From NCBI GenBank assembly GCA_036567745.1, contig DATCTW010000018.1, positions 194,665-258,664 on the forward strand: a stretch of 64,000 nucleotides of DNA, written 5' to 3'. This document shows, in pieces, positions 1 to 64,000 of this stretch (positions within the stretch are counted from its first letter, which is position 1; each line of letters opens with the position of its first letter). The notes under the pieces are model-generated. The model was given only the letters and a program-made list of their open reading frames with translations, searched no databases and had not been told where the DNA came from. The position numbers and the translations under genes were made by a program. Origin of the DNA: Ignavibacteria bacterium (GTDB taxonomy: Bacteria; Bacteroidota; Ignavibacteria; DATCTW01).

Positions 1-2622
1 GAATATATTTTTGGTTGAAAAAATAATTTGCCCACCATCTGGCATGGCATCCCTTGCGTTTATTGCTAAATTTAAAAATGCATTTTGTAATAAGGTAGGA
101 TCCCCAATTACAATTGAATTTTTTGCATTAAAATGCCTTATTATTTCGATTTTTTTATCTATGCTTCTTTCTAAAAGACCTATTGCATCCTCAAGAGAGT
201 TATGTACATCTATTGGCGTTGATATTATTTTCCCTTTTCTTGCAAAAGCTAAAAGTTTATGTGTTAAATCAGCAGATTTCCTGGTTGTCTCAATAATCTT
301 TTCAGCATAATGATAAAGTTTTGAATCCTTATCTAACTTCCTGCTGAGCATTTCAGCATAACCCATAATACCACCCAGCATATTATTAAAATCATGAGCT
401 ATACCTCCTGCCAATTGACCTATCACATCCATTTTTTGTGTAATCTTTAATTGCTCATTGGCTCTTTCTATATCTGTAATATCAACAACAATATTTAATA
501 AACAGGGTTCTGAATTAATATTAATCAACATTGAAGAAAGCATTGAAATTCTTTTTTCACCTGATTTAGTTTTTGAAACAATTCTTACATTTTCAGCTTT
601 ACCTTTTCGTTTTATTTCAGATGCAATAATTTCATCTGCTTCAGAATATTCTTTGATACCTAATTCAAATGAATTCTTGCCAATAATTTCTTCTTCTGTA
701 AAACCACTTTTTTCAAGAAAGGCTTTATTTACTTCAATATAAGCACCATCACTTAACCTATTTATTGATATTGCAAAAGGATTTAGATCAAAAATAGTTC
801 TAAATTTTAATTCACTTTCCTGTAATTTTTTGTACGCTTTTTTCTTTTCTGTAACATCTCTTATTATTGCTTGAAGAAAAGTTTTATGTTTTAATTCCAA
901 CCTTAATAAACTTACCTCTGTATCAAAAACTTCTCCATTACTTCTTAAATGTTGCCATTCGAATATTGCTCTGCCTTCACTATAAGCCTTGTTTATCATT
1001 TCCCAACCTTTTATGTAAGAAGGTAGACCATCCGATTGAAATTCAGGAGAAAGATTTAATGGCGAATTGCCTATTATATCTTCCTTTGTCATTCTAAACA
1101 TCTCACAGGTATTATAATTTGCTTCTATAAAAATATCTCTATCAAGAATAAAAATTGAGTCATTTGAATTATCAAATAATTTTCTATATCTAAATTCTGC
1201 TTCTTCAAGATTCTCCTGATATTTCTTTTGTTCAGATACATCAATAAATAAAACAATCAGATTGTCTTTTACTAATTTATATCTGATTTCTATTGGTTTT
1301 GACGATCCATCTTTACATCTTATATCTACATTAAATGTTTTTGGAGGGGTGTTGTTTTTAATAGTATTTTCTACAGCTTCAAACCATTCAGATTTTATTT
1401 TTTCTCTATAATTAGGATCACTATATGCCTTAATCCACCAATCATCAACAGATTCAAAATCTTGTAAAGTATACCCAAAAAGAGTAGTAAAAGTTTGATT
1501 TAAATATTCTATACTATTATCACGATTAACAACAGCAATACCAACAGACATTACATCTAATAAATTTCTAATATAAGCATCGTGCTTTCTGAGTTCTTCT
1601 TCAATTTTTATTCTTTCGGAAATATCCCTTCCCACTATAATTAATATTTTTCTTGAACCATCCTCATTAAATAAAGGTATCTTTAACATATCAAAAATTA
1701 GAGTAGTGCCGTCTGGTTTTTTTATTATTTCATCATATCTTATTGCAGTACCTTTTAGCCATGCTTCAACATCGGATTTTTCACATTGTAAAAAAACATC
1801 CTTATAAAAACTACTTTTCTCAGCGAATTCTAAAGCTTTTTTACCTCTATAATCAATACCATCCAAATTAAAAACTTTTATACCATAATTATTAATTTCT
1901 AACCAACGTCCTTCACCATCCCTTATACACACTATATCCTGCATATTATTGATTATAGTTTCCAATCTTTCTTTGCTATTAATTAATTCAATATTTTTGT
2001 CAGACAATTCTTTTTTTGATCTTATTAATTCTTCTTTTTCCTCAAAATATTCAACTTGTTGCAAAGCAAATTTAAAGGTTATATAAGAAAAAATTGGGAG
2101 TGTGATTAGCCCTGATAGTGTATGTTTAAAAGCATAACTAATTGTTAAATGTCGCAAGTCCGGAAATACTAATCCTGCTAAAATTGTTGTTAAAATTGAA
2201 CTCGGAAAAATTATTATTGAAAGAACAATTAAGTAAAAATCAAGATTTTTCTTATTTATTTGATATATTTTTTTAATATAGATCGTTAAAGAAATTAATA
2301 GTAAAAAGAAAAATAAAAATGAAACAAAAGCAGAAAAATTAATAATTGAGGATAATGCATATAAACTAATTAAGGTAATAATTGAATTAATTAAACCGGT
2401 CTTATAACCATATAAAAACGTGCATAATGCAATTACTGTTCCCATTCCTAAATAAGCTTCATTTTTGTATAACTCAAATTGCAAGAGTAATAAGAAAACC
2501 GAGATTATTCCAAAACTAAAGCCAGTAATTAAATCAAGATAACCATAGTTTTTTGATTTTAAATAATAATAAAACCTGAGGAAAATAGACAAAAAAAGAT
2601 AAAAAACTGAGATAATAATCAT
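1..2622 (-). CDS. Multi-PAS sensor histidine kinase, partial (C-terminus lies beyond the window start). An N-terminal multi-TM domain is followed by several PAS domains, a HisKA H-box (AHDFNNML) and the start of a HATPase domain.
   Basis: I translated the minus strand by hand and found a continuous ORF from the ATG at 2622..2620 to position 1 with no stop. The hydrophobic N-terminus is followed by PAS-like repeats (e.g. ...GRDISERIKIEEEL..., ...IRDVTEKKKAYKKL...) and a histidine-kinase H-box 'IAHDFNNMLGGIMGYAEML'. The plus-strand track ORFs at 11..310, 458..742 and 867..1097 are antisense artefacts of this gene. Confidence 0.75.
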   Translation of the reverse strand, partial: MIIISVFYLFLSIFLRFYYYLKSKNYGYLDLITGFSFGIISVFLLLLQFELYKNEAYLGMGTVIALCTFLYGYKTGLINSIITLISLYALSSIINFSAFVSFLFFFLLLISLTIYIKKIYQINKKNLDFYLIVLSIIIFPSSILTTILAGLVFPDLRHLTISYAFKHTLSGLITLPIFSYITFKFALQQVEYFEEKEELIRSKKELSDKNIELINSKERLETIINNMQDIVCIRDGEGRWLEINNYGIKVFNLDGIDYRGKKALEFAEKSSFYKDVFLQCEKSDVEAWLKGTAIRYDEIIKKPDGTTLIFDMLKIPLFNEDGSRKILIIVGRDISERIKIEEELRKHDAYIRNLLDVMSVGIAVVNRDNSIEYLNQTFTTLFGYTLQDFESVDDWWIKAYSDPNYREKIKSEWFEAVENTIKNNTPPKTFNVDIRCKDGSSKPIEIRYKLVKDNLIVLFIDVSEQKKYQENLEEAEFRYRKLFDNSNDSIFILDRDIFIEANYNTCEMFRMTKEDIIGNSPLNLSPEFQSDGLPSYIKGWEMINKAYSEGRAIFEWQHLRSNGEVFDTEVSLLRLELKHKTFLQAIIRDVTEKKKAYKKLQESELKFRTIFDLNPFAISINRLSDGAYIEVNKAFLEKSGFTEEEIIGKNSFELGIKEYSEADEIIASEIKRKGKAENVRIVSKTKSGEKRISMLSSMLININSEPCLLNIVVDITDIERANEQLKITQKMDVIGQLAGGIAHDFNNMLGGIMGYAEMLSRKLDKDSKLYHYAEKIIETTRKSADLTHKLLAFARKGKIISTPIDVHNSLEDAIGLLERSIDKKIEIIRHFNAKNSIVIGDPTLLQNAFLNLAINARDAMPDGGQIIFSTKNIF

Positions 2623-2852
2623 AATCTTCAATACCAAATCAAAACCAAACATAAACACCTCTGAATATAAATCACTCAATCAAAACATAACAAATAATAC
2701 TGGAGATAAATTACAACATAATAGTTAATTATAATAACATTTCTTTTTAAAATCAAGTTCCTAACAAAAACAGTTGATTCAATCAAAAAAAGATACTATT
2801 TTTATTTCATCACTTTAATAACAATTACATTATTTTCTTATAGGGAAAGAAT

Positions 2853-4403
2853 ATGAAATTAAAACCCATAATATTTTGTTATCTTATAATAAATTTTCTA
2901 ATATTTATTCCTATTTTATATTCTCAGCAAAAAGAATCAACAAATACTAAATATATTCTTACCCCTGAACCTTCTAAAAAGCCACGTATAAATGGTGCAT
3001 CAATTTTTGGAGTTAGACCAGGCTCACCATTTCTTTATAGAATACCAATTACAGGTGAAAAACCAATAAAACTTGAAGTGAAAAACTTACCTGATGGTCT
3101 ATCATTAAACAAAAGTACTGGTATAATTACCGGGAAAATATCAAAAAAAGGTGAATACAAATTATTATTTGTTGCAAAAAATAAATATGGTAAATATACA
3201 AAAAAATTTAAAGTTGTATGTGGTGATAAAATCGGTTTAACACCTCAAATGGGATGGAATCATTGGTATATGTGGGTAGATAAAGTAAATGACAAAATTA
3301 TCAGAGAAGCCGCAGATGCAATGATTTATACTGGTTTGGCAGATCATGGTTACTCATATATAAATATTGATGATTCTTGGTCAATAAAAAAAGGTTCTGA
3401 CAATCCTATGCTAAATGGTGAACCCAGAGATAGCAATGGCTATATTAATTCCAATAAAAACTTTCCAGATATGAAAGCTTTAACTGATTATATTCATTCA
3501 AAAGGGTTAAAAGCTGGAATTTATTCTTCACCGGGACCCTTAACCTGCGGAAACTATACTGCATCCTATGGTTATGAAGAACAAGATTCAAAAAGATTTT
3601 TCGAGTGGGGATTTGATTTGCTTAAATACGACCTTTGCTCTTATAGAAAATTGACGGATTATCATAATGCAGATACTCTAAAAAAAATCTATAAATTAAT
3701 GGGTTATTATCTACAATTATTGCCAAGAGATATTATTTATAACTTATGTGAGTACGGAGAAGGTAAAGTTTGGGAGTGGGGTAATGAGGTATATGCAAAC
3801 AGCTGGAGAACTGCTTATGATTTAGGAGGAAAAATTGATTCGATTTTTCATAAAGTATATAGAGATGGATTTGACTTATACGCAAAATATGAACTTCACA
3901 AATATGCAAAACCCGGTAATTGGAATGATCCCGATTATTTACTATTAGGAATAATTAATAATTGGAAAGGTGATCCTATTTTTACTCCTCTAACACCCGA
4001 TGAACAATATTCATATTTTTCATTTTGGGTACTAATAAATGCCCCGCTAATCATTAGTTCTGACATAACACGTTTGGATGAGTTCACTTTAAGACTATTA
4101 ACTAACGATGAGGTTATTGAAGTAAATCAAGATGAGCTTGGAAAAGCTGCCAGAAGATTATCTTATATAGATGGAATAGATATTTGGTATAAAGAATTAT
4201 ATGATGGTTCTTTAGCAGTCGGGTTATTTAATCGTTGTGAAAATGAGAAAGAAGCTACTTTATCCTTCAGTGAATTAGGTAGCAATAAGAAATATAAAAT
4301 AAGAGATTTGTGGAGACAAAAAGATCTCGGAATATTTACAAATTCTTTTACAACAAAAATTAATTCACACGGTGTTGTTCTTATAAAACTAACCAAAAAA
4401 TAA
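2853..4403 (+). CDS. Secreted alpha-galactosidase / alpha-N-acetylgalactosaminidase of glycoside hydrolase family 27, with an N-terminal Ig-like (dystroglycan/cadherin-like) domain
   Basis: ATG start and signal peptide. GH27 hallmarks: the 'PQMGWNHW' box, the 'YINIDDSW' nucleophile motif (cf. YLxIDDCW) and 'FDLLKYDLC' (cf. LKYDNC). Confidence 0.85.
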   Translation: MKLKPIIFCYLIINFLIFIPILYSQQKESTNTKYILTPEPSKKPRINGASIFGVRPGSPFLYRIPITGEKPIKLEVKNLPDGLSLNKSTGIITGKISKKGEYKLLFVAKNKYGKYTKKFKVVCGDKIGLTPQMGWNHWYMWVDKVNDKIIREAADAMIYTGLADHGYSYINIDDSWSIKKGSDNPMLNGEPRDSNGYINSNKNFPDMKALTDYIHSKGLKAGIYSSPGPLTCGNYTASYGYEEQDSKRFFEWGFDLLKYDLCSYRKLTDYHNADTLKKIYKLMGYYLQLLPRDIIYNLCEYGEGKVWEWGNEVYANSWRTAYDLGGKIDSIFHKVYRDGFDLYAKYELHKYAKPGNWNDPDYLLLGIINNWKGDPIFTPLTPDEQYSYFSFWVLINAPLIISSDITRLDEFTLRLLTNDEVIEVNQDELGKAARRLSYIDGIDIWYKELYDGSLAVGLFNRCENEKEATLSFSELGSNKKYKIRDLWRQKDLGIFTNSFTTKINSHGVVLIKLTKK

Positions 4404-4459
4404 TTATATTATATACCTACCATTAATTAAATTTGATAAACAACTATAGATAATAAAAT

Positions 4460-4494
4460 AAGCAGGGGATTTAAAAATCTTCTATCCCCTGCTT
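4460..4494. terminator. Bidirectional rho-independent terminator hairpin between convergent genes
   Basis: AAGCAGGGGAT-(13 nt loop)-ATCCCCTGCTT, an 11-bp GC-containing stem in AT-rich DNA, flanked by T-rich sequence on the minus strand. It lies between the convergent stops at 4403 and 4570. Confidence 0.6.
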
Positions 4495-4569
4495 ATATCA
4501 TAAAATAATCATCAAAGAAAATATGATTAAAAATTAATTCAACAATTTATAATTTATTATTTCTATTTA

Positions 4570-7500
4570 CTATTTTTGTACAACTTTTATTCCAATTAAA
4601 TTATATCCTCTATCTATTATTTGATCACCTTTAAATAAAGCCCAAGAAGGTATTCTTGGCAAATTCTTAACCATATTATATAATTGCAAAGCACTATTAG
4701 ATAGAAAAATTGTCATCATTCTGTTTTTGTTAAATGGATTAGGTAACACTAATATTAATCCATCATCTGAATTTGTATATAATTTACCATTCCATTCAAA
4801 ATATGAATTATAGAATTTTAAACCTAATAAATCTGATACTCTTTTTACAAGATTATTTTCATAAGTACCACCTAAAAGAATAAGATCATTATTCTTCAAC
4901 ATCTCTTCTGATACTTCACAATCCTTTTTTACTGGTAATAAAATTTCAGTAAACCTATCAGCTGCTGTCTTCTGAAATCTTAAAGCAAGAGTATGGTTTG
5001 CTTCAATTTCTCTCGTGGTTCCGTATACAATTATCGTTTTACTAAAATCATCATAAAAATTAGAAAAAGTGTAAAAATTATTGTCATTAATTGGGAAGTC
5101 CATATTTGGATTTAAAATAATTTCATTAGGTTCTTCATTCAAAGTAAATTTAAATTCTTCTTGCTCTTTCTTAAGTTCTAACTTATACCAATGATTTGTT
5201 CCTTTGGATTTAATAAGTAATGAAGTAAATAAATGGAATGGTTTACCATTAAATTTTATATGAACATTGACTTCCCATTTATCAGATATTTTATTTTTAT
5301 TATAAGTTACTTCAATATCTGGAATATCATCACGGCTAATCCAATTATTAATAAATTCTTTTAAATCCTTTCCAGAATATTTTTCTGCTAATTTTATAAA
5401 ATCATCACTACTTATGTTTTTTGAATTATATTCATTATGAATATTGTTCATCATTTTAGAGAAAAGTTCATTGCCAAGATATAATCTCAATTGATGTAGC
5501 AAATAAGTTCCTTTAACCTTAGGTATATAAAAATGTTTGGTTTCATTATACACTGTTTTTGCGTTGATGGGTTTCAATTTACCTTCCCTTGATTCTGTAT
5601 AAAGCAGTCTACAATTTAACTCACTCATTTCATTTTTAACATAATTCAAAGCACTATTTTTATCTTTAGGTAAACTATTTAATAAATACCAATAACCTGA
5701 TGTTCCACTAATTAGCCAATTTTCTTTTTCTGATAATGGGAATATCGTATTATACCATAAAAGTTCCTTTGGGAAAATTAAACATTCATTTATTTCACTT
5801 AGTTCGTTTTTGCTTTCACTCATTGATTTATCTTTTACTATGGAGAGCTTTTTAATCAAATCGTTTGTAGTTATTGGACTAAAAGTCGAATACCCCAAGG
5901 TTAAGCGTGGTATAGCAAAAGGTAAATCAGGAATTCTTCCGTTTTCATTTACAAATTGTTCTCTTAAAGTTACTTTACCATAATGTGCAAAAAACATAAG
6001 TTTTTCTGCCATTTCTGAATTGGTAATTTTTCCATCACAAGCGTGAGGCCTATTTATTGGAGATGAATTGAGTAAATCAATTCCTGTTTTTATATCAATT
6101 TTACCTTTATTTTTCTCATAAAAATTCCAGAAAGCAATATCTCTATCCCATGGTCTAAAAGATAAATCATAAGGAGCATTATCAGAATTGGCAATGTACT
6201 CTTTTCTAATTTCAAGTGCTTTTGGGTTATTATTGCTCCAATACCAATCTTTTTGATCCCCATAAAATTCATTCTTTGTACTTCTCCATAATTTTGAAGC
6301 ATAAGTACCAAGACAAAGAATTGCTATCTCATCATTTTTTGTATCACCAATAAGCCAATCATTAGTATACATTCCATTATTTTTAAATGATAAATATTTT
6401 ACTACATCATCAATGTTATTTGAATATTGTGCAGCTAATCTAATTCTATTTGATTGAGGTGTGCCATCAGGGTTGAATGGAGTTTGACTTACAGTAGTCT
6501 CTCCTATCATTATCCCTTTTGAATTAATATAAAAATCTGCTCCCGAATGAATTCCTCCTGCAAAAGTTTGATATACTAGTCTATTCCCTTTTTCGGGTAT
6601 CACATCAACTATTACATTCCAATCTGGACCCATATATCCATTCCACATAAAAAGTTGAGCAAATACTATTCTACCATTCTTTGATGCAGATTTATTTGCT
6701 AGAAAACCTGAACATTTATGTAATCTATCCGGAAGATCTATTTGATCTTCAGGTGAATCAAAACGTTTACCTGTTAGTGAATGAGGTGTTTTTGTTATAG
6801 CATCTGAAGCATAAGATAAATCTATATAAGAATTAATGGCAACAATATCTAACAAGTCAACTGGATTATTAAACACAGTAGCACCTGCATTTTTTGCACC
6901 ATCTGCTATACCTTTCATCTCTGTAAGTAATTCTTCATCATACTTTCTTAAAAATAGTAGATCTGCTTGGCTTCTTAATGTCCTCCAAGCTAAAGATGGA
7001 TTGTCTTTATTATAATTTAGCGCAAGCTTATTTATAAAATTTTTTATTTCATTCGATACCAGATATCCATATTGATACCCTCTTTCATAAGGTTTACCTT
7101 CAATGTGAACATAAATCCAACCTTTTTCTTCAAACCTATAACCTTTTTTATATGTTTTAATTCTTTCTTTTGGTATATATTCACTAATATCGTTCACTTC
7201 TTTTATTTCGATATCGTCAAACCATGCTAAACCAGTAGCCTTCCCATTATAACCTAAGTGTAAACTAACTCTATCAACTTTGCTTGTTGCAAAAAAATAA
7301 ATTTCTACATATTGCCAATCTCTTGTTGCTCCAACAGATAAAGAGTTCATTGTGAAAGGCATAGATTCCATTCTTAAACAAGCAGGAATAGAAGTAGGAT
7401 ATTGCTCATACTCATTCGTATAAGCATTTTCGGTTTTTATCCATCCCGATAGCTTGTATAACTTACCAACTTCCAAATTTACTGGAGAAGAAAAAACTAC

Positions 7501-7719
7501 AGATGAACTACTTGTTTCGTTATTTATTTTAATGGAAGCTTTACCTGAATGATATATTGTAAAATCTGATGAACAGTTACCGGATTTATCACCTACTACC
7601 CAACCTTCAGGTAAATTATTTTTAACATTTTCAAAACCAGAATTAAATATTTTTATTTGAGCAAATAAGCCAGTTATCATTAAAAATGATAAGATTAACT
7701 CGAATAAAACTTTTTTCAT
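4570..7719 (-). CDS. Large secreted multidomain protein. An N-terminal CBM4/9-like carbohydrate-binding domain is followed by a central region resembling an N-terminal-nucleophile (Cys) hydrolase of the peptidase C45/AAT type.
   Basis: The track ORF starts at a TTG (7737). I moved the start to the ATG at 7719, which is preceded by AGGAGG and gives a signal peptide MKKVLFELILSFLMITGLFAQ. The CBM-like region reads '...SGKASIKINN...WQYVEIYF...AWFDDIEI'. 'HKCSGFLANK...GRIVFAQLFMWNGYMGP' resembles the autoproteolytic Cys site of C45/Ntn hydrolases. The functional call is tentative. Confidence 0.4.
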   Translation of the reverse strand: MKKVLFELILSFLMITGLFAQIKIFNSGFENVKNNLPEGWVVGDKSGNCSSDFTIYHSGKASIKINNETSSSSVVFSSPVNLEVGKLYKLSGWIKTENAYTNEYEQYPTSIPACLRMESMPFTMNSLSVGATRDWQYVEIYFFATSKVDRVSLHLGYNGKATGLAWFDDIEIKEVNDISEYIPKERIKTYKKGYRFEEKGWIYVHIEGKPYERGYQYGYLVSNEIKNFINKLALNYNKDNPSLAWRTLRSQADLLFLRKYDEELLTEMKGIADGAKNAGATVFNNPVDLLDIVAINSYIDLSYASDAITKTPHSLTGKRFDSPEDQIDLPDRLHKCSGFLANKSASKNGRIVFAQLFMWNGYMGPDWNVIVDVIPEKGNRLVYQTFAGGIHSGADFYINSKGIMIGETTVSQTPFNPDGTPQSNRIRLAAQYSNNIDDVVKYLSFKNNGMYTNDWLIGDTKNDEIAILCLGTYASKLWRSTKNEFYGDQKDWYWSNNNPKALEIRKEYIANSDNAPYDLSFRPWDRDIAFWNFYEKNKGKIDIKTGIDLLNSSPINRPHACDGKITNSEMAEKLMFFAHYGKVTLREQFVNENGRIPDLPFAIPRLTLGYSTFSPITTNDLIKKLSIVKDKSMSESKNELSEINECLIFPKELLWYNTIFPLSEKENWLISGTSGYWYLLNSLPKDKNSALNYVKNEMSELNCRLLYTESREGKLKPINAKTVYNETKHFYIPKVKGTYLLHQLRLYLGNELFSKMMNNIHNEYNSKNISSDDFIKLAEKYSGKDLKEFINNWISRDDIPDIEVTYNKNKISDKWEVNVHIKFNGKPFHLFTSLLIKSKGTNHWYKLELKKEQEEFKFTLNEEPNEIILNPNMDFPINDNNFYTFSNFYDDFSKTIIVYGTTREIEANHTLALRFQKTAADRFTEILLPVKKDCEVSEEMLKNNDLILLGGTYENNLVKRVSDLLGLKFYNSYFEWNGKLYTNSDDGLILVLPNPFNKNRMMTIFLSNSALQLYNMVKNLPRIPSWALFKGDQIIDRGYNLIGIKVVQK

Positions 7720-7896
7720 ATATCCTCCTGAACACAAAATTCTATTTCCTTAACAAATAAGTAAAAATTTAAGATGTTTAAATTGAAATGTCAAGATTAA
7801 ACGATAAAATTTTTAATTGTTAAAATATCTTTTCAAAATTAATTATGGAAATAGATTATTTTTTATTATATTCTAAAATAAACATTGAGGTTATAA

Positions 7897-10110
7897 ATGA
7901 AAAAAGTATTATTACTATTTTTTATTATTATTTATTCTTCTTTTGCTCAGCAAAAAGAATATAATTTATATCTTTCTACAAATGGAAATGATCAATTCGA
8001 TGGGAAGTATCCAATCACAAACATTAAGAAAAACCAAGGACCATTCAAAACTTTTAATAGAGTAAAAGAAGAAATTAATAGTATTTGTAAAAATGAAAAT
8101 AATATTTTAATCAACATAATTCTTAAAGGTGGTGTTTATTATATAGGAAATACTTTTATAATCGATAATGAACTTACAGAAAATAAAAATGTAACAATTG
8201 TATTTAAAAGTTATAAAAATGAAATTGTGAGAATTTCCGGTGGTATTATTGTTTCGGGTTTTTCTGATATTACAGATAAAAATATTTTAAATCGTCTTAA
8301 CCCTGAAGTAAGAAAAAAAGTTAAAGTATGTAATCTTAAACAATATAATATTTCTGATTATGGAAATCCACCACACCGTTTTGATGTTTTGTACAAAGGT
8401 AAATTTATGTCTGTATCCCGATATCCAGATAAAGGCTGGTTAAATATTGATGATGTACCTCAAAATGGTGATTCACTATACAATAAAGGTGACCATAAAG
8501 TGATAAGGAATGGGAAATTTGCAGGGAAACATTACGGAAGATTTTGTTATTCTGACCCTAGACCAAATAAATGGATTAACACAAAAGACATCTGGATGCA
8601 TGGCTATTGGGTTTGGGATTGGAAAGATGATTTCCAACTGATTGATAGAATTGATACTATTAAAAAAGAAATATATCCTGCAAAACCATTTCATCATTAT
8701 GGATTTGAAAAAGGACAAAGATATTATTATTTCAATATTTTAGAAGAATTAGATAAACCCGGCGAATGGTATTTTGATAAAGCTAATGAACTACTATATT
8801 TTTATCCTCCACAAAATATAGCAAATGGTGAGATAATGCTATCAACACTCAATAAACCTATGTTTGTAATTGATAAGTGTAATAATGTAAAGTTTGAAAA
8901 AATTATTTTTGAATGTTCTAAGGTAAGAGTTATTGATATTATAAGCGGAAATAATAATATAGTAGCAGGTTGTACAATTAGATCAATTGGTGCCGATACT
9001 GCAATAGTAATAAGAGGTGGAACAAACAATGGAGTAATTAGTTGTGATATATATGATGTAGGAGCTACTGGTATTGCTATAAATGGTGGAGATAAGATAA
9101 CATTAACTCCCGGAAATAATTTTGCAATAAACAACCATATAACTCGCTTTGCTAACAAAATTAGAGCATTCAGTTCTGCAATTTATTTAAGAGGAGTTGG
9201 TAATATTGCTTCTCATAATAAAATACACAATGCACCTTTTTCAGGTATGCAATATTATGGAAATGATCATATAATGGAATTTAACGAAATATATGATATT
9301 GCTCACGAAGCTGGCGATGTTGGTGGCATTAATACTGGTGCAGATTATACAGATATGGGTACTAATATCAGATATAATTATTTTCATAATATTCACGGAC
9401 CTGGAGAAGGTAATTGTAGAGCAGTATATCTTGATTTACCCGGTTCAAATACAACCATATATGGTAACATATTTTTTGATGTAGATATGGGTGTTTTCTT
9501 CAACAGTGGAAGAGATAACAGAGTAGAAAACAACATCTTTGTTAAATGTAATCCTTCGGTAAATAATTACAATTGGCCACATAAAAATTACTTTTATGAA
9601 GGTGGTGCCTGGAAAATATGGGAAAAAATGATGGAATTTAAATATAACGAACCACCTTATAGTACAAAATACCCTGTAATTAAATCCTATTATGATTCAG
9701 GATCTGTAGGTTTACCAATAAATAATATATATAGGTGTAATGTTAGCTTTGGCGGTAGTTTTATGGATTTATCTGAAGAAATTCCCTTAGATAGAATAAT
9801 TGTTGAAAATAATCTCATTTGCGACTCTGTAATTCTTAACCTCGTTAAAAAATGGACAATCGATATTGATCCTTATGCTATACCTTACACAAAAACTTAT
9901 ACTCAAAATGATAATAATTTAGTTGACTATCTGGAAAAGAAAGGAAATAAAATATTAAAAGGCGATCCTGGTTTTATAAATTTAAATAAAAAAGATTTCA
10001 GACTAAAAAAATCTTCAATTGCTTATAAATTAGGTTTTAAACCAATACCTTTTGAAAAAATCGGATTATACAAAGATAATTATAGAAAAAATATACGTTA
10101 TGATTATTAA
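7897..10110 (+). CDS. Secreted right-handed parallel beta-helix (pectin-lyase-fold) protein, probably a polysaccharide lyase or glycosidase
   Basis: ATG start and signal peptide. Repeated beta-helix rungs occur with NxxxTIxG/N-rich periodicity ('IVAGCTIRSIGADTAIVIRGGTNNGVISCDIYDVGATGIAINGG', 'NIHGPGEGNCRAVYLD'). Confidence 0.55.
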   Translation: MKKVLLLFFIIIYSSFAQQKEYNLYLSTNGNDQFDGKYPITNIKKNQGPFKTFNRVKEEINSICKNENNILINIILKGGVYYIGNTFIIDNELTENKNVTIVFKSYKNEIVRISGGIIVSGFSDITDKNILNRLNPEVRKKVKVCNLKQYNISDYGNPPHRFDVLYKGKFMSVSRYPDKGWLNIDDVPQNGDSLYNKGDHKVIRNGKFAGKHYGRFCYSDPRPNKWINTKDIWMHGYWVWDWKDDFQLIDRIDTIKKEIYPAKPFHHYGFEKGQRYYYFNILEELDKPGEWYFDKANELLYFYPPQNIANGEIMLSTLNKPMFVIDKCNNVKFEKIIFECSKVRVIDIISGNNNIVAGCTIRSIGADTAIVIRGGTNNGVISCDIYDVGATGIAINGGDKITLTPGNNFAINNHITRFANKIRAFSSAIYLRGVGNIASHNKIHNAPFSGMQYYGNDHIMEFNEIYDIAHEAGDVGGINTGADYTDMGTNIRYNYFHNIHGPGEGNCRAVYLDLPGSNTTIYGNIFFDVDMGVFFNSGRDNRVENNIFVKCNPSVNNYNWPHKNYFYEGGAWKIWEKMMEFKYNEPPYSTKYPVIKSYYDSGSVGLPINNIYRCNVSFGGSFMDLSEEIPLDRIIVENNLICDSVILNLVKKWTIDIDPYAIPYTKTYTQNDNNLVDYLEKKGNKILKGDPGFINLNKKDFRLKKSSIAYKLGFKPIPFEKIGLYKDNYRKNIRYDY

Positions 10111-10151
10111 ATAGTATAAACAGATATTACTGATTATTTTAAAAACACTAT

Positions 10152-11039
10152 TTAATAATTTTTAATTTCAGAGGATATTCTCTTTGCGGTTTCACATGCC
10201 GCTAAACCACCGAGAGAAGTTTCTTTTAATGAATCAGACATTTTATTACCTATTTCTGCCATTGCCTTAATTACTTCATCAAGAGGTATTATTGTTCTAA
10301 TGCCAGAAAGAGCCATTTCAGCACTGGCAATAGAATTCAATGCTGCATTAACATTTCTTTTTACACATGGTATTTCTACCAAGCCTGCGATTGGATCGCA
10401 TACCAACCCTAAAATATTTTTTAGAGCAAATGCAGCTGCACTTTCGATAGCTTCTACATCATTATTAAATAAATAAGTGATGGCACCAGCAGTCATCGCA
10501 CTTGCAGAACCTACCTCTGCCTGACATCCATGAACTGCACCCGAAAGAGATGCTTGTATAGAAATAACTTCACCTATACCACCAGCTACAAATAAAGATT
10601 TTATTAATTCACTATCTGTAATGTTGTGCTTCTCAGCTATTTTAAAAAGTGCACCAGGTATTACACCAGCAGCACCAGCTGTTGGTGCAGCTACTATCTT
10701 TTTCATGCAGGCATTGGCTTCTGATACTGCCAATGAGTTTCTAATTATTTCTGAAAACTCTTTTGATAATAATGAGTTCCCCTTTTCAATAAATCTATTC
10801 ATTAGATACGCCCCACCAGAAATCATACTACTTTTTGTAACATTTTTTTTGACAAGACCAGATTTTATTGAATCCCTCATTACATTTAATGTTTTTTGCA
10901 TTCTACTAATTACAACATCTCTTGACAACTCTTCATTAGTATATTCATATAGAATAAAAAACTCTGATAAATCCAGAATTTTATTTTTTGACATAAATTT
11001 TTTTACGTCACTAAACGATTTAATTTTTATCCTTTTCAT
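10152..11039 (-). CDS. sdaAA: L-serine dehydratase, iron-sulfur-dependent, alpha subunit
   Basis: ATG start. Strong family motifs are present: 'GGAYLMNRF', 'AAPTAGAAGVIPGAL', 'CQAEVGSASAMTAGAI'. The 5' end overlaps the stop of sdaAB by 4 bp (ATGA), which is an operon arrangement. Confidence 0.85.
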   Translation of the reverse strand: MKRIKIKSFSDVKKFMSKNKILDLSEFFILYEYTNEELSRDVVISRMQKTLNVMRDSIKSGLVKKNVTKSSMISGGAYLMNRFIEKGNSLLSKEFSEIIRNSLAVSEANACMKKIVAAPTAGAAGVIPGALFKIAEKHNITDSELIKSLFVAGGIGEVISIQASLSGAVHGCQAEVGSASAMTAGAITYLFNNDVEAIESAAAFALKNILGLVCDPIAGLVEIPCVKRNVNAALNSIASAEMALSGIRTIIPLDEVIKAMAEIGNKMSDSLKETSLGGLAACETAKRISSEIKNY

Positions 11040-11704
11040 ATTTCATCAGTAATTAATTTTTCAATTCTCGTTACTTTATAAATGTTATCAGATTTTCTTA
11101 ATTTCAAAAGAATATCATCGGGGCAATGACTATCTAATTTTAACAAAGCAAAGGTATCACCACGTGAAGCATCTCTGGTAACCTCTATATATGCAATATT
11201 GATATTTTCATTACCTAATAAAGTGCCAATAAAACCAACCATTCCGGGTACATCTTTATATGAAAGCAGTAAATATTCATGCCTTCCAGTAAATTCAACT
11301 TTATTTCCATTTATCTCGATAATGCTAACCTTGCCTCCGCCAATAGAAATACCACTCACTGAAAAAGGTTCATTATCACAAAAAACAATTCTAGCTAAAT
11401 TGGGATGTTTTTCTTCATCATAGTGATAATAAAAATTAATTTTTATCCCCTTCTTTTCTGCAATTTTTATAGAATTTACAACGTTCTCATCATCAATCTT
11501 CATACCAAGCAAACCACCAACAATGGCTTTATCAGTTCCATGCCCTTTACCAGTTGTAGCAAATGAATTATACAGATGAATTTCAACTTTACTGAAAGTA
11601 TTATCATAAATCTTTTTGGCATAAAAACCAATTCTTACAGCCCCTGCAGTATGTGAACTTGAAGGACCTATCATAATTGGACCCATTACATCAAAAATAC
11701 TCAA
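11036..11704 (-). CDS. sdaAB: L-serine dehydratase, beta subunit (with ACT domain)
   Basis: The N-terminus 'SIFDVMGPIMIGPSSSHTAGA' matches the SdaAB consensus. The track start is TTG at 11704, and an alternative ATG lies at 11686. Confidence 0.8.
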   Translation of the reverse strand: MSIFDVMGPIMIGPSSSHTAGAVRIGFYAKKIYDNTFSKVEIHLYNSFATTGKGHGTDKAIVGGLLGMKIDDENVVNSIKIAEKKGIKINFYYHYDEEKHPNLARIVFCDNEPFSVSGISIGGGKVSIIEINGNKVEFTGRHEYLLLSYKDVPGMVGFIGTLLGNENINIAYIEVTRDASRGDTFALLKLDSHCPDDILLKLRKSDNIYKVTRIEKLITDEI

Positions 11705-11722
11705 AACAGATACTCCCTATAT

Positions 11723-13069
11723 TTAAATTTTATTATACTTTTTAATATAAGCATTTATATCAAATTTATTTTTACAACCATTGTAGCTCATATATCTGAC
11801 CTTACCGTAAACTTGTTTACTAAACCATGCCCTATCGTGCACTCCTCCAATACTCCAGGCAATTCCGGTATAACCATTGGGATCTCTTCCATCAAGCTCA
11901 TATTTATCATTAAGGTATATAGCTATTTCCTGAGCTTCTTCAGGTGAATTTGTCCACTCCAGAATTTTTTTTGCCCAATACATTCTCATATAGCCATGCA
12001 TTTTACCTGTAGTAATCATCTCTATTTGTGCGGCATTCCATAAATTATCATGAGTTCTTGCTTCTTCAAAAGTTGATAACGAATAAACATATTCTCTTTT
12101 ATCTTTTCTATGCTCATCAAGTGTTTTTTTAGCCCATTCAGGGAAACCATTAAAATTGTCGTAATCATTACAATAATAACAATAATTATCACTCAACTCT
12201 TTTCTTACAATAAGCTCCTCTAAAAAAGAATCCTTTGATTTATTATTAATTGGTAATTTCTTTATCTCATAGGCAACTCTCTGCGAAGATATTTGCCCAA
12301 AATGCAGATACGGTGATAAATTTGATTGAGCATTTTCATTTGGATCATTTCGAAAATCATCATAATTTTTTAACTTATTAGAAATAAAGTCTGATAATAC
12401 TTTTTTTGCTTGCTTCTCTCCGGGTAAAATCCAATCTATTTTGCTAATAGATCTATTAACAGGTAAATGTTTTATTATCTCATCCCAAATATATTCTTCC
12501 TTTTCTAAACTTAAATTAAAAGGATGTTTTTTTAGTTCAGGATAGTCAGTCAAAAAGTTATCGATTTGTTTCATAATCTTTGGTCTTAAGGTATAAGCAG
12601 CAAATTCCTGCTTATCTGTAGCTACCCATATTGGTACAATATTATGTGCATCTACCTCATAGAATGGAATCGAAATTCTATCAATAATTTTTTGTTTCCA
12701 TTCCCTTTTTATTTTCAAAGGATCAAAATCAGTAATTAAAATTGATGCATCTACTTTATTAATAAATTTGATTATTTTTTCTTCAGGTAATCCTCGTAAT
12801 AAGAAAAAGGGGATGTTTTTCTTTTGCAATTCAATAGAGCATTCTTCTAATCCTTTTATCATGAAATCAAATTGCCTCAAACTTGCACCCAAAAAACGGC
12901 TAACAAGACAAAATACAACAGCTAATGGCCTTTTTTTACTTATAGCTAAATCCTGTGCAAATAGTAATGCCCAATTATCACTTACTCTCTGATCTCTACT
13001 CATCCAGTAAATAATTGGTCCATTGTTCTCTACTCCCTCTTTTAAAAGCCTTGCTCTTTTATTTAGCAT
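11723..13069 (-). CDS. phr: Deoxyribodipyrimidine (CPD) photolyase, class II
   Basis: ATG start. Class II photolyase signatures: 'ELIVRKELSDNY', 'THDNLWNAAQ', 'MHGYMRMYWAKKILEW', 'GYTGIAWSIGGVHDR'. Confidence 0.8.
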   Translation of the reverse strand: MLNKRARLLKEGVENNGPIIYWMSRDQRVSDNWALLFAQDLAISKKRPLAVVFCLVSRFLGASLRQFDFMIKGLEECSIELQKKNIPFFLLRGLPEEKIIKFINKVDASILITDFDPLKIKREWKQKIIDRISIPFYEVDAHNIVPIWVATDKQEFAAYTLRPKIMKQIDNFLTDYPELKKHPFNLSLEKEEYIWDEIIKHLPVNRSISKIDWILPGEKQAKKVLSDFISNKLKNYDDFRNDPNENAQSNLSPYLHFGQISSQRVAYEIKKLPINNKSKDSFLEELIVRKELSDNYCYYCNDYDNFNGFPEWAKKTLDEHRKDKREYVYSLSTFEEARTHDNLWNAAQIEMITTGKMHGYMRMYWAKKILEWTNSPEEAQEIAIYLNDKYELDGRDPNGYTGIAWSIGGVHDRAWFSKQVYGKVRYMSYNGCKNKFDINAYIKKYNKI

Positions 13070-13688
13070 AAAGCCCCCCTGAAACCTCTAGCCAGTCTGC
13101 AATATTTTCTACAGCTTTATTTATGTTATTATCAGAAATATCAATTGTAATTTTATTTAATTTACTCTTAGCTACCAAATTTGTCATTATTTCCTGTTCT
13201 TTCACAAAAAGATCGAGATCATCATATTGTTTTGGGTTACCTGATATTTTCAGTCTTTCTTTTCTAGCTTCAACAAATGATTCTTTACTCCGATAGCAAA
13301 AAACTAATCTGAAACCCAAATCACACAATTTACATTCCAACCAATCAAAATTATAATCTTTATTATATTTCATCTTTTGATACATCATTGTAGATAGATG
13401 AAACCTATCTACAATCCATGAATAATATTTTTGAAGTTCGAATAGTTTTGCCCACGTTGCGTAAGTTTCCATTGCAAGATTTTCTTCCTCTGGTAAAAAA
13501 TTTATTAATCCTCTTCCCCACGGAATATTTGTAAAAGCACACCATTCCGCAGAAATAAGGGGTGAATGATATCTATATTTTCTTGGACCTACAATTCTAG
13601 GATGTTCATTTAATGCGAATGCAATATCTGTCTTGAAAGTTAATCGAGTACCTTCAAGTATAATTTTTGGACATAATTTTTTACCCAT
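13059..13688 (-). CDS. Hypothetical protein, co-transcribed with photolyase (overlaps the phr start by 11 bp)
   Basis: The track ORF starts at TTG (13787), and its N-terminal extension runs into the first repeat element. The internal ATG at 13688 is preceded by a GGAG RBS and gives MGKKLCPKIILEGT.... I recognise no family. Confidence 0.45.
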   Translation of the reverse strand: MGKKLCPKIILEGTRLTFKTDIAFALNEHPRIVGPRKYRYHSPLISAEWCAFTNIPWGRGLINFLPEEENLAMETYATWAKLFELQKYYSWIVDRFHLSTMMYQKMKYNKDYNFDWLECKLCDLGFRLVFCYRSKESFVEARKERLKISGNPKQYDDLDLFVKEQEIMTNLVAKSKLNKITIDISDNNINKAVENIADWLEVSGGLYAK

Positions 13689-13787
13689 TATACCTGCTCC
13701 ATTTATTAGAATAAATAAAAATAAATATCCTTTAAAATAGCAATTCAGATTATTATACATATAATTTTTTATGGTCAAATTTCTCAA

Positions 13788-14910
13788 GATACGTGTCAGG
13801 GCTACGCCCCTAAAACATTATTCTACAATTTTATCTACAAACATTTCGGTGCTACGCACCTTTTATTTTTACAAAACGGGAATGATTCGTTTGTATGAGG
13901 GGCAGAGCCCCTATATGTTTGTAGAAATGCAAACGAAATAATATAAAGCACCATAGGTGCGACATGTCTACAAACATTTCTGTGCTACGCACCTTTTTTT
14001 ACGAAACGGGAATGATACGGTTTGTATTAGGGGCAGAGCCCCGATATGTTTGTAGAAATGTGAATGAAAATAAATATAGCACCGTAGGTGCGACATGTCT
14101 ACAAACATTTCTATGCTACGCACCTTTTATTTTTACGAAACGGGAATACATTAACAACATTCAATTATATTTAGGGGCAGAGCCTCGATATGTCTGTAGA
14201 AATGTAAACGAAAACGTATCAAGCACCGTAGGTGCGATACGTTTCAGGGCTACGCCCCTAAAAAATCATTCTTGCTATTTTTCTACAAACATCTCGGTGC
14301 TATCGCACCTTATATTTTTACAAAACGGGAATGATACGGTTTGTATTAAGGGCAGAGCCCCGATATGTTTGTAGAAATATGAATTAAAACATATAAAGCA
14401 CCGTAGGTGCGACACGTAAATAAACGTGTCAACCATCTTATCTACAAACATTTCGGTGCTATCGCACCTTATATTTTTACGAAACGTGAATGATTCGGTT
14501 GTATTAGGGGCAGAGCCCTGATATGTCTGTAGAAATGCAAACGAAAACAGATAAAGCACCGTAGGTGCGACACGTATCAGGGCTACGCCCCTAAAAAATC
14601 ATTCTTACCATTTTATCTACAAACATTTCGGTGCTATCGCACCTTTTTTATTTACAAAACGTGAATGATTCAGTTGTATTAGGGGCAGAGCCCCGATATG
14701 TTTGTAGAAATATGAATTAAAACATATAAAGCACCGTAGGTGCGACACGTAAATAAACGTGTCAACCATCTTATCTACAAACATCTCGGTGCTATCGCAC
14801 CTTTTTTATTTACAAAACGTGAATGATTCGGTTGTATTAGGGGCAGAGCCCCGATATGTTTGTAGAAATGTGAATGAAAACAGATAAAGCACCGTAGGTG
14901 CGACACGTAT
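13788..14910 (+). repeat. Tandem array (array 1) of about 7 copies of a hairpin-dense repeat of about 130 bp, with two kinds of short palindromic linkers
   Basis: Unit consensus: CTACAAACATTTCGGTGCTAYCGCACC-TTTTATTTTTACRAAACGKGAATGATWCGGTTTGTATTA-GGGGCAGAGCCCCGATATGTTTGTAG-AAATRTGAATKAAAACAKATAA-AGCACCGTAGGTGCGACAYGT. Each unit contains GC-rich 5-bp stems with 3-nt loops (GGTGC-TAC-GCACC, GGGGC-AGA-GCCCC, GCACC-GTA-GGTGC). A longer inverted repeat CTACAAACAT...ATGTTTGTAG frames the central hairpin. Linkers are 'TCAGGGCTACGCCCCTAAAAAATCATTCTT...' or 'AAATAAACGTGTCAACCATCTTAT', where GACACG-TAAATAAA-CGTGTC is itself a hairpin. Units 3-4 plus linkers are re-duplicated as units 5-6 plus linkers, giving a higher-order repeat of about 300 bp. 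Confidence 0.9.
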
Positions 14911-14924
14911 ATTTTATTGATAAA

Positions 14925-14943
14925 TTTGACAAAATGTGTCAAA
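14925..14943. promoter_or_regulatory. Perfect inverted repeat TTTGACA-AAATG-TGTCAAA, a candidate operator or promoter element upstream of the DUF4373 gene
   Basis: It is seen directly in the sequence, 65 bp upstream of the ATG at 15008. TTGACA also matches a -35 hexamer. Confidence 0.4.
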
Positions 14944-15007
14944 CAAGATAAGAATTTATTTTTTATTTTATGCTCTGGTAAAATAAAAAAATATTACGGA
15001 GGGGATT

Positions 15008-16234
15008 ATGCAATATTTTTCTCATAAAGTTGAATCTAGAAGAGATGAAAAGATAGATGCACTTATAGAAGAGTTTGGGGCAGAAGGTTATGCTGTATGG
15101 TTTGCTTTGCTTGAGGAGATATCACAGGAACAGAAGAACTTGTATATGTTATTTGTTTCAAGAAGATGGCTTGATACTTTCTCTATTTCCTTGAAAATGA
15201 GGAAATCTAAGGTAAGAAAAATATTAGATAGATTAGCAAACTTTGATATGATTGATTATGATTTGTATCAAGAAGGTATTATATTTTCACAAAAATTTAT
15301 TAAGATTCAACGAAGTTATATACAAAAAATATTCAAAAATGGAAATAATTCTGTAGAAAGTTGTATGGAAAGTGTAAAAAAGCTATTCAAAATAAAAAAA
15401 GGAAAATCAAATAAAACAATGACTTATGATGATTTTTTTCTGAAATTATGCAGAATTAGAGATGAAATAATCTATCCTATAAAGAAAAGAATAGAAAAGA
15501 ATAATAAAGAAATAGAAGATAATAATAATAATGCAAAATCTAATGAAAAAAAGGGAGATATTGAAACAAAAGAAACTACAGAAAAAGCGACAAAATATGA
15601 TAAAGGTAATAAACAAAAAATTTTGTTATTTCGGAAAAGTGATTGGCAATATTTAATATCAGAAAAGTTATACGAAGAAGTAAAGAAGCGAGATTCTACG
15701 TTTCCGAGTGTAAATTTACAGACATGGGCAAATACGTTTAACATGATATCGAAGGAGCGGAATATCGAAGAGATTGAAAAAGTTATGGAATACAGTCAAA
15801 AGCACCCGTTTTGGTCTGGAATAATAATCTCACCAAATGATTTATGGAATAATTTTGCAAAGATAAAACAAGCGATGATAAATAACACAGAGAAATCAAC
15901 ATATAGTTATGAAGAGATGCAACTTGCGATGATGAAGCAGAAAAGAAGCAAGAATGATTTTATTGCATGTATTGATGAAAAAGGTGAAATAATTTACTGG
16001 GATAAAAGTAAAGGTAACTGCCCATACAGGATATATGAACAGAAGGAAAATATCGAAGCAGTAATAGACAATGTGAAAGAAAATAAATCAATGGTGTGGA
16101 ATATTTCAAAACAAGGAATAAAATTACCTGAAGATTGGCACTATAGAGAGATAATACATGGTAAAAAGGAATATCAATACTCCGGTTTAAAAATAACCTT
16201 CGATTCCCCTTTTGCAGATGATAATCATATTTAA
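15008..16234 (+). CDS. DUF4373 (Lin1244/Lin1753-like N-terminal domain) protein; replication-initiator-like protein typical of phage and plasmid replication modules
   Basis: ATG start with a GGAGGGG RBS. The N-terminus 'MQYFSHKVESRRDEKIDALIEEFGAEGYAVWFALLEEI' matches the DUF4373 signature (YFSHD...D.KI..L....G..GYG.Y..LLE.I). There is a low-complexity K/E/N-rich central linker. Confidence 0.55.
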   Translation: MQYFSHKVESRRDEKIDALIEEFGAEGYAVWFALLEEISQEQKNLYMLFVSRRWLDTFSISLKMRKSKVRKILDRLANFDMIDYDLYQEGIIFSQKFIKIQRSYIQKIFKNGNNSVESCMESVKKLFKIKKGKSNKTMTYDDFFLKLCRIRDEIIYPIKKRIEKNNKEIEDNNNNAKSNEKKGDIETKETTEKATKYDKGNKQKILLFRKSDWQYLISEKLYEEVKKRDSTFPSVNLQTWANTFNMISKERNIEEIEKVMEYSQKHPFWSGIIISPNDLWNNFAKIKQAMINNTEKSTYSYEEMQLAMMKQKRSKNDFIACIDEKGEIIYWDKSKGNCPYRIYEQKENIEAVIDNVKENKSMVWNISKQGIKLPEDWHYREIIHGKKEYQYSGLKITFDSPFADDNHI

Positions 16235-16300
16235 CAAAAAAATTAATTTTATGTTTTGAAATGCAATTTTTAAATAATAATATTAAGCAGAATTAAAATG

Positions 16301-17428
16301 TTATTTTAATAAAGGTTCTGTGAGTGCTTTATTATAAATTGATAGCAGTTTATCGGTATAATATTCTAGATCAAAATATTCTATTGCTCTTTTGCGTGCA
16401 TTTTTTCCAAAATTAATTCTTGTTTCTTTACTTAAAATTAATTTTTCAAGATTATCAGTAAAATCTTGAGCATTCTGTTTTTCAAACAAATAAGATGTAA
16501 CACCATCAACAGCTATATCAAGTACCCCATCAGATGCTGAACAAACTGATGGTTTTTCCATAGACATAGCCTCTACCAGAGCTATCCCAAAGGCTTCGGA
16601 ATGAGAAGGAAAAGCAAAAATATCAAGAGCAGCTAAAACCTCAGGTGTATCTTTTCTGAACCCTGTAAAAATCACAATATCTTCAATTGAATAATCTTTT
16701 ACCATTTGTTTTATTTTATCTGCATATTCATCTTCACCTCTTGAAGGCTCACCGATAATCATAAATTTTAGGTTTTTATACTTTTTCTTTAACTCTCTGG
16801 CTGCGTATAGAAACTCTTCATGCCCCTTACCCCAACTGAACCTTGCAAGCATACCAATTAAAATATCATCATCAGAAATATTAAATTCATTACGTACCTT
16901 TTTAGAATCAACTTTTTGTGGATCAAATCTACCAGTATCAACAGCATTGTGAAGCAATAAAATTTTATCTTTATTTAAAGGGCAAGTATCATATAAATTT
17001 TGAGCAATAACATTACTAATTGCTAAAGCATAGTTTAATCTATTATAAATCCATTTATGAAAAATATCCTTTTTGATTATGAATGAACCAACTTGCTTTG
17101 TCAATAATATTGGTGTAACAAGTTTTCTTATTTTTAATGCAGGTACTAAAACCCATAAATCTTTTGAAGCTTGAGTATGTATGATATCAAAATTATTTTT
17201 TTTCAATAAAGAAGAAACATTTATAATTTCTTTTGGATGAAAATAACCAGAGGCTTTACAGGTATGAATTGGAACGTTTAAAGATTTTGCTTCTTGATGT
17301 ATTCTTGAATTCGGATAAACTAAAAACTCTACCTGATTATTTCTTTTTAATAAATATCTGGCTGTGGTAATGGTAAACATCTCCATACCACCCCATGATT
17401 GAGAAAGACAGGACTTTAAAATTTTCAT
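16301..17428 (-). CDS. Glycosyltransferase, family 4 (GT-B fold; GT1 superfamily)
   Basis: The C-terminal GT4 motif 'SHSEAFGIALVEAMSMEKPSVCSASDGVLDIAV' and 'MLARFSWGKGHEEF' are present. The start codon lies 1 bp after the stop of the upstream SDR gene, which suggests an operon. Confidence 0.75.
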   Translation of the reverse strand: MKILKSCLSQSWGGMEMFTITTARYLLKRNNQVEFLVYPNSRIHQEAKSLNVPIHTCKASGYFHPKEIINVSSLLKKNNFDIIHTQASKDLWVLVPALKIRKLVTPILLTKQVGSFIIKKDIFHKWIYNRLNYALAISNVIAQNLYDTCPLNKDKILLLHNAVDTGRFDPQKVDSKKVRNEFNISDDDILIGMLARFSWGKGHEEFLYAARELKKKYKNLKFMIIGEPSRGEDEYADKIKQMVKDYSIEDIVIFTGFRKDTPEVLAALDIFAFPSHSEAFGIALVEAMSMEKPSVCSASDGVLDIAVDGVTSYLFEKQNAQDFTDNLEKLILSKETRINFGKNARKRAIEYFDLEYYTDKLLSIYNKALTEPLLK

Positions 17429-17429
17429 T

Positions 17430-18200
17430 TTATGATTTTCTATTTATAACCATAGTAGAAGCCTGGTCAGTAGCCATAATCATCATATCGTGAATACTAA
17501 CATGTTTAGGTCTGGTAGCACAAAATAGACAGGCTTCAGCTACATCCATAGCTGTAAGAGGTGTCCAACCCTCATATACTTTTTTTGCTCTTTCAGCATC
17601 TCCCTTAAACCTAACCAAAGAAAATTCAGTTTCAACCATTCCGGGATCTATATTACTTACTCTTACTCCAGTACCATTCAAATCTATTTGTAGAGCTCTT
17701 GAAATAGTTCTTACGGCAGCTTTTGTTGTGCAATAAATATTACCACCAGGATACACTTCCCTACCGGCAATAGAAGCGATATTTATAATTATACCATCAT
17801 TCTTTTGTATCATTATTGGAAGAATAAGACGAGTAAAAGTCAGAAGTCCTTTTATATTTGTATCGATCATCTCATCCCAATCTTCAAAATTTCCATCTTG
17901 AATTTTACCTAAACCTCGAGCTAAACCTGCATTATTTATGAGAATATCAACATTTTTAAAGTAATCAGGTAAATCAGATATTGCTTTCTTGCAAGCCTCT
18001 CTATCCCTTACATCAAGCTTTATGATATGAGTCTTAACGCCATATTTTTCATTTAATTCTTTAGAAACTTTTTTTAGAGTTTCTTCTCTTCTCGCTACCA
18101 GAATTAAATCAGAACCTTCTGAGGCAAATAATTCAGCGCAAGCCAGACCAATTCCAGCAGAGGCGCCGGTAATTAATGTAATTTTGTTTTTTAATTTCAT
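17430..18200 (-). CDS. Short-chain dehydrogenase/reductase (SDR) family NAD(P)-dependent oxidoreductase
   Basis: 'ITGASAGIG' Rossmann motif, 'NAG' and the catalytic 'YCTTKAAV' (YxxxK). Confidence 0.85.
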   Translation of the reverse strand: MKLKNKITLITGASAGIGLACAELFASEGSDLILVARREETLKKVSKELNEKYGVKTHIIKLDVRDREACKKAISDLPDYFKNVDILINNAGLARGLGKIQDGNFEDWDEMIDTNIKGLLTFTRLILPIMIQKNDGIIINIASIAGREVYPGGNIYCTTKAAVRTISRALQIDLNGTGVRVSNIDPGMVETEFSLVRFKGDAERAKKVYEGWTPLTAMDVAEACLFCATRPKHVSIHDMMIMATDQASTMVINRKS

Positions 18201-18206
18201 TTTAAT

Positions 18207-18536
18207 TTACCATTTTTTAAAAATAAAAAATACTGCCAATACTATTAAAGCAAAACCTACAAGGTAATTCCATTTAAATTCTTCTTTAAGATATAAAACT
18301 GAGAATATTCCAAATATTACTAAAGTAATAACTTCTTGTATAGTTTTTAATTCAGCTGCAGAAAATTTACCATAACCTAAACGGTTAGCAGGAACTTGAA
18401 AACAGTATTCAAAAAAAGCTATTAACCAGCTAATTACTATAGTCCAGAATATTGGTGCATCTTTATGTTTGAGATGACCATACCATGCAAAGGTCATAAA
18501 TACATTTGATATTGTTAAAAGAACTATTGTTCGCAA
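18207..18536 (-). CDS. Small 4-TM membrane protein of the DMT superfamily, about 100 aa (DUF486/ArnE-ArnF-like half transporter)
   Basis: It is hydrophobic, about 96-109 aa, with four predicted TM segments. The track start is TTG, and an internal ATG lies at 18497. It appears to be in an operon with the SDR and GT4 genes. Confidence 0.45.
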   Translation of the reverse strand: MRTIVLLTISNVFMTFAWYGHLKHKDAPIFWTIVISWLIAFFEYCFQVPANRLGYGKFSAAELKTIQEVITLVIFGIFSVLYLKEEFKWNYLVGFALIVLAVFFIFKKW

Positions 18537-18744
18537 AAAATATAACCCTCATATAATTAAACATATCTATATAATATACTTAATTAATCAAAATTTTTCA
18601 ATGCAAAAAATTCAATTTATATTAAATGAAGAAATGCTAAAGAGAGAAAAAATAATACTTTTGATATATTAAAAATAAAATAATTCTTTAGATTATTCTT
18701 TTTCGTGATTCTTAATGATAAATATTAATTAAAATAAATCTGAT

Positions 18745-19779
18745 TTAATATCTTTTTCCAAATTCTTCAATATATTTCAAATAATGATGAACTGATTGAA
18801 TAGGCACAGTATATGGTATATGATTACCAACAGCAAAAAAATATCCAGGTAGGTTTTTACCAATATCTGCACATCTTTTTACTTCATTTTTAATATCAAT
18901 TTCTGAACCCGATTGCAATATTCTTGAATCAATATTACCCATTAAAACATGAGTTTTACCACATTTCTTTGCTAGTAATTCCAAATTAGTTAAAGGTTCA
19001 AAAATAAAGCCATCAAAACCAATTTCAATTAAATCATCTATAAAAACATCAAAATTACCATCTGCACAAAACAAAACTAAAATATTATTTGATTTCAACA
19101 AATCTACTATTTTCTTTTGTCTCGGAAAAATATATTTTTTCATCCATTCAGGAGAAAATGCTGGACCACTAGCCCAAACAATATCATCATGAAATAGATA
19201 TACTGGAACGTTTGCTTTAATATGAGCAGTTGCTACTAATAAAGTAATTTCTGTAAATTGATCAAGTATCTTTTCAAATTTTTTCATATTATCTTTTGCA
19301 GCCAACATAAAGAGCTCCCAGCCAAAAGTAACAATATTCCATGTGAATACAGAATTATAAAATCCACCAGGGAATACTGCGTCAGGATACATTTTCAACC
19401 CTTTTGAATAATATGTTTTAACCTCATCGACCAGCTCATCCATCGAAGGAATCGAAGCAGATTCAAGTGGGTTAAAGGATAAAACTTCATCTACAGAATT
19501 AAAAGGATAAAAGGATTCCCATGGCACTTCTGTTTCAGTAAATTTCGCTCTTCCCATGTCAGTTCTTGGCAATTTCCAATCACGTGAAAAAGTTGACCAG
19601 ATAAAATCATAATTTAATTTTAATGCAAGCATTGATTTAGCTTTATCGACTTCATCAATATTTTCTATATCAAAACCGGTTACTTCTAAAATAAATTGTC
19701 TATGTGAAATGTATTCTGTATGAGGAATGCGTGCAGGCATCTTTAGATTCAGAGCATTCCATCCATCGTTATAACTCAT
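18745..19779 (-). CDS. Uroporphyrinogen decarboxylase (URO-D) family protein (MtaA/CmuA-like fold)
   Basis: It is 344 aa with an ATG start. 'LFHDDIVWASGPAFSPEWMKKYIFP' and 'LFCADGNFDVFIDDLIEIGFDGFIFEP' resemble conserved URO-D family blocks. Weak call. Confidence 0.4.
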   Translation of the reverse strand: MSYNDGWNALNLKMPARIPHTEYISHRQFILEVTGFDIENIDEVDKAKSMLALKLNYDFIWSTFSRDWKLPRTDMGRAKFTETEVPWESFYPFNSVDEVLSFNPLESASIPSMDELVDEVKTYYSKGLKMYPDAVFPGGFYNSVFTWNIVTFGWELFMLAAKDNMKKFEKILDQFTEITLLVATAHIKANVPVYLFHDDIVWASGPAFSPEWMKKYIFPRQKKIVDLLKSNNILVLFCADGNFDVFIDDLIEIGFDGFIFEPLTNLELLAKKCGKTHVLMGNIDSRILQSGSEIDIKNEVKRCADIGKNLPGYFFAVGNHIPYTVPIQSVHHYLKYIEEFGKRY

Positions 19780-19791
19780 AATAAACCCTGA

Positions 19792-20175
19792 TTAGTTATT
19801 AAAAGCCTTCAAATAAAATCTTGGTATTTCAACAAAAAAGATCGAGCCATCTTCTCTTTTCATATGAAACCCACCTTCCATAAACCCTTCAAAAGATTTA
19901 AGAATGCAGAAACTATTGTATGTATAATATGAACCACTTTCAATTACCGGTTGCTCACCAACAACACCATCACCAGTAACTTCATAATCTTCAGAGCCAT
20001 CATCGTGAATGTACCAATATCTTTTAACAAGCTGAATTCTTGAAGGAGTGTTATTTACAATTGTAATAAAATAAGCAAAAAAGAATTGATGCTCTAAAAT
20101 ATTTGACCTTTGTTCAATAAAAAAAGGTCTAACCTCAACCTGTACATTTTCAGTTATTGCAATATACTTAATCAT
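19792..20175 (-). CDS. apaG: ApaG (DUF525) protein
   Basis: It is 127 aa. The ApaG core matches: 'VKRYWYIHDDGSEDYEVTGDGVVGEQPVIESGSYYTYNSFCIL...GFMEGGFHM...IFFVEIPRFYL'. Confidence 0.7.
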   Translation of the reverse strand: MIKYIAITENVQVEVRPFFIEQRSNILEHQFFFAYFITIVNNTPSRIQLVKRYWYIHDDGSEDYEVTGDGVVGEQPVIESGSYYTYNSFCILKSFEGFMEGGFHMKREDGSIFFVEIPRFYLKAFNN

Positions 20176-20212
20176 TTTTTATTCCTAACAATATTAAATT
20201 CATACTATATAA

Positions 20213-21682
20213 CTACTTTTTTAGTGGATTTAGTTCCACATTTAGCGTTGTCCATCCATCGTTTTTTATATATACATCTTTAATTATTTTTACCTCATAA
20301 CCTTCTTTCATGAAAAACAGATTATATTTTTTATTGGGTCTCAATAAACGGTAATATCTACCAAACTTAGAATCACTAACTCTCCTTGAAATGTCTTCAG
20401 ATTCTATGGAAGGTATCCATACTATCGCACTTAGGGGTTTGCCAGTTTTTGCATCTTTAATATTTCCTGTTAAACCTGGTCCAAATCCTTTTCTTAATAT
20501 ATACTTAATCCCTTCAAGATTGCTGTTAACAACTTTTTCCCTACCCTCGCAAGGATAAATATGCGTTCCCTTTCCAGTTTCAATAATAAAATCGAAAACA
20601 CCATATTTTCCATAAAAATAAGTATAAGATTGCCCAACAGTACCTGCACCTCGTTCTGCTTTATAGGTAGTATCGCCATTGAATGTTTTTATACTTGAAG
20701 CTAAACCGGTTGCAATTTCAGTTAAAAGAGAATCATCAGGTGCAAATCTATCTTTCCAATTCCATGGATAGTATATTACTTCTCCTTGACTGTGATAAGA
20801 TATAGAAAGCACAAATTTCTTTTTATTCAAAAGATTTCTTATAGCATTATTTTCAGATTCAGAAAAAGGATATTCTCCTTTATACCTTTCACTACCTACC
20901 TCTTCACTCCCACCAAAAGCCCAATTGAAGTCATAATTTCTATTTAAATCTACACCATCTAAACTATCTAGAATATTGTTATTATTAACATCTCTTGTGT
21001 TTTTTCTCCATACTGGATTCTGGCTTGAGGTAACAATATAATGACCATCAACATTTATTACAGGAACTATATAAATTTCATAACTATCAACCCACTTTGT
21101 AACTTCGTCACTTTTTTTATACTGATTTATCAATAACTTTATTAATTCAGTAGATATTTCTGCACCCAAAATTTCATCAGAATGATGACAGGCATTAATT
21201 AGTATTCCAGGTTTATCCTGTTCAATATTTACATTGTTCGATATTTTAACCGCATAAATATTTCGTTTATCTTTAGTTGTTTTTCCGATAATTATTTTCT
21301 TTATTAATTTGGGATATGATCTAGATAGATTGTCTACAAGACTAATTATTTCATCATAAGTATGATAACAATCTGGTAGCTTTAACGTCTCACCATAATA
21401 GGCTCTTTTTAGTAAATTTAACTTTACAGTATCCTGCATTAAAATTTCTACATTGTACCCTTTTTGACTATAATAATCAATCTCATCTTTGCTGGCTAAC
21501 ATTACTACATGATTATCATAAAAGATAAGAACACGATCTAAATTATAATCTTCAAATTTTATACCCAGATTTTTCAAACCCTCAAGGTTAATTTCCTTAA
21601 TTTGAATTAAGTAATCTCTTTTTATATTTATCTGAGCAAATGCAGAAACAAATACAAATAATAAAAAAATAATTTTTTTCAT
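20213..21682 (-). CDS. Secreted zinc carboxypeptidase, peptidase family M14, with a C-terminal carboxypeptidase-regulatory-like domain
   Basis: The start was moved from 21694 to the ATG at 21682 (GGGAGGG RBS; signal peptide MKKIIFLLFVFVSAFAQ). The M14 HxxE zinc motif 'NACHHSDEILGAE' is present, followed by a C-terminal 'NIKDAKTGKPLSAIVWI' CarbopepD_reg-like fold. Confidence 0.7.
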   Translation of the reverse strand: MKKIIFLLFVFVSAFAQINIKRDYLIQIKEINLEGLKNLGIKFEDYNLDRVLIFYDNHVVMLASKDEIDYYSQKGYNVEILMQDTVKLNLLKRAYYGETLKLPDCYHTYDEIISLVDNLSRSYPKLIKKIIIGKTTKDKRNIYAVKISNNVNIEQDKPGILINACHHSDEILGAEISTELIKLLINQYKKSDEVTKWVDSYEIYIVPVINVDGHYIVTSSQNPVWRKNTRDVNNNNILDSLDGVDLNRNYDFNWAFGGSEEVGSERYKGEYPFSESENNAIRNLLNKKKFVLSISYHSQGEVIYYPWNWKDRFAPDDSLLTEIATGLASSIKTFNGDTTYKAERGAGTVGQSYTYFYGKYGVFDFIIETGKGTHIYPCEGREKVVNSNLEGIKYILRKGFGPGLTGNIKDAKTGKPLSAIVWIPSIESEDISRRVSDSKFGRYYRLLRPNKKYNLFFMKEGYEVKIIKDVYIKNDGWTTLNVELNPLKK

Positions 21683-21895
21683 TTTCCCTCCCATAATTAT
21701 AATTTAGCTATAAAATATTATTAATGCAATGAATGACTTAAAAACCTATAATATTTTGCAATTTTTTTTGAAAAGAATTTTTTTTGAATCTATAACCTTT
21801 AAAGTAAATTGAATGCAAACAAGAAAATATTGAATATTAAGCAATAAATGTTTATATTAAAAATTACAAATAAGTATATAAATATTTTACTATAA

Positions 21896-23350
21896 ATGAG
21901 TGACGAACAAACATTAATAGAATTAGTTAAAAACTCTCAAGTAAACAGAAATATTATTTACACACGTATAACACACCCATTTACTGGTAAAAAATTACCC
22001 CAAAGAACATTCTTTGTTTTATTAAGAAAATATGCGACCCAATTTTTAAGTCAAGGAGCTGAACCAAGAATGATTGGGCTTGCTGGTTTACGTGGCACAG
22101 GTAAAACAACACTTTTGTGGCAAATAGCAGAAGAAATTTTCAATAAAAAATATCGCGTCTATTTTTTTAATGTTAATTCAATTATTCAATCCGGTTATAA
22201 CTTACACATAGCATTAGAAGCTTTTCAAAAATACGTTCTACAAAAAAGATTCAGAGAGTATACCAATCCAATTGTACTACTTTTCGATGAGGTTCACGAT
22301 GATAAAGATTGGGCAAAAACTTTAAAAATACTATATGATGAAGCACGAACAGCTTTTATTATTTGTACAGGTTCTTCAGCATTGCTCTTAAATCAAACTG
22401 CGGATTTAGCACGTAGAATGAAAATCGAAAAAGTATATCCCTTCAGATTTAACGAGTTCATCAGAGCTAAAAGTTTTTTTGAAAACAACAAACAAATTCT
22501 TCCTGAAAAAAATGTTTCAAATGACTTGAAGAATATTTTATTTTATAGTGATAACATCATAAGCCTTCAAGAAAATTTGAAAAATGTTACTCAAAGAATA
22601 AATAAATATTTGTTGAATATAGAAGAACGAATCATAAAAAATAATAATAAAATAGATTTGGTAGAAGAGTATATAAAATATCATAATATCCCTGGCTATA
22701 TTCTATACAAAGAAAAACTCCAAATATTAGAAAGCATTTTGTCTCTTTTTGAAAGGATTATTTACGAAGATGTACCTAAGTATAATTCTAAAATAGTAGT
22801 ATCTGGAGAAAAAATAAAAAAATTACTTAACCAACTAGCTATTTCTGATGTAATAAACGTTGATACAATTTCAAAAAAAACAGGGATTAAAAGAGATGAA
22901 TTAGATTTAATTTTGGATTTACTGGATAAGGCAGAAGTATTGAATGTTCTAAATGTATATGGAGGTGCTGAAACTCGCATTTGGAAAAATAAAAAAGCAT
23001 TTTTTATGTCCCCTTCCTTGCGGCTAGCTTTACTTTCTCAAATATACAATATAAATATTCCTGAAATGTACGAAAGTAAATTATATGAAGATATTGTTAT
23101 AATGTATTTAAGAAAAACTTTAAATAACAATATATTTTTTTCATTTAAACAAGAGAATAAAAATCCAGATTTTATTATCGAAACTATAGATAAACCTATT
23201 GCTCTTGAAGTTGGGAAGGGAAAAACAAATACAAGCCAATTATTAAACATTGATACACGTTATGGAATTTTAGTTACAAATGGTATCACTGATTATGCAA
23301 TAAAGAATAATGTTTTATTACTACCTTTTAATTGGTTTTTATTATTATAA
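21896..23350 (+). CDS. AAA+ ATPase with a C-terminal DUF4143 domain (AAA_14 family ATP-binding protein)
   Basis: Walker A 'GLRGTGKTTLLWQIAEE' and Walker B 'VLLFDEVHD'. Length about 480 aa. Confidence 0.55.
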   Translation: MSDEQTLIELVKNSQVNRNIIYTRITHPFTGKKLPQRTFFVLLRKYATQFLSQGAEPRMIGLAGLRGTGKTTLLWQIAEEIFNKKYRVYFFNVNSIIQSGYNLHIALEAFQKYVLQKRFREYTNPIVLLFDEVHDDKDWAKTLKILYDEARTAFIICTGSSALLLNQTADLARRMKIEKVYPFRFNEFIRAKSFFENNKQILPEKNVSNDLKNILFYSDNIISLQENLKNVTQRINKYLLNIEERIIKNNNKIDLVEEYIKYHNIPGYILYKEKLQILESILSLFERIIYEDVPKYNSKIVVSGEKIKKLLNQLAISDVINVDTISKKTGIKRDELDLILDLLDKAEVLNVLNVYGGAETRIWKNKKAFFMSPSLRLALLSQIYNINIPEMYESKLYEDIVIMYLRKTLNNNIFFSFKQENKNPDFIIETIDKPIALEVGKGKTNTSQLLNIDTRYGILVTNGITDYAIKNNVLLLPFNWFLLL

Positions 23351-23368
23351 AAAAATTTTAGGATTAAG

Positions 23369-23815
23369 ATGATTTTCGATGAAATAAAAAATTGGGAGAA
23401 ATATAAATATATTCACCCTAAATTTGAAGATGCTTTCAAATTTTTAAATAATAATGATATTATAAATATTCCTCCTGGTGAATATCTGATAAATGGAAGA
23501 GAATTATATGTCTCTATTTCAAAAGAAGAACCAAGTAATAAAATAAACTATCTTGAAGCTCATAGGGAATATATTGATATACAAATTGCTATTTCTGGTT
23601 CATTTGAAATTGGCCATAAATTCACCAGCGAATGCAAATCTATTATTAAAGAATATAATTCTGAAAAAGATGTAGAATTTTTTGAAGATTCACCTAATTC
23701 AAAAATACTTCTATCAGAAAAAATGTTTGCTGTTTTCTTTCCAAATGACGGACACTTACCGTATCCGCCAAAAAATAATTTGATAAAAGCTGTATTTAAA
23801 TTAAAAATAAAATAA
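23369..23815 (+). CDS. YhcH/YjgK/YiaL (DUF386, EbgC-like) family protein
   Basis: It is 148 aa. 'EAHREYIDIQIAISGSFEIGH' and 'FFPNDGHLP' match the family's conserved blocks. Confidence 0.5.
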   Translation: MIFDEIKNWEKYKYIHPKFEDAFKFLNNNDIINIPPGEYLINGRELYVSISKEEPSNKINYLEAHREYIDIQIAISGSFEIGHKFTSECKSIIKEYNSEKDVEFFEDSPNSKILLSEKMFAVFFPNDGHLPYPPKNNLIKAVFKLKIK

Positions 23816-23819
23816 TATT

Positions 23820-25907
23820 TTATTTCAAAAATATCATCTTGCCTGTTTTGAAAGAATTACTATTTCTTATAGTATAAAAGTATGTGCCACCTGAAATATT
23901 TTTAGGCACCCATTCTACTATATGAACACCTGGTTGCAAATCTTTAAATTCATTTTTATAAACGCTTTTACCCAAAATATCATAAACCTCAAATAAGTAA
24001 TTATCTTCTATTTTAGTTTCAAAAACAATTTTAGTTGAAGGATTAAAAGGGTTTGGATAGTTTTGATGTAATATAAAATCTGAAGGCAATGTATTCTTCT
24101 TTTCAACAAGTAGAGTAGAATTCACTTCTTTAATTTTAATATTATTAATACCCCATCCACCTAATGCGATATATTGACCATCATTATTAAAAGTAACTTT
24201 GGTAGGATACCCTGTTGAATACTCAAAGTAACCATTTATGATAAAATCAGAAATTCTCAAAAATTTAACACTGCCCCCTTTTTCAACAAATACTATTTTA
24301 TTATCGTTTAATGAAAAATCTAGAATTTCTTTATTATTTTCAAAAGTTCTCAAAACCCCTGTTAAAATGTTTAGCTCAGTTATTTTATTATTCCCTTTTA
24401 AAAAATAGGCATTTTTACCATCAACGGAGACCATAATTTTTCTTATTTTTTCTCCTAAACTGTAATTATTCTTTTTCGAATAGTCATTTGCATCATAAAT
24501 GATTACATTACCATCATTATTACCTACTAAAACAATATTTTTATTTTTTGAGAAAGCAATTGCTTCAATTAAAACAGAGTTACTATCAATTTTTTTTAGC
24601 AACACACCTTTTGAATTATAAGCCTTAAAAATTCCATTAGAATCTGTAATAAAAATCTTAGAAGAGCTATCATTAAAACAAAGTGAAAGAATGGCTGATC
24701 TATTATTAATATTGACCAAAGCCTTGCCAGCAGAAACATCCCACACTTTAACCCAACCATCTTTACTACTGGAAATTATTTTGTTTACATCATTAAAATA
24801 ATGAAGTCCTGTAATGTTAGAACTATGTCCATCTAGTTTTTTTATTAAAAATCCAAATACTGGATCCCATACAAAAATTTTGTTATCAACACCAGAAGTA
24901 ACCAGAGAATAACCATCTGATGAATATTCAATATTATCAACAATGCCTGTATGAGTAGAAATAGATTCTATTAACAAATAAGAATCTTCAATTGTATCCC
25001 AATATCTCAGCAACCCATCTTCACCTATAGATGCTATTCTATTCCCATTTTTAGAAAAAGTAGCAGAATACACTTTTCCAACATGATCCCAGTAAGTATG
25101 TAAAACATCAATTGGGTCTACTCTATATAATCTCACTCTAGTATCTTCACAAGCAGTAACTAATTTAGTACCATCAGGAGAGAACTCTATAGAATAAACA
25201 TATCCCAAATGAGCAAAGCCGATTTTCCAAGATGTAGTATTAGCGATATCCCAAACTCTAATAGTTCTATCTGCACTTGAAGAAGCAAACTTTGATCCAT
25301 CAGGAGATAAACTTAATCCGAGTATGGGGGCAATATGTTCATTATATATTCTAACAATTTGAGAAGAGTTATAATCAAAAAGATATATTTTTGAATCATT
25401 ACCTGCCAATAACACCTTGCCAGTTTCTTTTGTTGCAATTACATTATTCGATAAAGGAATTTGGATTGTATTAATATTCTTTCCTGTAGTAGTATTCCAT
25501 ATTTTAAGTTTATCACTACAAGATACTAATTTATCATCTAAAGTAAAACAAATTGAATTACAGGTATCATCAATTGAGAGCAATAAATTACATTGAGGGA
25601 AAGAATACACCTCAATAATATTATTTGAACCACATACTGCAAATTTATCGCCATTCTGTGAAAACACCAATCTTTTTACACTATTATTCTTGCTTTGTAA
25701 AATTTTATAAATTGAGTTATCAATAGTGTTAAGAATGCGAATAGTTCCATCATCTCCACAGGTTAGCACTTTTAAACCATCTTTAGAAAAAGCCACTGCG
25801 TTAGCGGGTCCAGAGTGACCTTCCCATTCATTAATAAAAGATTGTGAATAAATAATGCCAATAAATAAAAAGAACAAAAAAAATAGTTTAGTAATTCTGT
25901 TTTTCAT
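23820..25907 (-). CDS. Secreted WD40-repeat beta-propeller protein with a T9SS C-terminal sorting domain
   Basis: Signal peptide. Many WD repeats are present ('GTIRILN', 'DRTIRVWD', 'DTRVRLYR', 'DNKIFVWD', 'DGWVKVWD'). The C-terminal 'LHQNYPNPFNPSTKIVFE...YFYTIRN...KMIFLK' is a T9SS CTD. Confidence 0.8.
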   Translation of the reverse strand: MKNRITKLFFLFFLFIGIIYSQSFINEWEGHSGPANAVAFSKDGLKVLTCGDDGTIRILNTIDNSIYKILQSKNNSVKRLVFSQNGDKFAVCGSNNIIEVYSFPQCNLLLSIDDTCNSICFTLDDKLVSCSDKLKIWNTTTGKNINTIQIPLSNNVIATKETGKVLLAGNDSKIYLFDYNSSQIVRIYNEHIAPILGLSLSPDGSKFASSSADRTIRVWDIANTTSWKIGFAHLGYVYSIEFSPDGTKLVTACEDTRVRLYRVDPIDVLHTYWDHVGKVYSATFSKNGNRIASIGEDGLLRYWDTIEDSYLLIESISTHTGIVDNIEYSSDGYSLVTSGVDNKIFVWDPVFGFLIKKLDGHSSNITGLHYFNDVNKIISSSKDGWVKVWDVSAGKALVNINNRSAILSLCFNDSSSKIFITDSNGIFKAYNSKGVLLKKIDSNSVLIEAIAFSKNKNIVLVGNNDGNVIIYDANDYSKKNNYSLGEKIRKIMVSVDGKNAYFLKGNNKITELNILTGVLRTFENNKEILDFSLNDNKIVFVEKGGSVKFLRISDFIINGYFEYSTGYPTKVTFNNDGQYIALGGWGINNIKIKEVNSTLLVEKKNTLPSDFILHQNYPNPFNPSTKIVFETKIEDNYLFEVYDILGKSVYKNEFKDLQPGVHIVEWVPKNISGGTYFYTIRNSNSFKTGKMIFLK

Positions 25908-26020
25908 AGCTTCATTAAAAATTTTTTAATTTCTTAACATCCCTTTAACATTTAAATAATAGAGATTTTTTATTTTGGTACAAACAAATTGAATATAAAA
26001 ACATTTTAGGAAAAAATCCA

Positions 26021-26434
26021 ATGATAAAAATTGAAAAAAGAGGTTTTGGTTTTAAGATTACTTTTAGTGGTATACTTAAATCTTCGTTTGTTAGCGAAAT
26101 AAGAGAAAAACTTTTTATTCTACTATCTACTAATAACAATCCCTGTTCTTTATATATGGATTTTCAAAATACAAGATATGTATCTCAAGAAGTTATCGAT
26201 GAAATAATTTTCTTAAGAAAATTTTTTCAAAAGGGATATTTATTAAGAACAACTATAATACTAAAAAAACGTGGAGATGAAATAATTTTTAGAAACTTAA
26301 GAATTCCTTTCGATAAGAATGAAAGAGTAATTTACTCGAACGAAAACTATAACTATGAAATTGATGGTATTAACTGGCTAACAAGAGAAATTGAGCCGGA
26401 TCCAAAAATTTATAAAAAGGTAAAAGCCGTGTAA
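26021..26434 (+). CDS. Hypothetical protein (weak STAS-like resemblance)
   Basis: 137 aa, ATG start. I recognise no confident family. Confidence 0.35.
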   Translation: MIKIEKRGFGFKITFSGILKSSFVSEIREKLFILLSTNNNPCSLYMDFQNTRYVSQEVIDEIIFLRKFFQKGYLLRTTIILKKRGDEIIFRNLRIPFDKNERVIYSNENYNYEIDGINWLTREIEPDPKIYKKVKAV

Positions 26435-26470
26435 TTTAAAAGAAATTTATTACTATTTATCTATAAATTT

Positions 26471-27727
26471 CTAAGGTTTCCATTCTGCCCATTTTACCGA
26501 TTGAAGCAAGCTCTTAAATGAATTGTAAATATTTTCTATTTCCTGATTTTTATCAATTTCTGATTTTATATTTTTATTTTCTTTGATAACCTCTTCACTT
26601 CTCTTAAGATAAAACTCTCTTAATTCAGATAACTTTTTTACACTATTTGCTTGATCTTTTAATATAGAAGCGTCTTCTTGAGCATTATTATACCAATCCA
26701 GAACATTACTCGGAATAGTCAAAGCAGATAAATTATAAGGTACGGCACCAAATAAATCATTAGGCTGAGGGATTCCACTTCCCCAATCAATATAATTTTT
26801 TATTACTGATTTTAAAATATTATTAGAAAATTGCATTTGTTTATTCAATAAAATCTTATTAATTTCCTGTGCATTACCATTAACAATAGAATGCACTTTT
26901 TTCCAATCATTAAACAATTTTTTTAAGTTGTCAAGTTTTTTCATTCCTTTATCAGCAGGTGTTCCATAAAAAATAATTTTACAATTAAAATTTTTATTGT
27001 CTTTCTTTAAATCATTTAATCTAAGTTTTATATTTTCTAAATTCTCTTTGAATCCAGCTATATTTGATTTTGCAAGCTCAAACTTACCATCTAAAATTTG
27101 TTTTGAAATTAAGTCATACCTTTCCTGAAGAGATTCAAGTCTGAATTTCAAATCATCATCTCTATTACCACTTGCAGAAATATTTGAAGAATTAAACCAG
27201 GCTTCACCTTCATCTACAATAATTACAAAGGATGCTTCAGCTTCATTTACTTCATCCTCCTCTTTAACACTACCTTGAGCAAATCTTTTATAATGCCACT
27301 TTGAAGTTACCTTTACTTTCAATTGATATTCACCTTTTTTCTTAGGAACAATTAATTCAGCAGTATTTTTATCGTTATCTGGTTTTAAATCATTATTTAA
27401 CTGACCAAACCAATTTGCTTTTTCTTCAACTAAATTCCAGATACCTTTAAAACTTGGCGGTATTGTATACTCTAAATGATCCTCTCCATAACTAACAATT
27501 GTTGTATTTTTCCCAATATTTGCATATTTATATGGCTCCATACACCAAGACCTTCTACCACCAAATACCATAGCTTTCAAAATTACTTTTTCAGAAGCAC
27601 GCAAAGTAATTTTTGAATTATTTTCATATCTCGAATTATTCACAAATAAAGACACATAAGGTTTTGGCACCTCTTCTGCAAAAAGAGAAAAACCAAAAAT
27701 TAATAAAAAGAAGAATATTTTTTTCAT
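26471..27727 (-). CDS. Hypothetical secreted protein with a C-terminal coiled-coil region
   Basis: The track start is TTG (27769). I moved it to the ATG at 27727 (GGAG RBS; signal peptide MKKIFFFLLIFGFSLFA). Confidence 0.5.
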   Translation of the reverse strand: MKKIFFFLLIFGFSLFAEEVPKPYVSLFVNNSRYENNSKITLRASEKVILKAMVFGGRRSWCMEPYKYANIGKNTTIVSYGEDHLEYTIPPSFKGIWNLVEEKANWFGQLNNDLKPDNDKNTAELIVPKKKGEYQLKVKVTSKWHYKRFAQGSVKEEDEVNEAEASFVIIVDEGEAWFNSSNISASGNRDDDLKFRLESLQERYDLISKQILDGKFELAKSNIAGFKENLENIKLRLNDLKKDNKNFNCKIIFYGTPADKGMKKLDNLKKLFNDWKKVHSIVNGNAQEINKILLNKQMQFSNNILKSVIKNYIDWGSGIPQPNDLFGAVPYNLSALTIPSNVLDWYNNAQEDASILKDQANSVKKLSELREFYLKRSEEVIKENKNIKSEIDKNQEIENIYNSFKSLLQSVKWAEWKP

Positions 27728-27842
27728 TTTATTCTCCAATAAAATATTTTGTATAATAAATTTAAACAATTAATAATACATAAGCAAATATTTCTAATTG
27801 GAATGTAAGCGTGAAATCTAAATTTTAAAAAAGGAAGGGAAA

Positions 27843-27880
27843 GGGTTGTTTGATTTACAAAAATTGAATTTTAACAACCC
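27843..27880 (-). terminator. Candidate rho-independent terminator downstream of the NamZ-like gene
   Basis: GGGTTGTT...(22 nt)...AACAACCC stem, followed on the minus strand by a T-run (plus-strand AAAAAAGGAAGGGAAA at 27827-27842). The long loop lowers confidence. Confidence 0.35.
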
Positions 27881-27904
27881 ATATTCTTCTCTTAATAATA
27901 TTTA

Positions 27905-29116
27905 TTAATCATATAATAGGTATTTTTCTCTTTTTTGTAGAAACTCTTTTACATTAAAAGAACTATTTGAATATATCTTTTCAGGCTCATTACCATCATC
28001 AATCATTTTTCTAATCACATCAGTACCTGAAAGTAAATCAATATAATAATGGCCAGTTGATTTTGATCTTGGTCTCCAATTAAAATCATCTGGATACATT
28101 TCTTTTATTTTACTTAAAAGATACATGGCAACTTTTACAGGCTCATAAATATTTCTATTAATAATTTCTATAAATATACCCGAACATTTTTCTGATACAT
28201 ATTTGGGTTTATTGGTTATCTTATTAATATTTTTAGGTGTAAAATGAACTGGTTTAAAAACTACTCCAGGAAGATTAAATTTATTCATTTCTTCTGCTAA
28301 TAATTTACCATCAATAAATGGAGCTCCCACAAGCTCAAAAGGATGGTTAGTCCCTCTTCCTTCGGATATATTTGTACCTTCAAAAAAGCATGTACCCGGA
28401 TATATTATTGCTGTTTTAATTGAAGTCATATTTGGTGATGGTTTTATCCATTCTAATCCAGTATCATCATACCATAATGATCTATTCCAGCCTTCCATTT
28501 TTATTACAGTGAGATTAGCTTTTAATCCACTATCTAACCAACCTTCAGAATTAACAAGCATTCCAAGCTCTCCAATAGTCATACCATGAATAACAGGAAT
28601 AGGCACCAATCCAACAAAAGATTTAAATTCAGGGTCTAAAACTGGTCCTTCAATTCTTAATCCAGTAATTGGATTAGGTCTATCTAAAATTACATAATCG
28701 ATATTATTTTCTGCTGCTGCTTCCATTGTGAGAAATAGAGTGCTGATATAAGTATAGAAACGAGCCCCGATATCCTGTATATCATATACCAAAAGATCTA
28801 TACCTTCTAACATATCTGGTGTCGGTTTGTTTATTTTACCATATAAAGAATATATTTTGATTTTTGTTTTTGGATCTTCTTCGTGACTAATTTTCATTCC
28901 ATCAGGGGAATCACCTCTAATGCCATGTTCAGGTCCAAAAAAGGACATTATTTTGATATCCTTATTTTCATATAAGGCATCTGCAAGATGAACACCATTT
29001 GATAAATATGCAGAATGATTAGTAATTAGTCCTATTCTTTTTCCTTTTAAAAGTTTAAAATCCTTTTCAGATAAAATATCAGCACCAACTTTAATTTTAC
29101 CGCGATTTGATCCCAT
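27905..29116 (-). CDS. DUF1343 family protein (exo-beta-N-acetylmuramidase NamZ-like)
   Basis: The N-terminus 'GADILSEKDFKLLKGKRIGLITNHSAY' matches the DUF1343/NamZ start (G.D.L....LKGKRVGLITNQTG). Confidence 0.6.
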   Translation of the reverse strand: MGSNRGKIKVGADILSEKDFKLLKGKRIGLITNHSAYLSNGVHLADALYENKDIKIMSFFGPEHGIRGDSPDGMKISHEEDPKTKIKIYSLYGKINKPTPDMLEGIDLLVYDIQDIGARFYTYISTLFLTMEAAAENNIDYVILDRPNPITGLRIEGPVLDPEFKSFVGLVPIPVIHGMTIGELGMLVNSEGWLDSGLKANLTVIKMEGWNRSLWYDDTGLEWIKPSPNMTSIKTAIIYPGTCFFEGTNISEGRGTNHPFELVGAPFIDGKLLAEEMNKFNLPGVVFKPVHFTPKNINKITNKPKYVSEKCSGIFIEIINRNIYEPVKVAMYLLSKIKEMYPDDFNWRPRSKSTGHYYIDLLSGTDVIRKMIDDGNEPEKIYSNSSFNVKEFLQKREKYLLYD

Positions 29117-29134
29117 TATTCTACATTACTCCTT

Positions 29135-30079
29135 TTACAGTTCCTTTTTCAATACAACAAAACGTCTGGTTTCTTTAAAACCAAATTTACTATATACTTT
29201 AGCAGCTAAATCATCAGTCCAAAGTACCCATGCATCATGAAAACCATACATTCTCATTTTTTCAAGTGTTCTCCCTAAAAGAATTGTTCCAATACCTTTA
29301 CCTTGATGACTATCTGCAACGCCAAAAGGTCCAAAATGAGAACCTTCAAATTGACAATAACCTATAACTTTTTCATTTTGAACTGCTATAGTTATTTGAT
29401 CTTGATGAAAAAGATTTCTTGTCATATCCATAAGGTTATGTCTGGCGACCCTATACCAATCTGAAGTCATGCTTCTCATAAAATCTATGTAAGATAAAAT
29501 ATATTTTTGCTGATAAGATATAATCTCAATTCCTTCGGATTTTAACTTTTCAACTTTTGCTTTAAACTCATTACCCAAATCCAATAAAGTAATATTGGCA
29601 TCCATACTTAGTGGACGATATACCTCTTTGAATCCAAAATATTCAAGAAAAGAGATTGTATCTTTGTATAATTTTACATCAAGACCAGGTACAAAATATC
29701 CATAAGGATATGTAGCAATGTAACACTCCTTTTTACCATCTTTCTTAAATTTATCAAGCAAAGTATTTAACATTTTTTTCCCTAATCCTTTCTTTCTGTA
29801 TTCTTTTGAAATAGCAAAGGAAGTAATCCATGATCTAATATTTTGAGGATCAACATCGGGGTAAATTACCTCTTTAACTGTTGCACCAACAATAAAACCT
29901 ACGATTTTATTACCATCTTTAGCTACGAGTACATTTTCAGGCTCAAAATGTTCATCAAGAATAACTTTAGCAATAAATAGATTTTTATTTATGCTATCTA
30001 TAGGTAGTTCTTCGTTCCATAAATCTACTATTCCATCAATATCTTCACCTGTTATTGGCAATATTTTTATATTTTCCAT
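29135..30079 (-). CDS. Tandem-GNAT N-acetyltransferase (two GNAT domains)
   Basis: The track start is GTG (30085), and the ATG at 30079 gives MENIKILPITGEDIDGI. GNAT motif A occurs twice ('RKKGLGKKML', 'QGKGIGTILLG'). It is a paralogue of the gene at 34243..35175. Confidence 0.7.
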   Translation of the reverse strand: MENIKILPITGEDIDGIVDLWNEELPIDSINKNLFIAKVILDEHFEPENVLVAKDGNKIVGFIVGATVKEVIYPDVDPQNIRSWITSFAISKEYRKKGLGKKMLNTLLDKFKKDGKKECYIATYPYGYFVPGLDVKLYKDTISFLEYFGFKEVYRPLSMDANITLLDLGNEFKAKVEKLKSEGIEIISYQQKYILSYIDFMRSMTSDWYRVARHNLMDMTRNLFHQDQITIAVQNEKVIGYCQFEGSHFGPFGVADSHQGKGIGTILLGRTLEKMRMYGFHDAWVLWTDDLAAKVYSKFGFKETRRFVVLKKEL

Positions 30080-30086
30080 AAACACC

Positions 30087-30785
30087 TCAAAAACTTTTAA
30101 TTTTTACTTTTTTATTGATTGATTCTATATCAAAAGCACAGGCATACTTATAACCACTTTCACAACCTCTTAATCTGAAAAGTGATTTATAATAATCGAA
30201 ATAAGGGAAATCGGAAATACCACCTCTAAAAAGTTCATATTTTTTAACACATCTTTCCCAATCATTAATTGTATCAGAAATATCATAGTAAATATAAGGT
30301 GTAAACTCATCCATATCTTCCCAATTCTCTGTAAAATATATTCCTTTAAAATTTTTATTTGGAGTAAATTCACTCTCTACACCTTCTAAAACAGAAAGTA
30401 ATGTACCATCCATTGATATTGTATGAGTATAAGCGTGATCTTTGTGTATGCTTCTTCTCCAATGGGTAATAATATGGGTTGGTTTTAATCTTCTTATAAC
30501 TTCTGAAACAAATTTTACTGCTTCTTCATTATTAGGTAACTCTCCATCACCATAAGGACCAAAAATAACCTCTGCACCCAATACTTTACCAGCTTCAAGA
30601 GCCTCTTTCTTTTTTTGTTCTGCATATTTTAATGGATGTAATTTTTTATGTCCTCTTTCCCCAAGAGTCATATGTAAAATTGCGATATCACTTTTCAATT
30701 TTTTTTCTTTTGCTAAAACAGCCCCTGTTGTAATTTCTACATCACCACAATGAGCACCTATAGCTAAAATTAATTTCTTTGCCAT
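30087..30785 (-). CDS. PIG-L/LmbE family N-acetylglucosaminyl deacetylase
   Basis: 'ILAIGAHCGDVEITTGAVLAK' is a variant of the LmbE 'AHPDDE' zinc motif. 'HMTLGERG' and a conserved 'HKDH' are also present. Confidence 0.55.
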   Translation of the reverse strand: MAKKLILAIGAHCGDVEITTGAVLAKEKKLKSDIAILHMTLGERGHKKLHPLKYAEQKKKEALEAGKVLGAEVIFGPYGDGELPNNEEAVKFVSEVIRRLKPTHIITHWRRSIHKDHAYTHTISMDGTLLSVLEGVESEFTPNKNFKGIYFTENWEDMDEFTPYIYYDISDTINDWERCVKKYELFRGGISDFPYFDYYKSLFRLRGCESGYKYACAFDIESINKKVKIKSF

Positions 30786-30943
30786 AATTATAACCTCTTT
30801 TAATAAAAACTATTTTTTTTCAGATTTAGATAATAAATCAGATAAATCTTTAAAACCGAAAAATATTACAACACCTGCAATAATAAAAAAGATAGATGAA
30901 AATATATAAAAAAGAATCATCCATATAGTGCTAGCTAAATCCA

Positions 30944-32434
30944 TTATTCCTCCTTTAAATATTTTGTTATGTCATTTGGCGGGGTAGATTTTTGGGTCAA
31001 TAAAGATACTATTACCATTACAATTATTGGTAATATCATGCCAACAAACCCGGAAATATTTATATCAGTTATAAAACCCATCCATTCAGGTAAACTATTT
31101 TTGAACTTTTCCAAAACAAGAAAAAGCATTGGCATTAAAATTCCTGCCAATAGTGCTGAAAATGCACCTTTACTATTAGCTTTTTTCCAGTACAAACCAC
31201 CAGCCACTACTGCAAAAGCACCTGATGCGTACATAGTGCCCGTCAAAACAAGATATTGGTAAGCGGTAGCCGGTATTTCATATAAAAATCCAAAAACCAA
31301 AATAAATATACCAATCAAAAGTGAAAATATTTTAGCTACTTTTATAGATTGCTCCTCAGATAATGGAACTTTCCTTATCGGAGAAATAATATCTCTCGTA
31401 GCAACTGAGCTCCATGATAGCAAGTATGCAGAGTAAGTAGACATTGAAGCAGCCAGCATTCCTGCTAATACAATACCCAATACACCTGAAGGAACAACCG
31501 TACCAATCAATCTAGGCATACCTATAGTAGCTCCAACAGAAGGTCCAAAAAAAGCTAAAGCAGCTAGACCCCATAACATTGGCACCATAGATCTACCTGC
31601 AAGCGTTAACCCAAAAAACAAGAAAACTTTTCTTGCTACTTTTGGGCTTTCAGAACAAAAAGCTTTAGCAGCTATTGGTTGATGTAAACTTCCTGTTGCC
31701 AAATTCGCAATAATAGTCCAACCGATGAAAAACCATCCCATTTTAAGATTTTTTAATGGATTTATTCCTCCCTCACCATAATTCATATTAACAGCATTCG
31801 AGATGTCCAGAAAGCTTACTTTAGTAAGAATAATTATTGTTACAATCAACATACCAATTGATATTATAACAAATTGCATAAAATCAGTTATCACAACAGA
31901 AAGCATTCCACCAAGTATTGTATAAGATACAACAACTATTAACATTATAATCATAATATATATGAGTACATTTTGCCCTAAACCCATAGTTTCAGATAAA
32001 AATATTGCGTCAAATTTCAAGAATATACCCATATTCAAAACACCTGAAAGAAAAAGAACGATTCCTCCAAGAAGTCTTACATTTTTGTTATATTTAATTT
32101 CATAAAATTCTGGTATGGTCATTATTTTGAGCTTTCTCAATCCACTAACAATAAATCCGGTATACCCAATTATTATAAAACCTATCATATTAAGTATACC
32201 CATAAAAAAACTAGAGAAGCCCATTGTAAAACCAAATTCAGCCATATACATAAATGTTACAGTTCCAATTTCTGTAGCGACAAGAGTAGCAATACCTAAA
32301 GCTAATTTAACTTTTCTACCCGCAACAAAATATCCTTCTGAGTTTTCAATATATTTTTTTGCTCTTAACCCAAGATATACTGTTAAACCAAGATAAATAA
32401 TAATGATGAACGTATCAAAAATGGTATAATTCAT
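30944..32434 (-). CDS. Sodium:solute symporter (SSS) family transporter
   Basis: About 13 TM segments. 'EGYFVAGRKVKLALGIATLVATEIGTVTFMY' matches the N-terminal SSS signature (YFLAGR...G). Confidence 0.75.
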   Translation of the reverse strand: MNYTIFDTFIIIIYLGLTVYLGLRAKKYIENSEGYFVAGRKVKLALGIATLVATEIGTVTFMYMAEFGFTMGFSSFFMGILNMIGFIIIGYTGFIVSGLRKLKIMTIPEFYEIKYNKNVRLLGGIVLFLSGVLNMGIFLKFDAIFLSETMGLGQNVLIYIMIIMLIVVVSYTILGGMLSVVITDFMQFVIISIGMLIVTIIILTKVSFLDISNAVNMNYGEGGINPLKNLKMGWFFIGWTIIANLATGSLHQPIAAKAFCSESPKVARKVFLFFGLTLAGRSMVPMLWGLAALAFFGPSVGATIGMPRLIGTVVPSGVLGIVLAGMLAASMSTYSAYLLSWSSVATRDIISPIRKVPLSEEQSIKVAKIFSLLIGIFILVFGFLYEIPATAYQYLVLTGTMYASGAFAVVAGGLYWKKANSKGAFSALLAGILMPMLFLVLEKFKNSLPEWMGFITDINISGFVGMILPIIVMVIVSLLTQKSTPPNDITKYLKEE

Positions 32435-32453
32435 TTTACCTCACAAGAAAGAA

Positions 32454-34223
32454 TTAATTATTATAGACTTCAATTTCTTCAATGTTATATGTAGAAATAG
32501 CTTTTGTACCTTTTTCAAGATCTAATTTGATAAATTTAGCTTTCATCTTATTAAACTTTAACTCTTCTAAATTTCCTTTTCCATTGTTAGTACTATAAAT
32601 CTCTTTCCAATTTACTCCATCATCTGATATTAAAACTTTATAAATTAATGCGTAACCAAAATCCCAATAAATTTTTATTGTATTAAAATCAATTTCATGA
32701 GGAAATTCTAGTTGAAACCATTGTTTATCTTCACCATCAGGTCTAGGTTTTACCCATGATTCAGATCTCCAGCGTGTATATTTAATTCCATCATTTGCAC
32801 ACTTAGGTAAAAAATTAGGTCCAATTATTGAATATGAAGAAGCACTTGCTTTAGCTTTTAAAGCCAAGTTTTCTGCTGGTGGCAAATAATCTTTAGATTC
32901 AAATTCTATAACTTTTATTGAATAAGGTTGAACATCGAAGCTAAAATTATTATTATTAAAATTAAGAATATCAGAAATGATTTCTTTCTTTTCTTTTCCT
33001 AAGTACCAACTTTTACATTTATTTTTTGGAATAAAGTTTTTAAAATTGATTGTAACTTTTTTATTCTCATCTTTACTCTTATTTATAGCAAACAAAGTAA
33101 CAAAATTACCATTGTTATCTTTTGAGGCATAAATAGATAATAAAGAATCTTCTGAAACCACATCAATCATTTTATCTTTTAATCTATCTGACATTAATTT
33201 AATAGCATAATAATTGTAATGTGGAGTATTTGAACTATCAGAAGTAAGAAGCCCATAATCACCACCTCTTGGAGGATATGCATTATGCAATGCCCAATAA
33301 TCAGTTTGTTCTACTCCTAGATTTGCCATAATTCCAATCAAATCAGCAACCCACAAAGCATTGACAATAGATACAGTTATTGAACCGGGTCTACCTGTAA
33401 CAGTATTATAACCTACAGGTATTACCCAGATACTATCAGCCTTTTCTTTGGGGAAAATTGATTTAACAGCTTGCTTCACATCAAGGTATGGCTTAATAAA
33501 GGTTTTTGGCGTAGAAAGAACGAATTTTTCATCTTCATCTTGAGAAGTATTAACAGGGTAAAAAGTAATTGTAATTAAATCAACATAATCTTTAGCAGTT
33601 TTCAGAGATCTAACAGTCCACCCATTTGGATCGTTTTCCATTTTTACATTTATAGCTACTTTAATTGTTGGGTCAACAGCTTTCATAGCTTTTACAAATT
33701 CAATATATTTTTTTGCATATTCCTCTGGAGTAGTATGCCCTTTAGCCCAATCACCCCACTGTTCATCACCAACTTCCCAGAATTTAATTTTATAATTGTT
33801 TATAACATTACAATATCTCACCCATTCTGCTGCTAAAGAAGGTGGCTGATTAAAATTGATAGTGATAAAACCTTCTGCATCAAGTGCTTTGCAAAAAGCG
33901 GCGAACTCATCAGTATTCATTTCAGAATCATTATTATTTGGATCATTCCAGATATAAGCATCAGCATCATTGCCACCCGGGTATTTCAACAATTTAAATC
34001 CACAATCTCTAACTTTTTTAATTGCATCTCTATCACAGGTAAGCAACATATCTTTTGTGGGTGAAGGGAAAATAGATTCATCCCACCTTGCAACATTGAG
34101 CCCAAAGAATAGAGGATGAATTTTGCTTATTTCCTTTTTCACATCTAGAGTAACCAATACATTCTGTGGGAAACAATTAAATGATACAATTAATAAAACA
34201 AACAAAATCTTTATTAATTTCAT
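32454..34223 (-). CDS. Secreted glycoside hydrolase (TIM-barrel, clan GH-A-like) with a C-terminal F5/8 type C (discoidin) carbohydrate-binding domain
   Basis: Signal peptide. 'LLKYPGGNDADAYIW' and 'KFWEVGDEQWGDW' resemble GH-A catalytic-strand motifs. The C-terminal 'ASASSYS...ANDGIKYTRWRSE...WFQLEF' is discoidin-like. The exact GH family is uncertain. Confidence 0.55.
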   Translation of the reverse strand: MKLIKILFVLLIVSFNCFPQNVLVTLDVKKEISKIHPLFFGLNVARWDESIFPSPTKDMLLTCDRDAIKKVRDCGFKLLKYPGGNDADAYIWNDPNNNDSEMNTDEFAAFCKALDAEGFITINFNQPPSLAAEWVRYCNVINNYKIKFWEVGDEQWGDWAKGHTTPEEYAKKYIEFVKAMKAVDPTIKVAINVKMENDPNGWTVRSLKTAKDYVDLITITFYPVNTSQDEDEKFVLSTPKTFIKPYLDVKQAVKSIFPKEKADSIWVIPVGYNTVTGRPGSITVSIVNALWVADLIGIMANLGVEQTDYWALHNAYPPRGGDYGLLTSDSSNTPHYNYYAIKLMSDRLKDKMIDVVSEDSLLSIYASKDNNGNFVTLFAINKSKDENKKVTINFKNFIPKNKCKSWYLGKEKKEIISDILNFNNNNFSFDVQPYSIKVIEFESKDYLPPAENLALKAKASASSYSIIGPNFLPKCANDGIKYTRWRSESWVKPRPDGEDKQWFQLEFPHEIDFNTIKIYWDFGYALIYKVLISDDGVNWKEIYSTNNGKGNLEELKFNKMKAKFIKLDLEKGTKAISTYNIEEIEVYNN

Positions 34224-34242
34224 ATTTTACCTTTAATATTAT

Positions 34243-35175
34243 TCATTCAAGAATTTTTTTTAAAATTTCATGTCGTCTTATAACTCTTAAACCCATTTTA
34301 TGATAAAAATCTTTAGCATGACCGGTTGTCCATGCTAACCATAAGTTTCTTTCTCCCATTTCCTTCATATGGATAGCAGTATGATGATATAAACAAGTTC
34401 CAATACCTATTCCACTAAAATCAGGTGAAATCGCTAGAGGTCCAAAATGTTCACCATTAAACTGACTGAACCCAATAACCTTCTCATCTTTAACTGCAAT
34501 AAAAAAATTATCACAATTAGGATGATTTTTTAAAGTTTCAACAACATATCTAAATAAATCTCCGGGATAATCCTTTCTTAAAAACTCAAGTAAACTAATT
34601 GTAAATTTAGATTCAAAATTTAAAATTTTAATATTCTGTTTCTCTAAATTTTTACATCTTTGCTTAATTTCTTCTGATGGCTGAAAATCAAGAAGAGATC
34701 TTCCCATTCCATAGGCTTTTTTATTCTTTTTGTAACCACTCTTAATAAATAAATTGAAAGCATCATTATAGCTATCAATATCTATTCCGGGAATTATATA
34801 ATTTGGGGTATAAGGAGAAACCAATATTTCTTTTACACCTTTATCTTTTAAAAAAAGCTCGGATTTTTCTAAAAGAGATTGCCCCAATCCTTTTCCACGA
34901 TAATCTGGATGAACAAAAAGAACAGTAATCCATCCAACACCTTCTTCTAAACCTATTCCGTAATAAGGATATCTTCTTCTTATTGCCAAACAGAAACCAA
35001 CGATTTTTTTATTGTATTCAACAATTGTTGCACCTTCAGGATCAAAATTCTCATCCAACAATATTTTTAACCTGAAATTATTTAAGTTTATTGGATCTCT
35101 TATCATACATTGATTCCATAAAGGTACAATCTGATACTCATCTCCCCCAATATAACTTCTAAATACCCGGTTCAT
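34243..35175 (-). CDS. Tandem-GNAT N-acetyltransferase (paralogue of the gene at 29135..30079)
   Basis: Two GNAT motif A copies ('RGKGLGQSLL', 'SGIGIGTCLYHH'). Overall collinearity with the other tandem-GNAT protein. Confidence 0.7.
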   Translation of the reverse strand: MNRVFRSYIGGDEYQIVPLWNQCMIRDPINLNNFRLKILLDENFDPEGATIVEYNKKIVGFCLAIRRRYPYYGIGLEEGVGWITVLFVHPDYRGKGLGQSLLEKSELFLKDKGVKEILVSPYTPNYIIPGIDIDSYNDAFNLFIKSGYKKNKKAYGMGRSLLDFQPSEEIKQRCKNLEKQNIKILNFESKFTISLLEFLRKDYPGDLFRYVVETLKNHPNCDNFFIAVKDEKVIGFSQFNGEHFGPLAISPDFSGIGIGTCLYHHTAIHMKEMGERNLWLAWTTGHAKDFYHKMGLRVIRRHEILKKILE

Positions 35176-35185
35176 TTTAGTATTC

Positions 35186-36301
35186 CTAAATTTTTATAAA
35201 AATTCTTTTCTTGTAAAGGATATACATTATAAAAAACCATATTGCTAAATATGATAAGGCATATAATAAAGAACTATTATAATCACTCAAGTAGCCTTTG
35301 AAAAAATTTGTATAAATAAATGTTTTGAGACTAATAATTTTTACTTCATCCCCTATTAATGTTGTAACTTTAATCAATCCAAGTAATTTAGCTGTAAGGC
35401 TGGAAAGAAAAAATACAGCTATTGCATTTGAACCAAATACAATAAAAGGAAATGCCCATTTTTTGTAACCTTTTATATCAACAAGATAGTAAATAACAGA
35501 TAAGAAGTTTAATGCTAAACCTGTAGTATAAATAACATAAGAGCTTGACCATAATAGTTTATTAAATGGGAACCAGATATCCAGAATAACACCCAATACC
35601 ATTAACAATGAACCGTAAACAAATAATGTACTAATCTTTTCATAATCGATTTTATTTGTTCTTAAATAAAAACCTGTTAAACATCCAAATAAAACTGATG
35701 GTATTGATGATATAAGACTTAGTATTCCCTCACCATGATTATGCCATCCAGAAGTTAAAACCTTATCAACATAAACCCATAAATTGCCTTCTGGAGTTAA
35801 GTTACCCGAACCATAACCTGGTACTGGTATTGTAAACATTAATATCCAATATAGTATCAAGCAAAATATAGAAATATATAATTGCCAATTTTTATTGAAA
35901 TAAATGAATATTATTCCTGATAATAAATATACAACACCTATCCTTTGCAAGACATCTAAAATTAATTTGTTGTAAAAATTAAAATCTGGCAATCCAGTTA
36001 AAAACATACCTACAAGGAATAACATAAAAGATCTATAAATCACATGTTTTAAAAGTTGAGCTTTGGTGCTTCCTTGAGAAATTCGCTTAGCAAAAGAATA
36101 AGGCATTGCCACGCCAATAATAAATAAAAAAAATGGAAATATTAAATCAGTAGGAGTAAGGCCATGCCATTCAGCATGTTTTAACGCTGGATACACAGCA
36201 CCCCAATTACCAGGATTATTCACCAAAATCATTCCAGCAATGGTTAACCCTCTGAATACATCCAGGGATACTAATCTAGTTTTCTTATTTTCTGGTTCCA
36301 T
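35186..36301 (-). CDS. DUF5009/DUF1624 membrane protein (heparan-alpha-glucosaminide N-acetyltransferase-like transmembrane acetyltransferase)
   Basis: The N-terminus 'RLVSLDVFRGLTIAGMILVNNPGNW' is the family hallmark. About 11 TM segments. Confidence 0.65.
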   Translation of the reverse strand: MEPENKKTRLVSLDVFRGLTIAGMILVNNPGNWGAVYPALKHAEWHGLTPTDLIFPFFLFIIGVAMPYSFAKRISQGSTKAQLLKHVIYRSFMLFLVGMFLTGLPDFNFYNKLILDVLQRIGVVYLLSGIIFIYFNKNWQLYISIFCLILYWILMFTIPVPGYGSGNLTPEGNLWVYVDKVLTSGWHNHGEGILSLISSIPSVLFGCLTGFYLRTNKIDYEKISTLFVYGSLLMVLGVILDIWFPFNKLLWSSSYVIYTTGLALNFLSVIYYLVDIKGYKKWAFPFIVFGSNAIAVFFLSSLTAKLLGLIKVTTLIGDEVKIISLKTFIYTNFFKGYLSDYNSSLLYALSYLAIWFFIMYILYKKRIFIKI

Positions 36302-36415
36302 TATTATTGATATATACCATTAATTTAATAAAATATTTATTAAGTTCAATTTTTTTCGAGAATTTCCGAAAAACATTTTTTAGACAAAAGATTTATTTTT
36401 TTGGTTTATAAGGGA

Positions 36416-36453
36416 GTAACCGATTAACTACATAAAGTAAATTAATCGGTTAC
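36416..36453. promoter_or_regulatory. 12-bp perfect inverted repeat GTAACCGATTAA-N14-TTAATCGGTTAC in the region upstream of the DUF5009/amino-sugar operon
   Basis: It is seen directly in the sequence. There is no T-run on either side in terminator geometry, so it looks more like an operator. Confidence 0.3.
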
Positions 36454-36468
36454 TGAATCCCCCCAGAA

Positions 36469-37680
36469 CTATTTAATTAACATCATCTTTTTGGAAATAG
36501 TAATATTATCAGATTTTAAAGAATAGAAATAAATACCACTTGAAACATTTACTCCATTCTCATCTTTTCCATTCCAGATAACCTTATGATTACCAGATTC
36601 TAGAGTTGTATTTAATAAGGTTTTAATCTTTTGACCTAGAGAATTATAAATCTCAATTTTTACATTTGATATTTTTGGCAAATCAAAAGAAATTGTTGTT
36701 GTTGGGTTGAAAGGGTTAGGATAGTTCTGAAGCAAATTAAACTTTTGCGGAATAGTTGAATAATTTTCATTTACACCTGTTACTTTTGATTTAATCCATC
36801 TTTGAACTAAACCACCATCATAACAGGTAACATAAACTGTATCACCAGTTAGGCTAAAAGCAACACCTCTTGGACTATAAATAACACTATCACCAAATCC
36901 TAATAAAGAATCCTTTTTACCTGTTGCTAAATTATAAATAAATAACTTATCAAAACCTCTACCACTCTGATATTCACTAATCCACAAGTTACCATTTTTA
37001 TCTAAATTTAAGCCGGGTGTATCACCTTCAAAATTATAAGGAAGACTATCTTTTAAAGTATAAGTTTTTAAATCATCACTATGGTAATGTTGAACAACAT
37101 GATGCCATAATGAACCAATATATACATCTTTTCCGTCTGGTGTAACTTCTACTGCTCTTGACCATACGCCTGTTTCTTTTTCTACAACACCAATTGAATC
37201 AAAGTTAGAATTTAAAATCCATAACGTTGCTGGACCAACCACTTTTGTTACATAAATTCTACCATTCTTATCTGCGGCAGGTTTAGTCAAAGAACCACCT
37301 AAGTTTTTATATTTCATACCTGAGCCATCTTTTGCATTAATTTTTATCAATTGACTACCAATACATACAAGAATATTACCATCACTATCAGTTGTCATAC
37401 CCCTGCAACCTTTAGCAACATTATACTTCTGACCACCAATACTTACTTCCCAAATAGGAGAAAAAGGCATCTTTTCTTTGTTTGGTTTGAATACTTTTAT
37501 TCCGACACTATCTCCATTGCTACCAATCCAAATATTCCCTGAAAAATCTGTTGTTATACCATGTGGTGAACCAATTGAATCAAAAACAGAATTAAAAGTA
37601 TAGGATTCCTTCTGAGCAAAAACGAAATTTGAAAAAAAAGCTAAAAGGATAATACTGATTGTAAAAATTTTGGTTTTCAT
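36469..37680 (-). CDS. Secreted NHL/SMP-30-like beta-propeller protein with a T9SS C-terminal sorting domain
   Basis: Signal peptide. Repeats 'SGNIWIG', 'DGNILV', 'NGRIYV', 'DGKDVYI', 'NGNLWIS' are present. The CTD reads 'LLQNYPNPFNPTTTISFDL...IYFYSLKSDN'. Confidence 0.7.
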   Translation of the reverse strand: MKTKIFTISIILLAFFSNFVFAQKESYTFNSVFDSIGSPHGITTDFSGNIWIGSNGDSVGIKVFKPNKEKMPFSPIWEVSIGGQKYNVAKGCRGMTTDSDGNILVCIGSQLIKINAKDGSGMKYKNLGGSLTKPAADKNGRIYVTKVVGPATLWILNSNFDSIGVVEKETGVWSRAVEVTPDGKDVYIGSLWHHVVQHYHSDDLKTYTLKDSLPYNFEGDTPGLNLDKNGNLWISEYQSGRGFDKLFIYNLATGKKDSLLGFGDSVIYSPRGVAFSLTGDTVYVTCYDGGLVQRWIKSKVTGVNENYSTIPQKFNLLQNYPNPFNPTTTISFDLPKISNVKIEIYNSLGQKIKTLLNTTLESGNHKVIWNGKDENGVNVSSGIYFYSLKSDNITISKKMMLIK

Positions 37681-37720
37681 TTTAAATTCTCCTTTAATTT
37701 TATTATGATTTAATTGTTAA

Positions 37721-38734
37721 CTAATAGCGAACTCCTATACTAAAAAAATGTACTGCACCAAAAATACCAAAATTCTCATAAGCATAGTCTACTTTTAAAT
37801 TTGTGTCAAATAAATTCTGATTAACACCAATTCCTGCCGTAAAACCTCTTTCATCTAAATTACTCATATATCCCGTTCTAACAGTAAATAAGTCCATAAA
37901 CTTATATTCCAAACCATACTTTATTTTTTCTTTAAAATCGCGAGGGTGTCTTGATTCAATAATGAATTTGAAAGAATGATCTTTTAGGTCAGGAATAAGA
38001 AAGGATATAGGATCAACTGTTAAGCCAAAACTTACAGCAAAAGGCATGGGGAATTTTTGATCTTCATATTTCAACTCTCTTGATACATTTTGCAAAGATG
38101 CACCAAACATAATACCATGGTAATTAAAATCATATAAAGCCCCAATATCTACAGCAAAATCACCAAGAGAATAATTTTTAGTTAACAACTGTAAAGAAGG
38201 ATCATTAAGAGATGTGCCAGAACCTACCCATACATCACCAAGATCCTGATAAACATATTTAACGTTTACACCATAAGAAAAATTACTACTAACCTTTTGA
38301 GAAAAAGCAAGACCGAGTGCTAATGCTTTTGGGGAAAATGTACCAGTCTCAATATAACCTGATTCATTATCGGCTCTTCTGGTACCATAAAAATCACCAT
38401 AATCCATCATTATCCCATTTATTGAAATAACACCAAAACCCCAAGCATCAAAAGCGAGGGAAGTCGAGAAGTAATTTATGTCGGCAATTCCTTTGGTATA
38501 ATTAAAGTTAACATCAACATTTGAATTCATCCAGCTAATACCTGCAGGATTCCAGAAAACGGCATTTGAATTTTGCATTGTAGCAACACCAGTAGCGCCT
38601 CTTCCAACTGCCTCAGCTGAAATTGGATTTTCTAAAAAACGAAAACCAGCTTGTGCTCTCTTTACTATCTGAGCATAAGAATAATTTGAAATAATAATTA
38701 AAAACAATAATAAAACATTTATTTCTTTTTTCAT
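37721..38734 (-). CDS. PorV/PorQ-family T9SS-associated outer-membrane beta-barrel protein
   Basis: Signal peptide, then 'AQAGFRFLENPISAEAVGRGATGVATMQNSNAVFWNPAGISWM', which resembles the PorV/PorQ/FadL-like N-terminal block. There are alternating beta-strand patterns, a C-terminal aromatic (…IGVRY) and an adjacent T9SS cargo gene. Confidence 0.5.
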   Translation of the reverse strand: MKKEINVLLLFLIIISNYSYAQIVKRAQAGFRFLENPISAEAVGRGATGVATMQNSNAVFWNPAGISWMNSNVDVNFNYTKGIADINYFSTSLAFDAWGFGVISINGIMMDYGDFYGTRRADNESGYIETGTFSPKALALGLAFSQKVSSNFSYGVNVKYVYQDLGDVWVGSGTSLNDPSLQLLTKNYSLGDFAVDIGALYDFNYHGIMFGASLQNVSRELKYEDQKFPMPFAVSFGLTVDPISFLIPDLKDHSFKFIIESRHPRDFKEKIKYGLEYKFMDLFTVRTGYMSNLDERGFTAGIGVNQNLFDTNLKVDYAYENFGIFGAVHFFSIGVRY

Positions 38735-38771
38735 GGTTACTCCATTAGAAATTATTTTTATAAAACCATTT

Positions 38772-40880
38772 TTAGCGAATGATTACAAACTTAACAAACT
38801 GATCAGCAATTTTTTCGCCATTTAATCCTTCTGCATCAGTTACAGCTAAGATATAAATGCCACTTGCTACATATTGATTGTCTTGTGTTCTCTGATCCCA
38901 CGCTTCATCCGCTTTACCAAAATGCTCTATGCTAGTAACAAAATCTCCTGTTTCAGTATAAATTTTAAGCTTACATTTTACAGGTAGATTTACAAATAGA
39001 ATTTTATCTGGTGTACCAGGGAATCCAAGAGGACCAGCTGCTACAGTAGCAGGATTAGGAACAACTCTTACCTTATCAGAGGTATTTAATCCAGGCTTAA
39101 ATGATGCAACAGGCATTTGAGTTCTATTTACATACCTTGAGCTTTCTAATTTTCTACCAGGGAATAAACCATTATTCTGAGTGCCATCATCAACTGCAGT
39201 AACAGCATAATAATAATTAACTCCTCTTATAACAGCGGTATCAATATAAGTTGTTTGTTCTCTATTTCTTGTTTCAAAAACTAATTCCCATTGTTCACCG
39301 CTATATTTATCTAAAGGATCATTCACATAAAATGCCCCTTTTTTTCTATATACTCGCCATGCGTACCAATCGTCAACACCTGTTACAGCATCTTTGAAAT
39401 AGCTTTTATCTGGATAAGACCATTTAACATAAATCCTATCTGGTCCGCTTTGAACGTTAATATCTGGTGGTGGTGGTGGTGAAGGTATCTTTTTCCCTTG
39501 CCTAATCATATTGTAAGCCCATAGAGCTCGATCCATTCTTTCTAAAAGAGAATCTTTCCCTGTCATAATAATATCATTTTTTTCTTTGTCAGTTATTCTA
39601 CCTTCAAACCATGCTTTTCCAACGCTATCAGCCAATTTCCATGAAATAGAACCAGCACCAATACCATAAACAAAAGTAATAGAATCGTATCGATTGTTTT
39701 TCTCATCTTTAGTTAATTTATAAGGTCCAACTGTAACAAATCTCATAGGTCCCTTTTCAGGTCTACCAGATACAACCCAACCTTGAGTAACGGGATCGAG
39801 TGGAAATCTTCCTCTTGAATCATTACCAATATAAGTATCACGTAAGCCAAAATCCCTTCTGCCCCATAAATCTTTTACAATACCTGCATGAGGTAAAGAA
39901 TATGGTTGATTAACATCATCTGTTAGATCCTGCGGTGATTTTGGAGCATAGAGCAAAGCATAACCCGGTATTTGAGTTGAAAAAAGATGACCTACAGTTT
40001 TATCAGGGTCTCCTTGATTATCCTGTGAGTTATTTTTATACTTTGGGAAACCCGGCATCCCTTTATTAAAGTAATCATAATAATAACATACTTTCAGATC
40101 TTTACGCAAACCTGAAGTATTATATTTTGATGTCCCTCCAATCCAACTATCTAAGTCGTCTTCACATTCATAACCATAATAGCCATAAACTTCTCTATTA
40201 CCTGCAAGAGATGGACCCATACTCATAGAAAATGGCCACCAGAATTCAATTGTTTGATCTGGGTACCTTTTTTGAGGATTTTCTCTCGGCAATTTAATTT
40301 CTCCGGTAAACTTTAAAGTTATTTCCCATATAGCAATATCAGATAATTCTGGATTACTAAAAGCATATACTCGAACACGGCTTCTTAATCCATAGATAGG
40401 TAAAAGATCTTCAAACTCCAGAATTTCATCTGCAATCAATTTTTCATTTACCTGCCATTTATATGGTGGGTTTAGCTTGTAGCCATCAACAGTAACATCA
40501 GGTGGCCTGTATCTTCTTTGTTCCCATGTATAATCAGTTGTAGCCTGGTTTGTGATATGAAAAAATTTTGTTCTCCTTATACCGCTTGTATCAACAATAC
40601 CAGAATCTGTTAAACAAAGTGGACTGAAAATCTGATAAAGCATATTTGATAGATAATGATCTTGAGGCCAAAAGAAGTCAAAATCATTTTGTGCAGTAGT
40701 TGTTGCAAAATTCCAGCTATATTGATTAGTAAGTCCACCTTCTCCTTTTGTTTTATTAAAATTCCATCTAATAGCATTAACATTTAATTGCATTGGTGTT
40801 GCGTTATAATCAGGTTGGGATAGTAATTGACCTGATAAAAATAACACAATAAATGCAAAAAGATACTTATTGAATTTCAT
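38772..40880 (-). CDS. Secreted protein of unknown function with an FN3-like domain and a divergent T9SS C-terminal domain; cargo encoded next to the GH18 chitinase
   Basis: The start was moved to the ATG at 40880 (GGAG RBS; signal peptide MKFNKYLFAFIVLFLSGQLLSQP), which removes the overlap with the chitinase gene. 'PPPPPDINVQSGPDRIYVKWSYPD...YYYAVTAVDDG' is FN3-like. The C-terminus 'KLKIYTETGDFVTSI...WDQRTQDNQYVASGIYILAV...KFVIIR' matches the T9SS CTD pattern. Confidence 0.6.
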   Translation of the reverse strand: MKFNKYLFAFIVLFLSGQLLSQPDYNATPMQLNVNAIRWNFNKTKGEGGLTNQYSWNFATTTAQNDFDFFWPQDHYLSNMLYQIFSPLCLTDSGIVDTSGIRRTKFFHITNQATTDYTWEQRRYRPPDVTVDGYKLNPPYKWQVNEKLIADEILEFEDLLPIYGLRSRVRVYAFSNPELSDIAIWEITLKFTGEIKLPRENPQKRYPDQTIEFWWPFSMSMGPSLAGNREVYGYYGYECEDDLDSWIGGTSKYNTSGLRKDLKVCYYYDYFNKGMPGFPKYKNNSQDNQGDPDKTVGHLFSTQIPGYALLYAPKSPQDLTDDVNQPYSLPHAGIVKDLWGRRDFGLRDTYIGNDSRGRFPLDPVTQGWVVSGRPEKGPMRFVTVGPYKLTKDEKNNRYDSITFVYGIGAGSISWKLADSVGKAWFEGRITDKEKNDIIMTGKDSLLERMDRALWAYNMIRQGKKIPSPPPPPDINVQSGPDRIYVKWSYPDKSYFKDAVTGVDDWYAWRVYRKKGAFYVNDPLDKYSGEQWELVFETRNREQTTYIDTAVIRGVNYYYAVTAVDDGTQNNGLFPGRKLESSRYVNRTQMPVASFKPGLNTSDKVRVVPNPATVAAGPLGFPGTPDKILFVNLPVKCKLKIYTETGDFVTSIEHFGKADEAWDQRTQDNQYVASGIYILAVTDAEGLNGEKIADQFVKFVIIR

Positions 40881-40893
40881 ATAATTCTCCTCG

Positions 40894-42237
40894 TTATTTG
40901 AGATACAACATTTTTCTCGTAAAAATATTTCCATTAACATTTAATGAATAATAGTATATACCTGAACTAATTTTTTTTGGTTCATAGGTTATTTTATAAG
41001 ATCCTTTCCTCATCATATCATTTATTATCACATCAATTTCTCTTCCCATCAGATCGAATACAGATAACTTAACTTTAAATATATCCCTGCTATCCTGAAG
41101 CGTAAATGAAATGTGAGTTTGAGAATTGAAAGGATTAGGATAATTTTGTTGTAATATAAATTCTTCAGGCTTTATCACTTCATTAATTCCGGATACATTT
41201 TTCAGCAAATTATTTCCTACAGTTTCGAGTAAAGGTTGAGTGCTACCAACTTTATCCTGACCAATAGCCCAAATAATTAATCCACCGATATTATTTTTCT
41301 TGATATACTCGCATTTATATTTAACAGATAAAGTATCATCATAAGATAAAACCTGAGTGTTATTGGGTTCAGTCAAATATGGAACAAACGAAACAGAATC
41401 CCAATTATATTTCCATCCAGAACTTAACCTTGGAACAATATTAGTATATGTAATTTGAGATGCGGCTGTACTTGCTCCATACAATGATTTTGAAGTAAAT
41501 AACCAACCATAAAAGCCTACACCTATACACAACTTATCATATGGTATACCTTTTGCAATATAGTATTTAAAACTTTGTTCTACTGATCCATCTGCATCAT
41601 TTTTAGGTGTGTAAAGGGGTGAATTATGTCCAGAATGATTAGTCCAGCTACCATGAAAATCATAAGTCATGATTCCAATCCAATCAAGGATATTTTTTAC
41701 TTCATTCCAATCATAACCATTATTCCAATCAGTACTGGGTGCAGCAATGCTTAATGTCATTGAAGGGTTCAATTTCAGTAGTTCACCTTTTAACTCTTTC
41801 ATCAATAATGTGAGGTTATTCCTATCATTACTTTTAGGATATTCCCAATCCAGATCAACACCATCATATCCATAAACTTTGCACATCTCAACAACGTCAT
41901 TAATAAACTTTCTCCTTTTTGCAGTATCAGAAACAACTGGAGAAAATCCATTTGACTGCCCCCAGCCACCTATACCTAAAATTACTTTTACATTTTTTTG
42001 ATGTGCAGCACTTATCAAAGCAGGAAATTCAAATCCATAAGGAACAACTAATTCACTTCCATCATCAGTTGGGTAAACAAAAGCATGTATTATGTGAGTT
42101 AAATATTCATACTTTACTTGATTGGCAGGGAAAGAAGCTTTATTCCACGAAGGATAATATCCAATCACTTTTCTAGATTGAGCAAATATATTTAACGAAA
42201 TAAATATTAAGACAAAAGTTATAATCTTTTTTAACAT
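40894..42237 (-). CDS. Chitinase, glycoside hydrolase family 18, with a T9SS C-terminal sorting domain
   Basis: GH18 catalytic motif 'DGVDLDWEYP', plus 'LGIGGW'. The CTD reads 'LQQNYPNPFNSQTHISF...IYYYSLNVNG'. Confidence 0.85.
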   Translation of the reverse strand: MLKKIITFVLIFISLNIFAQSRKVIGYYPSWNKASFPANQVKYEYLTHIIHAFVYPTDDGSELVVPYGFEFPALISAAHQKNVKVILGIGGWGQSNGFSPVVSDTAKRRKFINDVVEMCKVYGYDGVDLDWEYPKSNDRNNLTLLMKELKGELLKLNPSMTLSIAAPSTDWNNGYDWNEVKNILDWIGIMTYDFHGSWTNHSGHNSPLYTPKNDADGSVEQSFKYYIAKGIPYDKLCIGVGFYGWLFTSKSLYGASTAASQITYTNIVPRLSSGWKYNWDSVSFVPYLTEPNNTQVLSYDDTLSVKYKCEYIKKNNIGGLIIWAIGQDKVGSTQPLLETVGNNLLKNVSGINEVIKPEEFILQQNYPNPFNSQTHISFTLQDSRDIFKVKLSVFDLMGREIDVIINDMMRKGSYKITYEPKKISSGIYYYSLNVNGNIFTRKMLYLK

Positions 42238-42253
42238 TTCTTTAGTCCAGATA

Positions 42254-45200
42254 TTACAAATCTATTCTTACACCTAATAACACTCTTCTTGGATTCAAGA
42301 AAAGAGGAGCCTGCCACCAACCGATATCAATATGAGATTTATCCCATTCACCCCATTTATCATCACCTTTTTTATCTCCTTCATTAAATGGTAGTTTTAA
42401 AGATGATTTGTAATTATCCAGCTGATTTCTAGTCATATTTCCAACTTCAAGCCTTTTTTGATTTAATAAATTTTGAACAGTTAAAACTACCTCTACATTA
42501 TAACCAGTAAACTTGAACAACTTTGAAGCTCTCATATCGAGATTAGAATAATCCACTATATCTAACCATTGTTGTTTTTTGATATCAGATTCTTGAGGAT
42601 TCCATAACATCTCTCCTCCATCCTGCCATTTGAAAAGGAAATTGACATAAATATCACCTAAAATATTCATATCAAAAAGTTTTGGACCCCAATCTGAAGG
42701 AGTTCTTAGATTTACATTTATATGAGCTCTGGGTAATGGTATTGTAGTAGTTAAATTAGCAGATCTTCTTTCATCAGATGCTTCAAGTTTATTTTCATAT
42801 ATTTTCTGTAAACCACTCTGGCCATAACTCTGTAACATATAATCATAGTTTGCCCAAAATGTAATCCATTTTCCAAAAGTTCTTTCAAATCTTAACTCTA
42901 CACCTCTTACATCTTTATATTTATCAGGAACGTAAGTTGTTACAATATTATCATGATAATAATTTATATAACTCTGACTGAGTGGTTGGTTACGAAAATC
43001 TTTATAATAGAATGCAACGTTAAATAGAAAGTTTTCTAAAAATTGCTGTTCATAACCAAATTCATAAGAAACAGTCCTTCCCATGCTTAAATTTGGATTA
43101 GGCAAAGTAACGGCTGAAGGATATACATTTAAATTATATAAAAATGATACAGGTGCTCTTTGATAAAAATGACCATAATTAAAATAAAGTTTACTTTCAG
43201 TAGTAATTGGGAAAGAGACTGACAATCTTGGTGAAATTTGCGCCTGAAGCTTATTCTTTTCACGAGGCCAGTTTGGTGGGTTTTCGAGCATATCTTTGTA
43301 AATTTGCCACCTTTCATAAGAGCCCCATCCACCAGGCAAATTCATATAAACCTTATTATAAAAATCAGAATAACTTTGATCAGGTGGATTAGTTACAATA
43401 AATCCCTTTTTATTTGGATCAAAAATATCAAGCCTAACACCAGCATTTGCTATCATTCCTTCAAATTCAATTTTATCTTGTAAGTATGCACCTAATTCAA
43501 TAGGTGTTACTTTATAATATTGCCAGGTATCTGTTGTCCACATTCTTTCTGATTGCAACCATGTACCACCATAAGTATATAGATAAGTGAGTTTGGCTGA
43601 GATACCTGCTTCAAATTGATTATGTTCACCAAGCTGAGAAGTAAAATCACTACTCAATTGTACTGTCCATGAATATGAGGAGTCGTCTCTTTGGGTTCCC
43701 CCATATAACCAGAACATGTTTAACTCATCTGTTGCCCAATTAGTTGAAGCGTTAGGAGTGCCACCATTAGGAACATTTAAGAATCTATAACCACCAATTG
43801 TAATCCATGCATCAGGTTTTGTTGTATCTAAAGAAAATGGTCTTAACTCATGATCTGTATAACCAAAATGTAAATTCACAGTGTAAAAAGAACTTGCTGA
43901 AAGAGTATGTGTAAACTTCACACCTCCAATTATATATCTCTGATCATAATATTGCAATCTACTCTTATTGAACATTCGATAGAAATTATCGCTACCAATA
44001 AGTGCAGCTTGTCTTTTTACTGAGGGTTCTGAATTACTTATAAAATTAAAACTTGATGATGGATCAACTAAAGTACCACCGTAATTAGTAGCGCTACCTT
44101 CATTAAGAGATGATATCTTTGCATACATACCATCGACAGATAATCTCATATTCGGAGAAAGAACACTGGTTAGCTTTAATTGAGTATTCCAATCTATATA
44201 ACTATCTCTTGGACCAACTGGAAAAGCAAATTGTGAATTCTCATACTTAAACCCTAAAAGAAAAGTAGTATTCCTAAAATATTCACCAAGTAATGGTAAT
44301 TCACCCCCTGGCAATGGACCACTAAGAGATGTTTCTATATAAATATCGGGTTTTTTCCCATAAGAATATTGGGGATGTCGCAATTTCCATAATTGTAATT
44401 TTTGTTCTGGTGTAAGTTTTGCATCTTTTGGTAAATCAGGATAGTTACCTGTTGAGGGATCGTTCCAACCCTTAAATCCCCAAAACTCTGGAGGTACAGC
44501 CAAACTATCCTCTTTAGTCTTAATACCATTCATTGCATATTTTCCTGCAAACACCTGATAAATTGGCGATTCATTACTATATGGATCTGTTCCAAAAAAT
44601 TTCTTTTTTGCAGTTGGTGTAATATCAACTTTTAGAGCAAAGTTATATTTATCTCTATTTCCTTCTTTTGTAACAACATTCAACAAACCCGATTGTATAC
44701 CACCATACTTAGCTTGAAAGCCACCTGTTAGAACTTGTAATTCCTGTATGGTTGTTGAGTTAAGAGATAAATATGAATTTTCACTTCTAGGATCTTGAAG
44801 AGAAATACCTTCAATACGAATGTCTGTTTCACGAATAGCGCCACCTCTAACACTAAGTCCATGCCCTTCGTTATTATCAACTAATTCAATACCCTTCAAA
44901 TTTCCGACAAATTCATCGACTCTAACAATAGGCACTTCAGCAATACGAGCTGTTTGGATAACTTCTTGTGTTGAGGCAACATCTGGTTTAATTACTTCTC
45001 TCTCATAAGTAACAACAATTGCATCCATTTGAACAGATGATGGAGTTAACTTAATATTAAGAGTAATGGTTCTGTCTGCATCAACTTGCACTTTTGCTTT
45101 AGTGTAAGTAGAATAGCCCACCATACTTGCCTTAACATTATAAAATCCTGGTGGCACATTAAGAATCGCAAAATATCCGTTTTCATTTGTAACAGCACCC

Positions 45201-45400
45201 AACTTTGGATTTTGAGCGTAAGGGTGTCCAGAAACCCAAACTGTATCAATCATTACGGTTACACCAATAAGTGGTTCATTTGTTTGGGAATCAGTTACTC
45301 TTCCGGAAATTTTGCCATTCCCAGAGTAAAGCAATTCAGGAAATAATAATGAAATAAAGGAAAGTAATAACAGGCAATAAAAGAAGTAAAACTTCTTCAT
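42254..45400 (-). CDS. TonB-dependent outer-membrane receptor (SusC/RagA-like) with an N-terminal carboxypeptidase-regulatory-like domain
   Basis: The track start is TTG (45412), and the ATG at 45400 is preceded by GGAGG. The CarbopepD_reg block reads 'GKISGRVTDSQTNEPLIGVTVMI...GYFAILNVPPGFYNVKASMVGYS'. A plug-like region ('LSVRGGAIRETDIRIEGISLQDP') is followed by a long beta-barrel. Confidence 0.7.
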   Translation of the reverse strand: MKKFYFFYCLLLLSFISLLFPELLYSGNGKISGRVTDSQTNEPLIGVTVMIDTVWVSGHPYAQNPKLGAVTNENGYFAILNVPPGFYNVKASMVGYSTYTKAKVQVDADRTITLNIKLTPSSVQMDAIVVTYEREVIKPDVASTQEVIQTARIAEVPIVRVDEFVGNLKGIELVDNNEGHGLSVRGGAIRETDIRIEGISLQDPRSENSYLSLNSTTIQELQVLTGGFQAKYGGIQSGLLNVVTKEGNRDKYNFALKVDITPTAKKKFFGTDPYSNESPIYQVFAGKYAMNGIKTKEDSLAVPPEFWGFKGWNDPSTGNYPDLPKDAKLTPEQKLQLWKLRHPQYSYGKKPDIYIETSLSGPLPGGELPLLGEYFRNTTFLLGFKYENSQFAFPVGPRDSYIDWNTQLKLTSVLSPNMRLSVDGMYAKISSLNEGSATNYGGTLVDPSSSFNFISNSEPSVKRQAALIGSDNFYRMFNKSRLQYYDQRYIIGGVKFTHTLSASSFYTVNLHFGYTDHELRPFSLDTTKPDAWITIGGYRFLNVPNGGTPNASTNWATDELNMFWLYGGTQRDDSSYSWTVQLSSDFTSQLGEHNQFEAGISAKLTYLYTYGGTWLQSERMWTTDTWQYYKVTPIELGAYLQDKIEFEGMIANAGVRLDIFDPNKKGFIVTNPPDQSYSDFYNKVYMNLPGGWGSYERWQIYKDMLENPPNWPREKNKLQAQISPRLSVSFPITTESKLYFNYGHFYQRAPVSFLYNLNVYPSAVTLPNPNLSMGRTVSYEFGYEQQFLENFLFNVAFYYKDFRNQPLSQSYINYYHDNIVTTYVPDKYKDVRGVELRFERTFGKWITFWANYDYMLQSYGQSGLQKIYENKLEASDERRSANLTTTIPLPRAHINVNLRTPSDWGPKLFDMNILGDIYVNFLFKWQDGGEMLWNPQESDIKKQQWLDIVDYSNLDMRASKLFKFTGYNVEVVLTVQNLLNQKRLEVGNMTRNQLDNYKSSLKLPFNEGDKKGDDKWGEWDKSHIDIGWWQAPLFLNPRRVLLGVRIDL

Positions 45401-45733
45401 AAAAACCTCCAATAAATGACCAAATATTCAAAATTATTTTTTCTGAAGAGAAAGAGGACTGCGAAAAAGAGGTTTTTCCTTTGCCTTAATAAAAAACCGG
45501 TATTGTATTTCTTGACGGCTTTGGATCGCGAACACCGCACATCCTTTTTCCCTAAAGGGAAGCATATTTGCTAGAAAGTATGAAGTATGGAATACCCATC
45601 ACTCATGCTTCCGTTGTGAAGGTAATAAAAAAAAATTCTTTTGTCAAGTAAAAAAACAAATTTTTTTATTTATAATTTTTTTAGAATTTTTCCGATTGCT
45701 TTATTTACATGGTACCCGGAAGAATTAATTATT

Positions 45734-46243
45734 CAAACATATCGGGGCTCTGCCCCTCACAATAATTAAAACATCTAGTTTTGTAAATACGAAAAGGTGC
45801 GTAGCACCAAAATGTATATTAACATGTCGCACCTACGGTGCTTGATATTTTTATTGTGTCATTTTCTACAAACATATCGGGGCTCTGCCCCTTACTATAA
45901 TTGAAACATCTTGTTTTGTAAATACGAAAAGGTGCGTAGCACCGAAATGTTTGTAGAATTATGATTAGATAAATGTTTAAGGGGCGTAGCCCTGATATGT
46001 ATATTAACATGTCGCACCTACGGTGCTTTAAATTTTTATTGTGTTGTTTTCTACAAACGTATCGGGGCTCTGCCCCTAAGGTATATGAAATGGCCTCGAT
46101 ACATTTGCATTACATTTATAATACCAAACAAAAAGGTGCGTAGCACCGAAATGTTTGTAGAATTATGATTAGATAAATGTTTAAGGGGCGTAGCCCTGGT
46201 ATGTATATTAAAGTTTTTCTACAAACGTATCGGGGCTCTGCCG
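45734..46243 (-). repeat. Tandem array (array 2) of about 4 copies of the same structured repeat family as array 1, in inverted orientation
   Basis: It contains the reverse complements of the array-1 motifs: ATATCGGGGCTCTGCCCC (= GGGGCAGAGCCCCGATAT), GGTGCGTAGCACCGAAATGTTTGTAG and ACATGTCGCACCTACGGTGCTT. The central segment differs from array 1 (TAGATGTTTTAATTATTGTGA in place of GGGAATGATACGGTTTGTATTA), so the two arrays are diverged sub-families. Confidence 0.85.
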
Positions 46244-46293
46244 TTAAATGTAATTGAACGGTAAGAAAGTAGCTGAAACAACCACTTATTATT

Positions 46294-49200
46294 TTATTCA
46301 CAACGTTTATTTAAAATATTATATACTACTTCAGATACTTTTGATAAATCAAGAGGTTTATCTAAAATATGGGAAAAACCAACAGAATATATATTTTTAT
46401 CCTGATAGTAACCAGACATTGCAACAATAGGAATATCTTTACATATTTTTTTGACCTCTGTGCACAGTTCTATTCCTGTCATTTCTGGCATAGTAATATC
46501 AGTAATAATTAAATCAAATTTTTCATCTGTAATTAATTTTAAAGCATCTAGACCGTTTTGAGCATTTTTTACTATATAATTTAAATCATCCAGATACTCT
46601 GTTAGCATAAATCTTATGCCCTCATCATCTTCAACAATTAGTATTTTCTGATTATTGCCAATAAATAATTCTCTTCTATCTTCATCTAAACTTTTATCTG
46701 AAGAATCTATAACAATAGGAAAATATATTTTGAATTCTGTGCCTTTACCTAATTCTGTATATAAATTAATAAATGCATCATTTTTATTAATATTATTTAA
46801 CACAATAGATAAACCAAGCCCTGTTCCTTTTCCTATTTCTTTAGTTGTAAAGAAAGGATCAAAAATTTTATCAATTATTTCAAGAGGAATTCCGCTTCCA
46901 CTATCCTTAATAACTAAAAGAGCATATTTACCGGGTTTCATAATTCCATTTTTTGTAATAACATCATAGGAAATATTTATTTCATCAGTTCTTATTTCAA
47001 TACTGCCTTTATTTTGAATGGCATCTCTTGAATTAATCACAAGATTCATTATTACCTGCTCAATTTGTGCAATATCAGCATTAATAATCAACTTTTTATG
47101 GTAAATATTTCTCTCTAATATAATATTTTCGGGAATAAGCCTTATCAACATTTTCCACAAATCATCAACAATTAAATTAAGGTCTATAATTTGTTTTACA
47201 ACCTGTTGCTTTTTACTGAAAGCTAAAATTTGTAGAATTATATTTTTCGCTTTTGAATTTGCCCCAACCAGAGCCTCAATGTATCTTTTATTATTTGTTT
47301 TACAATTCGAACATAATTTTCTTTCCAACAATTCAGTATTACCAATTAATACAGTTAATATATTATTTAAATCATGAGCTATGCCACCAGCTAATTGACC
47401 TACAACTGACATCTTTTCAGATTGAATAATTTGCTTTTCTAATTTTTTCCTTTCTGTAACATCCCTAATAAATCCTCCAACTCCAAATTTATTATCAATT
47501 AATTTTATTTTAAATTTTCTTACCTCAAATACTCTATCTCCAAAAGTTTCTTCAGTAATTACTACCCCATCACTTTCGACAGCTAGTTTATCACTATTAT
47601 AACATTGGTTTGCTTCTATTTCGGACATAAGTTCAAAATCATTTTTACCAATAATATCATCATAATTTCTGTTATATAAATCAACACCAGCATTATTAAT
47701 ATAAAGGTACCTAAAATCAGAATCTTTAAGAAGAACAATATCATTAGTTGAATTTAAAAATTCTCTGAATTGTCTTTCGCTTTCTTTTAAAGCCTTTTCT
47801 ACCTTTATTCTATATGTTACATCGTGAATAATTGAAAATAGATATTCTTTATCCTTAATAAAAATTGGTCCACTATAAACCTCAACATCTCTTAACTCAC
47901 TGTTAGAAAGCCTATGAGTAAAAAGTAAAAATCTCTTTTCTTTATTTTTGACAGCTAGCATTTCTTTTTTTATTACATCCTCAGTGGAAGCATTAATCTG
48001 ATAAATCTTCATTTTTTTCAATTCTTCTCTTGAATAACCATAAAAGGTACAAGCTGAAGGATTAGCATCTAAAATATCTCCGCTATCAGGATTAATCAAA
48101 AGCATAACTGAATAGTTGTTTTCAAAAATACTTCGATATCTTTCTTCACTTTCTTTTAAAGCACTCTCTGCAAATTTCTTTTCTGTAATATCTTCATAAG
48201 TACCAAGCACTCCGATTATTTTCCCTTCACTATCTTTTAATGGCACTTTACTTGTTCTTAGAAACCTTTTAGTACCATCAAAAATAATATGCTCTTCTTC
48301 ATAATTCAATTTTGGTGTATCATTCCCTATAACAAATTTATCATCTTCGATGAACATTTTAGCTACTTCTGGAATAACCGAATCATAATCACTTTTTCCA
48401 ATAATTTGCTCAGGGTCCTCAAATTTATAATCCTTAGCAAAATTTTTATTACATCCCAAATAGATAGAATTTCTATCTTTCCAAAATACTCTTACAGGTA
48501 TTGTATCTAATACCAATCTTAACATATTTTTCGATTCAAGTAATTCCATTTCAATTTTCTTTCTTTCAGTAATATCTCTTCCCACACCAATTATGCTGAT
48601 AACATTATTATGTTTATCTAATACAGCTTTATCTGCCCACCCAATCCATCTCCAGCCATCTTTTGTTAAAGCTCTTTGTTCAATATAACAAGAGTATGGA
48701 GGTTTATATAAATTTTTCATTTCCTCCAAAGTAAGTGCTAAATCATCAGGATGAACTAAAGGCATAAAAGTATTTCCTAAGAGCTCTTCTTCCTTTTTCC
48801 CAAACAATTGACAGTATGATGGACTTACAAATTCAAACTTTCCATTTGTATCAACTTTTACTAAAAGGTCTGTTTGATTATTTACAAGTAATCTGTATTT
48901 TTCCTCACTTTGTCTAAGTAATTCTTCAGCTTTATTTTTTTCTTGAATAAATCTTGCCTGTTGTACATTTTGTATAGCAAGTAAAGATAATTGCTTTGCT
49001 ATAAGGTGAAGAGCTTTACAGATCTTTTCAAATTGTTCTCGAGGCATTCGCGTAACTTTTTTTAGTTCTTCTCTAAACTTTTCTTTATCAGCACCAATAA
49101 CATCAGCATAATTTAATATAGTTTTTTCATCTATATTTTCATCTACTATTTGACCAATCAACCAATTAGCAATGTGATTATTTCCTACCATTATACTAGT

Positions 49201-50718
49201 TCCACCATCTAACAATCCACCACTAAGGCATGGTTGCATTTTATAACCATGAGGATTTATTTTACCAAGTTCTGCATCAGATTTATAGCAATTTTCTCTA
49301 CCTTTTTCAGTACCTCTAATAATATTTTCACAAAGATAAGAAAAATTACTTGGTTTTGTAATAGGTTTACCATCAGGATATGTTATAATTGATGCAACAC
49401 CAGTTGCAAAAGCAAAAGCATCCTGAATTTTCTGAATTTCCTCGATATCAAATATATCTTCAAATCTTATATCACCAATATCTGAAACAGGTTTAGTAAG
49501 TGCTACTAAACGATTTGCTAATTGTTCATTTAACCTTTTTATTTCATTTTCTGCTTTTTTCTTTTCGGTTATATCACGTACAATTGCATGAATATATTTT
49601 TTACCTTTCAGCTCAAAACAATTTAAGCTTACTTCAGTATCAAATAATGTTCCATCTCCACTTTTATGTTTCCATTCAAAATGTTGAGGAACGCCAGCTA
49701 TCGCCATTTCAACTAATTCTTTTCCTTTTTCAGCTGATTTTCTCCCATCTTCCTGGTATTCAGGTGAAAAAGTAAATGGATTAGAACCAATCATTTTTTC
49801 TTTTGAAGTTCTAAAAATTTTTGTAGCTGCTGTATTACAATCAACAAACACAATATCATCCATTATTAAAATTCCATCATCAGCAGATTCAAACAAAATT
49901 CTAAATTTTTCTTCGTTTTCCCTTAAAGAATTTTCTAATTCAATATGTTGAGTAACGTCATTTGCAACAGCATAAATTTTATCATTAATTGGATAAGAGT
50001 TCCACTCTATCCATTTATATGTACCATTTTTACATCTATATCTATTTAGAAATTCCAAGACTATTTCCTGATTTTTCAAATTTTCTAAAGCTTTTAAAGT
50101 TGAAGGGAGATCATCTGGATGAACAAAATCCAAAAATACAGCACCATCTAACTCTTCTTTTGAATAACCAAGAACCTGTTCCCATAAAGGATTTACTCTG
50201 ATAAAACTGCCAGAAGTATCTGCAATACACAATAACTGTAAAGAGACATTAAAAAATCTTTCAAATTCTTCAGTCTTTTTTTCTAAATCCTTTAAATTTT
50301 TTTTCTCTTCGGTAATATCAATATTTATACCATAAGCTACAGGTTTTTCCAAAACTTTATTTAAGGGTGAAAACAAAGTACGATAATATTTTACTTCGCC
50401 ATTTTTAACAACAGAATTTTCAAAGGATAGAAACTCTCCTGACAAAGCCTTTTTGTTTGTTTGTTCCCATTCTTCTGCCATTAATTTATCATCTAAAAAA
50501 TCTTTGGGTGATTCCCCTATATGATAACCCCAATTTTTAATTGAATATGAGTTCTGTAATATATATTTACCCTCTGAATCTAATGCCCAAATCTCAAATG
50601 GAATTTTATCGAGTATAGCTTTATAAAAAATTTCTTTTTCCTGATATTCTTTAACAACTTTTTTTAAATTAGAAATTTCTTCTAAAAGCTCGTTATTGGA
50701 ACTTTTATTTTTATCCAT
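46294..50718 (-). CDS. Hybrid sensor histidine kinase/response regulator with multiple PAS/PAC domains (1474 aa)
   Basis: ATG start. At least 6 PAS-like modules are present. HisKA reads '[21 protein letters not shown]'. HATPase reads '[10 protein letters not shown]...DSGSGIP...GTGLGLS'. The C-terminal REC reads '[14 protein letters not shown]...[17 protein letters not shown]'. Confidence 0.9.
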
Positions 50719-50970
50719 GACTCACCTCAATGGAAATGGTGGTTTTTTAATATTAAAATAGCAATTTACAAATTAAAAACAAGTGCCTTTAATTATTCTC
50801 TTAAATTTTATTTACAACATAATGATATTTTAATTTAAAATAAAATATTTGAAATATCAAGTTGCTTCATAAAAAATATTTCATTAAATAATTTATATTT
50901 ACTTCTTCATTGATTATTGATAGACTATATATTACATTTTAAATCGATTATTAAATTTCAGGAATCGTAA

Positions 50971-51435
50971 ATGAATAAAAAGAAAATTTTAATCGACACT
51001 ATAAAAAATATTGGACTTATTGCACACGATAATCAGAAAACCGAACTTTTAGAATGGGCAAAATTTAACCGTGAAGTTTTAAAAGAGCATAACTTATTTG
51101 CTACTGGAACAACAGGTAATTTACTTGAAAAAGAATTAAATTTAAATGTAACTGCTTTCAAGAGTGGACCTTTAGGAGGTGATCAGCAGATTGGAGCTAA
51201 AATAAGTGATGGATCTTTAGATTTTCTAATATTTTTCTGGGACCCTATGGAACCACAACCCCATGACCCTGATGTAAAAGCTTTATTACGATTAGCTGTA
51301 GTATGGAATATACCTGTTGCCTGTAATAGATCTACTGCTGATTTTCTTATATCTTCTCCTCTTATGTCTGAAAAATATTTCAGAGAAATTAAAGATTACG
51401 AACAAGAACTAAAAAATAGAAAAATCTTAAAATAA
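50971..51435 (+). CDS. mgsA: Methylglyoxal synthase
   Basis: '[10 protein letters not shown]', 'ATGTTGNLL', '[11 protein letters not shown]', '[34 protein letters not shown]' match MgsA almost block for block. Confidence 0.9.
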
Positions 51436-51447
51436 GAAGAGTTTGTT

Positions 51448-52590
51448 ATGAAAAAATTAAAAGATTCAACAATAGTATTGCACTCAGAAAAAACTAAAAA
51501 AAATATTTTAGGTGCAGTAACCACTCCAATTTTTCAGTCAAGTGCCTACCTTTACCCTTTCGGTGATGAGTCATTGAAATACCCAAGATACGGCAATCTA
51601 CCAAATCAGGAGGAAGTAATTGAAAAAATTTCTTTGCTGGAAAATGCAGAAGATGGAGTTATTTTTGCAACGGGTATGGCTGCTGTATCTACAACTATAT
51701 TAACAGTAGTAAAACCAGGTGAGCATATTATTGTACAGGATCAAATATATGGTGGTACAACTAGCTTTATTGAAGGTTTACTAAAAGAGTTGAAAATTGA
51801 AATAACTTATTTTGACTTCTGTTCTGAACCTGATTTTTCAAAAGTTATAAAAAGCAATACAAAGGCTATCTATATTGAATCTCCAAGCAATCCTTTATTA
51901 AAAATTATTGATATCCCAACTGTTGCTAAAATTTCTAAAGAAAATAACATAATTTCAATAATTGATAATACTTTTGCTACACCAATTAACCAAAAGCCAA
52001 TACAGTTAGGTATAGATATCGTGGTACATTCTGCAACAAAATACCTAAACGGACACAGCGATTTGATTGCTGGTTTTGTTGCAAGTTCAAAAGATTATAT
52101 TAAAAGGATAAGAAAAAACTCTAGAGATCTTGGCTGCACACCAAATGATATTACCGCTTACCTACTGGCACGAGGTTTAAAAACCCTCGCTATAAGAGTA
52201 GAAAGACACAACCAAAATGCTATAAAACTTGCAAAATATTTATCAGAACATAAAAAAGTAAATGTAGTAAATTATCCAGGATTAGAATCACATCCACAAC
52301 ACGAACTGGCAAAAAAATTCATGAAAGGATTCGGTGGTATGCTTTCTGTAGAATTTAATATGGATGCTGATGAGCTTAACAAAAGATTATCAAAGTTAAA
52401 ATTTTTTGCAAGAGCAGTTAGCCTTGGGGGCGTTGAATCTCTTCTATGTTTACCTTCTGAAACCTCTCATTCTTATTTACCAAAATATGAAAGAGAGAAA
52501 TTAGGAATAAAGGATACTCTTGTTAGAATTTCAACAGGAATTGAAGATATTGATGATTTAATCAACGATTGGGAAGAAGCATTATCATAA
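51448..52590 (+). CDS. PLP-dependent Cys/Met metabolism (transsulfuration) enzyme: cystathionine gamma-synthase, cystathionine beta-lyase or methionine gamma-lyase family
   Basis: 'GMAAVSTTI', 'IIDNTFATP' and 'VVHSATKYLNGHSDLIAGFV' (PLP lysine) are present. Confidence 0.8.
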   Translation: MKKLKDSTIVLHSEKTKKNILGAVTTPIFQSSAYLYPFGDESLKYPRYGNLPNQEEVIEKISLLENAEDGVIFATGMAAVSTTILTVVKPGEHIIVQDQIYGGTTSFIEGLLKELKIEITYFDFCSEPDFSKVIKSNTKAIYIESPSNPLLKIIDIPTVAKISKENNIISIIDNTFATPINQKPIQLGIDIVVHSATKYLNGHSDLIAGFVASSKDYIKRIRKNSRDLGCTPNDITAYLLARGLKTLAIRVERHNQNAIKLAKYLSEHKKVNVVNYPGLESHPQHELAKKFMKGFGGMLSVEFNMDADELNKRLSKLKFFARAVSLGGVESLLCLPSETSHSYLPKYEREKLGIKDTLVRISTGIEDIDDLINDWEEALS

Positions 52591-52848
52591 TTATTTATTT
52601 TTAATTTAATAAATTAATAGAAATAACTTGATTTTTTAATTAAGAATTTTTATATAATTATATTCGAATTAGAATTTACTCTTTTCTTCATAATTTTGAT
52701 ATTGCTCAATAATTAAACCTTATTTCATTATTTTATTGTCTAATAAATACAAAAACGAGAATAAAAATCTATTAATTTTAATGGAATATTGTATTGGATT
52801 GACTCTATTCTTTTGATTTCTTATGTTTTAAAAAAGTAGAGGTAAAAG

Positions 52849-55800
52849 ATGAGAAGATTTAACTTATTATTTTTTATATTTATATTTTTAGCAATTAATA
52901 TCCAAGCTCAACAGTTTGGTAAAAATAAAGTTCAGTATAAAAATTTTGATTGGTATTATATTCAGACTGAGCATTTTGACATTTATTTCAGTCAAGGTGG
53001 AGAATATATAACCGATTTTACTGCTTCTGTTGCAGAAGATGCTTTGGCGAGAATGCAAAAAGAATTTAAACACCAAATAACAAATAGAATACCTATTGTT
53101 GTTTATAATTCCCATAATGATTTTCAACAAACAAATGTTGTTCAGGAATATATGGAAGAAGGCGTTGGTGGAGTTACTGAACTTTTTAAAAATAGAGTTG
53201 TTGTACCTTTTGAAGGCAACTACAAGCAATTTGAACATGTTATAAGACACGAACTTATTCACGCATATCTAAATGATATGTTTTATGGTGGCTCAATTCA
53301 ATCAATAATATCAAATAATATTACTCTACAAATTCCATTATGGGTAAATGAAGGATTAGCAGAGTACTTTTCTTTAAATGGGTGGGATACAAATTCAGAT
53401 ATGTTTTTAAGAGATGCAACAATAAGTGGATATTTACCCTCGATAAATGGTCTTAATGGATACTTTGCTTACCGGGGTGGCCAATCTGTTTTCTGGTATA
53501 TTGCAGAAAAGTATGGAAGAGAAAAAATTGGTGAAATATTACAAAAAACCAAAACCCTAAGAAGCGTTGAACAAGCATTAAAAAGCTCTATCGGCTTAAA
53601 CTATGAAGAGCTTTCGGAACGATGGTTAAGAGAGCAAAAAGTACTTTATTGGCCTGACATAGCTAAAAGAGAAGATCCAGGTCTATTTGCAAAAAAAATG
53701 ACAGATCATAGAAAAGATAATAATTTCTATAATACCTCACCAGCTATTTCACCAAAAGGTGACAAAATTGCATTTATATCTGATAGAAAAGATTATTTTG
53801 ATGTTTATGTAATGTCTACAACCGATCCCAAAGATATTGAAAAAGTAGTAGATGGTCAAAGAACCAAAGATTTTGAAGAGTTACACTTATTAACTCCTGG
53901 AATTACCTGGTCACCTGATGGAAATAAAATTGCGCTTGCTGTAAAAAGTGGTGATAGAGATGCTATTTTTATTATAGATATAAAAAGCGGTGATGAAGAA
54001 AAAATTAAATTCGATTTAGATGGAATATTCTCTGTACATTGGTCTCCAAAAGGGGATAAAATAACTTTTGTAGGCAATACCTCAAGGCAATCGGATATAT
54101 ATGTTTACGATTTAATTACAAAAACTTTAACAAATTTAACTAATGATATCTTCAGTGATTCTGACCCAACTTTTGCTAATGATGGAGAAACAATTTACTT
54201 TTCTTCAGATAGAGATAATTATCTAACACCGCTTAAAGAATCAGCAAGCTTTAGAATATTCAAGCATAATATTCAACAATACGATTTGTATTCAATTAAC
54301 ATTAACACGAAAAAAATTGAAAGAATTACTAATTTGCCAGATAGTGACGAAAGTTCTGTTGTTGTTTCTGCAGATGGCAAAAAGATTCTCTTTATTTCCG
54401 ATAAGAATGGTATAAATAATATTTATGAAAAAAACTTAGAGACTGGAATAATTAGACCTATAACTAACTCTTTAAATGGAATTTATCAGCTTTCATTATC
54501 AGCAGATGATTCTAAGTTAGCTTTTTCATCAATGGTTTATGCTGGTTTCGATATTTTCTTGTTAAAAAATCCATTTGAAAAAAAGTTAAATGTAACCGAG
54601 CTTGAACCTACTGAATTCATAAAACGAAAAATGTACAAACCCTATGATGCAAGTAAATACTTAGCAAAAAATGCTGATACAAGTGAAGTAAAAATTGACA
54701 CAATAAAATCAAAATCACCTGAGGTTAAAAAATCCGAAGAAGATACCCTAAAACTCTATGGAGAAAAAATCGAGATAGATTTCCAGAATTATATCTTTGC
54801 TGAATCATACAACAGAGATTCTCTTTTATCATTAAGGCAATCCACAAAACCACTTGAACCCGTAGAAGGCAAGGATAGTCTTGGAAGGTACATTGTCAAC
54901 AAATATAAGCTAAATTTTACTCCAGATATTATTTACGGAAATGCAGGTTATAGTACTTTTTACGGCGTGCAAGGAACTACAGAAATGGCATTTTCTGATA
55001 TGTTAGGAAATCATCAAATTTATTTTGCAACCAACCTTTTGCTTGATTTAAAAAATAGTGATTACGTTTTAGCATATTACTATTTGCCTAACAGAATCGA
55101 TTGGGGAATTGTGATGTATCATTCTGCACGTTTTCTTTATTATGACGACCCCTATAGTTATTACTCATATTTGTATAGATACAGAAACTATGGATTAAAC
55201 TTAATAATGTCTGTTCCTTTTGACAAATTTAACCGAACGGATTTTAACCTTGGTCTGATGAATATTTCAAAAGAAAATCTTGACAATCCATATGAGCCTT
55301 CACAAGATTATACTCTTTTGGTTCCTCAAATATCATACACACACGATAATGTGCTATGGGGAATGACTGCACCAGTTAATGGTAAAAGATATGAATTTGC
55401 TTTATACGGTAGCCCAAAATTTGGGAATAATTCTTTAGGGTTTTATACTTTTACAGCGGATTATAGAAAATACTTTAAATTCTGGAGCGATTATAATTTC
55501 ATATTCCGTTTTGCAGGTGGTCTAAGTGGCGGTCCTAATCCCGGTCAATTTTTCATTGGTGGCACAGAGAACTGGATTAACAGAACATTTGAGAATGAAA
55601 ACATACCTATAGAAAACGCGCAAGATTTTGCCTTCTTTAGTCCCGGTTTGCCTTTACGAGGTTATAATTATGATGCTAAAAGAGGCACAAGATATTCTAT
55701 TATAAACCTTGAATTAAGATTTCCTTTAATAAAATATTTCCTAGCTGGTCCAATACCATTATTCTTCCAGAATATCTTAGGAACTGCATTTATTGATTTA

Positions 55801-56010
55801 GGTACAGCATGGAGTAAAGATAAATCTCTAAGATTATTTGATAAAGATGAAGCCGGGGCTTTAGGTACCAGAGATTTGTTAATTGGTATGGGTTTCGGGT
55901 GGAGAGTATTTATTTTATATTTCCCTGTTAAATTTGATATTGCCTGGCCTTACAATTTTAAAAACTTTGGTAGCTCAAAATTTTACATTTCAATAGGTGC
56001 TGACTTTTAA
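52849..56010 (+). CDS. Omp85/BamA-superfamily outer-membrane protein with an N-terminal gluzincin-like metallopeptidase domain (HExxH...NEGxAEY) and a central TolB-like PD40 beta-propeller
   Basis: Signal peptide. 'IRHELIHAYLNDMFYGGSIQSIISNNITLQIPLWVNEGLAEYFS' mirrors M1-type 'HExxH-x18-E / WLNEGFA'. PD40-type repeats follow ('SPKGDKIAFISDR', 'SPDGNKIALAV', 'SPKGDKITFVGN', 'DGETIYFSSDR', 'DGKKILFISDK'). The C-terminus 'AFIDLGTAW...LIGMGFGWRV..LYFPVKFDIAWPYN...KFYISIGADF' matches the Bac_surface_Ag (Omp85) terminal strands. Confidence 0.6.
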   Translation: MRRFNLLFFIFIFLAINIQAQQFGKNKVQYKNFDWYYIQTEHFDIYFSQGGEYITDFTASVAEDALARMQKEFKHQITNRIPIVVYNSHNDFQQTNVVQEYMEEGVGGVTELFKNRVVVPFEGNYKQFEHVIRHELIHAYLNDMFYGGSIQSIISNNITLQIPLWVNEGLAEYFSLNGWDTNSDMFLRDATISGYLPSINGLNGYFAYRGGQSVFWYIAEKYGREKIGEILQKTKTLRSVEQALKSSIGLNYEELSERWLREQKVLYWPDIAKREDPGLFAKKMTDHRKDNNFYNTSPAISPKGDKIAFISDRKDYFDVYVMSTTDPKDIEKVVDGQRTKDFEELHLLTPGITWSPDGNKIALAVKSGDRDAIFIIDIKSGDEEKIKFDLDGIFSVHWSPKGDKITFVGNTSRQSDIYVYDLITKTLTNLTNDIFSDSDPTFANDGETIYFSSDRDNYLTPLKESASFRIFKHNIQQYDLYSININTKKIERITNLPDSDESSVVVSADGKKILFISDKNGINNIYEKNLETGIIRPITNSLNGIYQLSLSADDSKLAFSSMVYAGFDIFLLKNPFEKKLNVTELEPTEFIKRKMYKPYDASKYLAKNADTSEVKIDTIKSKSPEVKKSEEDTLKLYGEKIEIDFQNYIFAESYNRDSLLSLRQSTKPLEPVEGKDSLGRYIVNKYKLNFTPDIIYGNAGYSTFYGVQGTTEMAFSDMLGNHQIYFATNLLLDLKNSDYVLAYYYLPNRIDWGIVMYHSARFLYYDDPYSYYSYLYRYRNYGLNLIMSVPFDKFNRTDFNLGLMNISKENLDNPYEPSQDYTLLVPQISYTHDNVLWGMTAPVNGKRYEFALYGSPKFGNNSLGFYTFTADYRKYFKFWSDYNFIFRFAGGLSGGPNPGQFFIGGTENWINRTFENENIPIENAQDFAFFSPGLPLRGYNYDAKRGTRYSIINLELRFPLIKYFLAGPIPLFFQNILGTAFIDLGTAWSKDKSLRLFDKDEAGALGTRDLLIGMGFGWRVFILYFPVKFDIAWPYNFKNFGSSKFYISIGADF

Positions 56011-56045
56011 TTTTTGTGATGCGATAATATCGCATCACAAAAAAT
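56011..56045. terminator. Bidirectional rho-independent terminator between convergent genes
   Basis: Perfect palindrome TTTTTGTGATGCGATA-AT-ATCGCATCACAAAAAA immediately after the TAA stop at 56008-56010. Confidence 0.7.
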
Positions 56046-56061
56046 ATTATTACTAATGTAT

Positions 56062-57561
56062 CTACTCTACTATAGGAAACTTAATTATAAATGTAGAACC
56101 TTTGCCCAACTCACTATTTACTTCAATAGTACCTTTATGAAGATCAACGATCCATTTAGCAATTGCTAAACCTAAACCAGAACCTCCTAACTCTCTTGAT
56201 CGAGCTTTATCTACCCTGTAAAACCGCTCAAATATCTTATTTATTGACTCTTTTGGTATACCAATACCTGTATCGGTAATAACAAATATAGCTGTTTTAT
56301 TTTCCTTATAAAGTGAAATCTCGACTTTTCCAAATTCATTATTGTATTTGATAGCATTATCTATTAAATTCAAAAACAATTGTCTTAATTTGACTTTATC
56401 ACCCCTTATTTTTACTTCATCCATCTTATTAAGTAAAATGGAGATATTTTTATTTTTTGCGAGATGTTCACTATCTTCATACAACTCCATTACCAATGTA
56501 TCAAGGTTTATTATTTCAAAATGAACATCGGTTTGACCAGCATCAGATTTTGTTAAATTGAACAAACTATCAATTATTGAAGACATCCTTACTACTTCAT
56601 CAAGTAAACTTTTTAGAGTGTTAACATATTCTTCAGGTGTTTTATTGCTTTTGAGTGCAACTTCAATTTCACCTCTTAATATCGTTAATGGCGTTCTAAG
56701 CTCATGGGAAGCGCTAACTGAAAACTGTTTGGTCTGTTCAAATGATTTTTGTAAGCGATCTATCATCTCATTAAAAGTTGTTATCAACCTGCCAATCTCA
56801 TCATCAATTTCATTAGGTGGTATACGTTTTGATAAATTAAGGCTACTTATCTCTCTTGCTGTTCTAGTAATTTGATCTACTGGTTGTAATGATTTACGAG
56901 CAAGGAACCAACCTGTTACAATTGATATAACAAAAGAAATTGGTATTATTAAAATCAGGACAGAAAAAAGTTCGTTTAATATATCGCTAATTTCTTCAAA
57001 AGGGTAACCTACTAGTATCTTCATTTTATCGGTTTTAGTTGCAGCTAATCTCATTGATTTACTTCTAAGATTAGAAGACCATAGAAAATTAATTTTATCG
57101 GTTTCAATATTACCAGCAAAATACAAAGTATCATTTTTCAAATTTGCAGAACGATAAATTTCTTCGTCATTCAAATCAGTTATAAAAATAAAGTTATTCT
57201 TTGAGTTCCACAACAAATGTTCATAAATCTTATTCCATGTTTCGTCAGGTTCAATTGTTTCTACAGTATCAACTATAGCTAATTTAGTACTATCAATCTT
57301 TTTTAATTTTCTACTTTTTACTTTTGTAGGTTTCTGTGGAGTAAAAATAAAAGTTTTTCTTTGTTTTACTCTTTTCTTTTTTTCAATAGGTGTAATATTA
57401 TTTTTTATCCAATTAATTTCAGTTGAAAGAGAAGAATCCAGATTATCTAATAAAATACTACTTATTGATAGGTAAGAAATCATACCAAAAATAATAAAGG
57501 AAAGTATCAAAATTGTGGCATAAGTTATGGCAAGACGAAATCTAATCGATTTGAAAAACAT
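56062..57561 (-). CDS. Sensor histidine kinase (periplasmic sensor domain, HAMP, HisKA, HATPase)
   Basis: 'SASHELRTPLTILRGEIEVAL' H-box, 'NLIDNAIKYN' N-box, 'DTGIGIP', 'GGSGLGLAI'. The start overlaps the RR stop by 1 bp. Confidence 0.9.
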   Translation of the reverse strand: MFFKSIRFRLAITYATILILSFIIFGMISYLSISSILLDNLDSSLSTEINWIKNNITPIEKKKRVKQRKTFIFTPQKPTKVKSRKLKKIDSTKLAIVDTVETIEPDETWNKIYEHLLWNSKNNFIFITDLNDEEIYRSANLKNDTLYFAGNIETDKINFLWSSNLRSKSMRLAATKTDKMKILVGYPFEEISDILNELFSVLILIIPISFVISIVTGWFLARKSLQPVDQITRTAREISSLNLSKRIPPNEIDDEIGRLITTFNEMIDRLQKSFEQTKQFSVSASHELRTPLTILRGEIEVALKSNKTPEEYVNTLKSLLDEVVRMSSIIDSLFNLTKSDAGQTDVHFEIINLDTLVMELYEDSEHLAKNKNISILLNKMDEVKIRGDKVKLRQLFLNLIDNAIKYNNEFGKVEISLYKENKTAIFVITDTGIGIPKESINKIFERFYRVDKARSRELGGSGLGLAIAKWIVDLHKGTIEVNSELGKGSTFIIKFPIVE

Positions 57562-58238
57562 TAATTGTCATCCTCTTTCATAACATAACCAGCACCACGA
57601 ACAGTATGGATAAGCTTTTTATCAGCTTTGCCATCAACCTTTTGTCTTAAATGATTTACATATACATCTATAACATTAGTACCTGTATCAAAATTTATAT
57701 TCCATATTTTTTCTGAAATGGTTTCTCTTGTTATAGTTTTATTTTTATTTCTCATGAAAAACTCAAGCAAAGCATACTCACGAGCAGTTAATTCAATTTC
57801 CACACCATTTCTTTTAGCTTTATGTTTTACGGTATCAAGTTCAAGATCTGCAACTTTTAGTAATGTAGATTTTAATTCGCCACGACGAAATAGCGATTTA
57901 ATCCTTGCCAATAGTTCCTCAAAAGCAAAAGGTTTGGTAAGGTAATCATCTGCACCAAGGTTAAAACCAGTTACTTTATCATTAATAGTATCTTTAGCTG
58001 TTAACATTAGAATTGGAGTCATAATATTATTTTGTCTTAACTTTTCCAGTACTTCAAAGCCATCCATTTTTGGTAACATTACATCAAGAATTATCAAATC
58101 GTATTTTGGTTCGAGTGCTTTTTGGAAGCCTTCTTCCCCATTAAAAGCTAAATCAACAAAATAACCTTCTTCATCAAGGCCCTGTTTAATAAATTTCGAG
58201 ACCTTTTTTTCGTCTTCAATAAGCAATATGTTTTTCAT
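57561..58238 (-). CDS. OmpR-family DNA-binding response regulator
   Basis: REC reads 'ILLIEDEKKV...DLIILDVMLPKMDGFEV...LTAKD'. The winged-helix C-terminus reads 'LTAREYALLEFFMRN...VDVYVNHLRQK'. Confidence 0.9.
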   Translation of the reverse strand: MKNILLIEDEKKVSKFIKQGLDEEGYFVDLAFNGEEGFQKALEPKYDLIILDVMLPKMDGFEVLEKLRQNNIMTPILMLTAKDTINDKVTGFNLGADDYLTKPFAFEELLARIKSLFRRGELKSTLLKVADLELDTVKHKAKRNGVEIELTAREYALLEFFMRNKNKTITRETISEKIWNINFDTGTNVIDVYVNHLRQKVDGKADKKLIHTVRGAGYVMKEDDN

Positions 58239-58243
58239 AGTTA

Positions 58244-59818
58244 TTATTTATCTTTTAAAATAATATTTACTCTTCTATTAAGATTTTTCCATTTTTTGTC
58301 ACTGTTTGGACCTAAAGGCTCTTTTGAACCTTTCCCAACAGTTTTAAAAATACTTTGATTTATTCCATAGTTATTTGATAAATAACTTTTTACAGTATCG
58401 GCTCGTCTCTTTGAAATGATAAAATTATACAAATCTTCGCCAGTGCTATCAGCATGCCCAATTATAAATACCACATTAGATTTTTTATCAATAATTTCTT
58501 TCGCTACTTTTGCCAACTTTACTTTTGATATTGAATCTAAATCCGTACTATTCGGATCAAAATTAATCATATAGTAATTATTAATGACACTTTTATCGTA
58601 TTTTACCTTTGGTAGAGTTTTTTTAGAATTATCTTGGACTATTTTAGTTTTTGTTAAATTGGTAGTAGGCTCTGATACTTTCACATTAGCCTGCAAAGGT
58701 TTATCCTCTTTTACAATTGGTTTTTCTTGATTTTCTTTCTTAATTTCTTGATTAACCTGAGGCTCAATTGAAACTGGTAATTGTAGTAATTCATCTAAAT
58801 ATTTAGAATCAATTAATTCAGATGAATATATTTTAGCAACTTGTTTATCTTTTAAATGAGTATTTTCAAAAATATTCTGAATTTCATTTTCAAAATCAGT
58901 CTTATTGTTTTTAGATTTTTCGAAGAAAAATTTCTTGTTTAATTTTATATCTGCAAATAATTCTCCATTTTGAATAGCTTTTTTATTAAGAGAATCATTT
59001 GCTTTTAAACAACCCTTTAAGAATGTTTTAATATAAGGGGAATATTCATCATTTGATTTTTTTGAACTAAGAATAAGATTATAAGAATTACCTGTTATTT
59101 CGGATAATACTTTATAATTTTTATTTGATGTTAAATCATTTATAACTTTTTTATTTTTTAAAATTGCTGAGAATAGCGTACCATTCAATAACTTTTTAAC
59201 AATCTCTTCATCACTATTTAAATAATCAAAATCGTATTTATTAAAATTAGATTTCTTCGCAAACTCATTAAAAATTAATTCTGAAGAATAATTATTATTA
59301 ACACCAATTTTTTTATTTATCAGATCCTTTATAGATTTAATTTTAGCGTCAGTTACAAAATACTGTTTTTCTTTGCTTATACCAGACAAAATAATTGCCT
59401 TTGGCTCTACTTTCTTTAATGAATCATAATTAGATAGGAATTGAAAAACATCTATGTAAGCAAGATCAATCCCTCCTGCATCTCCACCATTTACTAAAGA
59501 ACTTGAAAGCAAAGTAAAATTATCGTACTCCTGTAATAAAACATTCAAACCCAGATTTTGAAATATCGTACCTTTTTTAGTGTCTTTTCCTCCATTAGCA
59601 AAAATAAGATTTGTTGGAGGGAAATCCTTAACATAACCAACTATTAATGGTCTATCTGGAATTTTTACCAAAACTTTTTCTTCTTGCTGAACAACTTCTT
59701 TTGTTTTATTTGAAGAAAAAATTTCTAATAAGCCTGTTATTCTTATCAAAAAGTAGACAATTAATAACAGAAAAATAAAAACGACAATCTTTCCCCCCGG
59801 TTTAAGCTTAATTTTCAT
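58244..59818 (-). CDS. OmpA-family (OmpA/MotB C-terminal domain) membrane-anchored protein
   Basis: N-terminal TM helix. The C-terminal OmpA domain reads 'FDPNSTDL...NVVFIIGHADSTGEDLYNFIISKRRADTVKSYL'. Confidence 0.7.
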   Translation of the reverse strand: MKIKLKPGGKIVVFIFLLLIVYFLIRITGLLEIFSSNKTKEVVQQEEKVLVKIPDRPLIVGYVKDFPPTNLIFANGGKDTKKGTIFQNLGLNVLLQEYDNFTLLSSSLVNGGDAGGIDLAYIDVFQFLSNYDSLKKVEPKAIILSGISKEKQYFVTDAKIKSIKDLINKKIGVNNNYSSELIFNEFAKKSNFNKYDFDYLNSDEEIVKKLLNGTLFSAILKNKKVINDLTSNKNYKVLSEITGNSYNLILSSKKSNDEYSPYIKTFLKGCLKANDSLNKKAIQNGELFADIKLNKKFFFEKSKNNKTDFENEIQNIFENTHLKDKQVAKIYSSELIDSKYLDELLQLPVSIEPQVNQEIKKENQEKPIVKEDKPLQANVKVSEPTTNLTKTKIVQDNSKKTLPKVKYDKSVINNYYMINFDPNSTDLDSISKVKLAKVAKEIIDKKSNVVFIIGHADSTGEDLYNFIISKRRADTVKSYLSNNYGINQSIFKTVGKGSKEPLGPNSDKKWKNLNRRVNIILKDK

Positions 59819-60041
59819 TATTCTATCCTTGCTTTAGATTTGATATAAACTCATTCTCTCAATAAATATAAAAAAAATGTTTTTTTTAATCAAGCTATCT
59901 TTTACTGTCAACAAAATTGATTCACCGAAAAATAAAATAATTAGACGATTTATTAAATAATTTACTTGAAATATTTTCAAAAAATCCTTAATATAACAGA
60001 TGTATTAATTTATTATTCATTCTAACAAAGAGGAGTTAATA

Positions 60042-63000
60042 ATGGAGTCTCAAATTGAGACAAATACTGATGTTTTTAATAATATTTTTAATTATTGTAA
60101 TTTACCCCTAATAATTTATAAACAAGAAACCAATTCACTTATTTGCAACAAAATATCTCTAAATTATTTTGGTTTTCAGGAAGATGAGAATAGCCTTTTT
60201 GAAGCAAAAAAAATAATAACTAATATCGAAGATCTAATAAGTAAAATCAATGAAAACAAAAATAATTTAAATGAAGATTTTGATATTACTTTAAATTTTA
60301 TATACAAATCAAATCAACAAGTAAGCATTAATACCAGAGTTTTTATTAATACTGGTTTTGATAACACCATACTCCTTATTCCTGATATTAATATTGAACT
60401 ATTTAGCAACGAACAAAAAGAGCTAATTCAAAATAATCTTTCATTAAAGTCATCAATATTAAATAAAGAAGAAGAAAGGTTCAATCTAATTTTAGAAAAT
60501 TTACCATTTCTTCTAATTGCAATAGATGAAAATGACAAATTATTATATGTAAATTCAAAATTTGAGAAATTTTTAGGATACTCTTTACTTGATTTATCTT
60601 TGACAGGCTTTATTTCAAAAATTCATCCTGAAGATAGAGAAAAATATAAAGAATTTATCTCTGATATTTCAATTGATAAGTTATCAAATGTCAGATTAGT
60701 AGAAAAATCAGGAAAAATTTTAAACACAAGCTTCAAAAAAAATACTTTTACTTTAAATGACAATTTACAAATTAAATTATTAATTGTAGATTTTGATAAT
60801 TCGACTCAGGAAATAAATTTAACAAATATTGAAAATAAGCTTATAGATTTAGAATTAAAAAATGAAGAGCTAAAGCATCTATTAGATTTATCAAACTCTG
60901 TTATAGATAATTCCCCTGATATTATTTTAGTTTATGATAATAATGGAAAATTGATTAAATACTCAAAAAATTCCAACCTTCTTAAACAATACTCATTCGA
61001 AGAACTTTCTACAATAAATAATATTCCATTTATTTCTTCAACAGATAAACAAGAAATTATAAAAAACATTAATAGTGAGAATTTTATAACTTTCAAAAAA
61101 AACGATGTAGTATTAAAAGATAAGGAAGGTAATGATTATTTTTCTATACTTAACGTTAAGAAAATAAATTATGATAATGAATATTACGTTTATTTTAATT
61201 TTTCTGATATAACAAGTTATAAAATAGAAGTAGAAAAGAATTTAAGCGCTGCTTTTAAAGGTGTGCTTTTTGATTACTATCCTGATATTACTATCCTTCA
61301 TAAAATTGATGGAACAATATTAGATGTTAATCACAAGTGTGAAGAAAGGTTAGAATATACACGAGAGGAAATAATTAATAAAAATATTTCAGAATTTGGT
61401 TTAATTTTAGATCAAAACCTATTCAATAATACAGAACCTCAATTAAAGCTTATTCATCACATAAAATCGAAATCTGGTAATTTAATAGATGTGAAAAGTG
61501 ACTCGAATGTAATAGAGTTCAACAATAAAAAATACGTATTAAGTGTATTAAAAGAAGTAACAACTCCAAAGCAAAGATTAATCGAAAGCAGAATACTGGA
61601 AAGTTCTTTAGGCCAATTATTGAACTTTATGAATATTGGTATTATTATTTTCAATCAGGAAGGATACCTTACTCACTTATCTTCTAATTGTGAAACTTTA
61701 ACTGGTATAGAAAGCACAGAATGGGATGTTTCTTCTCCATTCCTCGTCGATAAAATTGCCCGTGAAGATTTCATAATATTCAGACAGAATATTGAAAGAG
61801 TATTTAAAGGTGAATACTTAAAAGATATATTAATTGTATTTAAAAACAAGGACGAGAAGAAGAAAGAACTTAAAGGCAGTTTTTTACCTGTACTTAATGA
61901 AGATGGTTATGTAAGTGAGGTAATGCTTGTACTTCAAGAATATACGGATTTTGATAAAGAAAAAAGATTAAGCAACTTCTATGAACTCATTTTAGATAAT
62001 GCACCAATTGGTATAATTACCTTTGATACAAATGGAAATTACACTTCCGTTAACGAAGAATTTCTTAAAATGCTTGGATATGAATACAAAAGAGAAGAAG
62101 TACTAACATGGAATTTATATAACCTGATGGATAAAGATAAAATATTACCTGGATTTGTTACCGCACTAAACGGAGAAGTTGTTGATTATACTCGTGATTA
62201 TATGCCTACACCATCAAATCAAAAATTTTCTTTTTATCAGTCCTTTGCTCCACTAAGAGATAAGAATGGGAACATTATAGGAGTTCTTGGCCTATTAAAT
62301 GAAATTACAGATAAATCTATTATTCCTCAAAATATAATTGAAGCAGAAGAAAAGTTTAGAAAAATATTTGATTCATTAGAAGAGTGTGTAATATTATTTA
62401 AAGCAACAGGAAAAATAATTAATGCTAATAAAGGTGCTTTTTTATTATTGGGCGATCCACCTCAACACATAATTAACAAAGATATTACAGATTATTTTGC
62501 AGATAATCAGAGTGAAGAATTTGAAGATTTTTTGTTTAATTTACATTCTTTTGGGAATGCTAATATTAAAACAAAAATCATTAAAAGTAATGGTACAACA
62601 TTTGACGCTGAAGTGTATGGTAAAGGTTTGGAAATATCGGGAATACAACATTTCTTTGTAGTGATAAAGAAAATTGAAATTTTAGAAAAAAAACCAGTAG
62701 AAGAAATTACTACAATTACATCTCAGAAAGAAAAGGAAACAAATGGTATAGATTCTTTCAATTTTCTTAAAGATTTCGATGAAGGAATAATTATTACTGA
62801 TTCAGCTATTGAACAAACAATTTTCATCAACGATAAAATTAAAGAGCTTTTTAATGCTTCAATAGATGATTTTCATTCAAAAGGAATTTTGCCAATTGTA
62901 ACCAAAGAGATGGATGAAAATTCAAAATATTTTTTCCAGAAAAATATTGAACTATGTAAATCATCTCAATTAGGTATAAAGCCATTTGAAATAGATTTTA

Positions 63001-64000
63001 TTAATAGAGAAGAACATTTAAAACATTATAGAGTCGAAATCTTAACCTTTACAAGCAAAATATTAGCTAAAGAGTTAAAATACATAAAATTTACTCCTTT
63101 CAAGAACATAAAATTTATTGAAGACGAAGAAGAAACAATAAAAGGCCGTTACTATAAATATTTCGAGTACCTACCTATACCCTGTGTTATAATAAATTCC
63201 GAAGGTGTAATTTTAGATTTAAATCCACCTTTTAATGAAGCTTTGCAATACGGTTATAGTGAAATTGTTAATACAAAATTTGAAGATCTATTTTTTGAAG
63301 ATAAAGAACGTGTTAGCAGTTTTCTTAAATTACATAAAAACTTTCATATGCTTAATGAACAAAGCGAACTAAGAATCAGAAAAAGAGACAACACCTTCAT
63401 AGACTGCAGAATATTCTACACAAAAATTGAAGATAATATTTTTCTTGTTTTCTTACATCTAAATAACATTCAAAAGTATCTACAGGGTAATATTATTGAA
63501 AAAGATTTTGATAATAGACTATCATCTATACAAAAAATTACTGGTGAAATTTGTTCGGGGTTCTCTAGTTTTATTTATTTAATTGATGGATATACTGAAT
63601 TTTTATCAAAATCAAGAGAACTCTCATTTAAAGAAAAACAAAGGTTAAACCAATTGCTCATGCTGATTGAAAAAATTCACCTTTTTGTTGAAAAACTGAT
63701 GATTTTCTCAGAAAAAAAATATCTTGAACAAGAAGAACTGGATATTATTCAATTGTTAAAAGACTCTATAGAGAATAACTTTGGATTTATGAAAAATAAA
63801 GAAATATCTTTACAGGATAGCAAAATAATTGTAAGAGGCAATAGCTGGGCAATAAAAAGTATGTTTGATGATATTTTTAATTTTATTAAATCTTCTATAG
63901 GTGATGGTGGTCATTTAAGCATTTTAACATCTACAGAAATTCACCCGTTTGATTTAAACGGTTCAGGATATACAGGTTATGATCAATTCCTAATCATTAC
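60042..64000 (+). CDS. Giant multi-PAS signal-transduction protein, partial (runs off the window end). Its C-proximal part resembles a histidine-kinase DHp/HATPase region with a degenerate H-box.
   Basis: ATG at 60042 (frame 3), with an open frame to 64000 confirmed by hand translation. It is absent from the track because no stop lies in the window. Repeated PAS-like modules are present ('...ISKIHPEDREKYKEF...', '...FLKMLGYEYKREEV...'). The end reads '...ITGEICSGFSSFIYLIDGYTEFL...NNFGFMKNKEISL...SIGDGGHLSI...'. Confidence 0.7.
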   Translation, partial: MESQIETNTDVFNNIFNYCNLPLIIYKQETNSLICNKISLNYFGFQEDENSLFEAKKIITNIEDLISKINENKNNLNEDFDITLNFIYKSNQQVSINTRVFINTGFDNTILLIPDINIELFSNEQKELIQNNLSLKSSILNKEEERFNLILENLPFLLIAIDENDKLLYVNSKFEKFLGYSLLDLSLTGFISKIHPEDREKYKEFISDISIDKLSNVRLVEKSGKILNTSFKKNTFTLNDNLQIKLLIVDFDNSTQEINLTNIENKLIDLELKNEELKHLLDLSNSVIDNSPDIILVYDNNGKLIKYSKNSNLLKQYSFEELSTINNIPFISSTDKQEIIKNINSENFITFKKNDVVLKDKEGNDYFSILNVKKINYDNEYYVYFNFSDITSYKIEVEKNLSAAFKGVLFDYYPDITILHKIDGTILDVNHKCEERLEYTREEIINKNISEFGLILDQNLFNNTEPQLKLIHHIKSKSGNLIDVKSDSNVIEFNNKKYVLSVLKEVTTPKQRLIESRILESSLGQLLNFMNIGIIIFNQEGYLTHLSSNCETLTGIESTEWDVSSPFLVDKIAREDFIIFRQNIERVFKGEYLKDILIVFKNKDEKKKELKGSFLPVLNEDGYVSEVMLVLQEYTDFDKEKRLSNFYELILDNAPIGIITFDTNGNYTSVNEEFLKMLGYEYKREEVLTWNLYNLMDKDKILPGFVTALNGEVVDYTRDYMPTPSNQKFSFYQSFAPLRDKNGNIIGVLGLLNEITDKSIIPQNIIEAEEKFRKIFDSLEECVILFKATGKIINANKGAFLLLGDPPQHIINKDITDYFADNQSEEFEDFLFNLHSFGNANIKTKIIKSNGTTFDAEVYGKGLEISGIQHFFVVIKKIEILEKKPVEEITTITSQKEKETNGIDSFNFLKDFDEGIIITDSAIEQTIFINDKIKELFNASIDDFHSKGILPIVTKEMDENSKYFFQKNIELCKSSQLGIKPFEIDFINREEHLKHYRVEILTFTSKILAKELKYIKFTPFKNIKFIEDEEETIKGRYYKYFEYLPIPCVIINSEGVILDLNPPFNEALQYGYSEIVNTKFEDLFFEDKERVSSFLKLHKNFHMLNEQSELRIRKRDNTFIDCRIFYTKIEDNIFLVFLHLNNIQKYLQGNIIEKDFDNRLSSIQKITGEICSGFSSFIYLIDGYTEFLSKSRELSFKEKQRLNQLLMLIEKIHLFVEKLMIFSEKKYLEQEELDIIQLLKDSIENNFGFMKNKEISLQDSKIIVRGNSWAIKSMFDDIFNFIKSSIGDGGHLSILTSTEIHPFDLNGSGYTGYDQFLII

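Follow-up and report, generated by a model that had tools for sequence, protein, structure and literature searches.

Described REP super-families are defined by a GTAG or CGTC tag that abuts the palindrome, and the TIRtrons (TIRYT) are Y1 transposases with 'double palindromic' terminal inverted repeats, which also occur as single, dimeric or grouped families (Di Nocera et al., 2013, PMC3733652). We analysed hairpin-dense repeat arrays in a 64,000-nucleotide stretch of DNA, the whole of which is called the window below. These arrays are probably clusters of non-autonomous REP-type (REPIN/BIME-like) elements of a Y1 (HUH, IS200-like/RAYT-like) transposase system in an uncultured Ignavibacteria-like bacterium. 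Four features by which REPs, REPINs and BIMEs are recognised were found: a hairpin with a tail, dispersed extragenic copies, inverted doublets with alternative linkers, and the same architecture at the Y1 genes of relatives.

The larger array (array 1) is a tandem array of about seven units with a higher-order structure, as a preliminary description of this DNA had claimed (Table 1). Its units are 131–184 bp long (n=7), and TRF finds periods of 131, 158 and 333 bp between 13834 and 14910, with 84–92% matches and scores of 494–1282. The term 'near-perfect', which had been applied to the array, is too strong for such values and for a 333-bp block with 82% identity when aligned without gaps. The block itself is real and is a block duplication, in which part of unit 3, unit 4 and part of unit 5 appear again as part of unit 5, unit 6 and part of unit 7. 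GGGGCAGAGCCCC occurs 10 times in the window, compared to 0.04 expected copies, and GCACCGTAGGTGC 9 times, compared to 0.00, which places the array far beyond chance. Annotation pipelines may call spurious ORFs within it, at 13964-14374 and 14275-14559.

From 5' to 3', a unit consists of an optional linker (LA or LB), the A-arm with hairpin P1, a variable segment V1, hairpin P3 with the B-arm, a second variable segment V2 and hairpin P4. Each unit contains three GC-rich hairpins with a 5-bp stem and a 3-nt loop, as well as an 11-bp inverted repeat (CTACAAACAT/ATGTTTGTAG), and two alternative palindromic linkers are found. The three hairpins and both linkers had been recognised before. The inverted repeat had also been seen, but it was thought to frame the unit, whereas it encloses the first two hairpins only and leaves the third outside. 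Linker B is the tail of P4 fused to the tail of linker A, the hairpin of linker A having been lost. The linker-A start is shared by other arrays, since ACRTRT-CAGGGCTACGCCCC likewise opens four arrays at other loci or positions.

All four hairpins have the tail ACRTNTC on their own strand, which in P1 and P3 is extended to YTACAAACATNTC; the full form of the tail, again on the hairpin's own strand, is (C/T)TACAAAYRTT(T)C. P1 on the plus strand and P3 on the minus strand have the tail TCTACAAACAT in common and form the 11-bp inverted repeat, and linker A (plus strand) and P4 (minus strand) form an outer pair. The unit is a nested inverted doublet, with linker A and A-arm plus P1 facing one way and P3 plus B-arm and P4 facing the other.

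Table 1. Coordinates of the repeat arrays, their modules and their neighbouring genes in the window.
Feature	Position	Strand	Remarks
Array 1: 5' linker, then seven tandem units	13788..14910	+	nhmmer E 1e-33 to 1e-37 per unit; unit starts 13834, 13967, 14098, 14282, 14441, 14616, 14774
Linker-A hairpin CAGGGC-TAC-GCCCC with 5' tail ACGTGTC	13797..13810; more copies 14245-14258, 14578-14591	+	5' start of array 1
REP-like element of unit 1: tail TCTACAAACATTTC and hairpin P1 (GGTGC-TAC-GCACC), then T-run	13834..13860	+	Module also opens the units at 13967, 14098, 14282, 14441, 14616, 14774
Inverted REP-like element P3 + B-arm; minus strand TCTACAAACATATA-GGGGC-TCT-GCCCC	13899..13925; copies start 14030, 14174, 14349, 14507, 14682, 14840	-	Inverted (REPIN-like) doublet with the P1 element; minus-strand loop TCT in unit 1, ATC in most other units
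Hairpin P4, GCACC-GTA-GGTGC, tail GACAYG	13948..13966; copies 14079, 14223, 14398, 14556, 14731, 14889	-	First copy GCACC-ATA-GGTGC; minus-strand reading ACATGTC-GCACC-TAC-GGTGC
Linker-B palindrome GACACGTAAATAAACGTGTC	14411..14430; second copy 14744-14763	.	
Higher-order 333-bp block, 2.2 copies	14171..14910	+	92% matches with indels (TRF); 82% identity ungapped
Array 2, same family, ~3.5 units	45728..46258	-	Opposite orientation to array 1
TonB-dependent receptor gene	42254-45412	-	Flanks array 2
PAS sensor kinase gene	46294-50718	-	Flanks array 2
Divergent 242-aa ORF	13059..13787	-	Weak thymidylate-kinase-like match only; beside class II photolyase gene
Lin1244_N (DUF4373) gene, 408 aa	15008..16234	+	PF14297, E 4.5e-14; downstream of array 1

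Copies were sought elsewhere and were found both in the window, as a second array that the preliminary description had missed, and on 13 metagenome contigs, at least eight of which are distinct loci. All of these are intergenic, and their neighbours are nuoA and genes for NDH-2, a NUDIX hydrolase, a heptosyltransferase (GT9), an outer-membrane protein, Sua5 and a TonB-dependent receptor. Most of the array-carrying contigs end within an array. A scan for the exact pattern found 0 matches among 185,579 species genomes, the source species being either absent from that collection or masked in it; there were likewise 0 matches in viral contigs and none in phage and plasmid collections. The family is mosaic in build: its modules follow one fixed order, but linkers can be missing and some units are incomplete. 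In many units the A-arm is missing while the B-arm is kept, and the arrays do not end at fixed unit boundaries. On these grounds, and because no target duplications were seen, we rejected a MITE of a DDE transposon as a candidate. The arrays also change in copy number: in a 92.5%-identical strain, the orthologue of array 2 has 7 P3/B modules, compared to 4 here, and includes a 183-bp tandem duplication with 100% identity between its copies. Between strains the array is not more conserved than the flanking genes (85% identity, compared to 91–98% for coding sequence).

Within the family, conservation is selective. The hairpins and their arms or tails are ~92–96% identical between copies, compared to 60% for V1 and 68% for V2, and 71% of the P1, 71% of the P3, 75% of the P4 and 77% of the linker-A hairpins match the consensus exactly. 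Folding of single units gives z-scores of -4 to -6.4 for RNA and of ~-4.8 for DNA, on either strand. Across lineages, nine different stem sequences keep their complementarity beside an invariant C-G closing pair, a co-variation that fits DNA and RNA hairpins equally.

The connection to Y1 (IS200-like) transposases comes from related genomes. At an Ignavibacteria MAG locus (L070), tandem hairpins with 3-nt loops are each followed by AACATTTGTAAC, and the array abuts the gene of a 156-aa Y1 transposase (PF01797). As a signature we used TACAAAYRT followed, at most 5 nt further on, by a hairpin with a 3–4-nt loop and a perfect stem of at least 5 bp. It is present 1–13 times per locus at the Y1_Tnp genes of L070, L095, L097, L099-104, L110-112, L113/114 and L115, and in every locus of the present repeat family; in 79 control loci (1.23 Mb), there was no GC-rich case. 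Moreover, at least seven independent Ignavibacteria-type Y1_Tnp loci have the same tail, four-hairpin order and spacings, and the spacers of ~25, 40–60 and 24 nt match one to one between the Y1-flanking loci and the present family. The repeats on nine contigs of transposase homologues are related, not identical, to those described here, and nhmmer with the unit profile gave no matches in 80 loci from relatives; the likeness lies in the tail motif and the architecture rather than in detectable sequence homology.

The Y1 transposases of the related loci are found in one genomic context each across many samples. Five related transposases score 21–35 bits against the RAYT model NF047646, which is below its cut-off of 80, and 54–85 bits against the NCBI IS200 model, whose cut-off is 55. 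In two relatives for which 20 kb of context is available, the hairpins occur only within ~700 nt of the Y1 gene, and genome-wide spread is thus seen for the present family only.

The earlier classification as a lineage-specific REP/BIME-type repeat is supported by these results, since the elements are dispersed, extragenic and mosaic, form inverted hairpin pairs, and have tail, order and spacing in common with Y1-flanking repeats. By analogy with TnpA-REP of E. coli and TnpA of IS608, the hairpins may extrude on single-stranded DNA, which would be the substrate on which a Y1 transposase of the source genome acts. Working in trans, such an enzyme would recognise hairpin and tail and cut or rejoin nearby, which could seed copies in intergenic DNA. 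The arrays might then expand and contract via unequal recombination or replication slippage between units. An effect on neighbouring transcription may also be supposed, as P1 with its T-run resembles a terminator.

Several observations weigh against the REP/Y1 reading, among them three given above: the unit profile does not detect the Y1-flanking repeats as homologous sequence, the related transposases stay below the RAYT cut-off, and in two relatives the hairpins are confined to the vicinity of the Y1 gene. A tblastn search with a Y1 transposase recovered no Y1_Tnp in the window or on the 13 contigs L001-L013. Neither a GTAG nor a CGTC tag stands directly at the palindrome end, where the described REP super-families have it (PMC3733652): in P1 and P3, GTAG (or CTAC) is ~9 nt away from the stem, in P4 it falls within the loop region, and no tag abuts a stem. 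Finally, the arrays are co-oriented with the neighbouring genes in seven of the eight informative cases, which a purely selfish DNA element does not predict.

A tentative extension of the REP/Y1 reading, unlikely as it stands, addresses the last point. The quartet would be an undescribed REPIN-like class of Ignavibacteria-type bacteria with a single-copy IS200-like (not canonical RAYT) partner, which would amount to an independent domestication, and in this lineage the quartets would have been exapted to punctuate transcription directionally, be it as terminator and/or promoter cassettes or as small-RNA genes. This would account for the co-orientation with genes and for the A-rich and T-rich character that the variable segments have kept while their sequences vary: A makes up 63% of V2, and T makes up 74% of the first 10 nt of V1.

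It is distinctly unlikely that transcription is the whole explanation, with each unit a small-RNA gene or a promoter-terminator cassette and the arrays punctuating or regulating the transcription of their neighbours. A putative promoter would then lie over module B (TATGTT as the -10 box, with TTGTAT 17 nt upstream in the commonest variant), and the predicted transcript would comprise V2, P4, the linker and the A-arm and end at P1 and its U-run. In favour of such cassettes, a T-run follows P1 in every unit, the tail of P4 is T-rich when read on the other strand, and 15 terminator-like sites were counted, compared to 1.1 expected. The base composition of V1 and V2 and the co-orientation with genes are consistent with such cassettes; moreover, several arrays stop right after module B, upstream of a gene, and TATGTT is also the -10 box of a bona fide-looking promoter in the window. 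The -35-like element, however, is missing from the other V1 variants, and a promoter scan yields fewer sites than shuffled sequence. The genes of the window have Shine-Dalgarno sites and TTGACA/TATAAT-like promoters; a Bacteroidota-type promoter (TAnnTTTG) in module B was rejected, TAnnTTTG not being enriched upstream of window genes.

The alternative in the preliminary description, a reiterated small-RNA or protein-binding module, gains no support from Rfam or from covariation within the family, nor is it refuted by them. A search of Rfam 15 with the window and five related loci found no family at either gathering or permissive thresholds, the best sub-threshold hits being plant miRNA models (E ~0.2). 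Within the family, 96.4% of cells are paired, but the stems hardly vary, with 0 double (compensatory) changes in 884 pair cells and a covariation score no better than that of shuffles, which speaks neither for nor against a structured RNA. Substitutions tolerated through G-U pairing are equally frequent on the two strands (16 vs 15). The cassette reading also leaves the likeness to transposase-flanking repeats unexplained, and a role in transcription could be secondary, that is, exapted.

We consider it very unlikely that a host DNA-binding protein (a nucleoid-associated protein, gyrase or a regulator) uses the hairpin modules as double-stranded binding sites and that the arrays, independently of any transposase, structure or insulate the chromosome. 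E. coli BIMEs, which bind IHF, gyrase and Pol I, provide a precedent. Conservation at the level of sequence, loops included, and the fact that the modules are 13-bp near-palindromes would suit such a role. The stems, however, differ across lineages but stay complementary, which points to recognition of the hairpin structure rather than of the duplex sequence. Moreover, a host-protein role leaves the association with Y1 transposase genes unexplained.

The flanks of array 1 were correctly described before, with a divergent ORF beside the photolyase gene on one side (its true start is probably the ATG at 13689) and the Lin1244_N gene on the other. The relevance attributed to the latter as a replication-initiator-like gene is not supported. 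If array 1 were an iteron-type origin or operator of this replisome-organiser-like gene, in a plasmid or prophage remnant, one could point out that the window's largest array lies directly upstream of, and co-oriented with, Lin1244_N and that this adjacency is kept in 88–98% identical strains; the homologues found are only such 88–98% identical proteins, on short contigs. The same repeats are present, however, at nine or more other loci with housekeeping neighbours, the surroundings are chromosomal and contain no other phage or plasmid genes, and the searches of phage and plasmid collections and of viral contigs gave no match. Since the repeats occur beside unrelated housekeeping genes, a function as origin or iterons in connection with the Lin1244_N gene is in effect ruled out; this gene is a neighbour of array 1 and not a demonstrated partner, and we regard this explanation as highly improbable. 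Finally, although conserved blocks alternate with variable segments and such repeats can collapse in assemblies, a CRISPR-like array or an assembly artefact is hardly credible: homologous variants of the variable segments reappear at different loci, the conserved hairpins are of four kinds where a CRISPR would have one repeat, no cas gene was found among the ~45 ORFs scanned in the window (CRISPR had been dismissed before, and this was borne out), and arrays and flanks are reproduced in independent assemblies from several metagenomes.

The repeats belong to a known kind of bacterial repeat, of which they are a lineage-specific example, and do not constitute a new system or category of biology. 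With them, the range of REP/REPIN-type, Y1-linked repeats comes to include an uncultured Ignavibacteria-like lineage that lives in sludge and digester communities. Their form is unusual in that it combines 13-nt hairpins in fixed quartets, arrays of more than 1 kb and a non-GTAG tail. The arrays break short-read assemblies and so fragment the MAGs of this group. Their copy-number changes between strains could serve as typing markers, and the units are a compact substrate with which the recognition of hairpin and tail by IS200-like transposases could be tested.

Among known systems, the pneumococcal BOX elements, the NIME/dRS3 repeats of Neisseria and the Correia elements are also intergenic mosaics of conserved palindromic and variable or optional modules; they are frequently co-transcribed and, as here, may contain promoter- or terminator-like signals. 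They have no sequence relationship to the present repeats and are tied to other mobilising enzymes or to none. The ends of IS200/IS605 elements and their gene-less derivatives (PATEs) are likewise comparable. They have sub-terminal hairpins, which in IS608 are recognised on single-stranded DNA, a short conserved sequence 5' of the hairpin and, in common with the related Ignavibacteria loci, a transposase of family PF01797. IS608 cleaves after TTAC, and the tail described here, at which cleavage is putative, begins with YTAC. In contrast to the multi-copy insertion sequences of IS200/IS605, however, the related transposase genes are found in one genomic context each. The TIRtrons (PMC3733652) have in common with our family two palindromes per end, transposase-less dimers of both ends and a tag other than GTAG, but they involve other species and sequences, and the arrays described here are longer.

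The REP/BIME elements of Enterobacteria with their RAYT (TnpA-REP) (Ton-Hoang et al., 2012; Messing et al., 2012, PMC3479197) are likewise short extragenic palindromes with a conserved single-stranded tail. Their palindrome types alternate in orientation, are joined by few alternative linkers and form tandem clusters; they differ in copy number between strains and are associated with a repeat-flanked Y1/HUH transposase gene, which in our case is seen at the loci of relatives. The palindrome described here, however, has 13 nt (5-bp stem, 3-nt loop) instead of ~35 nt, a tail of ~9 nt, (C/T)TACAAAYRTT(T)C, takes the place of a GTAG that abuts the stem, and the related Ignavibacteria transposases match the NCBI IS200 model and not the RAYT model. 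Unlike in enterobacterial REP/BIME, each unit combines four different hairpins in a fixed quartet. With the REPINs of Pseudomonas fluorescens SBW25 (Bertels and Rainey, 2011, PMC3116915; PMC3337134), finally, our family has in common inverted REP doublets with a spacer that is more variable than the REPs, a dominant 'master' sequence with decayed copies, and presumed mobilisation by a single-copy transposase that acts in trans. Most REPINs occur as dispersed singlets or in short clusters, whereas the doublet described here is nested in a second inverted pair, formed by linker A and P4, and occurs mostly in long tandem arrays.

TRF confirms the tandem array of the preliminary description (array 1) with periods of 131, 158 and 333 bp; at 84-92% matches 'near-perfect' overstates its regularity, whereas the block duplication proposed there is real and comprises 333 bp. 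Each of the seven units consists of the A-arm TCTACAAACAT followed by TTC, hairpin P1 (GGTGC-TA(T)C-GCACC), a variable segment V1 of 25-63 nt, hairpin P3 (GGGGC-AGA-GCCCC) followed by GAT, the B-arm ATGTTTGTAGA, which is the complement of the A-arm, a variable A-rich segment V2 of 21-24 nt, and hairpin P4 (GCACC-GTA-GGTGC) followed by GACAYG. Units are joined directly, via linker A (..ACGTGT-CAGGGC-TAC-GCCCC-TAAAA..) or via linker B (GACACGTAAATAAACGTGTC). Two array motifs occur in 10 and 9 copies in the window, compared to 0.04 and 0.00 expected, and single units show fold z-scores of -4 to -6.4 relative to shuffles, on either strand and as RNA or DNA. Two ORFs lie entirely within array 1; since unit lengths are not multiples of three, they are almost certainly spurious calls of a kind possible in annotation pipelines. 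Directly past the array, the palindrome TTGACA-AAATG-TGTCAA, a possible operator, overlaps a sigma-70-like promoter (TTGACA-18-AAGAAT) that precedes the Lin1244_N gene.

Positions of the repeat arrays and of neighbouring or related features
Feature	Sequence	Positions	Strand	Remark
Array 1	window	13788-14910	+	units start with TCTACAAACAT at 13834, 13967, 14098, 14282, 14441, 14616, 14774
ORF	window	13964-14374	+	136 aa
ORF	window	14275-14559	-	94 aa
Palindrome	window	14926-14942		17 bp; feature span 14926-14955
Lin1244_N gene	window	15008-16234	+	P0001-P0007
Leader	window	45413-45727		~300 nt
25-bp tandem repeat	window	45614-45667		in leader
Array 2	window	45728-46258	-	~3.5 units
Multi-PAS kinase	window	1-2679	-	
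Multi-PAS kinase	window	46294-50718	-	
Multi-PAS kinase	window	60009-63998	+	
Tandem duplicate	L002	2107-2475		183 bp
Cobalamin riboswitch	L010	587-765		116 bits
Unrelated tandem repeat	L064	20834-21265		125 bp, 3.5 copies
Y1 transposase locus	L105	902-2991		
Y1 transposase locus	L107	2700-3900		

The repeats are a dispersed family rather than a local feature. Array 2, whose orientation is opposite to that of array 1, has a PAS sensor kinase gene on one side and a TonB-dependent receptor gene on the other. Moreover, a scan of metagenomes with a 28-nt P3+B-arm pattern matched 13 contigs, which derive from activated sludge and digesters. L003, L012 and L002 (98.7%, 91% and 92.5% identity, respectively) represent loci of the window itself, either in the same strain or in sister strains. 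The remaining contigs are sites other than the window's two arrays, and arrays elsewhere adjoin nuoA, NDH-2, a NUDIX hydrolase, a heptosyltransferase, an outer-membrane protein with Sua5, an HTH protein gene and a cobalamin-riboswitch/phosphatase locus. Most contigs carrying the family end inside an array, as is typical of repeats in short-read assemblies. The window itself has a chromosomal context (serine dehydratase, class II photolyase, glycosyltransferase, NamZ and T9SS-tailed proteins), and no cas, transposase, phage or plasmid genes were found among the ~45 ORFs scanned. The closest relatives of the photolyase, at 64% identity, are from Ignavibacterium and Ignavibacteriaceae MAGs, so that the window probably comes from an Ignavibacteria-like bacterium within the FCB group.

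Some neighbouring features are of note in their own right. The leader that separates array 2 from the TonB-dependent receptor gene has GC-rich, structured-looking segments; its conservation in the sister strain L002 is 92%, and Rfam gives no match up to E = 1. Two of the three very large multi-PAS sensor histidine kinases found in the 64 kb cross the window ends, and one (1474 aa, with PocR and receiver domains) stops 36 nt from array 2. The Lin1244_N protein is lineage-specific except for its N-terminal domain: among 5.8 billion proteins (E <= 1e-5) its relatives are only those 88-98% identical, every one on contigs of <=3.3 kb that are presumably truncated by the array. The riboswitch of metagenome contig L010 lies upstream of a His_Phos_1 (CobC-like) gene, ~100 nt from a family array that faces away from it. 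Finally, the repeat of L064 is located terminally on a contig of an Ignavibacteriaceae MAG and has 95% matches and no obvious hairpins.

TRF was also run on 80 loci retrieved via the photolyase gene. In one of them, from an Ignavibacteria MAG (L070), an array of alternating hairpins, CAATCCC-ATC-GGGATTG and CAACTCC-GTA-GGAGTTG, each followed by AACATTTGTAAC and with recurring spacers, directly adjoins the ORF of a Y1 (IS200-like) transposase of 156 aa (PF01797, E 3e-24). This protein has 1693 homologues at E <= 1e-10, several labelled Ignavibacteriaceae and most on ~1-kb contigs. Nine homologues were retrieved with their flanks, and their loci carry a hairpin quartet beside the transposase gene, often in two or three tandem copies: H1 (GTTC-AACTCC..GGAGTT, then ~25 nt), H2 ((C/T)TACAAAYRTTC-AATCCC..GGGATT, then 40-60 nt), H3 (ATTCCC..GGGAAT-AAAYRTTTGTA(A/G), then ~24 nt) and H4 (AAYCCC..GGGRTT-GAA). 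Across many samples each transposase has one genomic context, and in this it resembles resident genes in single copy, not insertion sequences in multiple copies. Four of five related transposases score at or above the cut-off of the NCBIfam IS200 model, and the RAYT model is matched below its cut-off only; their JGI label 'RayT' is merely a COG name. Two further Y1 loci have different repeat tails. L105, in 29.9% GC DNA, has the tail TATATATC-TTCCC-TAC-GGGGA and adjoins a DDE transposase. L107 (Ignavibacteria bacterium GWB2_35_12) has four tandem hairpins on each side of the gene, inverted, which is the classical RAYT layout.

Read strand by strand, every hairpin of the window's unit has a tail on its own strand: TCTACAAACATTTC-GGTGCTACGCACC (P1) and ACGTGTC-AGGGCTACGCCCC (linker A) on the plus strand, TCTACAAACATATC-GGGGCTCTGCCCC (P3) and ACATGTC-GCACCTACGGTGC (P4) on the minus strand. 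The unit is thus composed of two plus and two minus REP-like elements, forming a nested inverted doublet. H1-H4 correspond one to one with linker A, A-arm plus P1, P3 plus B-arm, and P4 plus GAC, and the spacers match too. All sequence in hand was searched for a signature, TACAAAYRT and, no more than 5 nt downstream of it, a perfect hairpin with a stem of >=5 bp and a 3-4-nt loop. It is present in every locus of the window's repeat family and 1-13 times in each of the Y1_Tnp loci (L070, L095, L097/98, L099-104, L110-112, L113/114 and L115); the five matches in 79 control loci (1.23 Mb) are all trivial A/T hairpins. Across lineages, nine different stems stay complementary beside an invariant C-G closing pair. 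This covariation between lineages, which is absent inside the family, indicates that the hairpin as such is the conserved feature.

Identity between copies, determined over 34-35 complete units, is 92-96% for arms and hairpins, compared to 60% for V1 and 68% for V2; the module figures are somewhat inflated because extraction allowed at most 2-3 mismatches per module. The consensus is retained, loops included, by 71-77% of hairpin copies. Stem changes comprise 21 disruptive ones, 16 and 15 G-T changes on the plus and minus strand, respectively, giving no sign of a strand preference within the family, and a single compensated one. The covariation check suggested in the preliminary description found 96.4% of cells paired, zero double changes and no excess over shuffles. 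With nearly all stem changes uncompensated and covariation no better than in shuffles, the modules inside the family are conserved as sequences, a pattern that argues neither for nor against an RNA. The constraint does not act on the long 'closing stem', since many units retain the B-arm without an A-arm. Arrays usually start with ACRTRT-CAGGGCTACGCCCC (linker A) and end at different points, past the B-arm, P4 or P1, which argues against insertion of a single discrete element with fixed ends. The array 2 orthologue in L002 has 7 P3/B modules versus 4 in the window and contains a 100% identical tandem duplicate; tandem duplication and deletion thus reshape the arrays. The duplicate points to a unit acquired very recently, although the assembly may also have produced it.

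The arrays most likely consist of non-autonomous elements of REP/REPIN/BIME type that depend on a Y1 transposase system. The match to the Y1-flanking quartets and the dispersed family support the initial reading as a lineage-specific structured repeat of REP/BIME type: bacterial repeats of this kind are known, and the array 1 family is a lineage-specific representative whose anatomy is in part unusual and whose orientation bias is unexplained. On the model of E. coli TnpA-REP and IS608 (PMC3479197; summarized in PMC3733652), single-stranded DNA would allow the small hairpins to extrude; a hairpin together with its tail would be the recognition site of the transposase, which would cut close by. 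Copies would be seeded into intergenic DNA, and unequal recombination or slippage would enlarge and trim arrays. Of these steps, it is the expansion and trimming that we observe. The tail-initial YTAC recalls the IS608 cleavage site TTAC and may provide a lead.

Secondary effects of the arrays on transcription are plausible. There are 15 terminator-like sites versus 1.1 expected, formed by P1 with a T-run and, on the other strand, by P4 with a T-rich tail. Moreover, array and neighbouring genes point the same way in 7 of the 8 cases that are informative (roughly p = 0.04, the cases not being independent), the sole observation that a selfish-DNA reading does not predict. Both would fit a unit acting as a small-RNA or promoter-terminator cassette, which we consider improbable given that the proposed Rfam search returned no match, covariation is lacking within the family and a promoter is predicted in one V1 variant only. 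A duplex protein-binding array is possible but unsupported. That array 1 is an iteron or origin for the Lin1244_N gene, the neighbour initially described as replication-initiator-like, is contradicted by the dispersal of the repeats beside unrelated genes. A CRISPR array, rightly rejected at the outset, is contradicted by recurring 'spacers', four repeat types and the lack of cas genes among the scanned ORFs, and an assembly artefact by independent assemblies that reproduce the arrays.

The systems closest to these putative REP-type elements are E. coli REP/BIME with RAYT, Pseudomonas REPINs (PMC3116915, PMC3337134), the 'TIRtrons' with double-palindromic ends of Di Nocera et al. (PMC3733652), and IS200/IS605 ends with their gene-less derivatives. 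Like them, the window's family has tailed hairpins, elements paired as inverted doublets, clusters of mosaic structure and a dominant master sequence alongside decayed copies; a Y1 transposase partner is likewise shared, here known from relatives. The family differs, however, in its 13-nt hairpins, its fixed quartet, its 9-nt, non-GTAG tail and its very long tandem arrays, and the partner proteins of the relatives resemble IS200 more closely than canonical RAYTs. Bertels et al. describe a RAYT-like 'IS200 group 3' and find RAYT group 4 to be common in Chlorobia (PMC5581495).

Follow-up and report, generated by a model that had tools for sequence, protein, structure and literature searches.

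An orphan phage-type initiator-like gene beside a cluster of dispersed extragenic hairpin repeats in an uncultured, probably Ignavibacteria-related lineage

The 64-kb stretch of DNA analysed here (the window) would carry, with a probability that we put at about three in four, an orphan and domesticated gene of the phage replication-initiator type, equipped with its own promoter and operator, which happens to lie beside one cluster of a dispersed repeat family. There is most likely no hidden mini-replicon at this site, because copies of these repeats are scattered over many unrelated sites of the genome. A preliminary description had noted a DUF4373 gene, a perfect palindrome upstream of it and a 1.1-kb array of repeats abutting it, and had read the three together as an iteron-and-Rep arrangement. 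All three components were found as described; the proposed reading did not hold up, since repeats of this family are also found where no such gene is present, in a second array of the window as well as on 17 of 20 repeat-bearing metagenome contigs.

The gene (positions 15008 to 16234, plus strand) encodes a 408-aa protein resembling phage-type replication initiators and replisome organizers. It matches the Pfam profile PF14297 (Lin1244_N) at E = 4.5e-14 and 53.4 bits, for a gathering cutoff of 25 bits, with residues 3–96 covering profile positions 1–94 of 95; the profile is also matched by 20 of the 26 aligned relatives. PHROG profiles for a replication initiation protein (3.9e-14), a DnaD-like helicase loader (4.7e-10) and a replisome organizer (1.7e-8) were matched as well, and the matches to PHROG 2562, 2514 and 4880 together cover residues 2–305, so that the Pfam and PHROG results jointly confirm the DUF4373 call. 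An AF2 model of the protein (pLDDT 82.6) divides it into three folded parts. The N-terminal Lin1244_N domain (15014 to 15295, plus strand; pLDDT 87–97) is predicted to be a winged-helix-like DNA-binding domain, the best PDB matches of its model being weak ones to MarR-type and MCM winged helices. A C-terminal helical domain of the DnaD-like or replisome-organizer type (15644 to 15931, plus strand; residues ~213–308; pLDDT 92–97) is matched by PHROG 2514, 4880 and 2357, and residues 221–303 gave two weak tblastn matches to plasmid-borne genes recorded as "phage replisome organizer". Profile HMMs and the predicted fold thus both show the architecture of an initiator, with an N-terminal DNA-binding and a C-terminal DnaD-like helical domain. 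It is followed in the model by an extra beta-rich C-terminal domain of ~90 aa (15950 to 16207, plus strand; residues ~315–400), which has no separate Pfam match and weakly resembles the WD40-type blades of another protein, P0069.

A Foldseek search of the model against BFVD returned 13 phage proteins at E <= 1e-3, most of them aligned over ~300 columns; those that carry a name are Lin1244_N proteins or replication proteins, with target lengths of 185–322 aa. The beta-rich domain extends past these phage proteins. In nucleotide collections the protein had no tblastn match among 50,697 phage records, and neither the protein nor the repeat arms matched viral contigs. Domain searches found no nuclease, HUH or recombinase domain in it, and PADLOC assigned it to no defence system.

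Phage initiators of the Lin1244_N/DnaD-like kind can be likened in function to lambda O and SPP1 G38P. The initiators and organizers of PHROG 2562, 2514 and 4880 share the two-domain architecture of the window protein, as judged from HMMs and predicted fold; the relatives are located in co-directional replication operons, and two of them carry repeats in the linker, in the manner of origins that lie inside the initiator gene. Among the homologues at 24–38% identity, one that is 31% identical (P0015, on L110) overlaps a DnaB helicase gene in such an operon, one that is 34% identical contains an 11-bp iteron, repeated ~9 times, in its linker-coding region, and short repeats within the linker-coding region were found in two homologue genes altogether (L028 and L111). 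Arrays like the one in the window, which the preliminary description had proposed to look for beside homologous genes, are absent from these 24–38% identical homologues and are kept in relatives at 89% identity. The window gene differs from the phage initiators in being solitary, in its housekeeping surroundings, in the extra beta-rich domain and in its lack of internal iterons, with no short iterons in or near it.

The neighbours of the gene are a divergent gene of 242 aa, a photolyase operon and GT4/SDR genes. A Pfam scan of 33 of the 40 window ORFs of >=120 aa, including all those near either array, detected no integrase, capsid, transfer or helicase genes, only housekeeping genes, and the earlier remark that no integrase, capsid or transfer genes are visible nearby was therefore correct for the scanned ORFs. 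With no helicase or helicase loader adjoining it among these ORFs, the gene stands outside any replication module or mobile element. It is a single-copy, lineage-restricted gene. A syntenic search based on the photolyase reached 80 loci; DUF4373 homologues, repeats of this family and the genes next to the window photolyase were absent from all of them, and the best photolyase matches (from Ignavibacterium and Ignavibacteriaceae MAGs) were only 64% identical. In relatives, the palindrome, promoter and gene form a unit of ~1.3 kb whose left junctions differ and which is found in two downstream contexts (GT, or Mrr-nuoA).

An uninterrupted reading frame is present in 10 sequences, and comparison with the sister lineage gave a dN/dS of 0.12–0.14 at a dS of ~0.43, which indicates that the gene is kept by purifying selection. 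These values bear directly on the idea that the gene is the non-functional leftover of a decaying prophage. Its solitary, partnerless state and the lack of any phage relative by BLAST would fit such a remnant; the intact frame, the low dN/dS (~0.13) and the conservation of the promoter region and ribosome-binding site in the sister lineage do not, and this explanation, the least credible of those considered, is already contradicted by the selection signal. We instead interpret the domesticated gene as probably descending from a replication initiator or replisome organizer of the phage type and now standing alone in the chromosome, composed of a predicted winged-helix Lin1244_N domain, a helical linker, a DnaD-like helical domain and the added beta-rich domain. 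It would have lost its replication-module partners, given that no helicase, internal iterons or mobile-element genes are nearby, but is still kept by purifying selection.

The palindrome upstream of the gene (TTTGACA-N5-TGTCAAA, TTTGACAAAATGTGTCAAA) is exact at positions 14925 to 14943 and its final base lies 65 nt before the ATG, as first reported. It contains a -35-like TTGACA hexamer, shows no change among four sequences that represent two lineages, and belongs to a 5' region of ~91 nt that is 93% identical between the lineages. As a sequence, it is statistically not unusual: the window contains 170 perfect 7+7 palindromes with spacers of 0–10, compared with 110–187 in simulated sequence, and one such palindrome occurs in 17% of all 100-nt stretches. 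The best sigma-70-like promoter match (TTGACA-18 nt-AAGAAT, 14926 to 14955, plus strand) agrees with the consensus at 10 of 12 positions, and an alternative extended -10 element, TGGTAAAAT (TGGTATAAT in relatives), lies at 14976-14984 on the same strand; both are consensus matches only. A ribosome-binding site, GGAGGGG, can be read from the sequence at 14998 to 15004 (plus strand), 3 nt 5' of the ATG. The gene is therefore probably expressed from its own promoter, through one or the other of these elements, and the conserved palindrome, which would overlap or precede that promoter, is a candidate operator to which the protein might bind with its winged helix to regulate its own gene.

The first repeat array (13788 to 14910, plus strand) consists of seven units, has the divergent 242-aa gene on one side and the DUF4373 gene on the other, and stops 14 nt short of the palindrome. 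Its periods are 131, 158 and 175 nt, with a super-repeat of 333 nt. A second array of the same family (45727 to 46244, minus strand) has four units in the opposite orientation and is flanked by a hybrid histidine kinase gene (46294-50718) and a TonB-dependent-receptor-like gene (42254-45412), and none of the flanking ORFs that were scanned is a DUF4373 or Rep-like gene. The 13-nt core of the repeats has 11 matches in the window against 0.1 expected, 4 of the 11 being in the second array, 31 kb away, and the first array is far beyond chance. No solo copies occur in the 64 kb, where the repeats are found in clusters only. Units of 131–183 nt are mosaics of four 13-nt GC hairpin types in alternating orientation: h1 (GGTGCTACGCACC) after CTACAAACAT, h2 (GGGGCAGAGCCCC) followed by GATATGTTTGTAG, h3 (GCACCGTAGGTGC) followed by GACAYG, and h4 (AGGGCTACGCCCC), as they appear in the first array. 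Of the earlier statement that units of ~130 bp are longer than canonical iterons, the length thus stands; the picture of a single unit does not, as the array is a hairpin mosaic with several periods.

Across 45 copies, the unit arms (~30 nt) are nearly invariant, the interiors are variable and each array has private variants. The conserved repeat arms include AGGGGCAGAGCCCCGATATGTTTGTAGA and TCTACAAACATTTCGGTGCTACGCACC; the arms TCTACAAACATTTCGGTGCTACGCACCT and AGGGGCAGAGCCCCGATATGTTTGTAGA are 79–82% complementary and lie 35–75 nt apart. An HMM of the right arm matches the left arm and h4 on the opposite strand, and these are therefore inverted, diverged copies of one another. The outer ends of each pair always carry GTAG/CTAC, 9 nt from the stem, and the loops of h1, h3 and h4 contain it as well. 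A TAnnTTTG-like motif is present in each conserved arm, and a T-run follows every h1 hairpin. The stems are 4–5 bp long and invariant, leaving no covariation in the hairpins, and the units fold much better than shuffled sequence (z = -4.7). The first array contains 16 terminator-like hairpins, on both strands, against 1.2 expected. At gathering and E-value thresholds, Rfam gave only sub-threshold matches to plant miRNA precursors, attributable to the long hairpins.

The repeat family was found on 20 metagenome contigs, of which only three (L008, L014 and L019) carry the DUF4373 gene. On the other 17 it occupies about 12 unrelated gene contexts, all of them intergenic, with neighbours that include Sua5/TsaC, cobalamin genes, NDH-2/IMPDH, NUDIX, a 2409-aa protein and an ImmA-HTH pair, and with mixed array orientation relative to the neighbouring genes. 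Copy number varies, the orthologue of the second array having six or more units in L007 and four in the window. The lineage is present in the samples behind L008 (UOWE01, activated sludge), ERZ778038 and SRR2059973. The repeat core had no match in GTDB representative genomes, which include no close relative of the lineage. An array upstream of the DUF4373 gene is also present in the sister lineage (L005, L014 and L019), and this upstream array in close relatives (89% identity) is a case of synteny, and the array-gene junction differs between lineages. Because the sister lineage shares it, the adjacency is at least as old as a dS of ~0.43. That age exceeds what a fleeting coincidence would give, and it counts against our side-by-side reading. 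So does the small share of window genes that border an array, only ~4 of ~50, which puts chance adjacency per gene at roughly 5–10% (an estimate). The preliminary description had left the choice between a remnant or satellite-type replicon, a domesticated Rep-like protein that binds the repeats, and coincidence; the last comes closest as far as the adjacency, a matter of location, is concerned, with the gene itself kept and functional.

Iteron-regulated plasmid replicons of the pPS10, RK2, F and P1 type have an initiator gene next to direct repeats and an inverted repeat at its promoter, and the window locus likewise combines an initiator-like gene, direct repeats and a promoter inverted repeat. 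On this model, the array would be an origin with giant iterons and the DUF4373 protein its Rep, in a cryptic or satellite replicon, or the remnant of one, integrated into the chromosome. The palindrome placed as in autoregulated Rep genes, the adjacency retained in the sister lineage and the ~1.3-kb unit with its variable junctions and contexts, which hints at a discrete module, are points in its favour. Nonetheless, it is very improbable and for the most part refuted by how widely the repeats are dispersed: they form arrays at no fewer than a dozen loci without such a gene (including the second array of the window) and are neither replicon-specific nor linked to a Rep gene. The units also fail as iterons, being inverted hairpin modules rather than phased direct repeats of ~17–22 bp; they are 6–8 times too long, dispersed and not specific to the locus, and where this protein family has true iterons, they are short and intragenic. 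The region appears to be without a DUE/DnaA-box module, par genes or an extrachromosomal context, and helicase, partition, integrase and mobilization genes were not found among the scanned window ORFs. GC skew, put forward earlier as a check for an origin, shows no switch at the array. The window has 21 DnaA-box-like sites where 25 are expected; the sequence TTATCTACA, considered as a DnaA box, occurs four times in the first array, but it is internal to the unit, absent from the second array and not enriched. With a genomic GC content of 29%, AT-richness is uninformative as a sign of an origin. If true, an iteron-Rep replicon would be a new kind of origin, and the evidence speaks against it.

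Two further explanations would tie the array to the gene more closely than the side-by-side reading does. The array might serve the DUF4373 gene in cis, as an upstream transcriptional barrier or as tandem small-RNA units that control or shield its expression, which we consider unlikely but the least so of the alternatives. The excess of terminator-like hairpins on both strands and the folding of the units agree with such a role, as do the positions of the two arrays, one between divergent genes and the other between co-directional genes, and published work describes REPs as attenuating transcription and stabilizing mRNA (PMC3733652). However, the arrays point either way relative to their neighbouring genes, depending on the locus, the stems are short and show no covariation, Rfam offers no family and only weak hairpin-type matches, and nothing ties the role to the DUF4373 gene in particular. 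Alternatively, the protein could be the trans-acting partner of the whole repeat family, as an analogue of a RAYT or as an arm binder linked to the nucleoid or to replication. This has a somewhat smaller chance of being correct, and slightly smaller again is that of a dedicated partner that recognises the hairpin arms genome-wide and might drive replication-based tandem amplification or organise the repeats. A lineage-restricted, single-copy, predicted DNA-binding protein under purifying selection would suit that function; it is found only in the same sample kinds and lineages as the repeats, its gene always adjoins an array in both lineages, and the RAYT-type Pfam domain Y1_Tnp had no match in the window or on the repeat-bearing contigs. 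Against this, the protein lacks nuclease, HUH and recombinase domains, the repeats flank the gene on one side only, unlike in REPtrons, the palindrome half-site occurs in the repeats at chance level (5 against 3.95 expected), and co-distribution is trivial for any lineage-specific gene; with ~100 kb of the lineage covered, a real RAYT may lie elsewhere. A "y" linker module, AAACGTGTCAACC, which only the DUF4373-adjacent array has, was considered as a link to the palindrome and resembles its right arm at 11 of 13 positions; it was rejected because the matches are at chance and other arrays have private variants too. If a dedicated partner did exist, this would be a REP system without a RAYT, with the first array as its "home" cluster.

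Under the preferred reading of a domesticated gene beside a dispersed repeat cluster, the first array would be one cluster of a REP/BIME/REPIN-like extragenic family present in many intergenic regions of this uncultured lineage. The family would grow by local tandem duplication, and the array would do no more than act as stacked weak hairpins with a bidirectional terminator or insulator effect, and would not be an origin. REPs have been defined as including a conserved GTAG (or CGTC) tetranucleotide directly beside the stem, and form dimers of hairpins 20–100 bp apart that can be tandemly reiterated (PMC3733652). Like E. coli BIMEs, Pseudomonas REPIN clusters and GTAG-tagged REPs, the window repeats are short GC-rich hairpins, extragenic at many loci, here in an AT-rich genome; they form inverted pairs 35–75 nt apart with GTAG/CTAC outside, reiterated in tandem with linker DNA into clusters of alternating subtypes, with terminator-like hairpins and a copy number that varies between relatives. 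They differ in that 9 nt separate GTAG from the stem, the stems fall at the lower end of the length range (4–5 bp), only clusters occur in the 64 kb and no RAYT turned up in the window or on any repeat-bearing contig. The host differs too, being probably a relative of the Ignavibacteria (FCB group of phyla); for Bacteroidetes and Chlorobi, REPs of the CGTC type but none of the GTAG type have been reported (PMC3733652).

The overall value of these results is useful but modest. They add a previously undescribed REP/BIME-like hairpin family, which breaks short-read assemblies and borders accessory genes, in an uncultured, AT-rich and probably Ignavibacteria-related lineage, and they provide a candidate case of domestication, that of an orphan initiator gene of the phage type which has gained a C-terminal domain and is kept under purifying selection. 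A lesson for annotation is that an array beside an initiator-like gene is insufficient for calling an origin, and that dispersal of the repeat should be checked first. [quoted passage not shown]

The 408-aa ORF at 15008-16234 (+) was found to match Pfam PF14297 Lin1244_N (DUF4373) over residues 3-96 (E=4.5e-14, 53.4 bits, cutoff 25) and the PHROG families 'replication initiation protein' (3.9e-14, residues 2-305), 'DnaD-like helicase loader' (4.7e-10) and 'replisome organizer' (1.7e-8); NCBIfam and PADLOC searches returned no match. In an AlphaFold model based on a 26-sequence alignment (mean pLDDT 82.6), a helical, winged-helix-like N-domain and a long helix precede a linker predicted to be disordered (residues 181-202); after it come a helical C-domain (residues 213-310) and an additional, beta-rich C-terminal domain (residues 318-392; 15950-16207, +), which has no Pfam match of its own. 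The latter shows a weak likeness, over eight matched stretches, to the blades of a 1659-aa TIR-NACHT-WD40 protein (P0069). Foldseek comparison of the model with the PDB gave nothing significant, the weak best matches being MarR-type winged helices. Among predicted viral structures, 13 phage proteins of 185-322 aa matched at E<=1e-3, most aligning over ~300 columns, and those bearing names are a Lin1244_N-domain protein or a replication protein; among the weaker matches past this cut are proteins named 'replication initiator' and 'replisome organizer'. Based on the Pfam, PHROG and phage structure matches, both the domain call and the label 'replication-initiator-like' in the preliminary description are therefore correct. 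BLAST-level similarity was absent for sequenced phages and marginal for plasmids. HMMER detected 629 relatives at E<=1e-3 in 1.84 billion representative proteins, just four of them at E<1e-30, and a word-indexed search found only seven close homologues (88%-98% identity), indicating that the family is large and this member restricted to its lineage.

The gene is maintained in two lineages, with an intact reading frame in all ten copies compared (window type, 98%-100% nucleotide identity; sister type, ~90%) and a dN/dS of 0.12-0.14 at dS ~0.43 between the two types. Only 6 of the 91 nt preceding the ATG differ between lineages, and the 5' region is thus better conserved than the coding sequence. 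This stretch takes in promoter-like hexamers, a GGAGGGG ribosome-binding site and the palindrome TTTGACAAAATGTGTCAAA (14925-14943), which is exact and lies 65 nt upstream of the ATG, as had been described. By itself the palindrome is statistically unremarkable: the window has 170 perfect 7+7 palindromes (spacer length 0-10) versus 110-187 in simulations, and one is present in 17% of 100-nt stretches. Its 19 nt show zero changes between lineages, which alone is not significant. The best sigma-70-like promoter match near the gene, TTGACA-18 nt-AAGAAT (10 of 12 positions), has its -35 within the palindrome; an alternative candidate extended -10 is TGGTAAAAT, where the sister lineage has TGGTATAAT. 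We infer that the palindrome is a putative operator at or just upstream of the predicted promoter, and autoregulation by the DUF4373 protein through it is plausible.

A repeat array does adjoin the gene: it runs from 13788 to 14910, shows periods of 131, 158 and 175 nt and contains a super-repeat of 333 nt. The window has 11 copies of its 13-nt core GGGGCAGAGCCCC versus 0.1 expected, and four of these sit on the minus strand at 45744-46244, in a second array (45727-46244, -) of four units built of the same modules. This second array lies between a hybrid histidine kinase gene, assigned by reading its translation, and a TonB-dependent-receptor-like gene; no Rep-like gene was found among ORFs of at least 120 aa scanned at 36.5-45.4 kb and 51-59.8 kb. 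Its ortholog on a metagenome contig (L007) has six or more units within flanks that are 92.5% identical. HMMs of four conserved blocks detected no solo copies outside arrays in the window. An untranslated ~300 nt with GC-richer segments (45413-45720, -), between the second array and the TonB-dependent-receptor-like gene, could be a leader; even a permissive Rfam threshold gave no match for it. Next to the first array, a 242-aa ORF (13059-13787, -) overlaps the start of the photolyase gene by 11 nt; it has no Pfam match and a faint one to PADLOC PDC-M51B (0.006). Its true start (MGKK...) is likely near 13688, in which case the array fills a 1.3-kb intergenic region.

A 25-nt pattern from the repeat arm, run against JGI metagenome contigs, recovered 20 repeat-bearing contigs from activated sludge and similar samples, of which only three (L008, L014 and L019) encode a DUF4373 protein. 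Elsewhere the arrays neighbor Sua5/TsaC (L009, L020, L024), a heptosyltransferase (L011), a divergent NDH-2/IMPDH region (L017), a weak portal-like ORF (L010) and, from the look of translations rather than HMMs, cobalamin-pathway-like enzymes (L021). Arrays lie on both sides of a NUDIX gene (L016), a 2409-aa surface protein (L015), a Big_5 protein (L013) and an ImmA-HTH pair (L018:768-2377, L020:2-1605). The last islet comprises genes for an ImmA-like M78 peptidase, a putative HTH protein (called from sequence; no Pfam match) and a 238-aa product. Array orientation relative to neighboring genes is mixed, and small islets of accessory genes appear to be bounded by the arrays. Many repeat-bearing contigs end within arrays, and all DUF4373-bearing short-read contigs (L001-L005, L008, L014, L019, L029) end ~100-430 nt 5' of the gene, inside the array or at its edge. 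The family is therefore a systematic cause of breaks in metagenome assemblies of this lineage.

The preliminary description had raised an iteron-and-Rep-like arrangement of the array and the DUF4373 gene. That reading is not supported, as the repeats recur at the second array without a Rep-like gene and on 17 of 20 contigs without a DUF4373 protein. Both observations that the preliminary description had named as refuting it were made, homologues without adjacent repeats and repeats independent of such genes. The decisive result against the first array as locus-specific iterons is that the repeat family is not restricted to the DUF4373 gene. GC skew shows no switch at the array and follows gene orientation, and DnaA-box-like sites are not enriched. 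Instead, with a probability of roughly three in four, we interpret the locus as a phage-type initiator-like gene, orphaned and domesticated, that has a conserved promoter and a putative operator of its own and lies next to one cluster from a dispersed family of REP/BIME-like repeats.

Distant homologues (P0008, P0009, P0010, P0015 and P0017; 24%-38% identity) are encoded in tight operons of small, co-directional genes, and a long array was found beside none of them. At L110:1853-4341, the gene for P0015 (31% identity) and the start of a DnaB-type helicase gene overlap within a co-directional operon led by an HTH protein gene, and this locus is a bona fide replication module that serves well as a comparator. 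In lambda O, the origin lies inside the initiator gene. By analogy, ~nine tandem copies of an 11-bp repeat (TCAATCCAGAT) where the P0010 gene encodes the linker (34% identity; L028:477-584) and a 32-nt repeat of 2.4 copies at the same relative place in the P0017 gene (L111:498-575) look like origins inside initiator genes. In contrast, nothing more than a weak A-rich 21-nt repeat (15486-15528) occurs in the window gene, which is an orphan lacking a helicase partner.

An array likewise lies just 5' of the gene in the sister lineage, with inter-lineage homology beginning ~10 nt before the palindrome. The array-gene junction is an h3 module in the window versus a CTACAAACAT-h1 half-module in L005, L014 and L019. 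On the 3' side, the sister lineage has either a glycosyltransferase gene, as in the window (L004), or a type IV Mrr restriction gene followed by nuoA (L002, L003, L005, L019), with the break among the final four DUF4373 codons. The Mrr gene (L002:1424-2338) encodes a methyl-directed type IV enzyme (PADLOC mREase_IV, 2e-92). Given the differing 5' junctions and two 3' contexts, the ~1.3-kb palindrome-promoter-gene unit therefore behaves as a discrete block at a recombination-prone spot. Such a block fits with arrays bordering accessory genes and does not require a functional gene-array link; that the DUF4373 protein is the cognate binder of the repeats appears very improbable.

The repeat cycle comprises h4 AGGGCTACGCCCC (inverted); CTACAAACAT then h1 GGTGCTACGCACC (inverted); a variable interior of 35-75 nt; h2 GGGGCAGAGCCCC then GATATGTTTGTAG (direct); an A-rich linker of ~20 nt; and h3 GCACCGTAGGTGC then GACAYG (direct), h1-h4 being short GC hairpins. 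The 131- and 158-nt periods are this cycle with h4 dropped or replaced. Among 45 non-identical copies from many loci, the outer ~30-nt arms are near invariant and the interiors are array-specific in sequence and length, a pattern expected from local tandem duplication. Compared with shuffled sequence, the units fold much better (z = -4.7), and they hold 16 terminator-like hairpins on both strands versus 1.2 expected; no Rfam family matches them, and with invariant stems the hairpins show no covariation. The invariant arm GATATGTTTGTAG (13896-13928, and every h2 arm) contains TAnnTTTG, which we take to be the Bacteroidetes -7 promoter motif. A T-run follows each h1 hairpin, and the units could be small transcription units. 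The GC hairpins, inverted pairs with outer GTAG/CTAC and tandem arrangement with linkers resemble BIMEs, REPINs and REP dimers or clusters, the last described as short GC hairpins with outer GTAG/CTAC on inverted pairs, tandemly reiterated with linker DNA (PMC3733652); unlike in that description, the GTAG is not adjacent to the stem. By architecture, though not necessarily by RAYT mobilization, we file the family as REP/BIME-like; among the ORFs scanned in ~100 kb of this lineage, none showed a RAYT-type transposase domain (Pfam Y1_Tnp).

The window ORFs that were scanned have housekeeping and envelope functions, and type IX secretion sorting domains in its proteins point to the FCB group of phyla. 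The best photolyase matches in GTDB genomes, from Ignavibacterium and Ignavibacteriaceae MAGs, reach only 64% identity, and these genomes share no synteny with the window; the lineage is therefore not represented among GTDB genomes. An AAA_14/nSTAND-type ATPase at 21896-23350 (+) matches the PADLOC candidate defense family PDC-S01 (5e-23).

Follow-up and report, generated by a model that had tools for sequence, protein, structure and literature searches.

The BIMEs of enterobacteria are arrays of REP sequences. They form extragenic mosaics of palindromes that belong to several subtypes, alternate in orientation and are joined by conserved linkers, and these mosaics vary in tandem number and are dispersed at many intergenic sites. 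BIMEs are known to bind IHF, gyrase or Pol I. A second group of described hairpins comprises the subterminal hairpins of the IS200/IS605 elements and the PATEs, which are taken here to resemble the modules described below in that a small hairpin is combined with a conserved sequence offset from it by about 10 nt on one side. A hairpin with an offset conserved sequence is the geometry by which the IS608-type TnpA finds its cleavage site. The third group is formed by the REP and REPIN sequences that are linked to a RAYT (TnpA-REP, HUH/Y1). These have hairpin stems with compensatory changes and a conserved flank containing GTAG, they occur as inverted doublets able to fold into longer hairpins, and they are chromosomal and vertically persistent. 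In the definition of a REP, a GTAG or GTGG tetranucleotide is separated from the base of the stem by 0-2 nt (PMC6006769; PMC3733652), and repeats tagged with GTAG have been reported outside the Bacteroidetes only (PMC3733652).

The repeats considered here lie in 64,000 nucleotides of DNA from an Ignavibacteria bacterium, referred to below as the window, in which they form two arrays. With good confidence, each of these arrays is a site at which a dispersed family of palindromic, non-coding repeats of the REP/BIME type has expanded locally in tandem; the family is situated in intergenic regions of an uncultured low-G+C lineage of the FCB group. The family is dispersed, non-coding and made of hairpins, and its arrays are locally homogenised and hypervariable.

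The likeness to BIMEs extends to the extragenic mosaic of palindromes, the presence of several subtypes in alternating orientation, the conserved linkers, the variable tandem number and the dispersal over many intergenic sites. The module order [D-] A- B+ C+ recurs at other loci, the linkers are conserved within arrays, and array 2 holds from about 1 to about 13 units in different strains. The differences from BIMEs are the host, which belongs here to the FCB group, the 5-bp stems, which are much shorter, the four module types in a period, and a conserved tail of 14 nt instead of a tetranucleotide next to the stem. From the IS200/IS605 ends and the PATEs, the modules differ in being arranged as inverted pairs and long tandem arrays, with neither tnpA nor tnpB nearby and no defined left or right ends.

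With the RAYT-linked REP and REPIN sequences, the modules share a short, imperfect palindrome with compensatory variation (here a 5-bp stem with a loop of 3-4 nt), the conserved flank with its GTAG, and the inverted doublets that can fold into longer hairpins. They are likewise chromosomal and vertically persistent, and arrays occupy the same intergenic sites in related strains. In contrast to those REPs, no RAYT was found beside any of the copies examined, and the GTAG of the A and B modules is 9 nt 3′ of the stem, against 0-2 nt (PMC6006769; PMC3733652), while the tails of the C and D modules have no GTAG. The REP tables for the Bacteroidetes RAYT subclasses 2.4 and 2.6 do not contain the motif, and the REPs of these subclasses have stems of 8-13 bp and other sequences (PMC6006769, Table S1). 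Since the distance of GTAG from the stem departs from the published definition of a REP (PMC3733652; PMC6006769), the modules are read here as a REP/BIME-like family of atypical design and not as a member of a named REP family.

Anatomy of the two arrays

Up to four hairpin modules, termed A to D, make up the mosaic of each repeat period of 131-185 nt; they alternate in orientation and keep a fixed order (Table 1). On the + strand of array 1 this order reads [D-] A- B+ C+, repeated along the array, and array 2 is the same string read backwards. The periods reported by TRF for array 1 are 131, 158 and 333 nt. Each module consists of A/T-rich bases (AAA, TAA or TTA), a 5-bp stem of G+C, a loop of 3 nt (4 nt in some A copies) and a conserved tail. 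This tail has the form GAnAYGT and carries the extension TTGTAGA in the A and B types only. The B and D modules are stem variants of one another, as are the A and C modules.

Table 1. Arrays, modules and flanking genes, with positions in the window
Feature	Position	Strand	Description
Array 1	13786-14910	+	7 repeat periods of 131-175 nt; from TRF, module map and unit alignment
Array 2	45727-46258	-	4 B modules, reverse complement of array 1 modules; periods of 135, 185 and 168 nt
A module			Hairpin GGTGC-GTA-GCACC; tail GAAATGTTTGTAGA
B module			Hairpin GGGGC-AGA-GCCCC; tail GATATGTTTGTAGA
C module			Hairpin GCACC-GTA-GGTGC; tail GACACGT
D module			Hairpin AGGGGC-GTA-GCCCT; tail GATACGT
A module, example	13834-13860	-	GGTGC-GTA-GCACC, then GAAATGTTTGTAGA; form kept in other Bacteroidota
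B module, example	14030-14056	+	GGGGC-AGA-GCCCC, then GATATGTTTGTAGA
C+/D- inner pair	14556-14591	+	GCACC-GTA-GGTGC facing AGGGC-TAC-GCCCC; short tails GACACGTATC in common
Left flank of array 1	13059-13688	-	Deoxynucleoside/thymidylate-kinase-like gene; true product about 209 aa, not the 242-aa ORF
Right flank of array 1	15008-16234	+	DUF4373 (Lin1244_N) gene; outside the repeat system
Left flank of array 2	42254-45412	-	SusC-like TonB-dependent receptor, head of the chitin/T9SS cluster
Right flank of array 2	46294-50718	-	PAS/PocR hybrid histidine kinase

The sequence-only reading of the window had placed a second, inverted array of the same repeats at 45734-46243, and the module map bears this out with slightly wider limits (Table 1). 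When up to 3 mismatches are allowed, the 27-nt B module GGGGCAGAGCCCCGATATGTTTGTAGA occurs seven times in array 1, always on the + strand, and four times in array 2, always on the - strand, and the number expected from shuffled sequences is 0. The A module is found three times on the - strand of array 1 and twice on the + strand of array 2. As stated there, the second array separates the hybrid kinase, whose stop is at 46294, from the SusC-like receptor, which starts at 45412; the distance between the arrays, given as about 31 kb, measures 30.8 kb. The estimate of about 4 units agrees with the four B modules, two of which are imperfect copies at the ends: the copy on the promoter side (45730-45756) lacks the end of its tail and the copy on the kinase side (46218-46244) has 3 mismatches. 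The central segment that had been described as diverged corresponds to the second half of the A-B spacer, which differs between the arrays. By unit alignment, identity is 79-96% among the units of array 1, and 61-82% when units of one array are compared with those of the other.

Between the two arrays there are 24 inverted pairs, with arms of 36-117 nt and a complementarity of 70-91%. A covariance model of the module, run with its filters off, has all 25 of its matches in the 64-kb window inside the two arrays, and the same holds for all 20 of the perfect G+C-rich 5-3-5 hairpins in the window. Exact inverted matches between the arrays number 29 and extend over 18-31 bp. The longest of these, at 31 bp, is made up of just the conserved modules, and its context is about 75% identical.

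The pairing of the stems was counted in instances that were anchored on the tail alone, without selection for pairing. All five stem pairs are present in 142 of these 194 instances, and most of the others are variants with a 4-nt loop. The stems are preserved by compensatory changes, with GGGGC/GCCCC, GGTGC/GCACC, GGCGC/GCGCC and GCAGT/ACTGC among the variants. A second pair count agrees, and as it was taken from an alignment pre-selected for pairing it is not independent of the first. Neighbouring modules face each other, and as a result the predicted folds of single strands of the arrays are much more stable than those of shuffled sequences (z-scores of -5.4 to -8.8).

An ORF of 136 aa in array 1 (13964-14374) was considered and rejected as spurious, as it reads through repeat units and has no Pfam match. 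It could be annotated by gene callers and is almost certainly no gene. The ORF of 242 aa to the left of the same array (13059-13787, with a TTG start) is too long; its homologues, which number in the thousands, have a length of about 209 aa, placing the start near 13688. The kinase-like protein encoded there is unusually conserved, with 72-84% identity among the best 120 matches listed, and several of the listed matches are labelled as other phyla (Chloroflexota, Anaerolineae). The interval that separates array 2 from the SusC-like start contains, at 45614-45691, an A/T-rich tandem duplication of 25 nt (TTGTCAAGGTAATAAAAAAAAATTCTT, 2.1 copies) and an 11-nt repeat, which may be part of the promoter region of this gene.

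Dispersal, copy number and breadth of the family

A search with an exact 26-mer gave 0 matches in 185,579 species genomes, a collection to which the source genome does not belong. A 20-mer of the B module was found in 24 contigs from activated-sludge and digester metagenomes. Low GC (25-39%) is a feature of 21 of these 24 contigs, whose arrays have the same A/B/C/D order. Five contigs represent the two loci of the window or lie close by (L011, L012, L020 and L023, and later L040-L046). The flanks in the other contigs are unrelated and include Sua5, CobD, NUDIX, a Big_5 surface protein, a FadL-like protein and a heptosyltransferase. The contigs come from several related strains and, with orthologous loci counted once, provide at least 15 further distinct intergenic loci. 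Relative to genes, arrays are found upstream, downstream and in the gaps of both convergent and divergent pairs, and they run in either orientation. In several cases two or three arrays share a contig, with direct pairs on L009, L019, L022 and L025 and, on L021, an inverted pair around one gene. A repeat-associated gene was suspected at the array edges and was rejected, as the Sua5 and Big_5 cases are the same housekeeping loci from different strains.

The sequence-only reading had offered three interpretations of the paired arrays. The plainest of them, that the repeat family simply prefers long intergenic regions, is the one that is supported, since arrays stand at 15 or more further loci, in either orientation and whatever the type of intergenic context; of the other two, which are taken up in the next section, the inversion is not supported and the integrated element is refuted. 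Neither the pairing of arrays nor their orientation relative to genes carries meaning.

The number of units at the site of array 2 differs widely between close relatives of the window, which itself has 3.5. There are about 13 units over 2.5 kb in L045 (14470-17000; 98-99% identical to the window), at least 6 in L011 (1850-2920; 92.5% identical) and about 1 in L040 (6745-6890; 98% identical), where the low count may reflect collapse in a short-read assembly. The array at the Sua5 locus is also variable among three contigs. These differences between strains, together with the higher identity within than between arrays, indicate that the arrays expand and contract locally. Time and again, contigs in short-read assemblies of the lineage terminate within arrays.

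The arrays would grow and shrink by slippage or by unequal exchange between direct repeats. New loci may be seeded by a putative trans-acting enzyme that would act on the single-stranded hairpin plus its tail, and which could be akin to the HUH/Y1 (RAYT-type) transposases that act on REPs. As the GTAG lies 9 nt from the stem and not at its foot, recognition of the RAYT type is an analogy here and not a demonstrated fit. A regular-expression screen of the ORFs in the window and in 44 related loci found no HUH/Y1 motif in any of them.

The degenerate pattern GGNGCNNNGCNCCGANAYGTNTGTAGA matches 6 sites in the 185,579 species genomes, all of them in Bacteroidota, with a Saprospiraceae MAG, a Lewinellaceae MAG and Dyadobacter contributing two each. 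The motif is arranged at these sites in palindromic units of four hairpins, except in Dyadobacter sp. 3J3, which instead has a tandem array that repeats about every 56 nt. The core motif of this array (L007, 3291-3697) is AAAGGTGCnnnGCACCGAAATnTTTGTAGA, and the array is located just 3′ of a canonical terminator consisting of a hairpin and a T-run, between convergent genes. Viral contigs, plasmids and phages hold no match to the modules. Rfam 15 gives 0 matches in the window at the gathering score and one tRNA only in the related loci; below the threshold there are only long hairpins of the plant miRNA type. A literature search did not find the module sequences, and they correspond to none of the REPs given in two surveys (PMC3733652; PMC6006769).

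The repeat family appears to be undescribed and is unusually dynamic. A broader proposal, put forward tentatively and at somewhat less than even chances, is that the hairpin with GAAAYGTYTGTAGA defines an undescribed superfamily that spans the Ignavibacteria-like lineage, Saprospiraceae, Lewinellaceae and Dyadobacter. Such a superfamily would be maintained by a putative single-strand-specific enzyme, and its recognition geometry, with the conserved GTAG 9 nt from a 5-bp stem, would be unlike that of known RAYT-REP pairs. In the lineage of the window the family has expanded into arrays whose length changes about 13-fold between strains that are 92-99% identical.

Rival readings of the arrays and of the block between them

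The most plausible of the rival readings, although an improbable one, is that the arrays are functional cis elements or small-RNA genes, such as a terminator or insulator behind the kinase or a set of promoter units. It is compatible with the account of the arrays as local expansions of a dispersed family. Read on the opposite strand, the A module is a G+C hairpin followed by a T-run, but a stem of 5 bp would make a weak intrinsic terminator. Taken together with the TTTG that precedes it, each B module (e.g., at 14013-14056) reads TTTG-N20-TATGTTTG, which resembles the -33/-7 promoter consensus of Bacteroidetes. In the window, the B modules of both arrays are directed at the start of the adjacent gene (DUF4373 and SusC-like), whereas at other loci B points toward a gene start in about 6 cases and toward the 3′ end of a gene in about 4-5. 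The promoter idea was dropped as the main explanation on account of this mixed orientation of arrays relative to genes elsewhere. The conservation of the motif across orders would fit a function in cis; against such a function stand the roughly 13-fold variation in copy number at one locus among strains that are 92-99% identical and the lack of any Rfam match.

A very unlikely reading, and the one to which the sequence-only reading gave most room, is that the 31-kb block is flipped by homologous recombination of one array with its inverted counterpart, which would make the population polymorphic for the inversion. The arrays are truly inverted relative to each other, with the 29 exact inverted matches described above, and they are locally recombinogenic in that copy number differs between strains. 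However, an exact identity of 31 bp at most, between units that are 61-82% identical, makes a poor substrate for RecA.

The polarity of the block also argues against its inversion. The raw GC-skew profile mainly followed the coding strand, and the skew at third codon positions (GC3) was therefore taken gene by gene. By this measure the - strand is G-rich regardless of the orientation of the genes. The flanks average -0.17 for + strand genes and +0.29 for - strand genes; within the block, ordinary + strand genes range from -0.04 to -0.18 and - strand genes average +0.23. A recently inverted block would be expected to show the opposite sign, but block and flanks share one leading-strand polarity. 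The strand bias of the genes, with 20 of 24 on the G-rich strand, matches the flanks as well.

Contigs from three relatives span array 2 (L011, 92.5% identical to the window; L040, 98%; L045, 98-99%), and all three have the order kinase, array, SusC. MAGs in which copies of the kinase are at least 90% identical bear the label Ignavibacteria or Bacteroidota. Contigs with the kinase-like gene carry units of the array 1 type in the same orientation as in the window. No inverted junction occurs among the 24 metagenome contigs. The three spanning contigs and an outgroup contig, which is collinear with the window across both array sites, thus present a single orientation, and there is no recombinase gene and no exact match above 31 bp. 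In view of this short longest match, the unchanged GC3 polarity and the arrangement in the outgroup and the relatives, the proposed inversion of the block through the arrays is not supported. A rare inverted isomer may occur in a subpopulation, but nothing observed here points to one. The inverted orientation of the two arrays is incidental, and the arrays define no unit; the block that they enclose is an ordinary part of the core chromosome and keeps its ancestral orientation.

The outgroup is represented by one 230-kb JGI contig, which was read as two loci in the same orientation and whose orthologues have 62-90% amino-acid identity. A comparison of synteny over the 15-45 kb block had been suggested as a check and was run with this contig, and the outgroup is collinear through both array sites. 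Its orthologues map monotonically onto the window from 50718 to 8380, across both array positions. The order begins with the hybrid kinase, DUF5009, F5/8-type C, PIG-L, GNAT and WD40 genes, continues with M14 peptidase, ApaG, URO-D, DMT, SDR and GT4, and ends with the kinase-like gene, photolyase, serine dehydratase and a beta-helix protein. There are no copies of the module in about 66 kb of the outgroup. In place of the sodium:solute symporter gene (496 aa, 30944-32434 in the window) the outgroup has an ORF of 146 aa that is 81% identical to the N-terminus (L038, 17790-18230), and this copy may be a truncated gene or a pseudogene.

The arrays stand where the gene content of the window departs from that of the outgroup. 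The cluster at 36469-45412, which consists of the SusC-like gene, a GH18 gene with a T9SS tail, a 722-aa gene, a PorV- or FadL-like gene and a gene for a protein with a T9SS tail, is absent from the outgroup, where the hybrid kinase is followed by a spacer of 320 nt and the DUF5009 gene. At the site syntenic with the DUF4373 gene, the outgroup has four unrelated genes. Both arrays are thus at breakpoints of gene content, and these two cases are treated as an association with long or variable intergenic regions and not as evidence of mechanism. The DUF4373 gene has a GC3 skew of +0.45, against -0.04 to -0.25 for every other + strand gene, and 7 homologues among 5.8 billion proteins, all on contigs of less than 3.4 kb. 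It looks like a single gene that was recently acquired or recently flipped.

That an ancient integrated element carried the 15-45 kb block and left the arrays as its degraded ends, as had also been proposed, is scarcely credible. This reading could draw on the DUF4373 gene at one edge, which is phage- or plasmid-replication-like and anomalous in GC3 skew, and on the position of both arrays where gene content departs from the outgroup. Against it, eight genes at 26-36 kb (DUF5009, F5/8-type C, a transporter, PIG-L, GNAT, a 432-aa gene, a 137-aa ORF and WD40) and six at 16-21.7 kb (M14 peptidase through GT4) have collinear orthologues in the outgroup, which are contiguous there with the orthologues of both flanks. 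The block holds housekeeping genes and genes for the catabolism of amino sugars or chitin, and its GC3 skew is like that of the flanks. It contains no integrase, recombinase or transposase, nor is there one among the genes of the whole window, in which no tRNA was found either. Arrays of this kind are also present at 15 or more unrelated loci, and their modules are without matches in viral contigs, plasmids and phages. The synteny of the flanking genes with the outgroup, the housekeeping content and the lack of mobility genes refute the integrated element.

The weakest proposal, that array 1 is an iteron-type origin or a binding array for the replication-like DUF4373 protein, has next to no chance of being correct: array 1 does adjoin the Lin1244_N-domain gene, both in the window and among relatives of 90-99% identity, but array 2 and at least 15 other arrays have no DUF4373-type gene nearby, a distribution that contradicts it, and the modules, being hairpins that alternate in orientation, differ from direct iterons.

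Significance of the arrays and of the repeat family

The inverted arrays mark no invertible or mobile unit of 31 kb, and there are therefore no grounds for expecting the chitin/T9SS locus to be expressed in a phase-variable manner. As local tandem expansions of a dispersed REP/BIME-type family, the arrays are hypervariable markers for strain typing, and the family accounts for the breaking of short-read assemblies of this lineage at the same places. The occurrence of the core motif across distant FCB lineages, with no known partner enzyme, offers a starting point for tracing how REP-like sequences spread outside the Proteobacteria.

Follow-up and report, generated by a model that had tools for sequence, protein, structure and literature searches.

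A POTRA-less peptidase, PD40 propeller and beta-barrel protein of an Ignavibacteria bacterium is a member of the WD40-like Omp85 subfamily with a possible role in outer membrane biogenesis

The WD40-like subfamily of Omp85 proteins was described by Heinz and Lithgow in 2014, who also accept POTRA-less subfamilies within the Omp85 superfamily (PMC4104836). Their Table S3 gives Phyre2 matches to BamA/TamA, to TolB and to aminopeptidases or collagenases for about 100 members, including proteins of Ignavibacterium and Melioribacter. The templates are the barrels 4k3b and 4c00, the TolB structures 2w8b and 2ivz, and the peptidases 1z5h, 4kxd, 3qnf, 4ar1 and 4ar9, and the UniProt members listed for the subfamily include I0AKC8, I7A1M2 and D0MEQ5 (PMC4104836). 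Of the modules, the main text takes up the propeller only, describing a 'BamA-BamB fusion', and leaves the peptidase unmentioned; Table S2 gives the patatin-like Omp85 cluster other Pfam profiles (PMC4104836). A 2024 paper summarises the subfamily as 'WD40 and peptidase domains' (PMC11358297). In the literature that we searched there are classification-level mentions only and no experimental work on any family member.

The window analysed here is a stretch of 64,000 nucleotides. One of its genes encodes a member of this already described WD40-like (WD40 plus peptidase) Omp85 subfamily, with three modules in one chain. The protein has the same three modules as the subfamily and no structural difference from it, and our fold searches led to the protein families of Table S3 and partly to identical entries (4c00, 2w8b, 2ivz, 3qnf and 4ar9). 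The gene and its parts are the following:

52849..56010, + strand: complete open reading frame for the peptidase, propeller and Omp85 protein, 1053 amino acids plus stop, cysteine-free (read from the sequence)
52849..52908, + strand: predicted Sec/SPI signal peptide, aa 1-20, cut between MRRFNLLFFIFIFLAINIQA and QQ, without a lipobox cysteine (read by eye)
52945..53703, + strand: gluzincin catalytic domain, aa ~33-285, Pfam Peptidase_MA_2 (Pfam score and Foldseek)
53167..53181, + strand: GGVTE motif, aa 107-111, upstream of the edge strand (conservation)
53248..53262, + strand: HELIH zinc-binding and catalytic motif, aa 134-138 (sequence and homolog conservation)
53347..53367, + strand: NEGLAEY, aa 167-173 (sequence and homolog conservation)
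53731..54573, + strand: TolB-like PD40 beta-propeller, aa ~295-575, ~22-24 strands in about six blades (Pfam and fold)
54574..54894, + strand: disordered charged linker of 107 residues, aa 576-682 (pLDDT and composition)
54895..56007, + strand: 16-stranded Omp85 BamA/TamA-type beta-barrel, aa 683-1053, 371 residues (AF2 model, Foldseek and profile)
55654..55665, + strand: LRGY in the L6 loop, aa 936-939, the Omp85 (V/I)RG(F/Y) signature (BamA alignment)
55789..55803, + strand: FIDLG in strand 13, aa 981-985, the Omp85 FxDxG signature (BamA alignment)
55996..56007, + strand: C-terminal GADF with a beta-signal-type terminal aromatic residue (aligned with the terminal F of BamA)
56011..56043, no strand: perfect 15-bp hairpin immediately 3′ of the stop codon, between convergent genes

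An earlier note on this DNA, made from the sequence alone, had called the fusion unusual and proposed a look at its phylogenetic distribution. The architecture turns out to be common: more than 5,900 clusters at the 90% identity level have it at full length, the family counts 1,633 representatives at the 50% level, and at least 571 species-representative genomes encode a relative. Cultured carriers include Ignavibacterium album, Melioribacter roseus, Rhodothermus marinus and Cytophaga. The same domain order in thousands of full-length homologs rules out an assembly artefact or chimeric reading frame. NCBI/ENA already contains a protein with 98% identity to this one, whose cluster carries the name 'biopolymer transporter Tol [Ignavibacteria bacterium]'. 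Annotation pipelines have no consistent name for the family; 'PD40 domain-containing protein', 'BamA/TamA family' and 'peptidase MA family' are used beside 'biopolymer transporter Tol'. The 'Metallo-Omp85' subfamily of Heinz and Lithgow was considered as a home for the protein and rejected; the domain that defines that subfamily, PF00149, is another one.

The N-terminal domain is a predicted zinc peptidase. Peptidase_MA_2 (PF13485) matches aa 62-259 with 49.7-53.1 bits (gathering cutoff 32.4), spanning profile positions 2-196 of 201. H134, E135, H138, E168 and E172 are invariant across 59/59 close homologs, as is GGVTE, and E168, 29 residues after H138, presumably binds the zinc as third ligand. 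Of 83 distant family members, 79 retain the complete HExxH...E site; G108 is conserved in 82 of this set, and T110 and E111 in 79 each. GGVTE may be analogous to the double-Gly motif of M9 or the GxMEN motif of M1. With the isolated domain (AF2 model, pLDDT 79) the top 50 Foldseek matches in the PDB are all gluzincins, namely M9 collagenase peptidase domains and M1 aminopeptidase catalytic domains, which places the HExxH segment inside a zincin fold. The top 50 for the full-length model contain no zincin because the propeller and barrel dominate that search. The zinc site had been described as M1-peptidase-like; HELIH and NEGLAEY do form a gluzincin site, and the M1 part has to be given up. 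Peptidase_M1 (PF01433) scores 12.4 bits, under its cutoff of 27.7, the spacing is HExxH-X29-E as against X18 in M1, and the peptidase domain has the conserved GGVTE instead of the GxMEN exopeptidase motif, which is absent. The domain is closer to Peptidase_MA_2 and the M9 collagenases than to M1, and as modelled it resembles the M1 aminopeptidases at the level of fold only, not as a member. The gluzincin peptidase is apparently competent.

The several PD40 repeats reported after the peptidase are confirmed, with five PD40 matches by Pfam (E 1.8e-25) and a TolB-like fold predicted with pLDDT mostly 85-93. TolB is the best PDB sequence match of the propeller (1e-11; 3e-31 with the family profile) and also its best fold match by Foldseek, and the source annotation uses its name, all of which would fit a protein that is simply TolB of the Tol-Pal system. 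We give this reading practically no credence. With TIGR02800, the TolB equivalog, the score is 138 bits (cutoff 343) and only the propeller is covered, the N-terminal TolB domain is absent from the protein, the length is 2.5 times that of TolB, peptidase and barrel domains are present, and no tol-pal genes adjoin the window gene. TolB identity is refuted by the domain architecture, and the name 'biopolymer transporter Tol' in the databases follows the propeller alone and is a misnomer.

Between the propeller and the barrel lies the linker, with pLDDT <50 over aa 598-671 and a composition of 37% K/R/D/E; its length ranges from 32 to 191 residues across the family. No POTRA domain (PF07244) was matched in the protein or in the homologs listed with precomputed Pfam domains, so the reported absence of POTRA domains holds. 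DSSP on the AF2 model gives 11 strands (690-894), a long L6-type loop and then 5 strands (948-1048), the 16-stranded BamA-like barrel expected of the C-terminus. The Foldseek matches are TamA 4c00 and BamA barrels (TM ~0.6 against barrel-only BamA, TMt up to 0.64), and a barrel-only family profile searched against the PDB finds BamA-type chains exclusively (best 2e-12), with LRGY, FxDxG and the C-terminal F in register with the same motifs of BamA. LRGY aligns to LRGYD of F. nucleatum BamA (R937 kept in 83/83 and G938 in 82/83 members) and FIDLG to FADAG (F981 and D983 kept in 83/83); the terminal residue is F in 71/83 and F, Y, W or L in 83/83. The model and alignments show an Omp85 BamA/TamA-type barrel with a terminal Phe, and on the same basis the L6 lock, in which LRGY packs against FxDxG, appears to be retained.

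The barrel and its final aromatic residue thus stand as first described, and its size and the expected direct PF01103 match do not: it has about 370 residues, not 300, and PF01103 gives no match even at E<=10 with the whole protein or the C-terminal 453 aa. There is a weak TamA tail match only (E 0.003), and PF01103 matches 16/23 diverse relatives (best 3.8e-21). Since this model is silent on the protein, Omp85 membership rests on the family profile, the relatives and the fold. Among the profiles proposed for checking, PD40 matches five times, Peptidase_MA_2 exceeds its threshold, PF01103 gives no match and Peptidase_M1 stays below threshold. Residues that are fully invariant over the 83 distant members occur in the barrel only (D717, R873, Y875, R937, R957, F981, D983 and G1015), which speaks against a purely passive anchoring role for the barrel.

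On its two sides the window gene has a gene for a Cys/Met PLP enzyme and a convergent one for a histidine kinase; its neighbourhood encodes MGS, these two proteins, a response regulator and a protein of OmpA-like type. The gene looks monocistronic, and the hairpin after it is likely a bidirectional terminator. A sigma-70 promoter scan, of a promoter type that may not fit the phylum, gave 18 matches versus 20.3 in shuffled sequence and is uninformative because matches are no commoner than in shuffled sequence. Paralogs within the window were considered and rejected, its two other ORFs of ~1050 aa being unrelated.

More is seen around the relatives. A locus search with an alignment of close homologs reached Ignavibacteriota/Kryptonia-type genomes only (51-61% identity), among them the locus of an Ignavibacterium album MAG (L015) with a 58%-identical ortholog. 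The order TamB/AsmA-like gene, RNase R gene and target gene, on one strand, is found in 36 of the 57 Ignavibacteriota loci with enough upstream sequence, and recurs in two of two Balneolaceae-type orthologs at 39-40% identity. Distant lineages were sampled one contig at a time, and context outside Ignavibacteriota comes from a small sample of 10 loci. Two Eisenbacteria-type members (33% identity) lie directly after uppS-cdsA-dxr-rseP, the slot occupied by bamA in E. coli. A clade at 26% identity has a gene for a BamB-like PQQ propeller just downstream in 4/4 sampled members, abutting or overlapping the 3′ end of the target in two of them; these neighbours score 76-160 bits, under the BamB equivalog cutoff of 285. 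None of these informative neighbours (TamB-like, rseP, BamB-like) is present around the window gene itself. Downstream amino-acid permease and TRAP genes occur in 13-22 of 80 loci only, at variable distance and orientation, and no peptide-transport, nutrient-acquisition, transporter or TonB genes are conserved near the relatives. The gene context in relatives points, as indirect evidence, to outer membrane biogenesis and not to PlpD-like surface display.

The recurrent TamB-like neighbour may indicate a POTRA-less substitute for TamA or TamL, an outer membrane partner of the TamB/AsmA-like bridge whose barrel would receive proteins or lipids while the peptidase and propeller would be accessory or regulatory. 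We found no TamA/TamL gene adjoining that TamB in locus L001 or L085, which fits this reading, and TamB is known from the literature without TamA and paired with other Omp85 proteins. We consider it doubtful all the same. In Bacteroidota, TamL has so far been described as the TAM partner. TamB and the target are in every case separated by an unrelated RNase R gene, so that the linkage could reflect inherited gene order without being a functional operon; it is missing at the window gene and at ~37% of Ignavibacteriota loci, and other clades have different neighbours (rseP, BamB-like). In addition, TamB presumably docks on POTRA domains, which are absent here.

A 16-stranded barrel has both ends on the periplasmic side. 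The peptidase-propeller module is most likely periplasmic because both barrel ends are periplasmic and nothing in the protein resembles a type-V secretion unit. The earlier note had drawn an analogy with PlpD-type surface passengers, by which the peptidase and propeller would be exported through the barrel lumen in the type Vd manner of PlpD or FplA, with the linker left in the pore, and would degrade extracellular protein for nutrition. The layout of an N-terminal enzyme and an Omp85 barrel is as in PlpD (literature), a disordered linker of ~100 residues is long enough to span the barrel, and the host looks like a T9SS-using polymer degrader, with a GH18 chitinase carrying a Por_Secre_tail encoded in the window. 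Surface display is nevertheless improbable in our view: there is no POTRA between passenger and barrel and no patatin domain, export would require a folded propeller and a helical domain of 250 aa to pass through a BamA-type barrel with fully conserved L6 lock motifs, and the conserved neighbours are outer membrane biogenesis genes, not nutrient uptake genes. Surface enzymes of these phyla are normally displayed via the T9SS or as lipoproteins. The analogy is dropped here, as is the further suggestion of a peptide uptake device, an open barrel channel fed with peptides by the propeller and peptidase. Nothing beyond the co-occurrence of peptidase and barrel favours uptake, which we regard as highly improbable, with the BamA-type L6 plug motifs kept in the barrel of 83/83 diverse members, no transporter or TonB genes conserved nearby, and an N-terminal module expected on the periplasmic side, the wrong one for capture.

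On balance we think that this subfamily Omp85 protein probably acts as a periplasmic protease anchored in the outer membrane and tied to outer membrane biogenesis. After export by Sec and cleavage of the predicted signal peptide (in the AF2 model a helix over residues 2-18 followed by a low-confidence segment), the C-terminal 371 residues form the barrel. The N-terminus, without POTRA domains, consists of the gluzincin peptidase and then the TolB-like propeller, joined to the barrel by the flexible charged linker of ~100 residues. This module may serve as an anchored envelope protease in outer membrane biogenesis or quality control, in which a partner or unfolded polypeptide would be bound by the propeller and handed to the zinc site, and the barrel would hold the module beside BAM/TAM-type machinery or itself take part. 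By analogy the whole may be functionally comparable to BepA and BAM fused in one chain. To our knowledge there is no known way for a POTRA-less barrel to bind BamB, BamD or TamB. A bolder proposal, which we put forward as speculative and rather unlikely, is that the widespread POTRA-less family is a self-contained machine for both assembly and surveillance of the outer membrane, combining a BamA-type barrel, a TolB-like clamp for substrates or partners and a BepA-like zinc protease, and working, depending on the lineage, with a TamB-like bridge or with a dedicated lipoprotein of BamB-like type. If true, several phyla besides the FCB group would have a third Omp85 machine next to BAM and TAM, as would the FCB group itself, and it would couple the delivery of beta-barrels (or lipids) to proteolytic quality control.

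The architecture is not a discovery, having been catalogued since 2014 and being present in thousands of genomes, and the remaining value of the gene is as a pointer to one of the largest Omp85 subfamilies. The gene-context links (TamB-like, rseP slot and BamB-like) are reported here and are not in Heinz and Lithgow 2014 (PMC4104836); their recurrence gives a concrete hypothesis of a periplasmic protease coupled to outer membrane biogenesis.

With BamA and TamA the protein shares, by profile homology and fold, the 16-stranded barrel, the L6 (V/I)RG(F/Y) and FxDxG motifs and the terminal aromatic residue; unlike them it has no POTRA domains, PF01103 is blind to the window sequence, and L6 carries an insertion of ~26 residues before LRGY relative to F. 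nucleatum BamA. The PD40 propeller fold is shared with TolB (~21% identity over ~280 aligned columns, rmsd ~2.6-6 Å), and the missing N-terminal domain, the score under the equivalog cutoff and the lack of tol-pal context set the protein apart. With the gluzincins it shares HExxH and a downstream Glu ligand in W-x-x-E-G-x-A-E, and a thermolysin-like fold. It differs from M1 in ligand spacing and in missing the M1 N-terminal and C-terminal domains, and from M9 collagenases in having no collagenase activator domain. Like this protein, the type Vd proteins PlpD and FplA have an enzyme at the N-terminus and an Omp85-type barrel at the C-terminus, and PlpD has a patatin passenger (PF01734) and POTRA, neither of which was detected in the window protein. 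BepA is a periplasmic M48 metalloprotease that acts with BAM. It is non-homologous (M48 and TPR versus MA_2 and PD40) and soluble or peripheral, not fused to a barrel; as a functional analogy only, the two would share the pairing of a zinc HExxH protease with a module for protein interaction, at work at the outer membrane assembly machinery.

The gene under study encodes a protein of 1053 amino acids, exactly where an earlier note on the sequence had placed it, in a window with a G+C content of about 26-35%. The product begins with a predicted SPI-type signal peptide, read from the sequence (MRRFNLLFFIFIFLAINIQA, with cleavage before QQ), and contains no cysteine (count 0), so it is not a lipoprotein. 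Directly 3' of the stop codon, between convergent genes, lies a hairpin that is likely a bidirectional terminator. The gene and its 3' flank are as follows:

52849-56010, + strand: peptidase-propeller-Omp85 protein
56011-56043: perfect inverted repeat, 15 bp, arms TTTTTGTGATGCGAT...ATCGCATCACAAAAA
56062-58238, - strand: HAMP-HisKA histidine kinase and OmpR-type response regulator, downstream of and convergent to the target

Three independent lines (an AlphaFold2 model, Foldseek matches and a barrel-only profile) establish that the C-terminus is an Omp85 beta-barrel, as the earlier note had proposed. The full-length model, built on an alignment of 59 close homologs (mean pLDDT 75, pTM 0.65), places the barrel at aa 683-1053, with 11 strands (690-894) followed, after a long loop that contains a short helix, by 5 strands running to the C-terminus. 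This is the layout of BamA, whose L6 connects strands 11 and 12. Foldseek matches of the model in the PDB include TamA (4c00, aligned over 382 columns) together with dozens of BamA structures; normalised to crystals of the BamA barrel alone, TM-scores are about 0.6. A profile of the barrel from 23 diverse members finds 7 PDB sequences, all BamA-type (best 2e-12), and aligns the family motifs PLRGY, FvDvGsaW and the terminal GaDF with LRGYD, FADAGRAW and GQSF of BamA. PF01103 (Omp85/Bac_surface_Ag), the simple HMM check suggested at the outset, has no match in the whole protein, nor at E<=10 when only the C-terminal 453 aa are searched, and therefore the barrel call is not confirmable by that test. 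PF01103 is matched individually by 16 of the 23 profile members (best 3.8e-21), and the target is one of the 7 without a match. A TamA tail is a weak NCBIfam match at aa 977-1053 (E 0.003).

Conservation was followed in 83 distant representatives (26-51% identity). R937, F981 and D983 are each kept in 83/83, and the final residue is F in 71. Fully invariant residues across this set occur in the barrel only, which suggests that the barrel is more than an anchor for the peptidase-propeller module.

Over aa 62-259 the N-terminal region matches Pfam Peptidase_MA_2 with 49.7 bits (gathering cutoff 32.4). H134, E135, H138, E168 and E172 are invariant among the 59 close homologs, and 79 of the 83 distant members retain an intact HExxH...E site. 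The site is degenerate in the other four (P0188, P0218, P0225 and P0266), which keep the barrel motifs and may be pseudo-peptidase variants. A separate AlphaFold2 model of aa 1-294 (pLDDT 79, pTM 0.73) has only gluzincins among its best 50 PDB fold matches (TMq 0.41-0.56): clostridial and Vibrio M9 collagenase peptidase domains, and the M1 aminopeptidases IRAP, PepN, ERAP1 and tricorn factor F3. Structure prediction thus puts the HExxH segment in a gluzincin fold. Of the M1-like domain described earlier, the gluzincin zinc site and fold stand, but not membership of M1: Peptidase_M1 reaches 12.4 bits (cutoff 27.7), the zinc-ligand spacing is HExxH-X29-E, and a GxMEN motif was not found in the peptidase domain. 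GGVTE, further upstream in the domain, is a different conserved motif.

The PD40 propeller is also borne out, by five PD40 (PF07676) repeats (E 1.8e-25), further Pfam matches to DPPIV_N-type propellers, and sub-threshold NCBIfam matches to TolB propeller models. TolB is the best match both by fold and by sequence (1e-11 for aa 350-561 against the PDB). Within the full-length model this region (aa ~295-575, about 22-24 strands) has the highest confidence. A linker of 107 residues, 37% charged, joins propeller and barrel; pLDDT within it drops under 50 at aa 598-671, and family members have linkers of 32 to 191 residues. No POTRA domain was detected in the target or among the homologs listed.

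This domain combination had been called unusual, yet it is abundant and already catalogued. Among 8,000 candidates scored, 5,926 clusters at 90% identity have E<=1e-5, and the best 120 of these are all 1022-1100 aa long. With the barrel region alone as query we found 1,633 representatives at 50% identity, of which 950 have E<=1e-10; most of the 1,633 are about 1,000-1,100 aa long. At least 571 species-representative genomes contain a relative. A 98%-identical protein is deposited in NCBI/ENA, in a cluster named 'biopolymer transporter Tol [Ignavibacteria bacterium]'; relatives elsewhere are named 'PD40 domain-containing protein', 'BamA/TamA family outer membrane protein' or 'peptidase MA family metallohydrolase'. 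An identity as TolB proper is refuted.

Heinz & Lithgow 2014 (PMC4104836) defined this type as the 'WD40-like' Omp85 subfamily, with PF01103+PF07676 domain profiles (Table S2). Their Table S3 gives about 100 members (Ignavibacterium, Melioribacter, Rhodothermus, Salinibacter, Cytophagia, Myxococcota, Geobacter, Vibrio and others) with Phyre2 matches to BamA/TamA and TolB and a 'best aminopeptidase hit' (1z5h, 4kxd, 3qnf, 4fgm, 4ar1, 4ar9). These families are the ones returned by our fold searches, and the entries are partly identical. The main text discusses the propeller only, as a possible BamA-BamB-like fusion. A 2016 paper names 'WD40-Omp85' among the Omp85 types, and a 2024 paper (PMC11358297) describes the subfamily as one with 'divergent WD40 and peptidase domains'. 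We found no experimental study of the family in the literature searched and no full-length homolog in the PDB. The architecture is already known; the sole addition of the present analysis is a gene-context pattern, whose sample outside one phylum is small.

The target looks monocistronic in the window. A 258-bp gap separates it from an upstream Cys/Met-metabolism PLP enzyme gene, itself preceded by methylglyoxal synthase, and beyond the target is a convergent histidine kinase, response regulator and OmpA-like set. The kinase recurs in 23/80 and the OmpR-type regulator in 19/80 related Ignavibacteriota loci, the pair in about a quarter. Neither the window nor the relative's locus L088 contains informative neighbours. 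Other genes in the window include:

4570-7737, - strand: 1055-aa ORF, unrelated to the target, in which Pfam finds an unusual mix: a carbohydrate-binding module (CBM_4_9), Phospholipase B and the C-terminal portion of Peptidase_M1
38772-45412, - strand: three adjacent genes; one encodes a 1052-aa protein with a CarboxypepD_reg domain (possibly a TonB-dependent/SusC-like receptor), one a GH18 chitinase that carries a T9SS sorting domain at its C-terminus, and one a 722-aa protein without Pfam matches
46294-50718, - strand: 1474-aa ORF just upstream of mgsA and the Cys/Met PLP enzyme gene; by eye only, it resembles a hybrid histidine kinase that has a receiver domain at its C-terminus

The second entry looks like a chitin-utilisation cluster, and the sorting domain on the chitinase implies that the host uses type IX secretion.

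Flanking ORFs were clustered for 80 related loci. Of the 65 loci with 2.5 kb or more of upstream sequence, 39 have a same-strand RNase R gene (Pfam RNB/S1) as immediate upstream neighbour (median gap 87 bp). The next gene upstream is a large TamB/AsmA-like gene in 36 of the 57 loci with 5.5 kb or more. In L001 the latter has AsmA, DUF748 and TamB_N, with TamB as best NCBIfam match (7.8e-22). Two Balneolaceae-type orthologs (39-40% identity) have the order TamB (PF04357), RNase R, family member. The arrangement on one strand with short gaps occurs in L001, L085, L091 and 36/57 Ignavibacteriota loci among L003-L082; the window does not have it. It is odd to find an RNA exonuclease gene sandwiched between two genes of the envelope. 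The family protein might work with TamB as a substitute for TamA, but the RNase R gene lying between them and the lack of POTRA domains count against this reading, which we consider improbable. In L085 the family gene is called as two ORFs, 8001-10403 (800 aa, peptidase and propeller) and 10454-11293 (279 aa, Omp85). The split may be natural, or the product of a frameshift or an assembly error.

Two Eisenbacteria-type members (33% identity) directly follow rpsB-tsf-pyrH-frr-uppS-cdsA-dxr-rseP; the slot after uppS-cdsA-dxr-rseP is the one that holds bamA in E. coli. A shorter clade (~830-940 aa, 26% identity) has a PQQ-type propeller gene downstream in 4/4 sampled members; NCBIfam matches this gene best to BamB, at E 1e-21 to 1e-47 but under the equivalog cutoff, and it abuts or overlaps the 3' end of the family gene in two of the four loci.

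L083 8001-11090 and L090 7843-10884: Eisenbacteria-type family members, directly 3' of uppS-cdsA-dxr-rseP
L087 10753-11823, L089 5924-7075, L086 8499-9758 and L084 11851-12936: BamB-like PQQ propeller gene, just downstream of the family gene

Downstream genes in Ignavibacteriota (TRAP transporter parts, an amino-acid permease, a phosphate-binding protein, the two-component pair) each occur in a minority of loci.

The domains described in the earlier note hold, but its analogies to PlpD and to a peptide-uptake device are not supported. Surface display of the peptidase-propeller module, as in PlpD, is unlikely: type V secretion elements (POTRA, patatin passenger) are absent from the target, and the neighbours recurring in three separate clades are outer-membrane biogenesis genes. 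Peptide uptake has no support. We favour a periplasmic protease because both termini of the 16-stranded barrel would face the periplasm, type V elements are lacking, and outer-membrane biogenesis genes recur beside the family. The peptidase-propeller module would hang in the periplasm, tethered to the Omp85 barrel, and may act in outer-membrane biogenesis or quality control. The nearest functional analogy for such a periplasmic protease is BepA at BAM.
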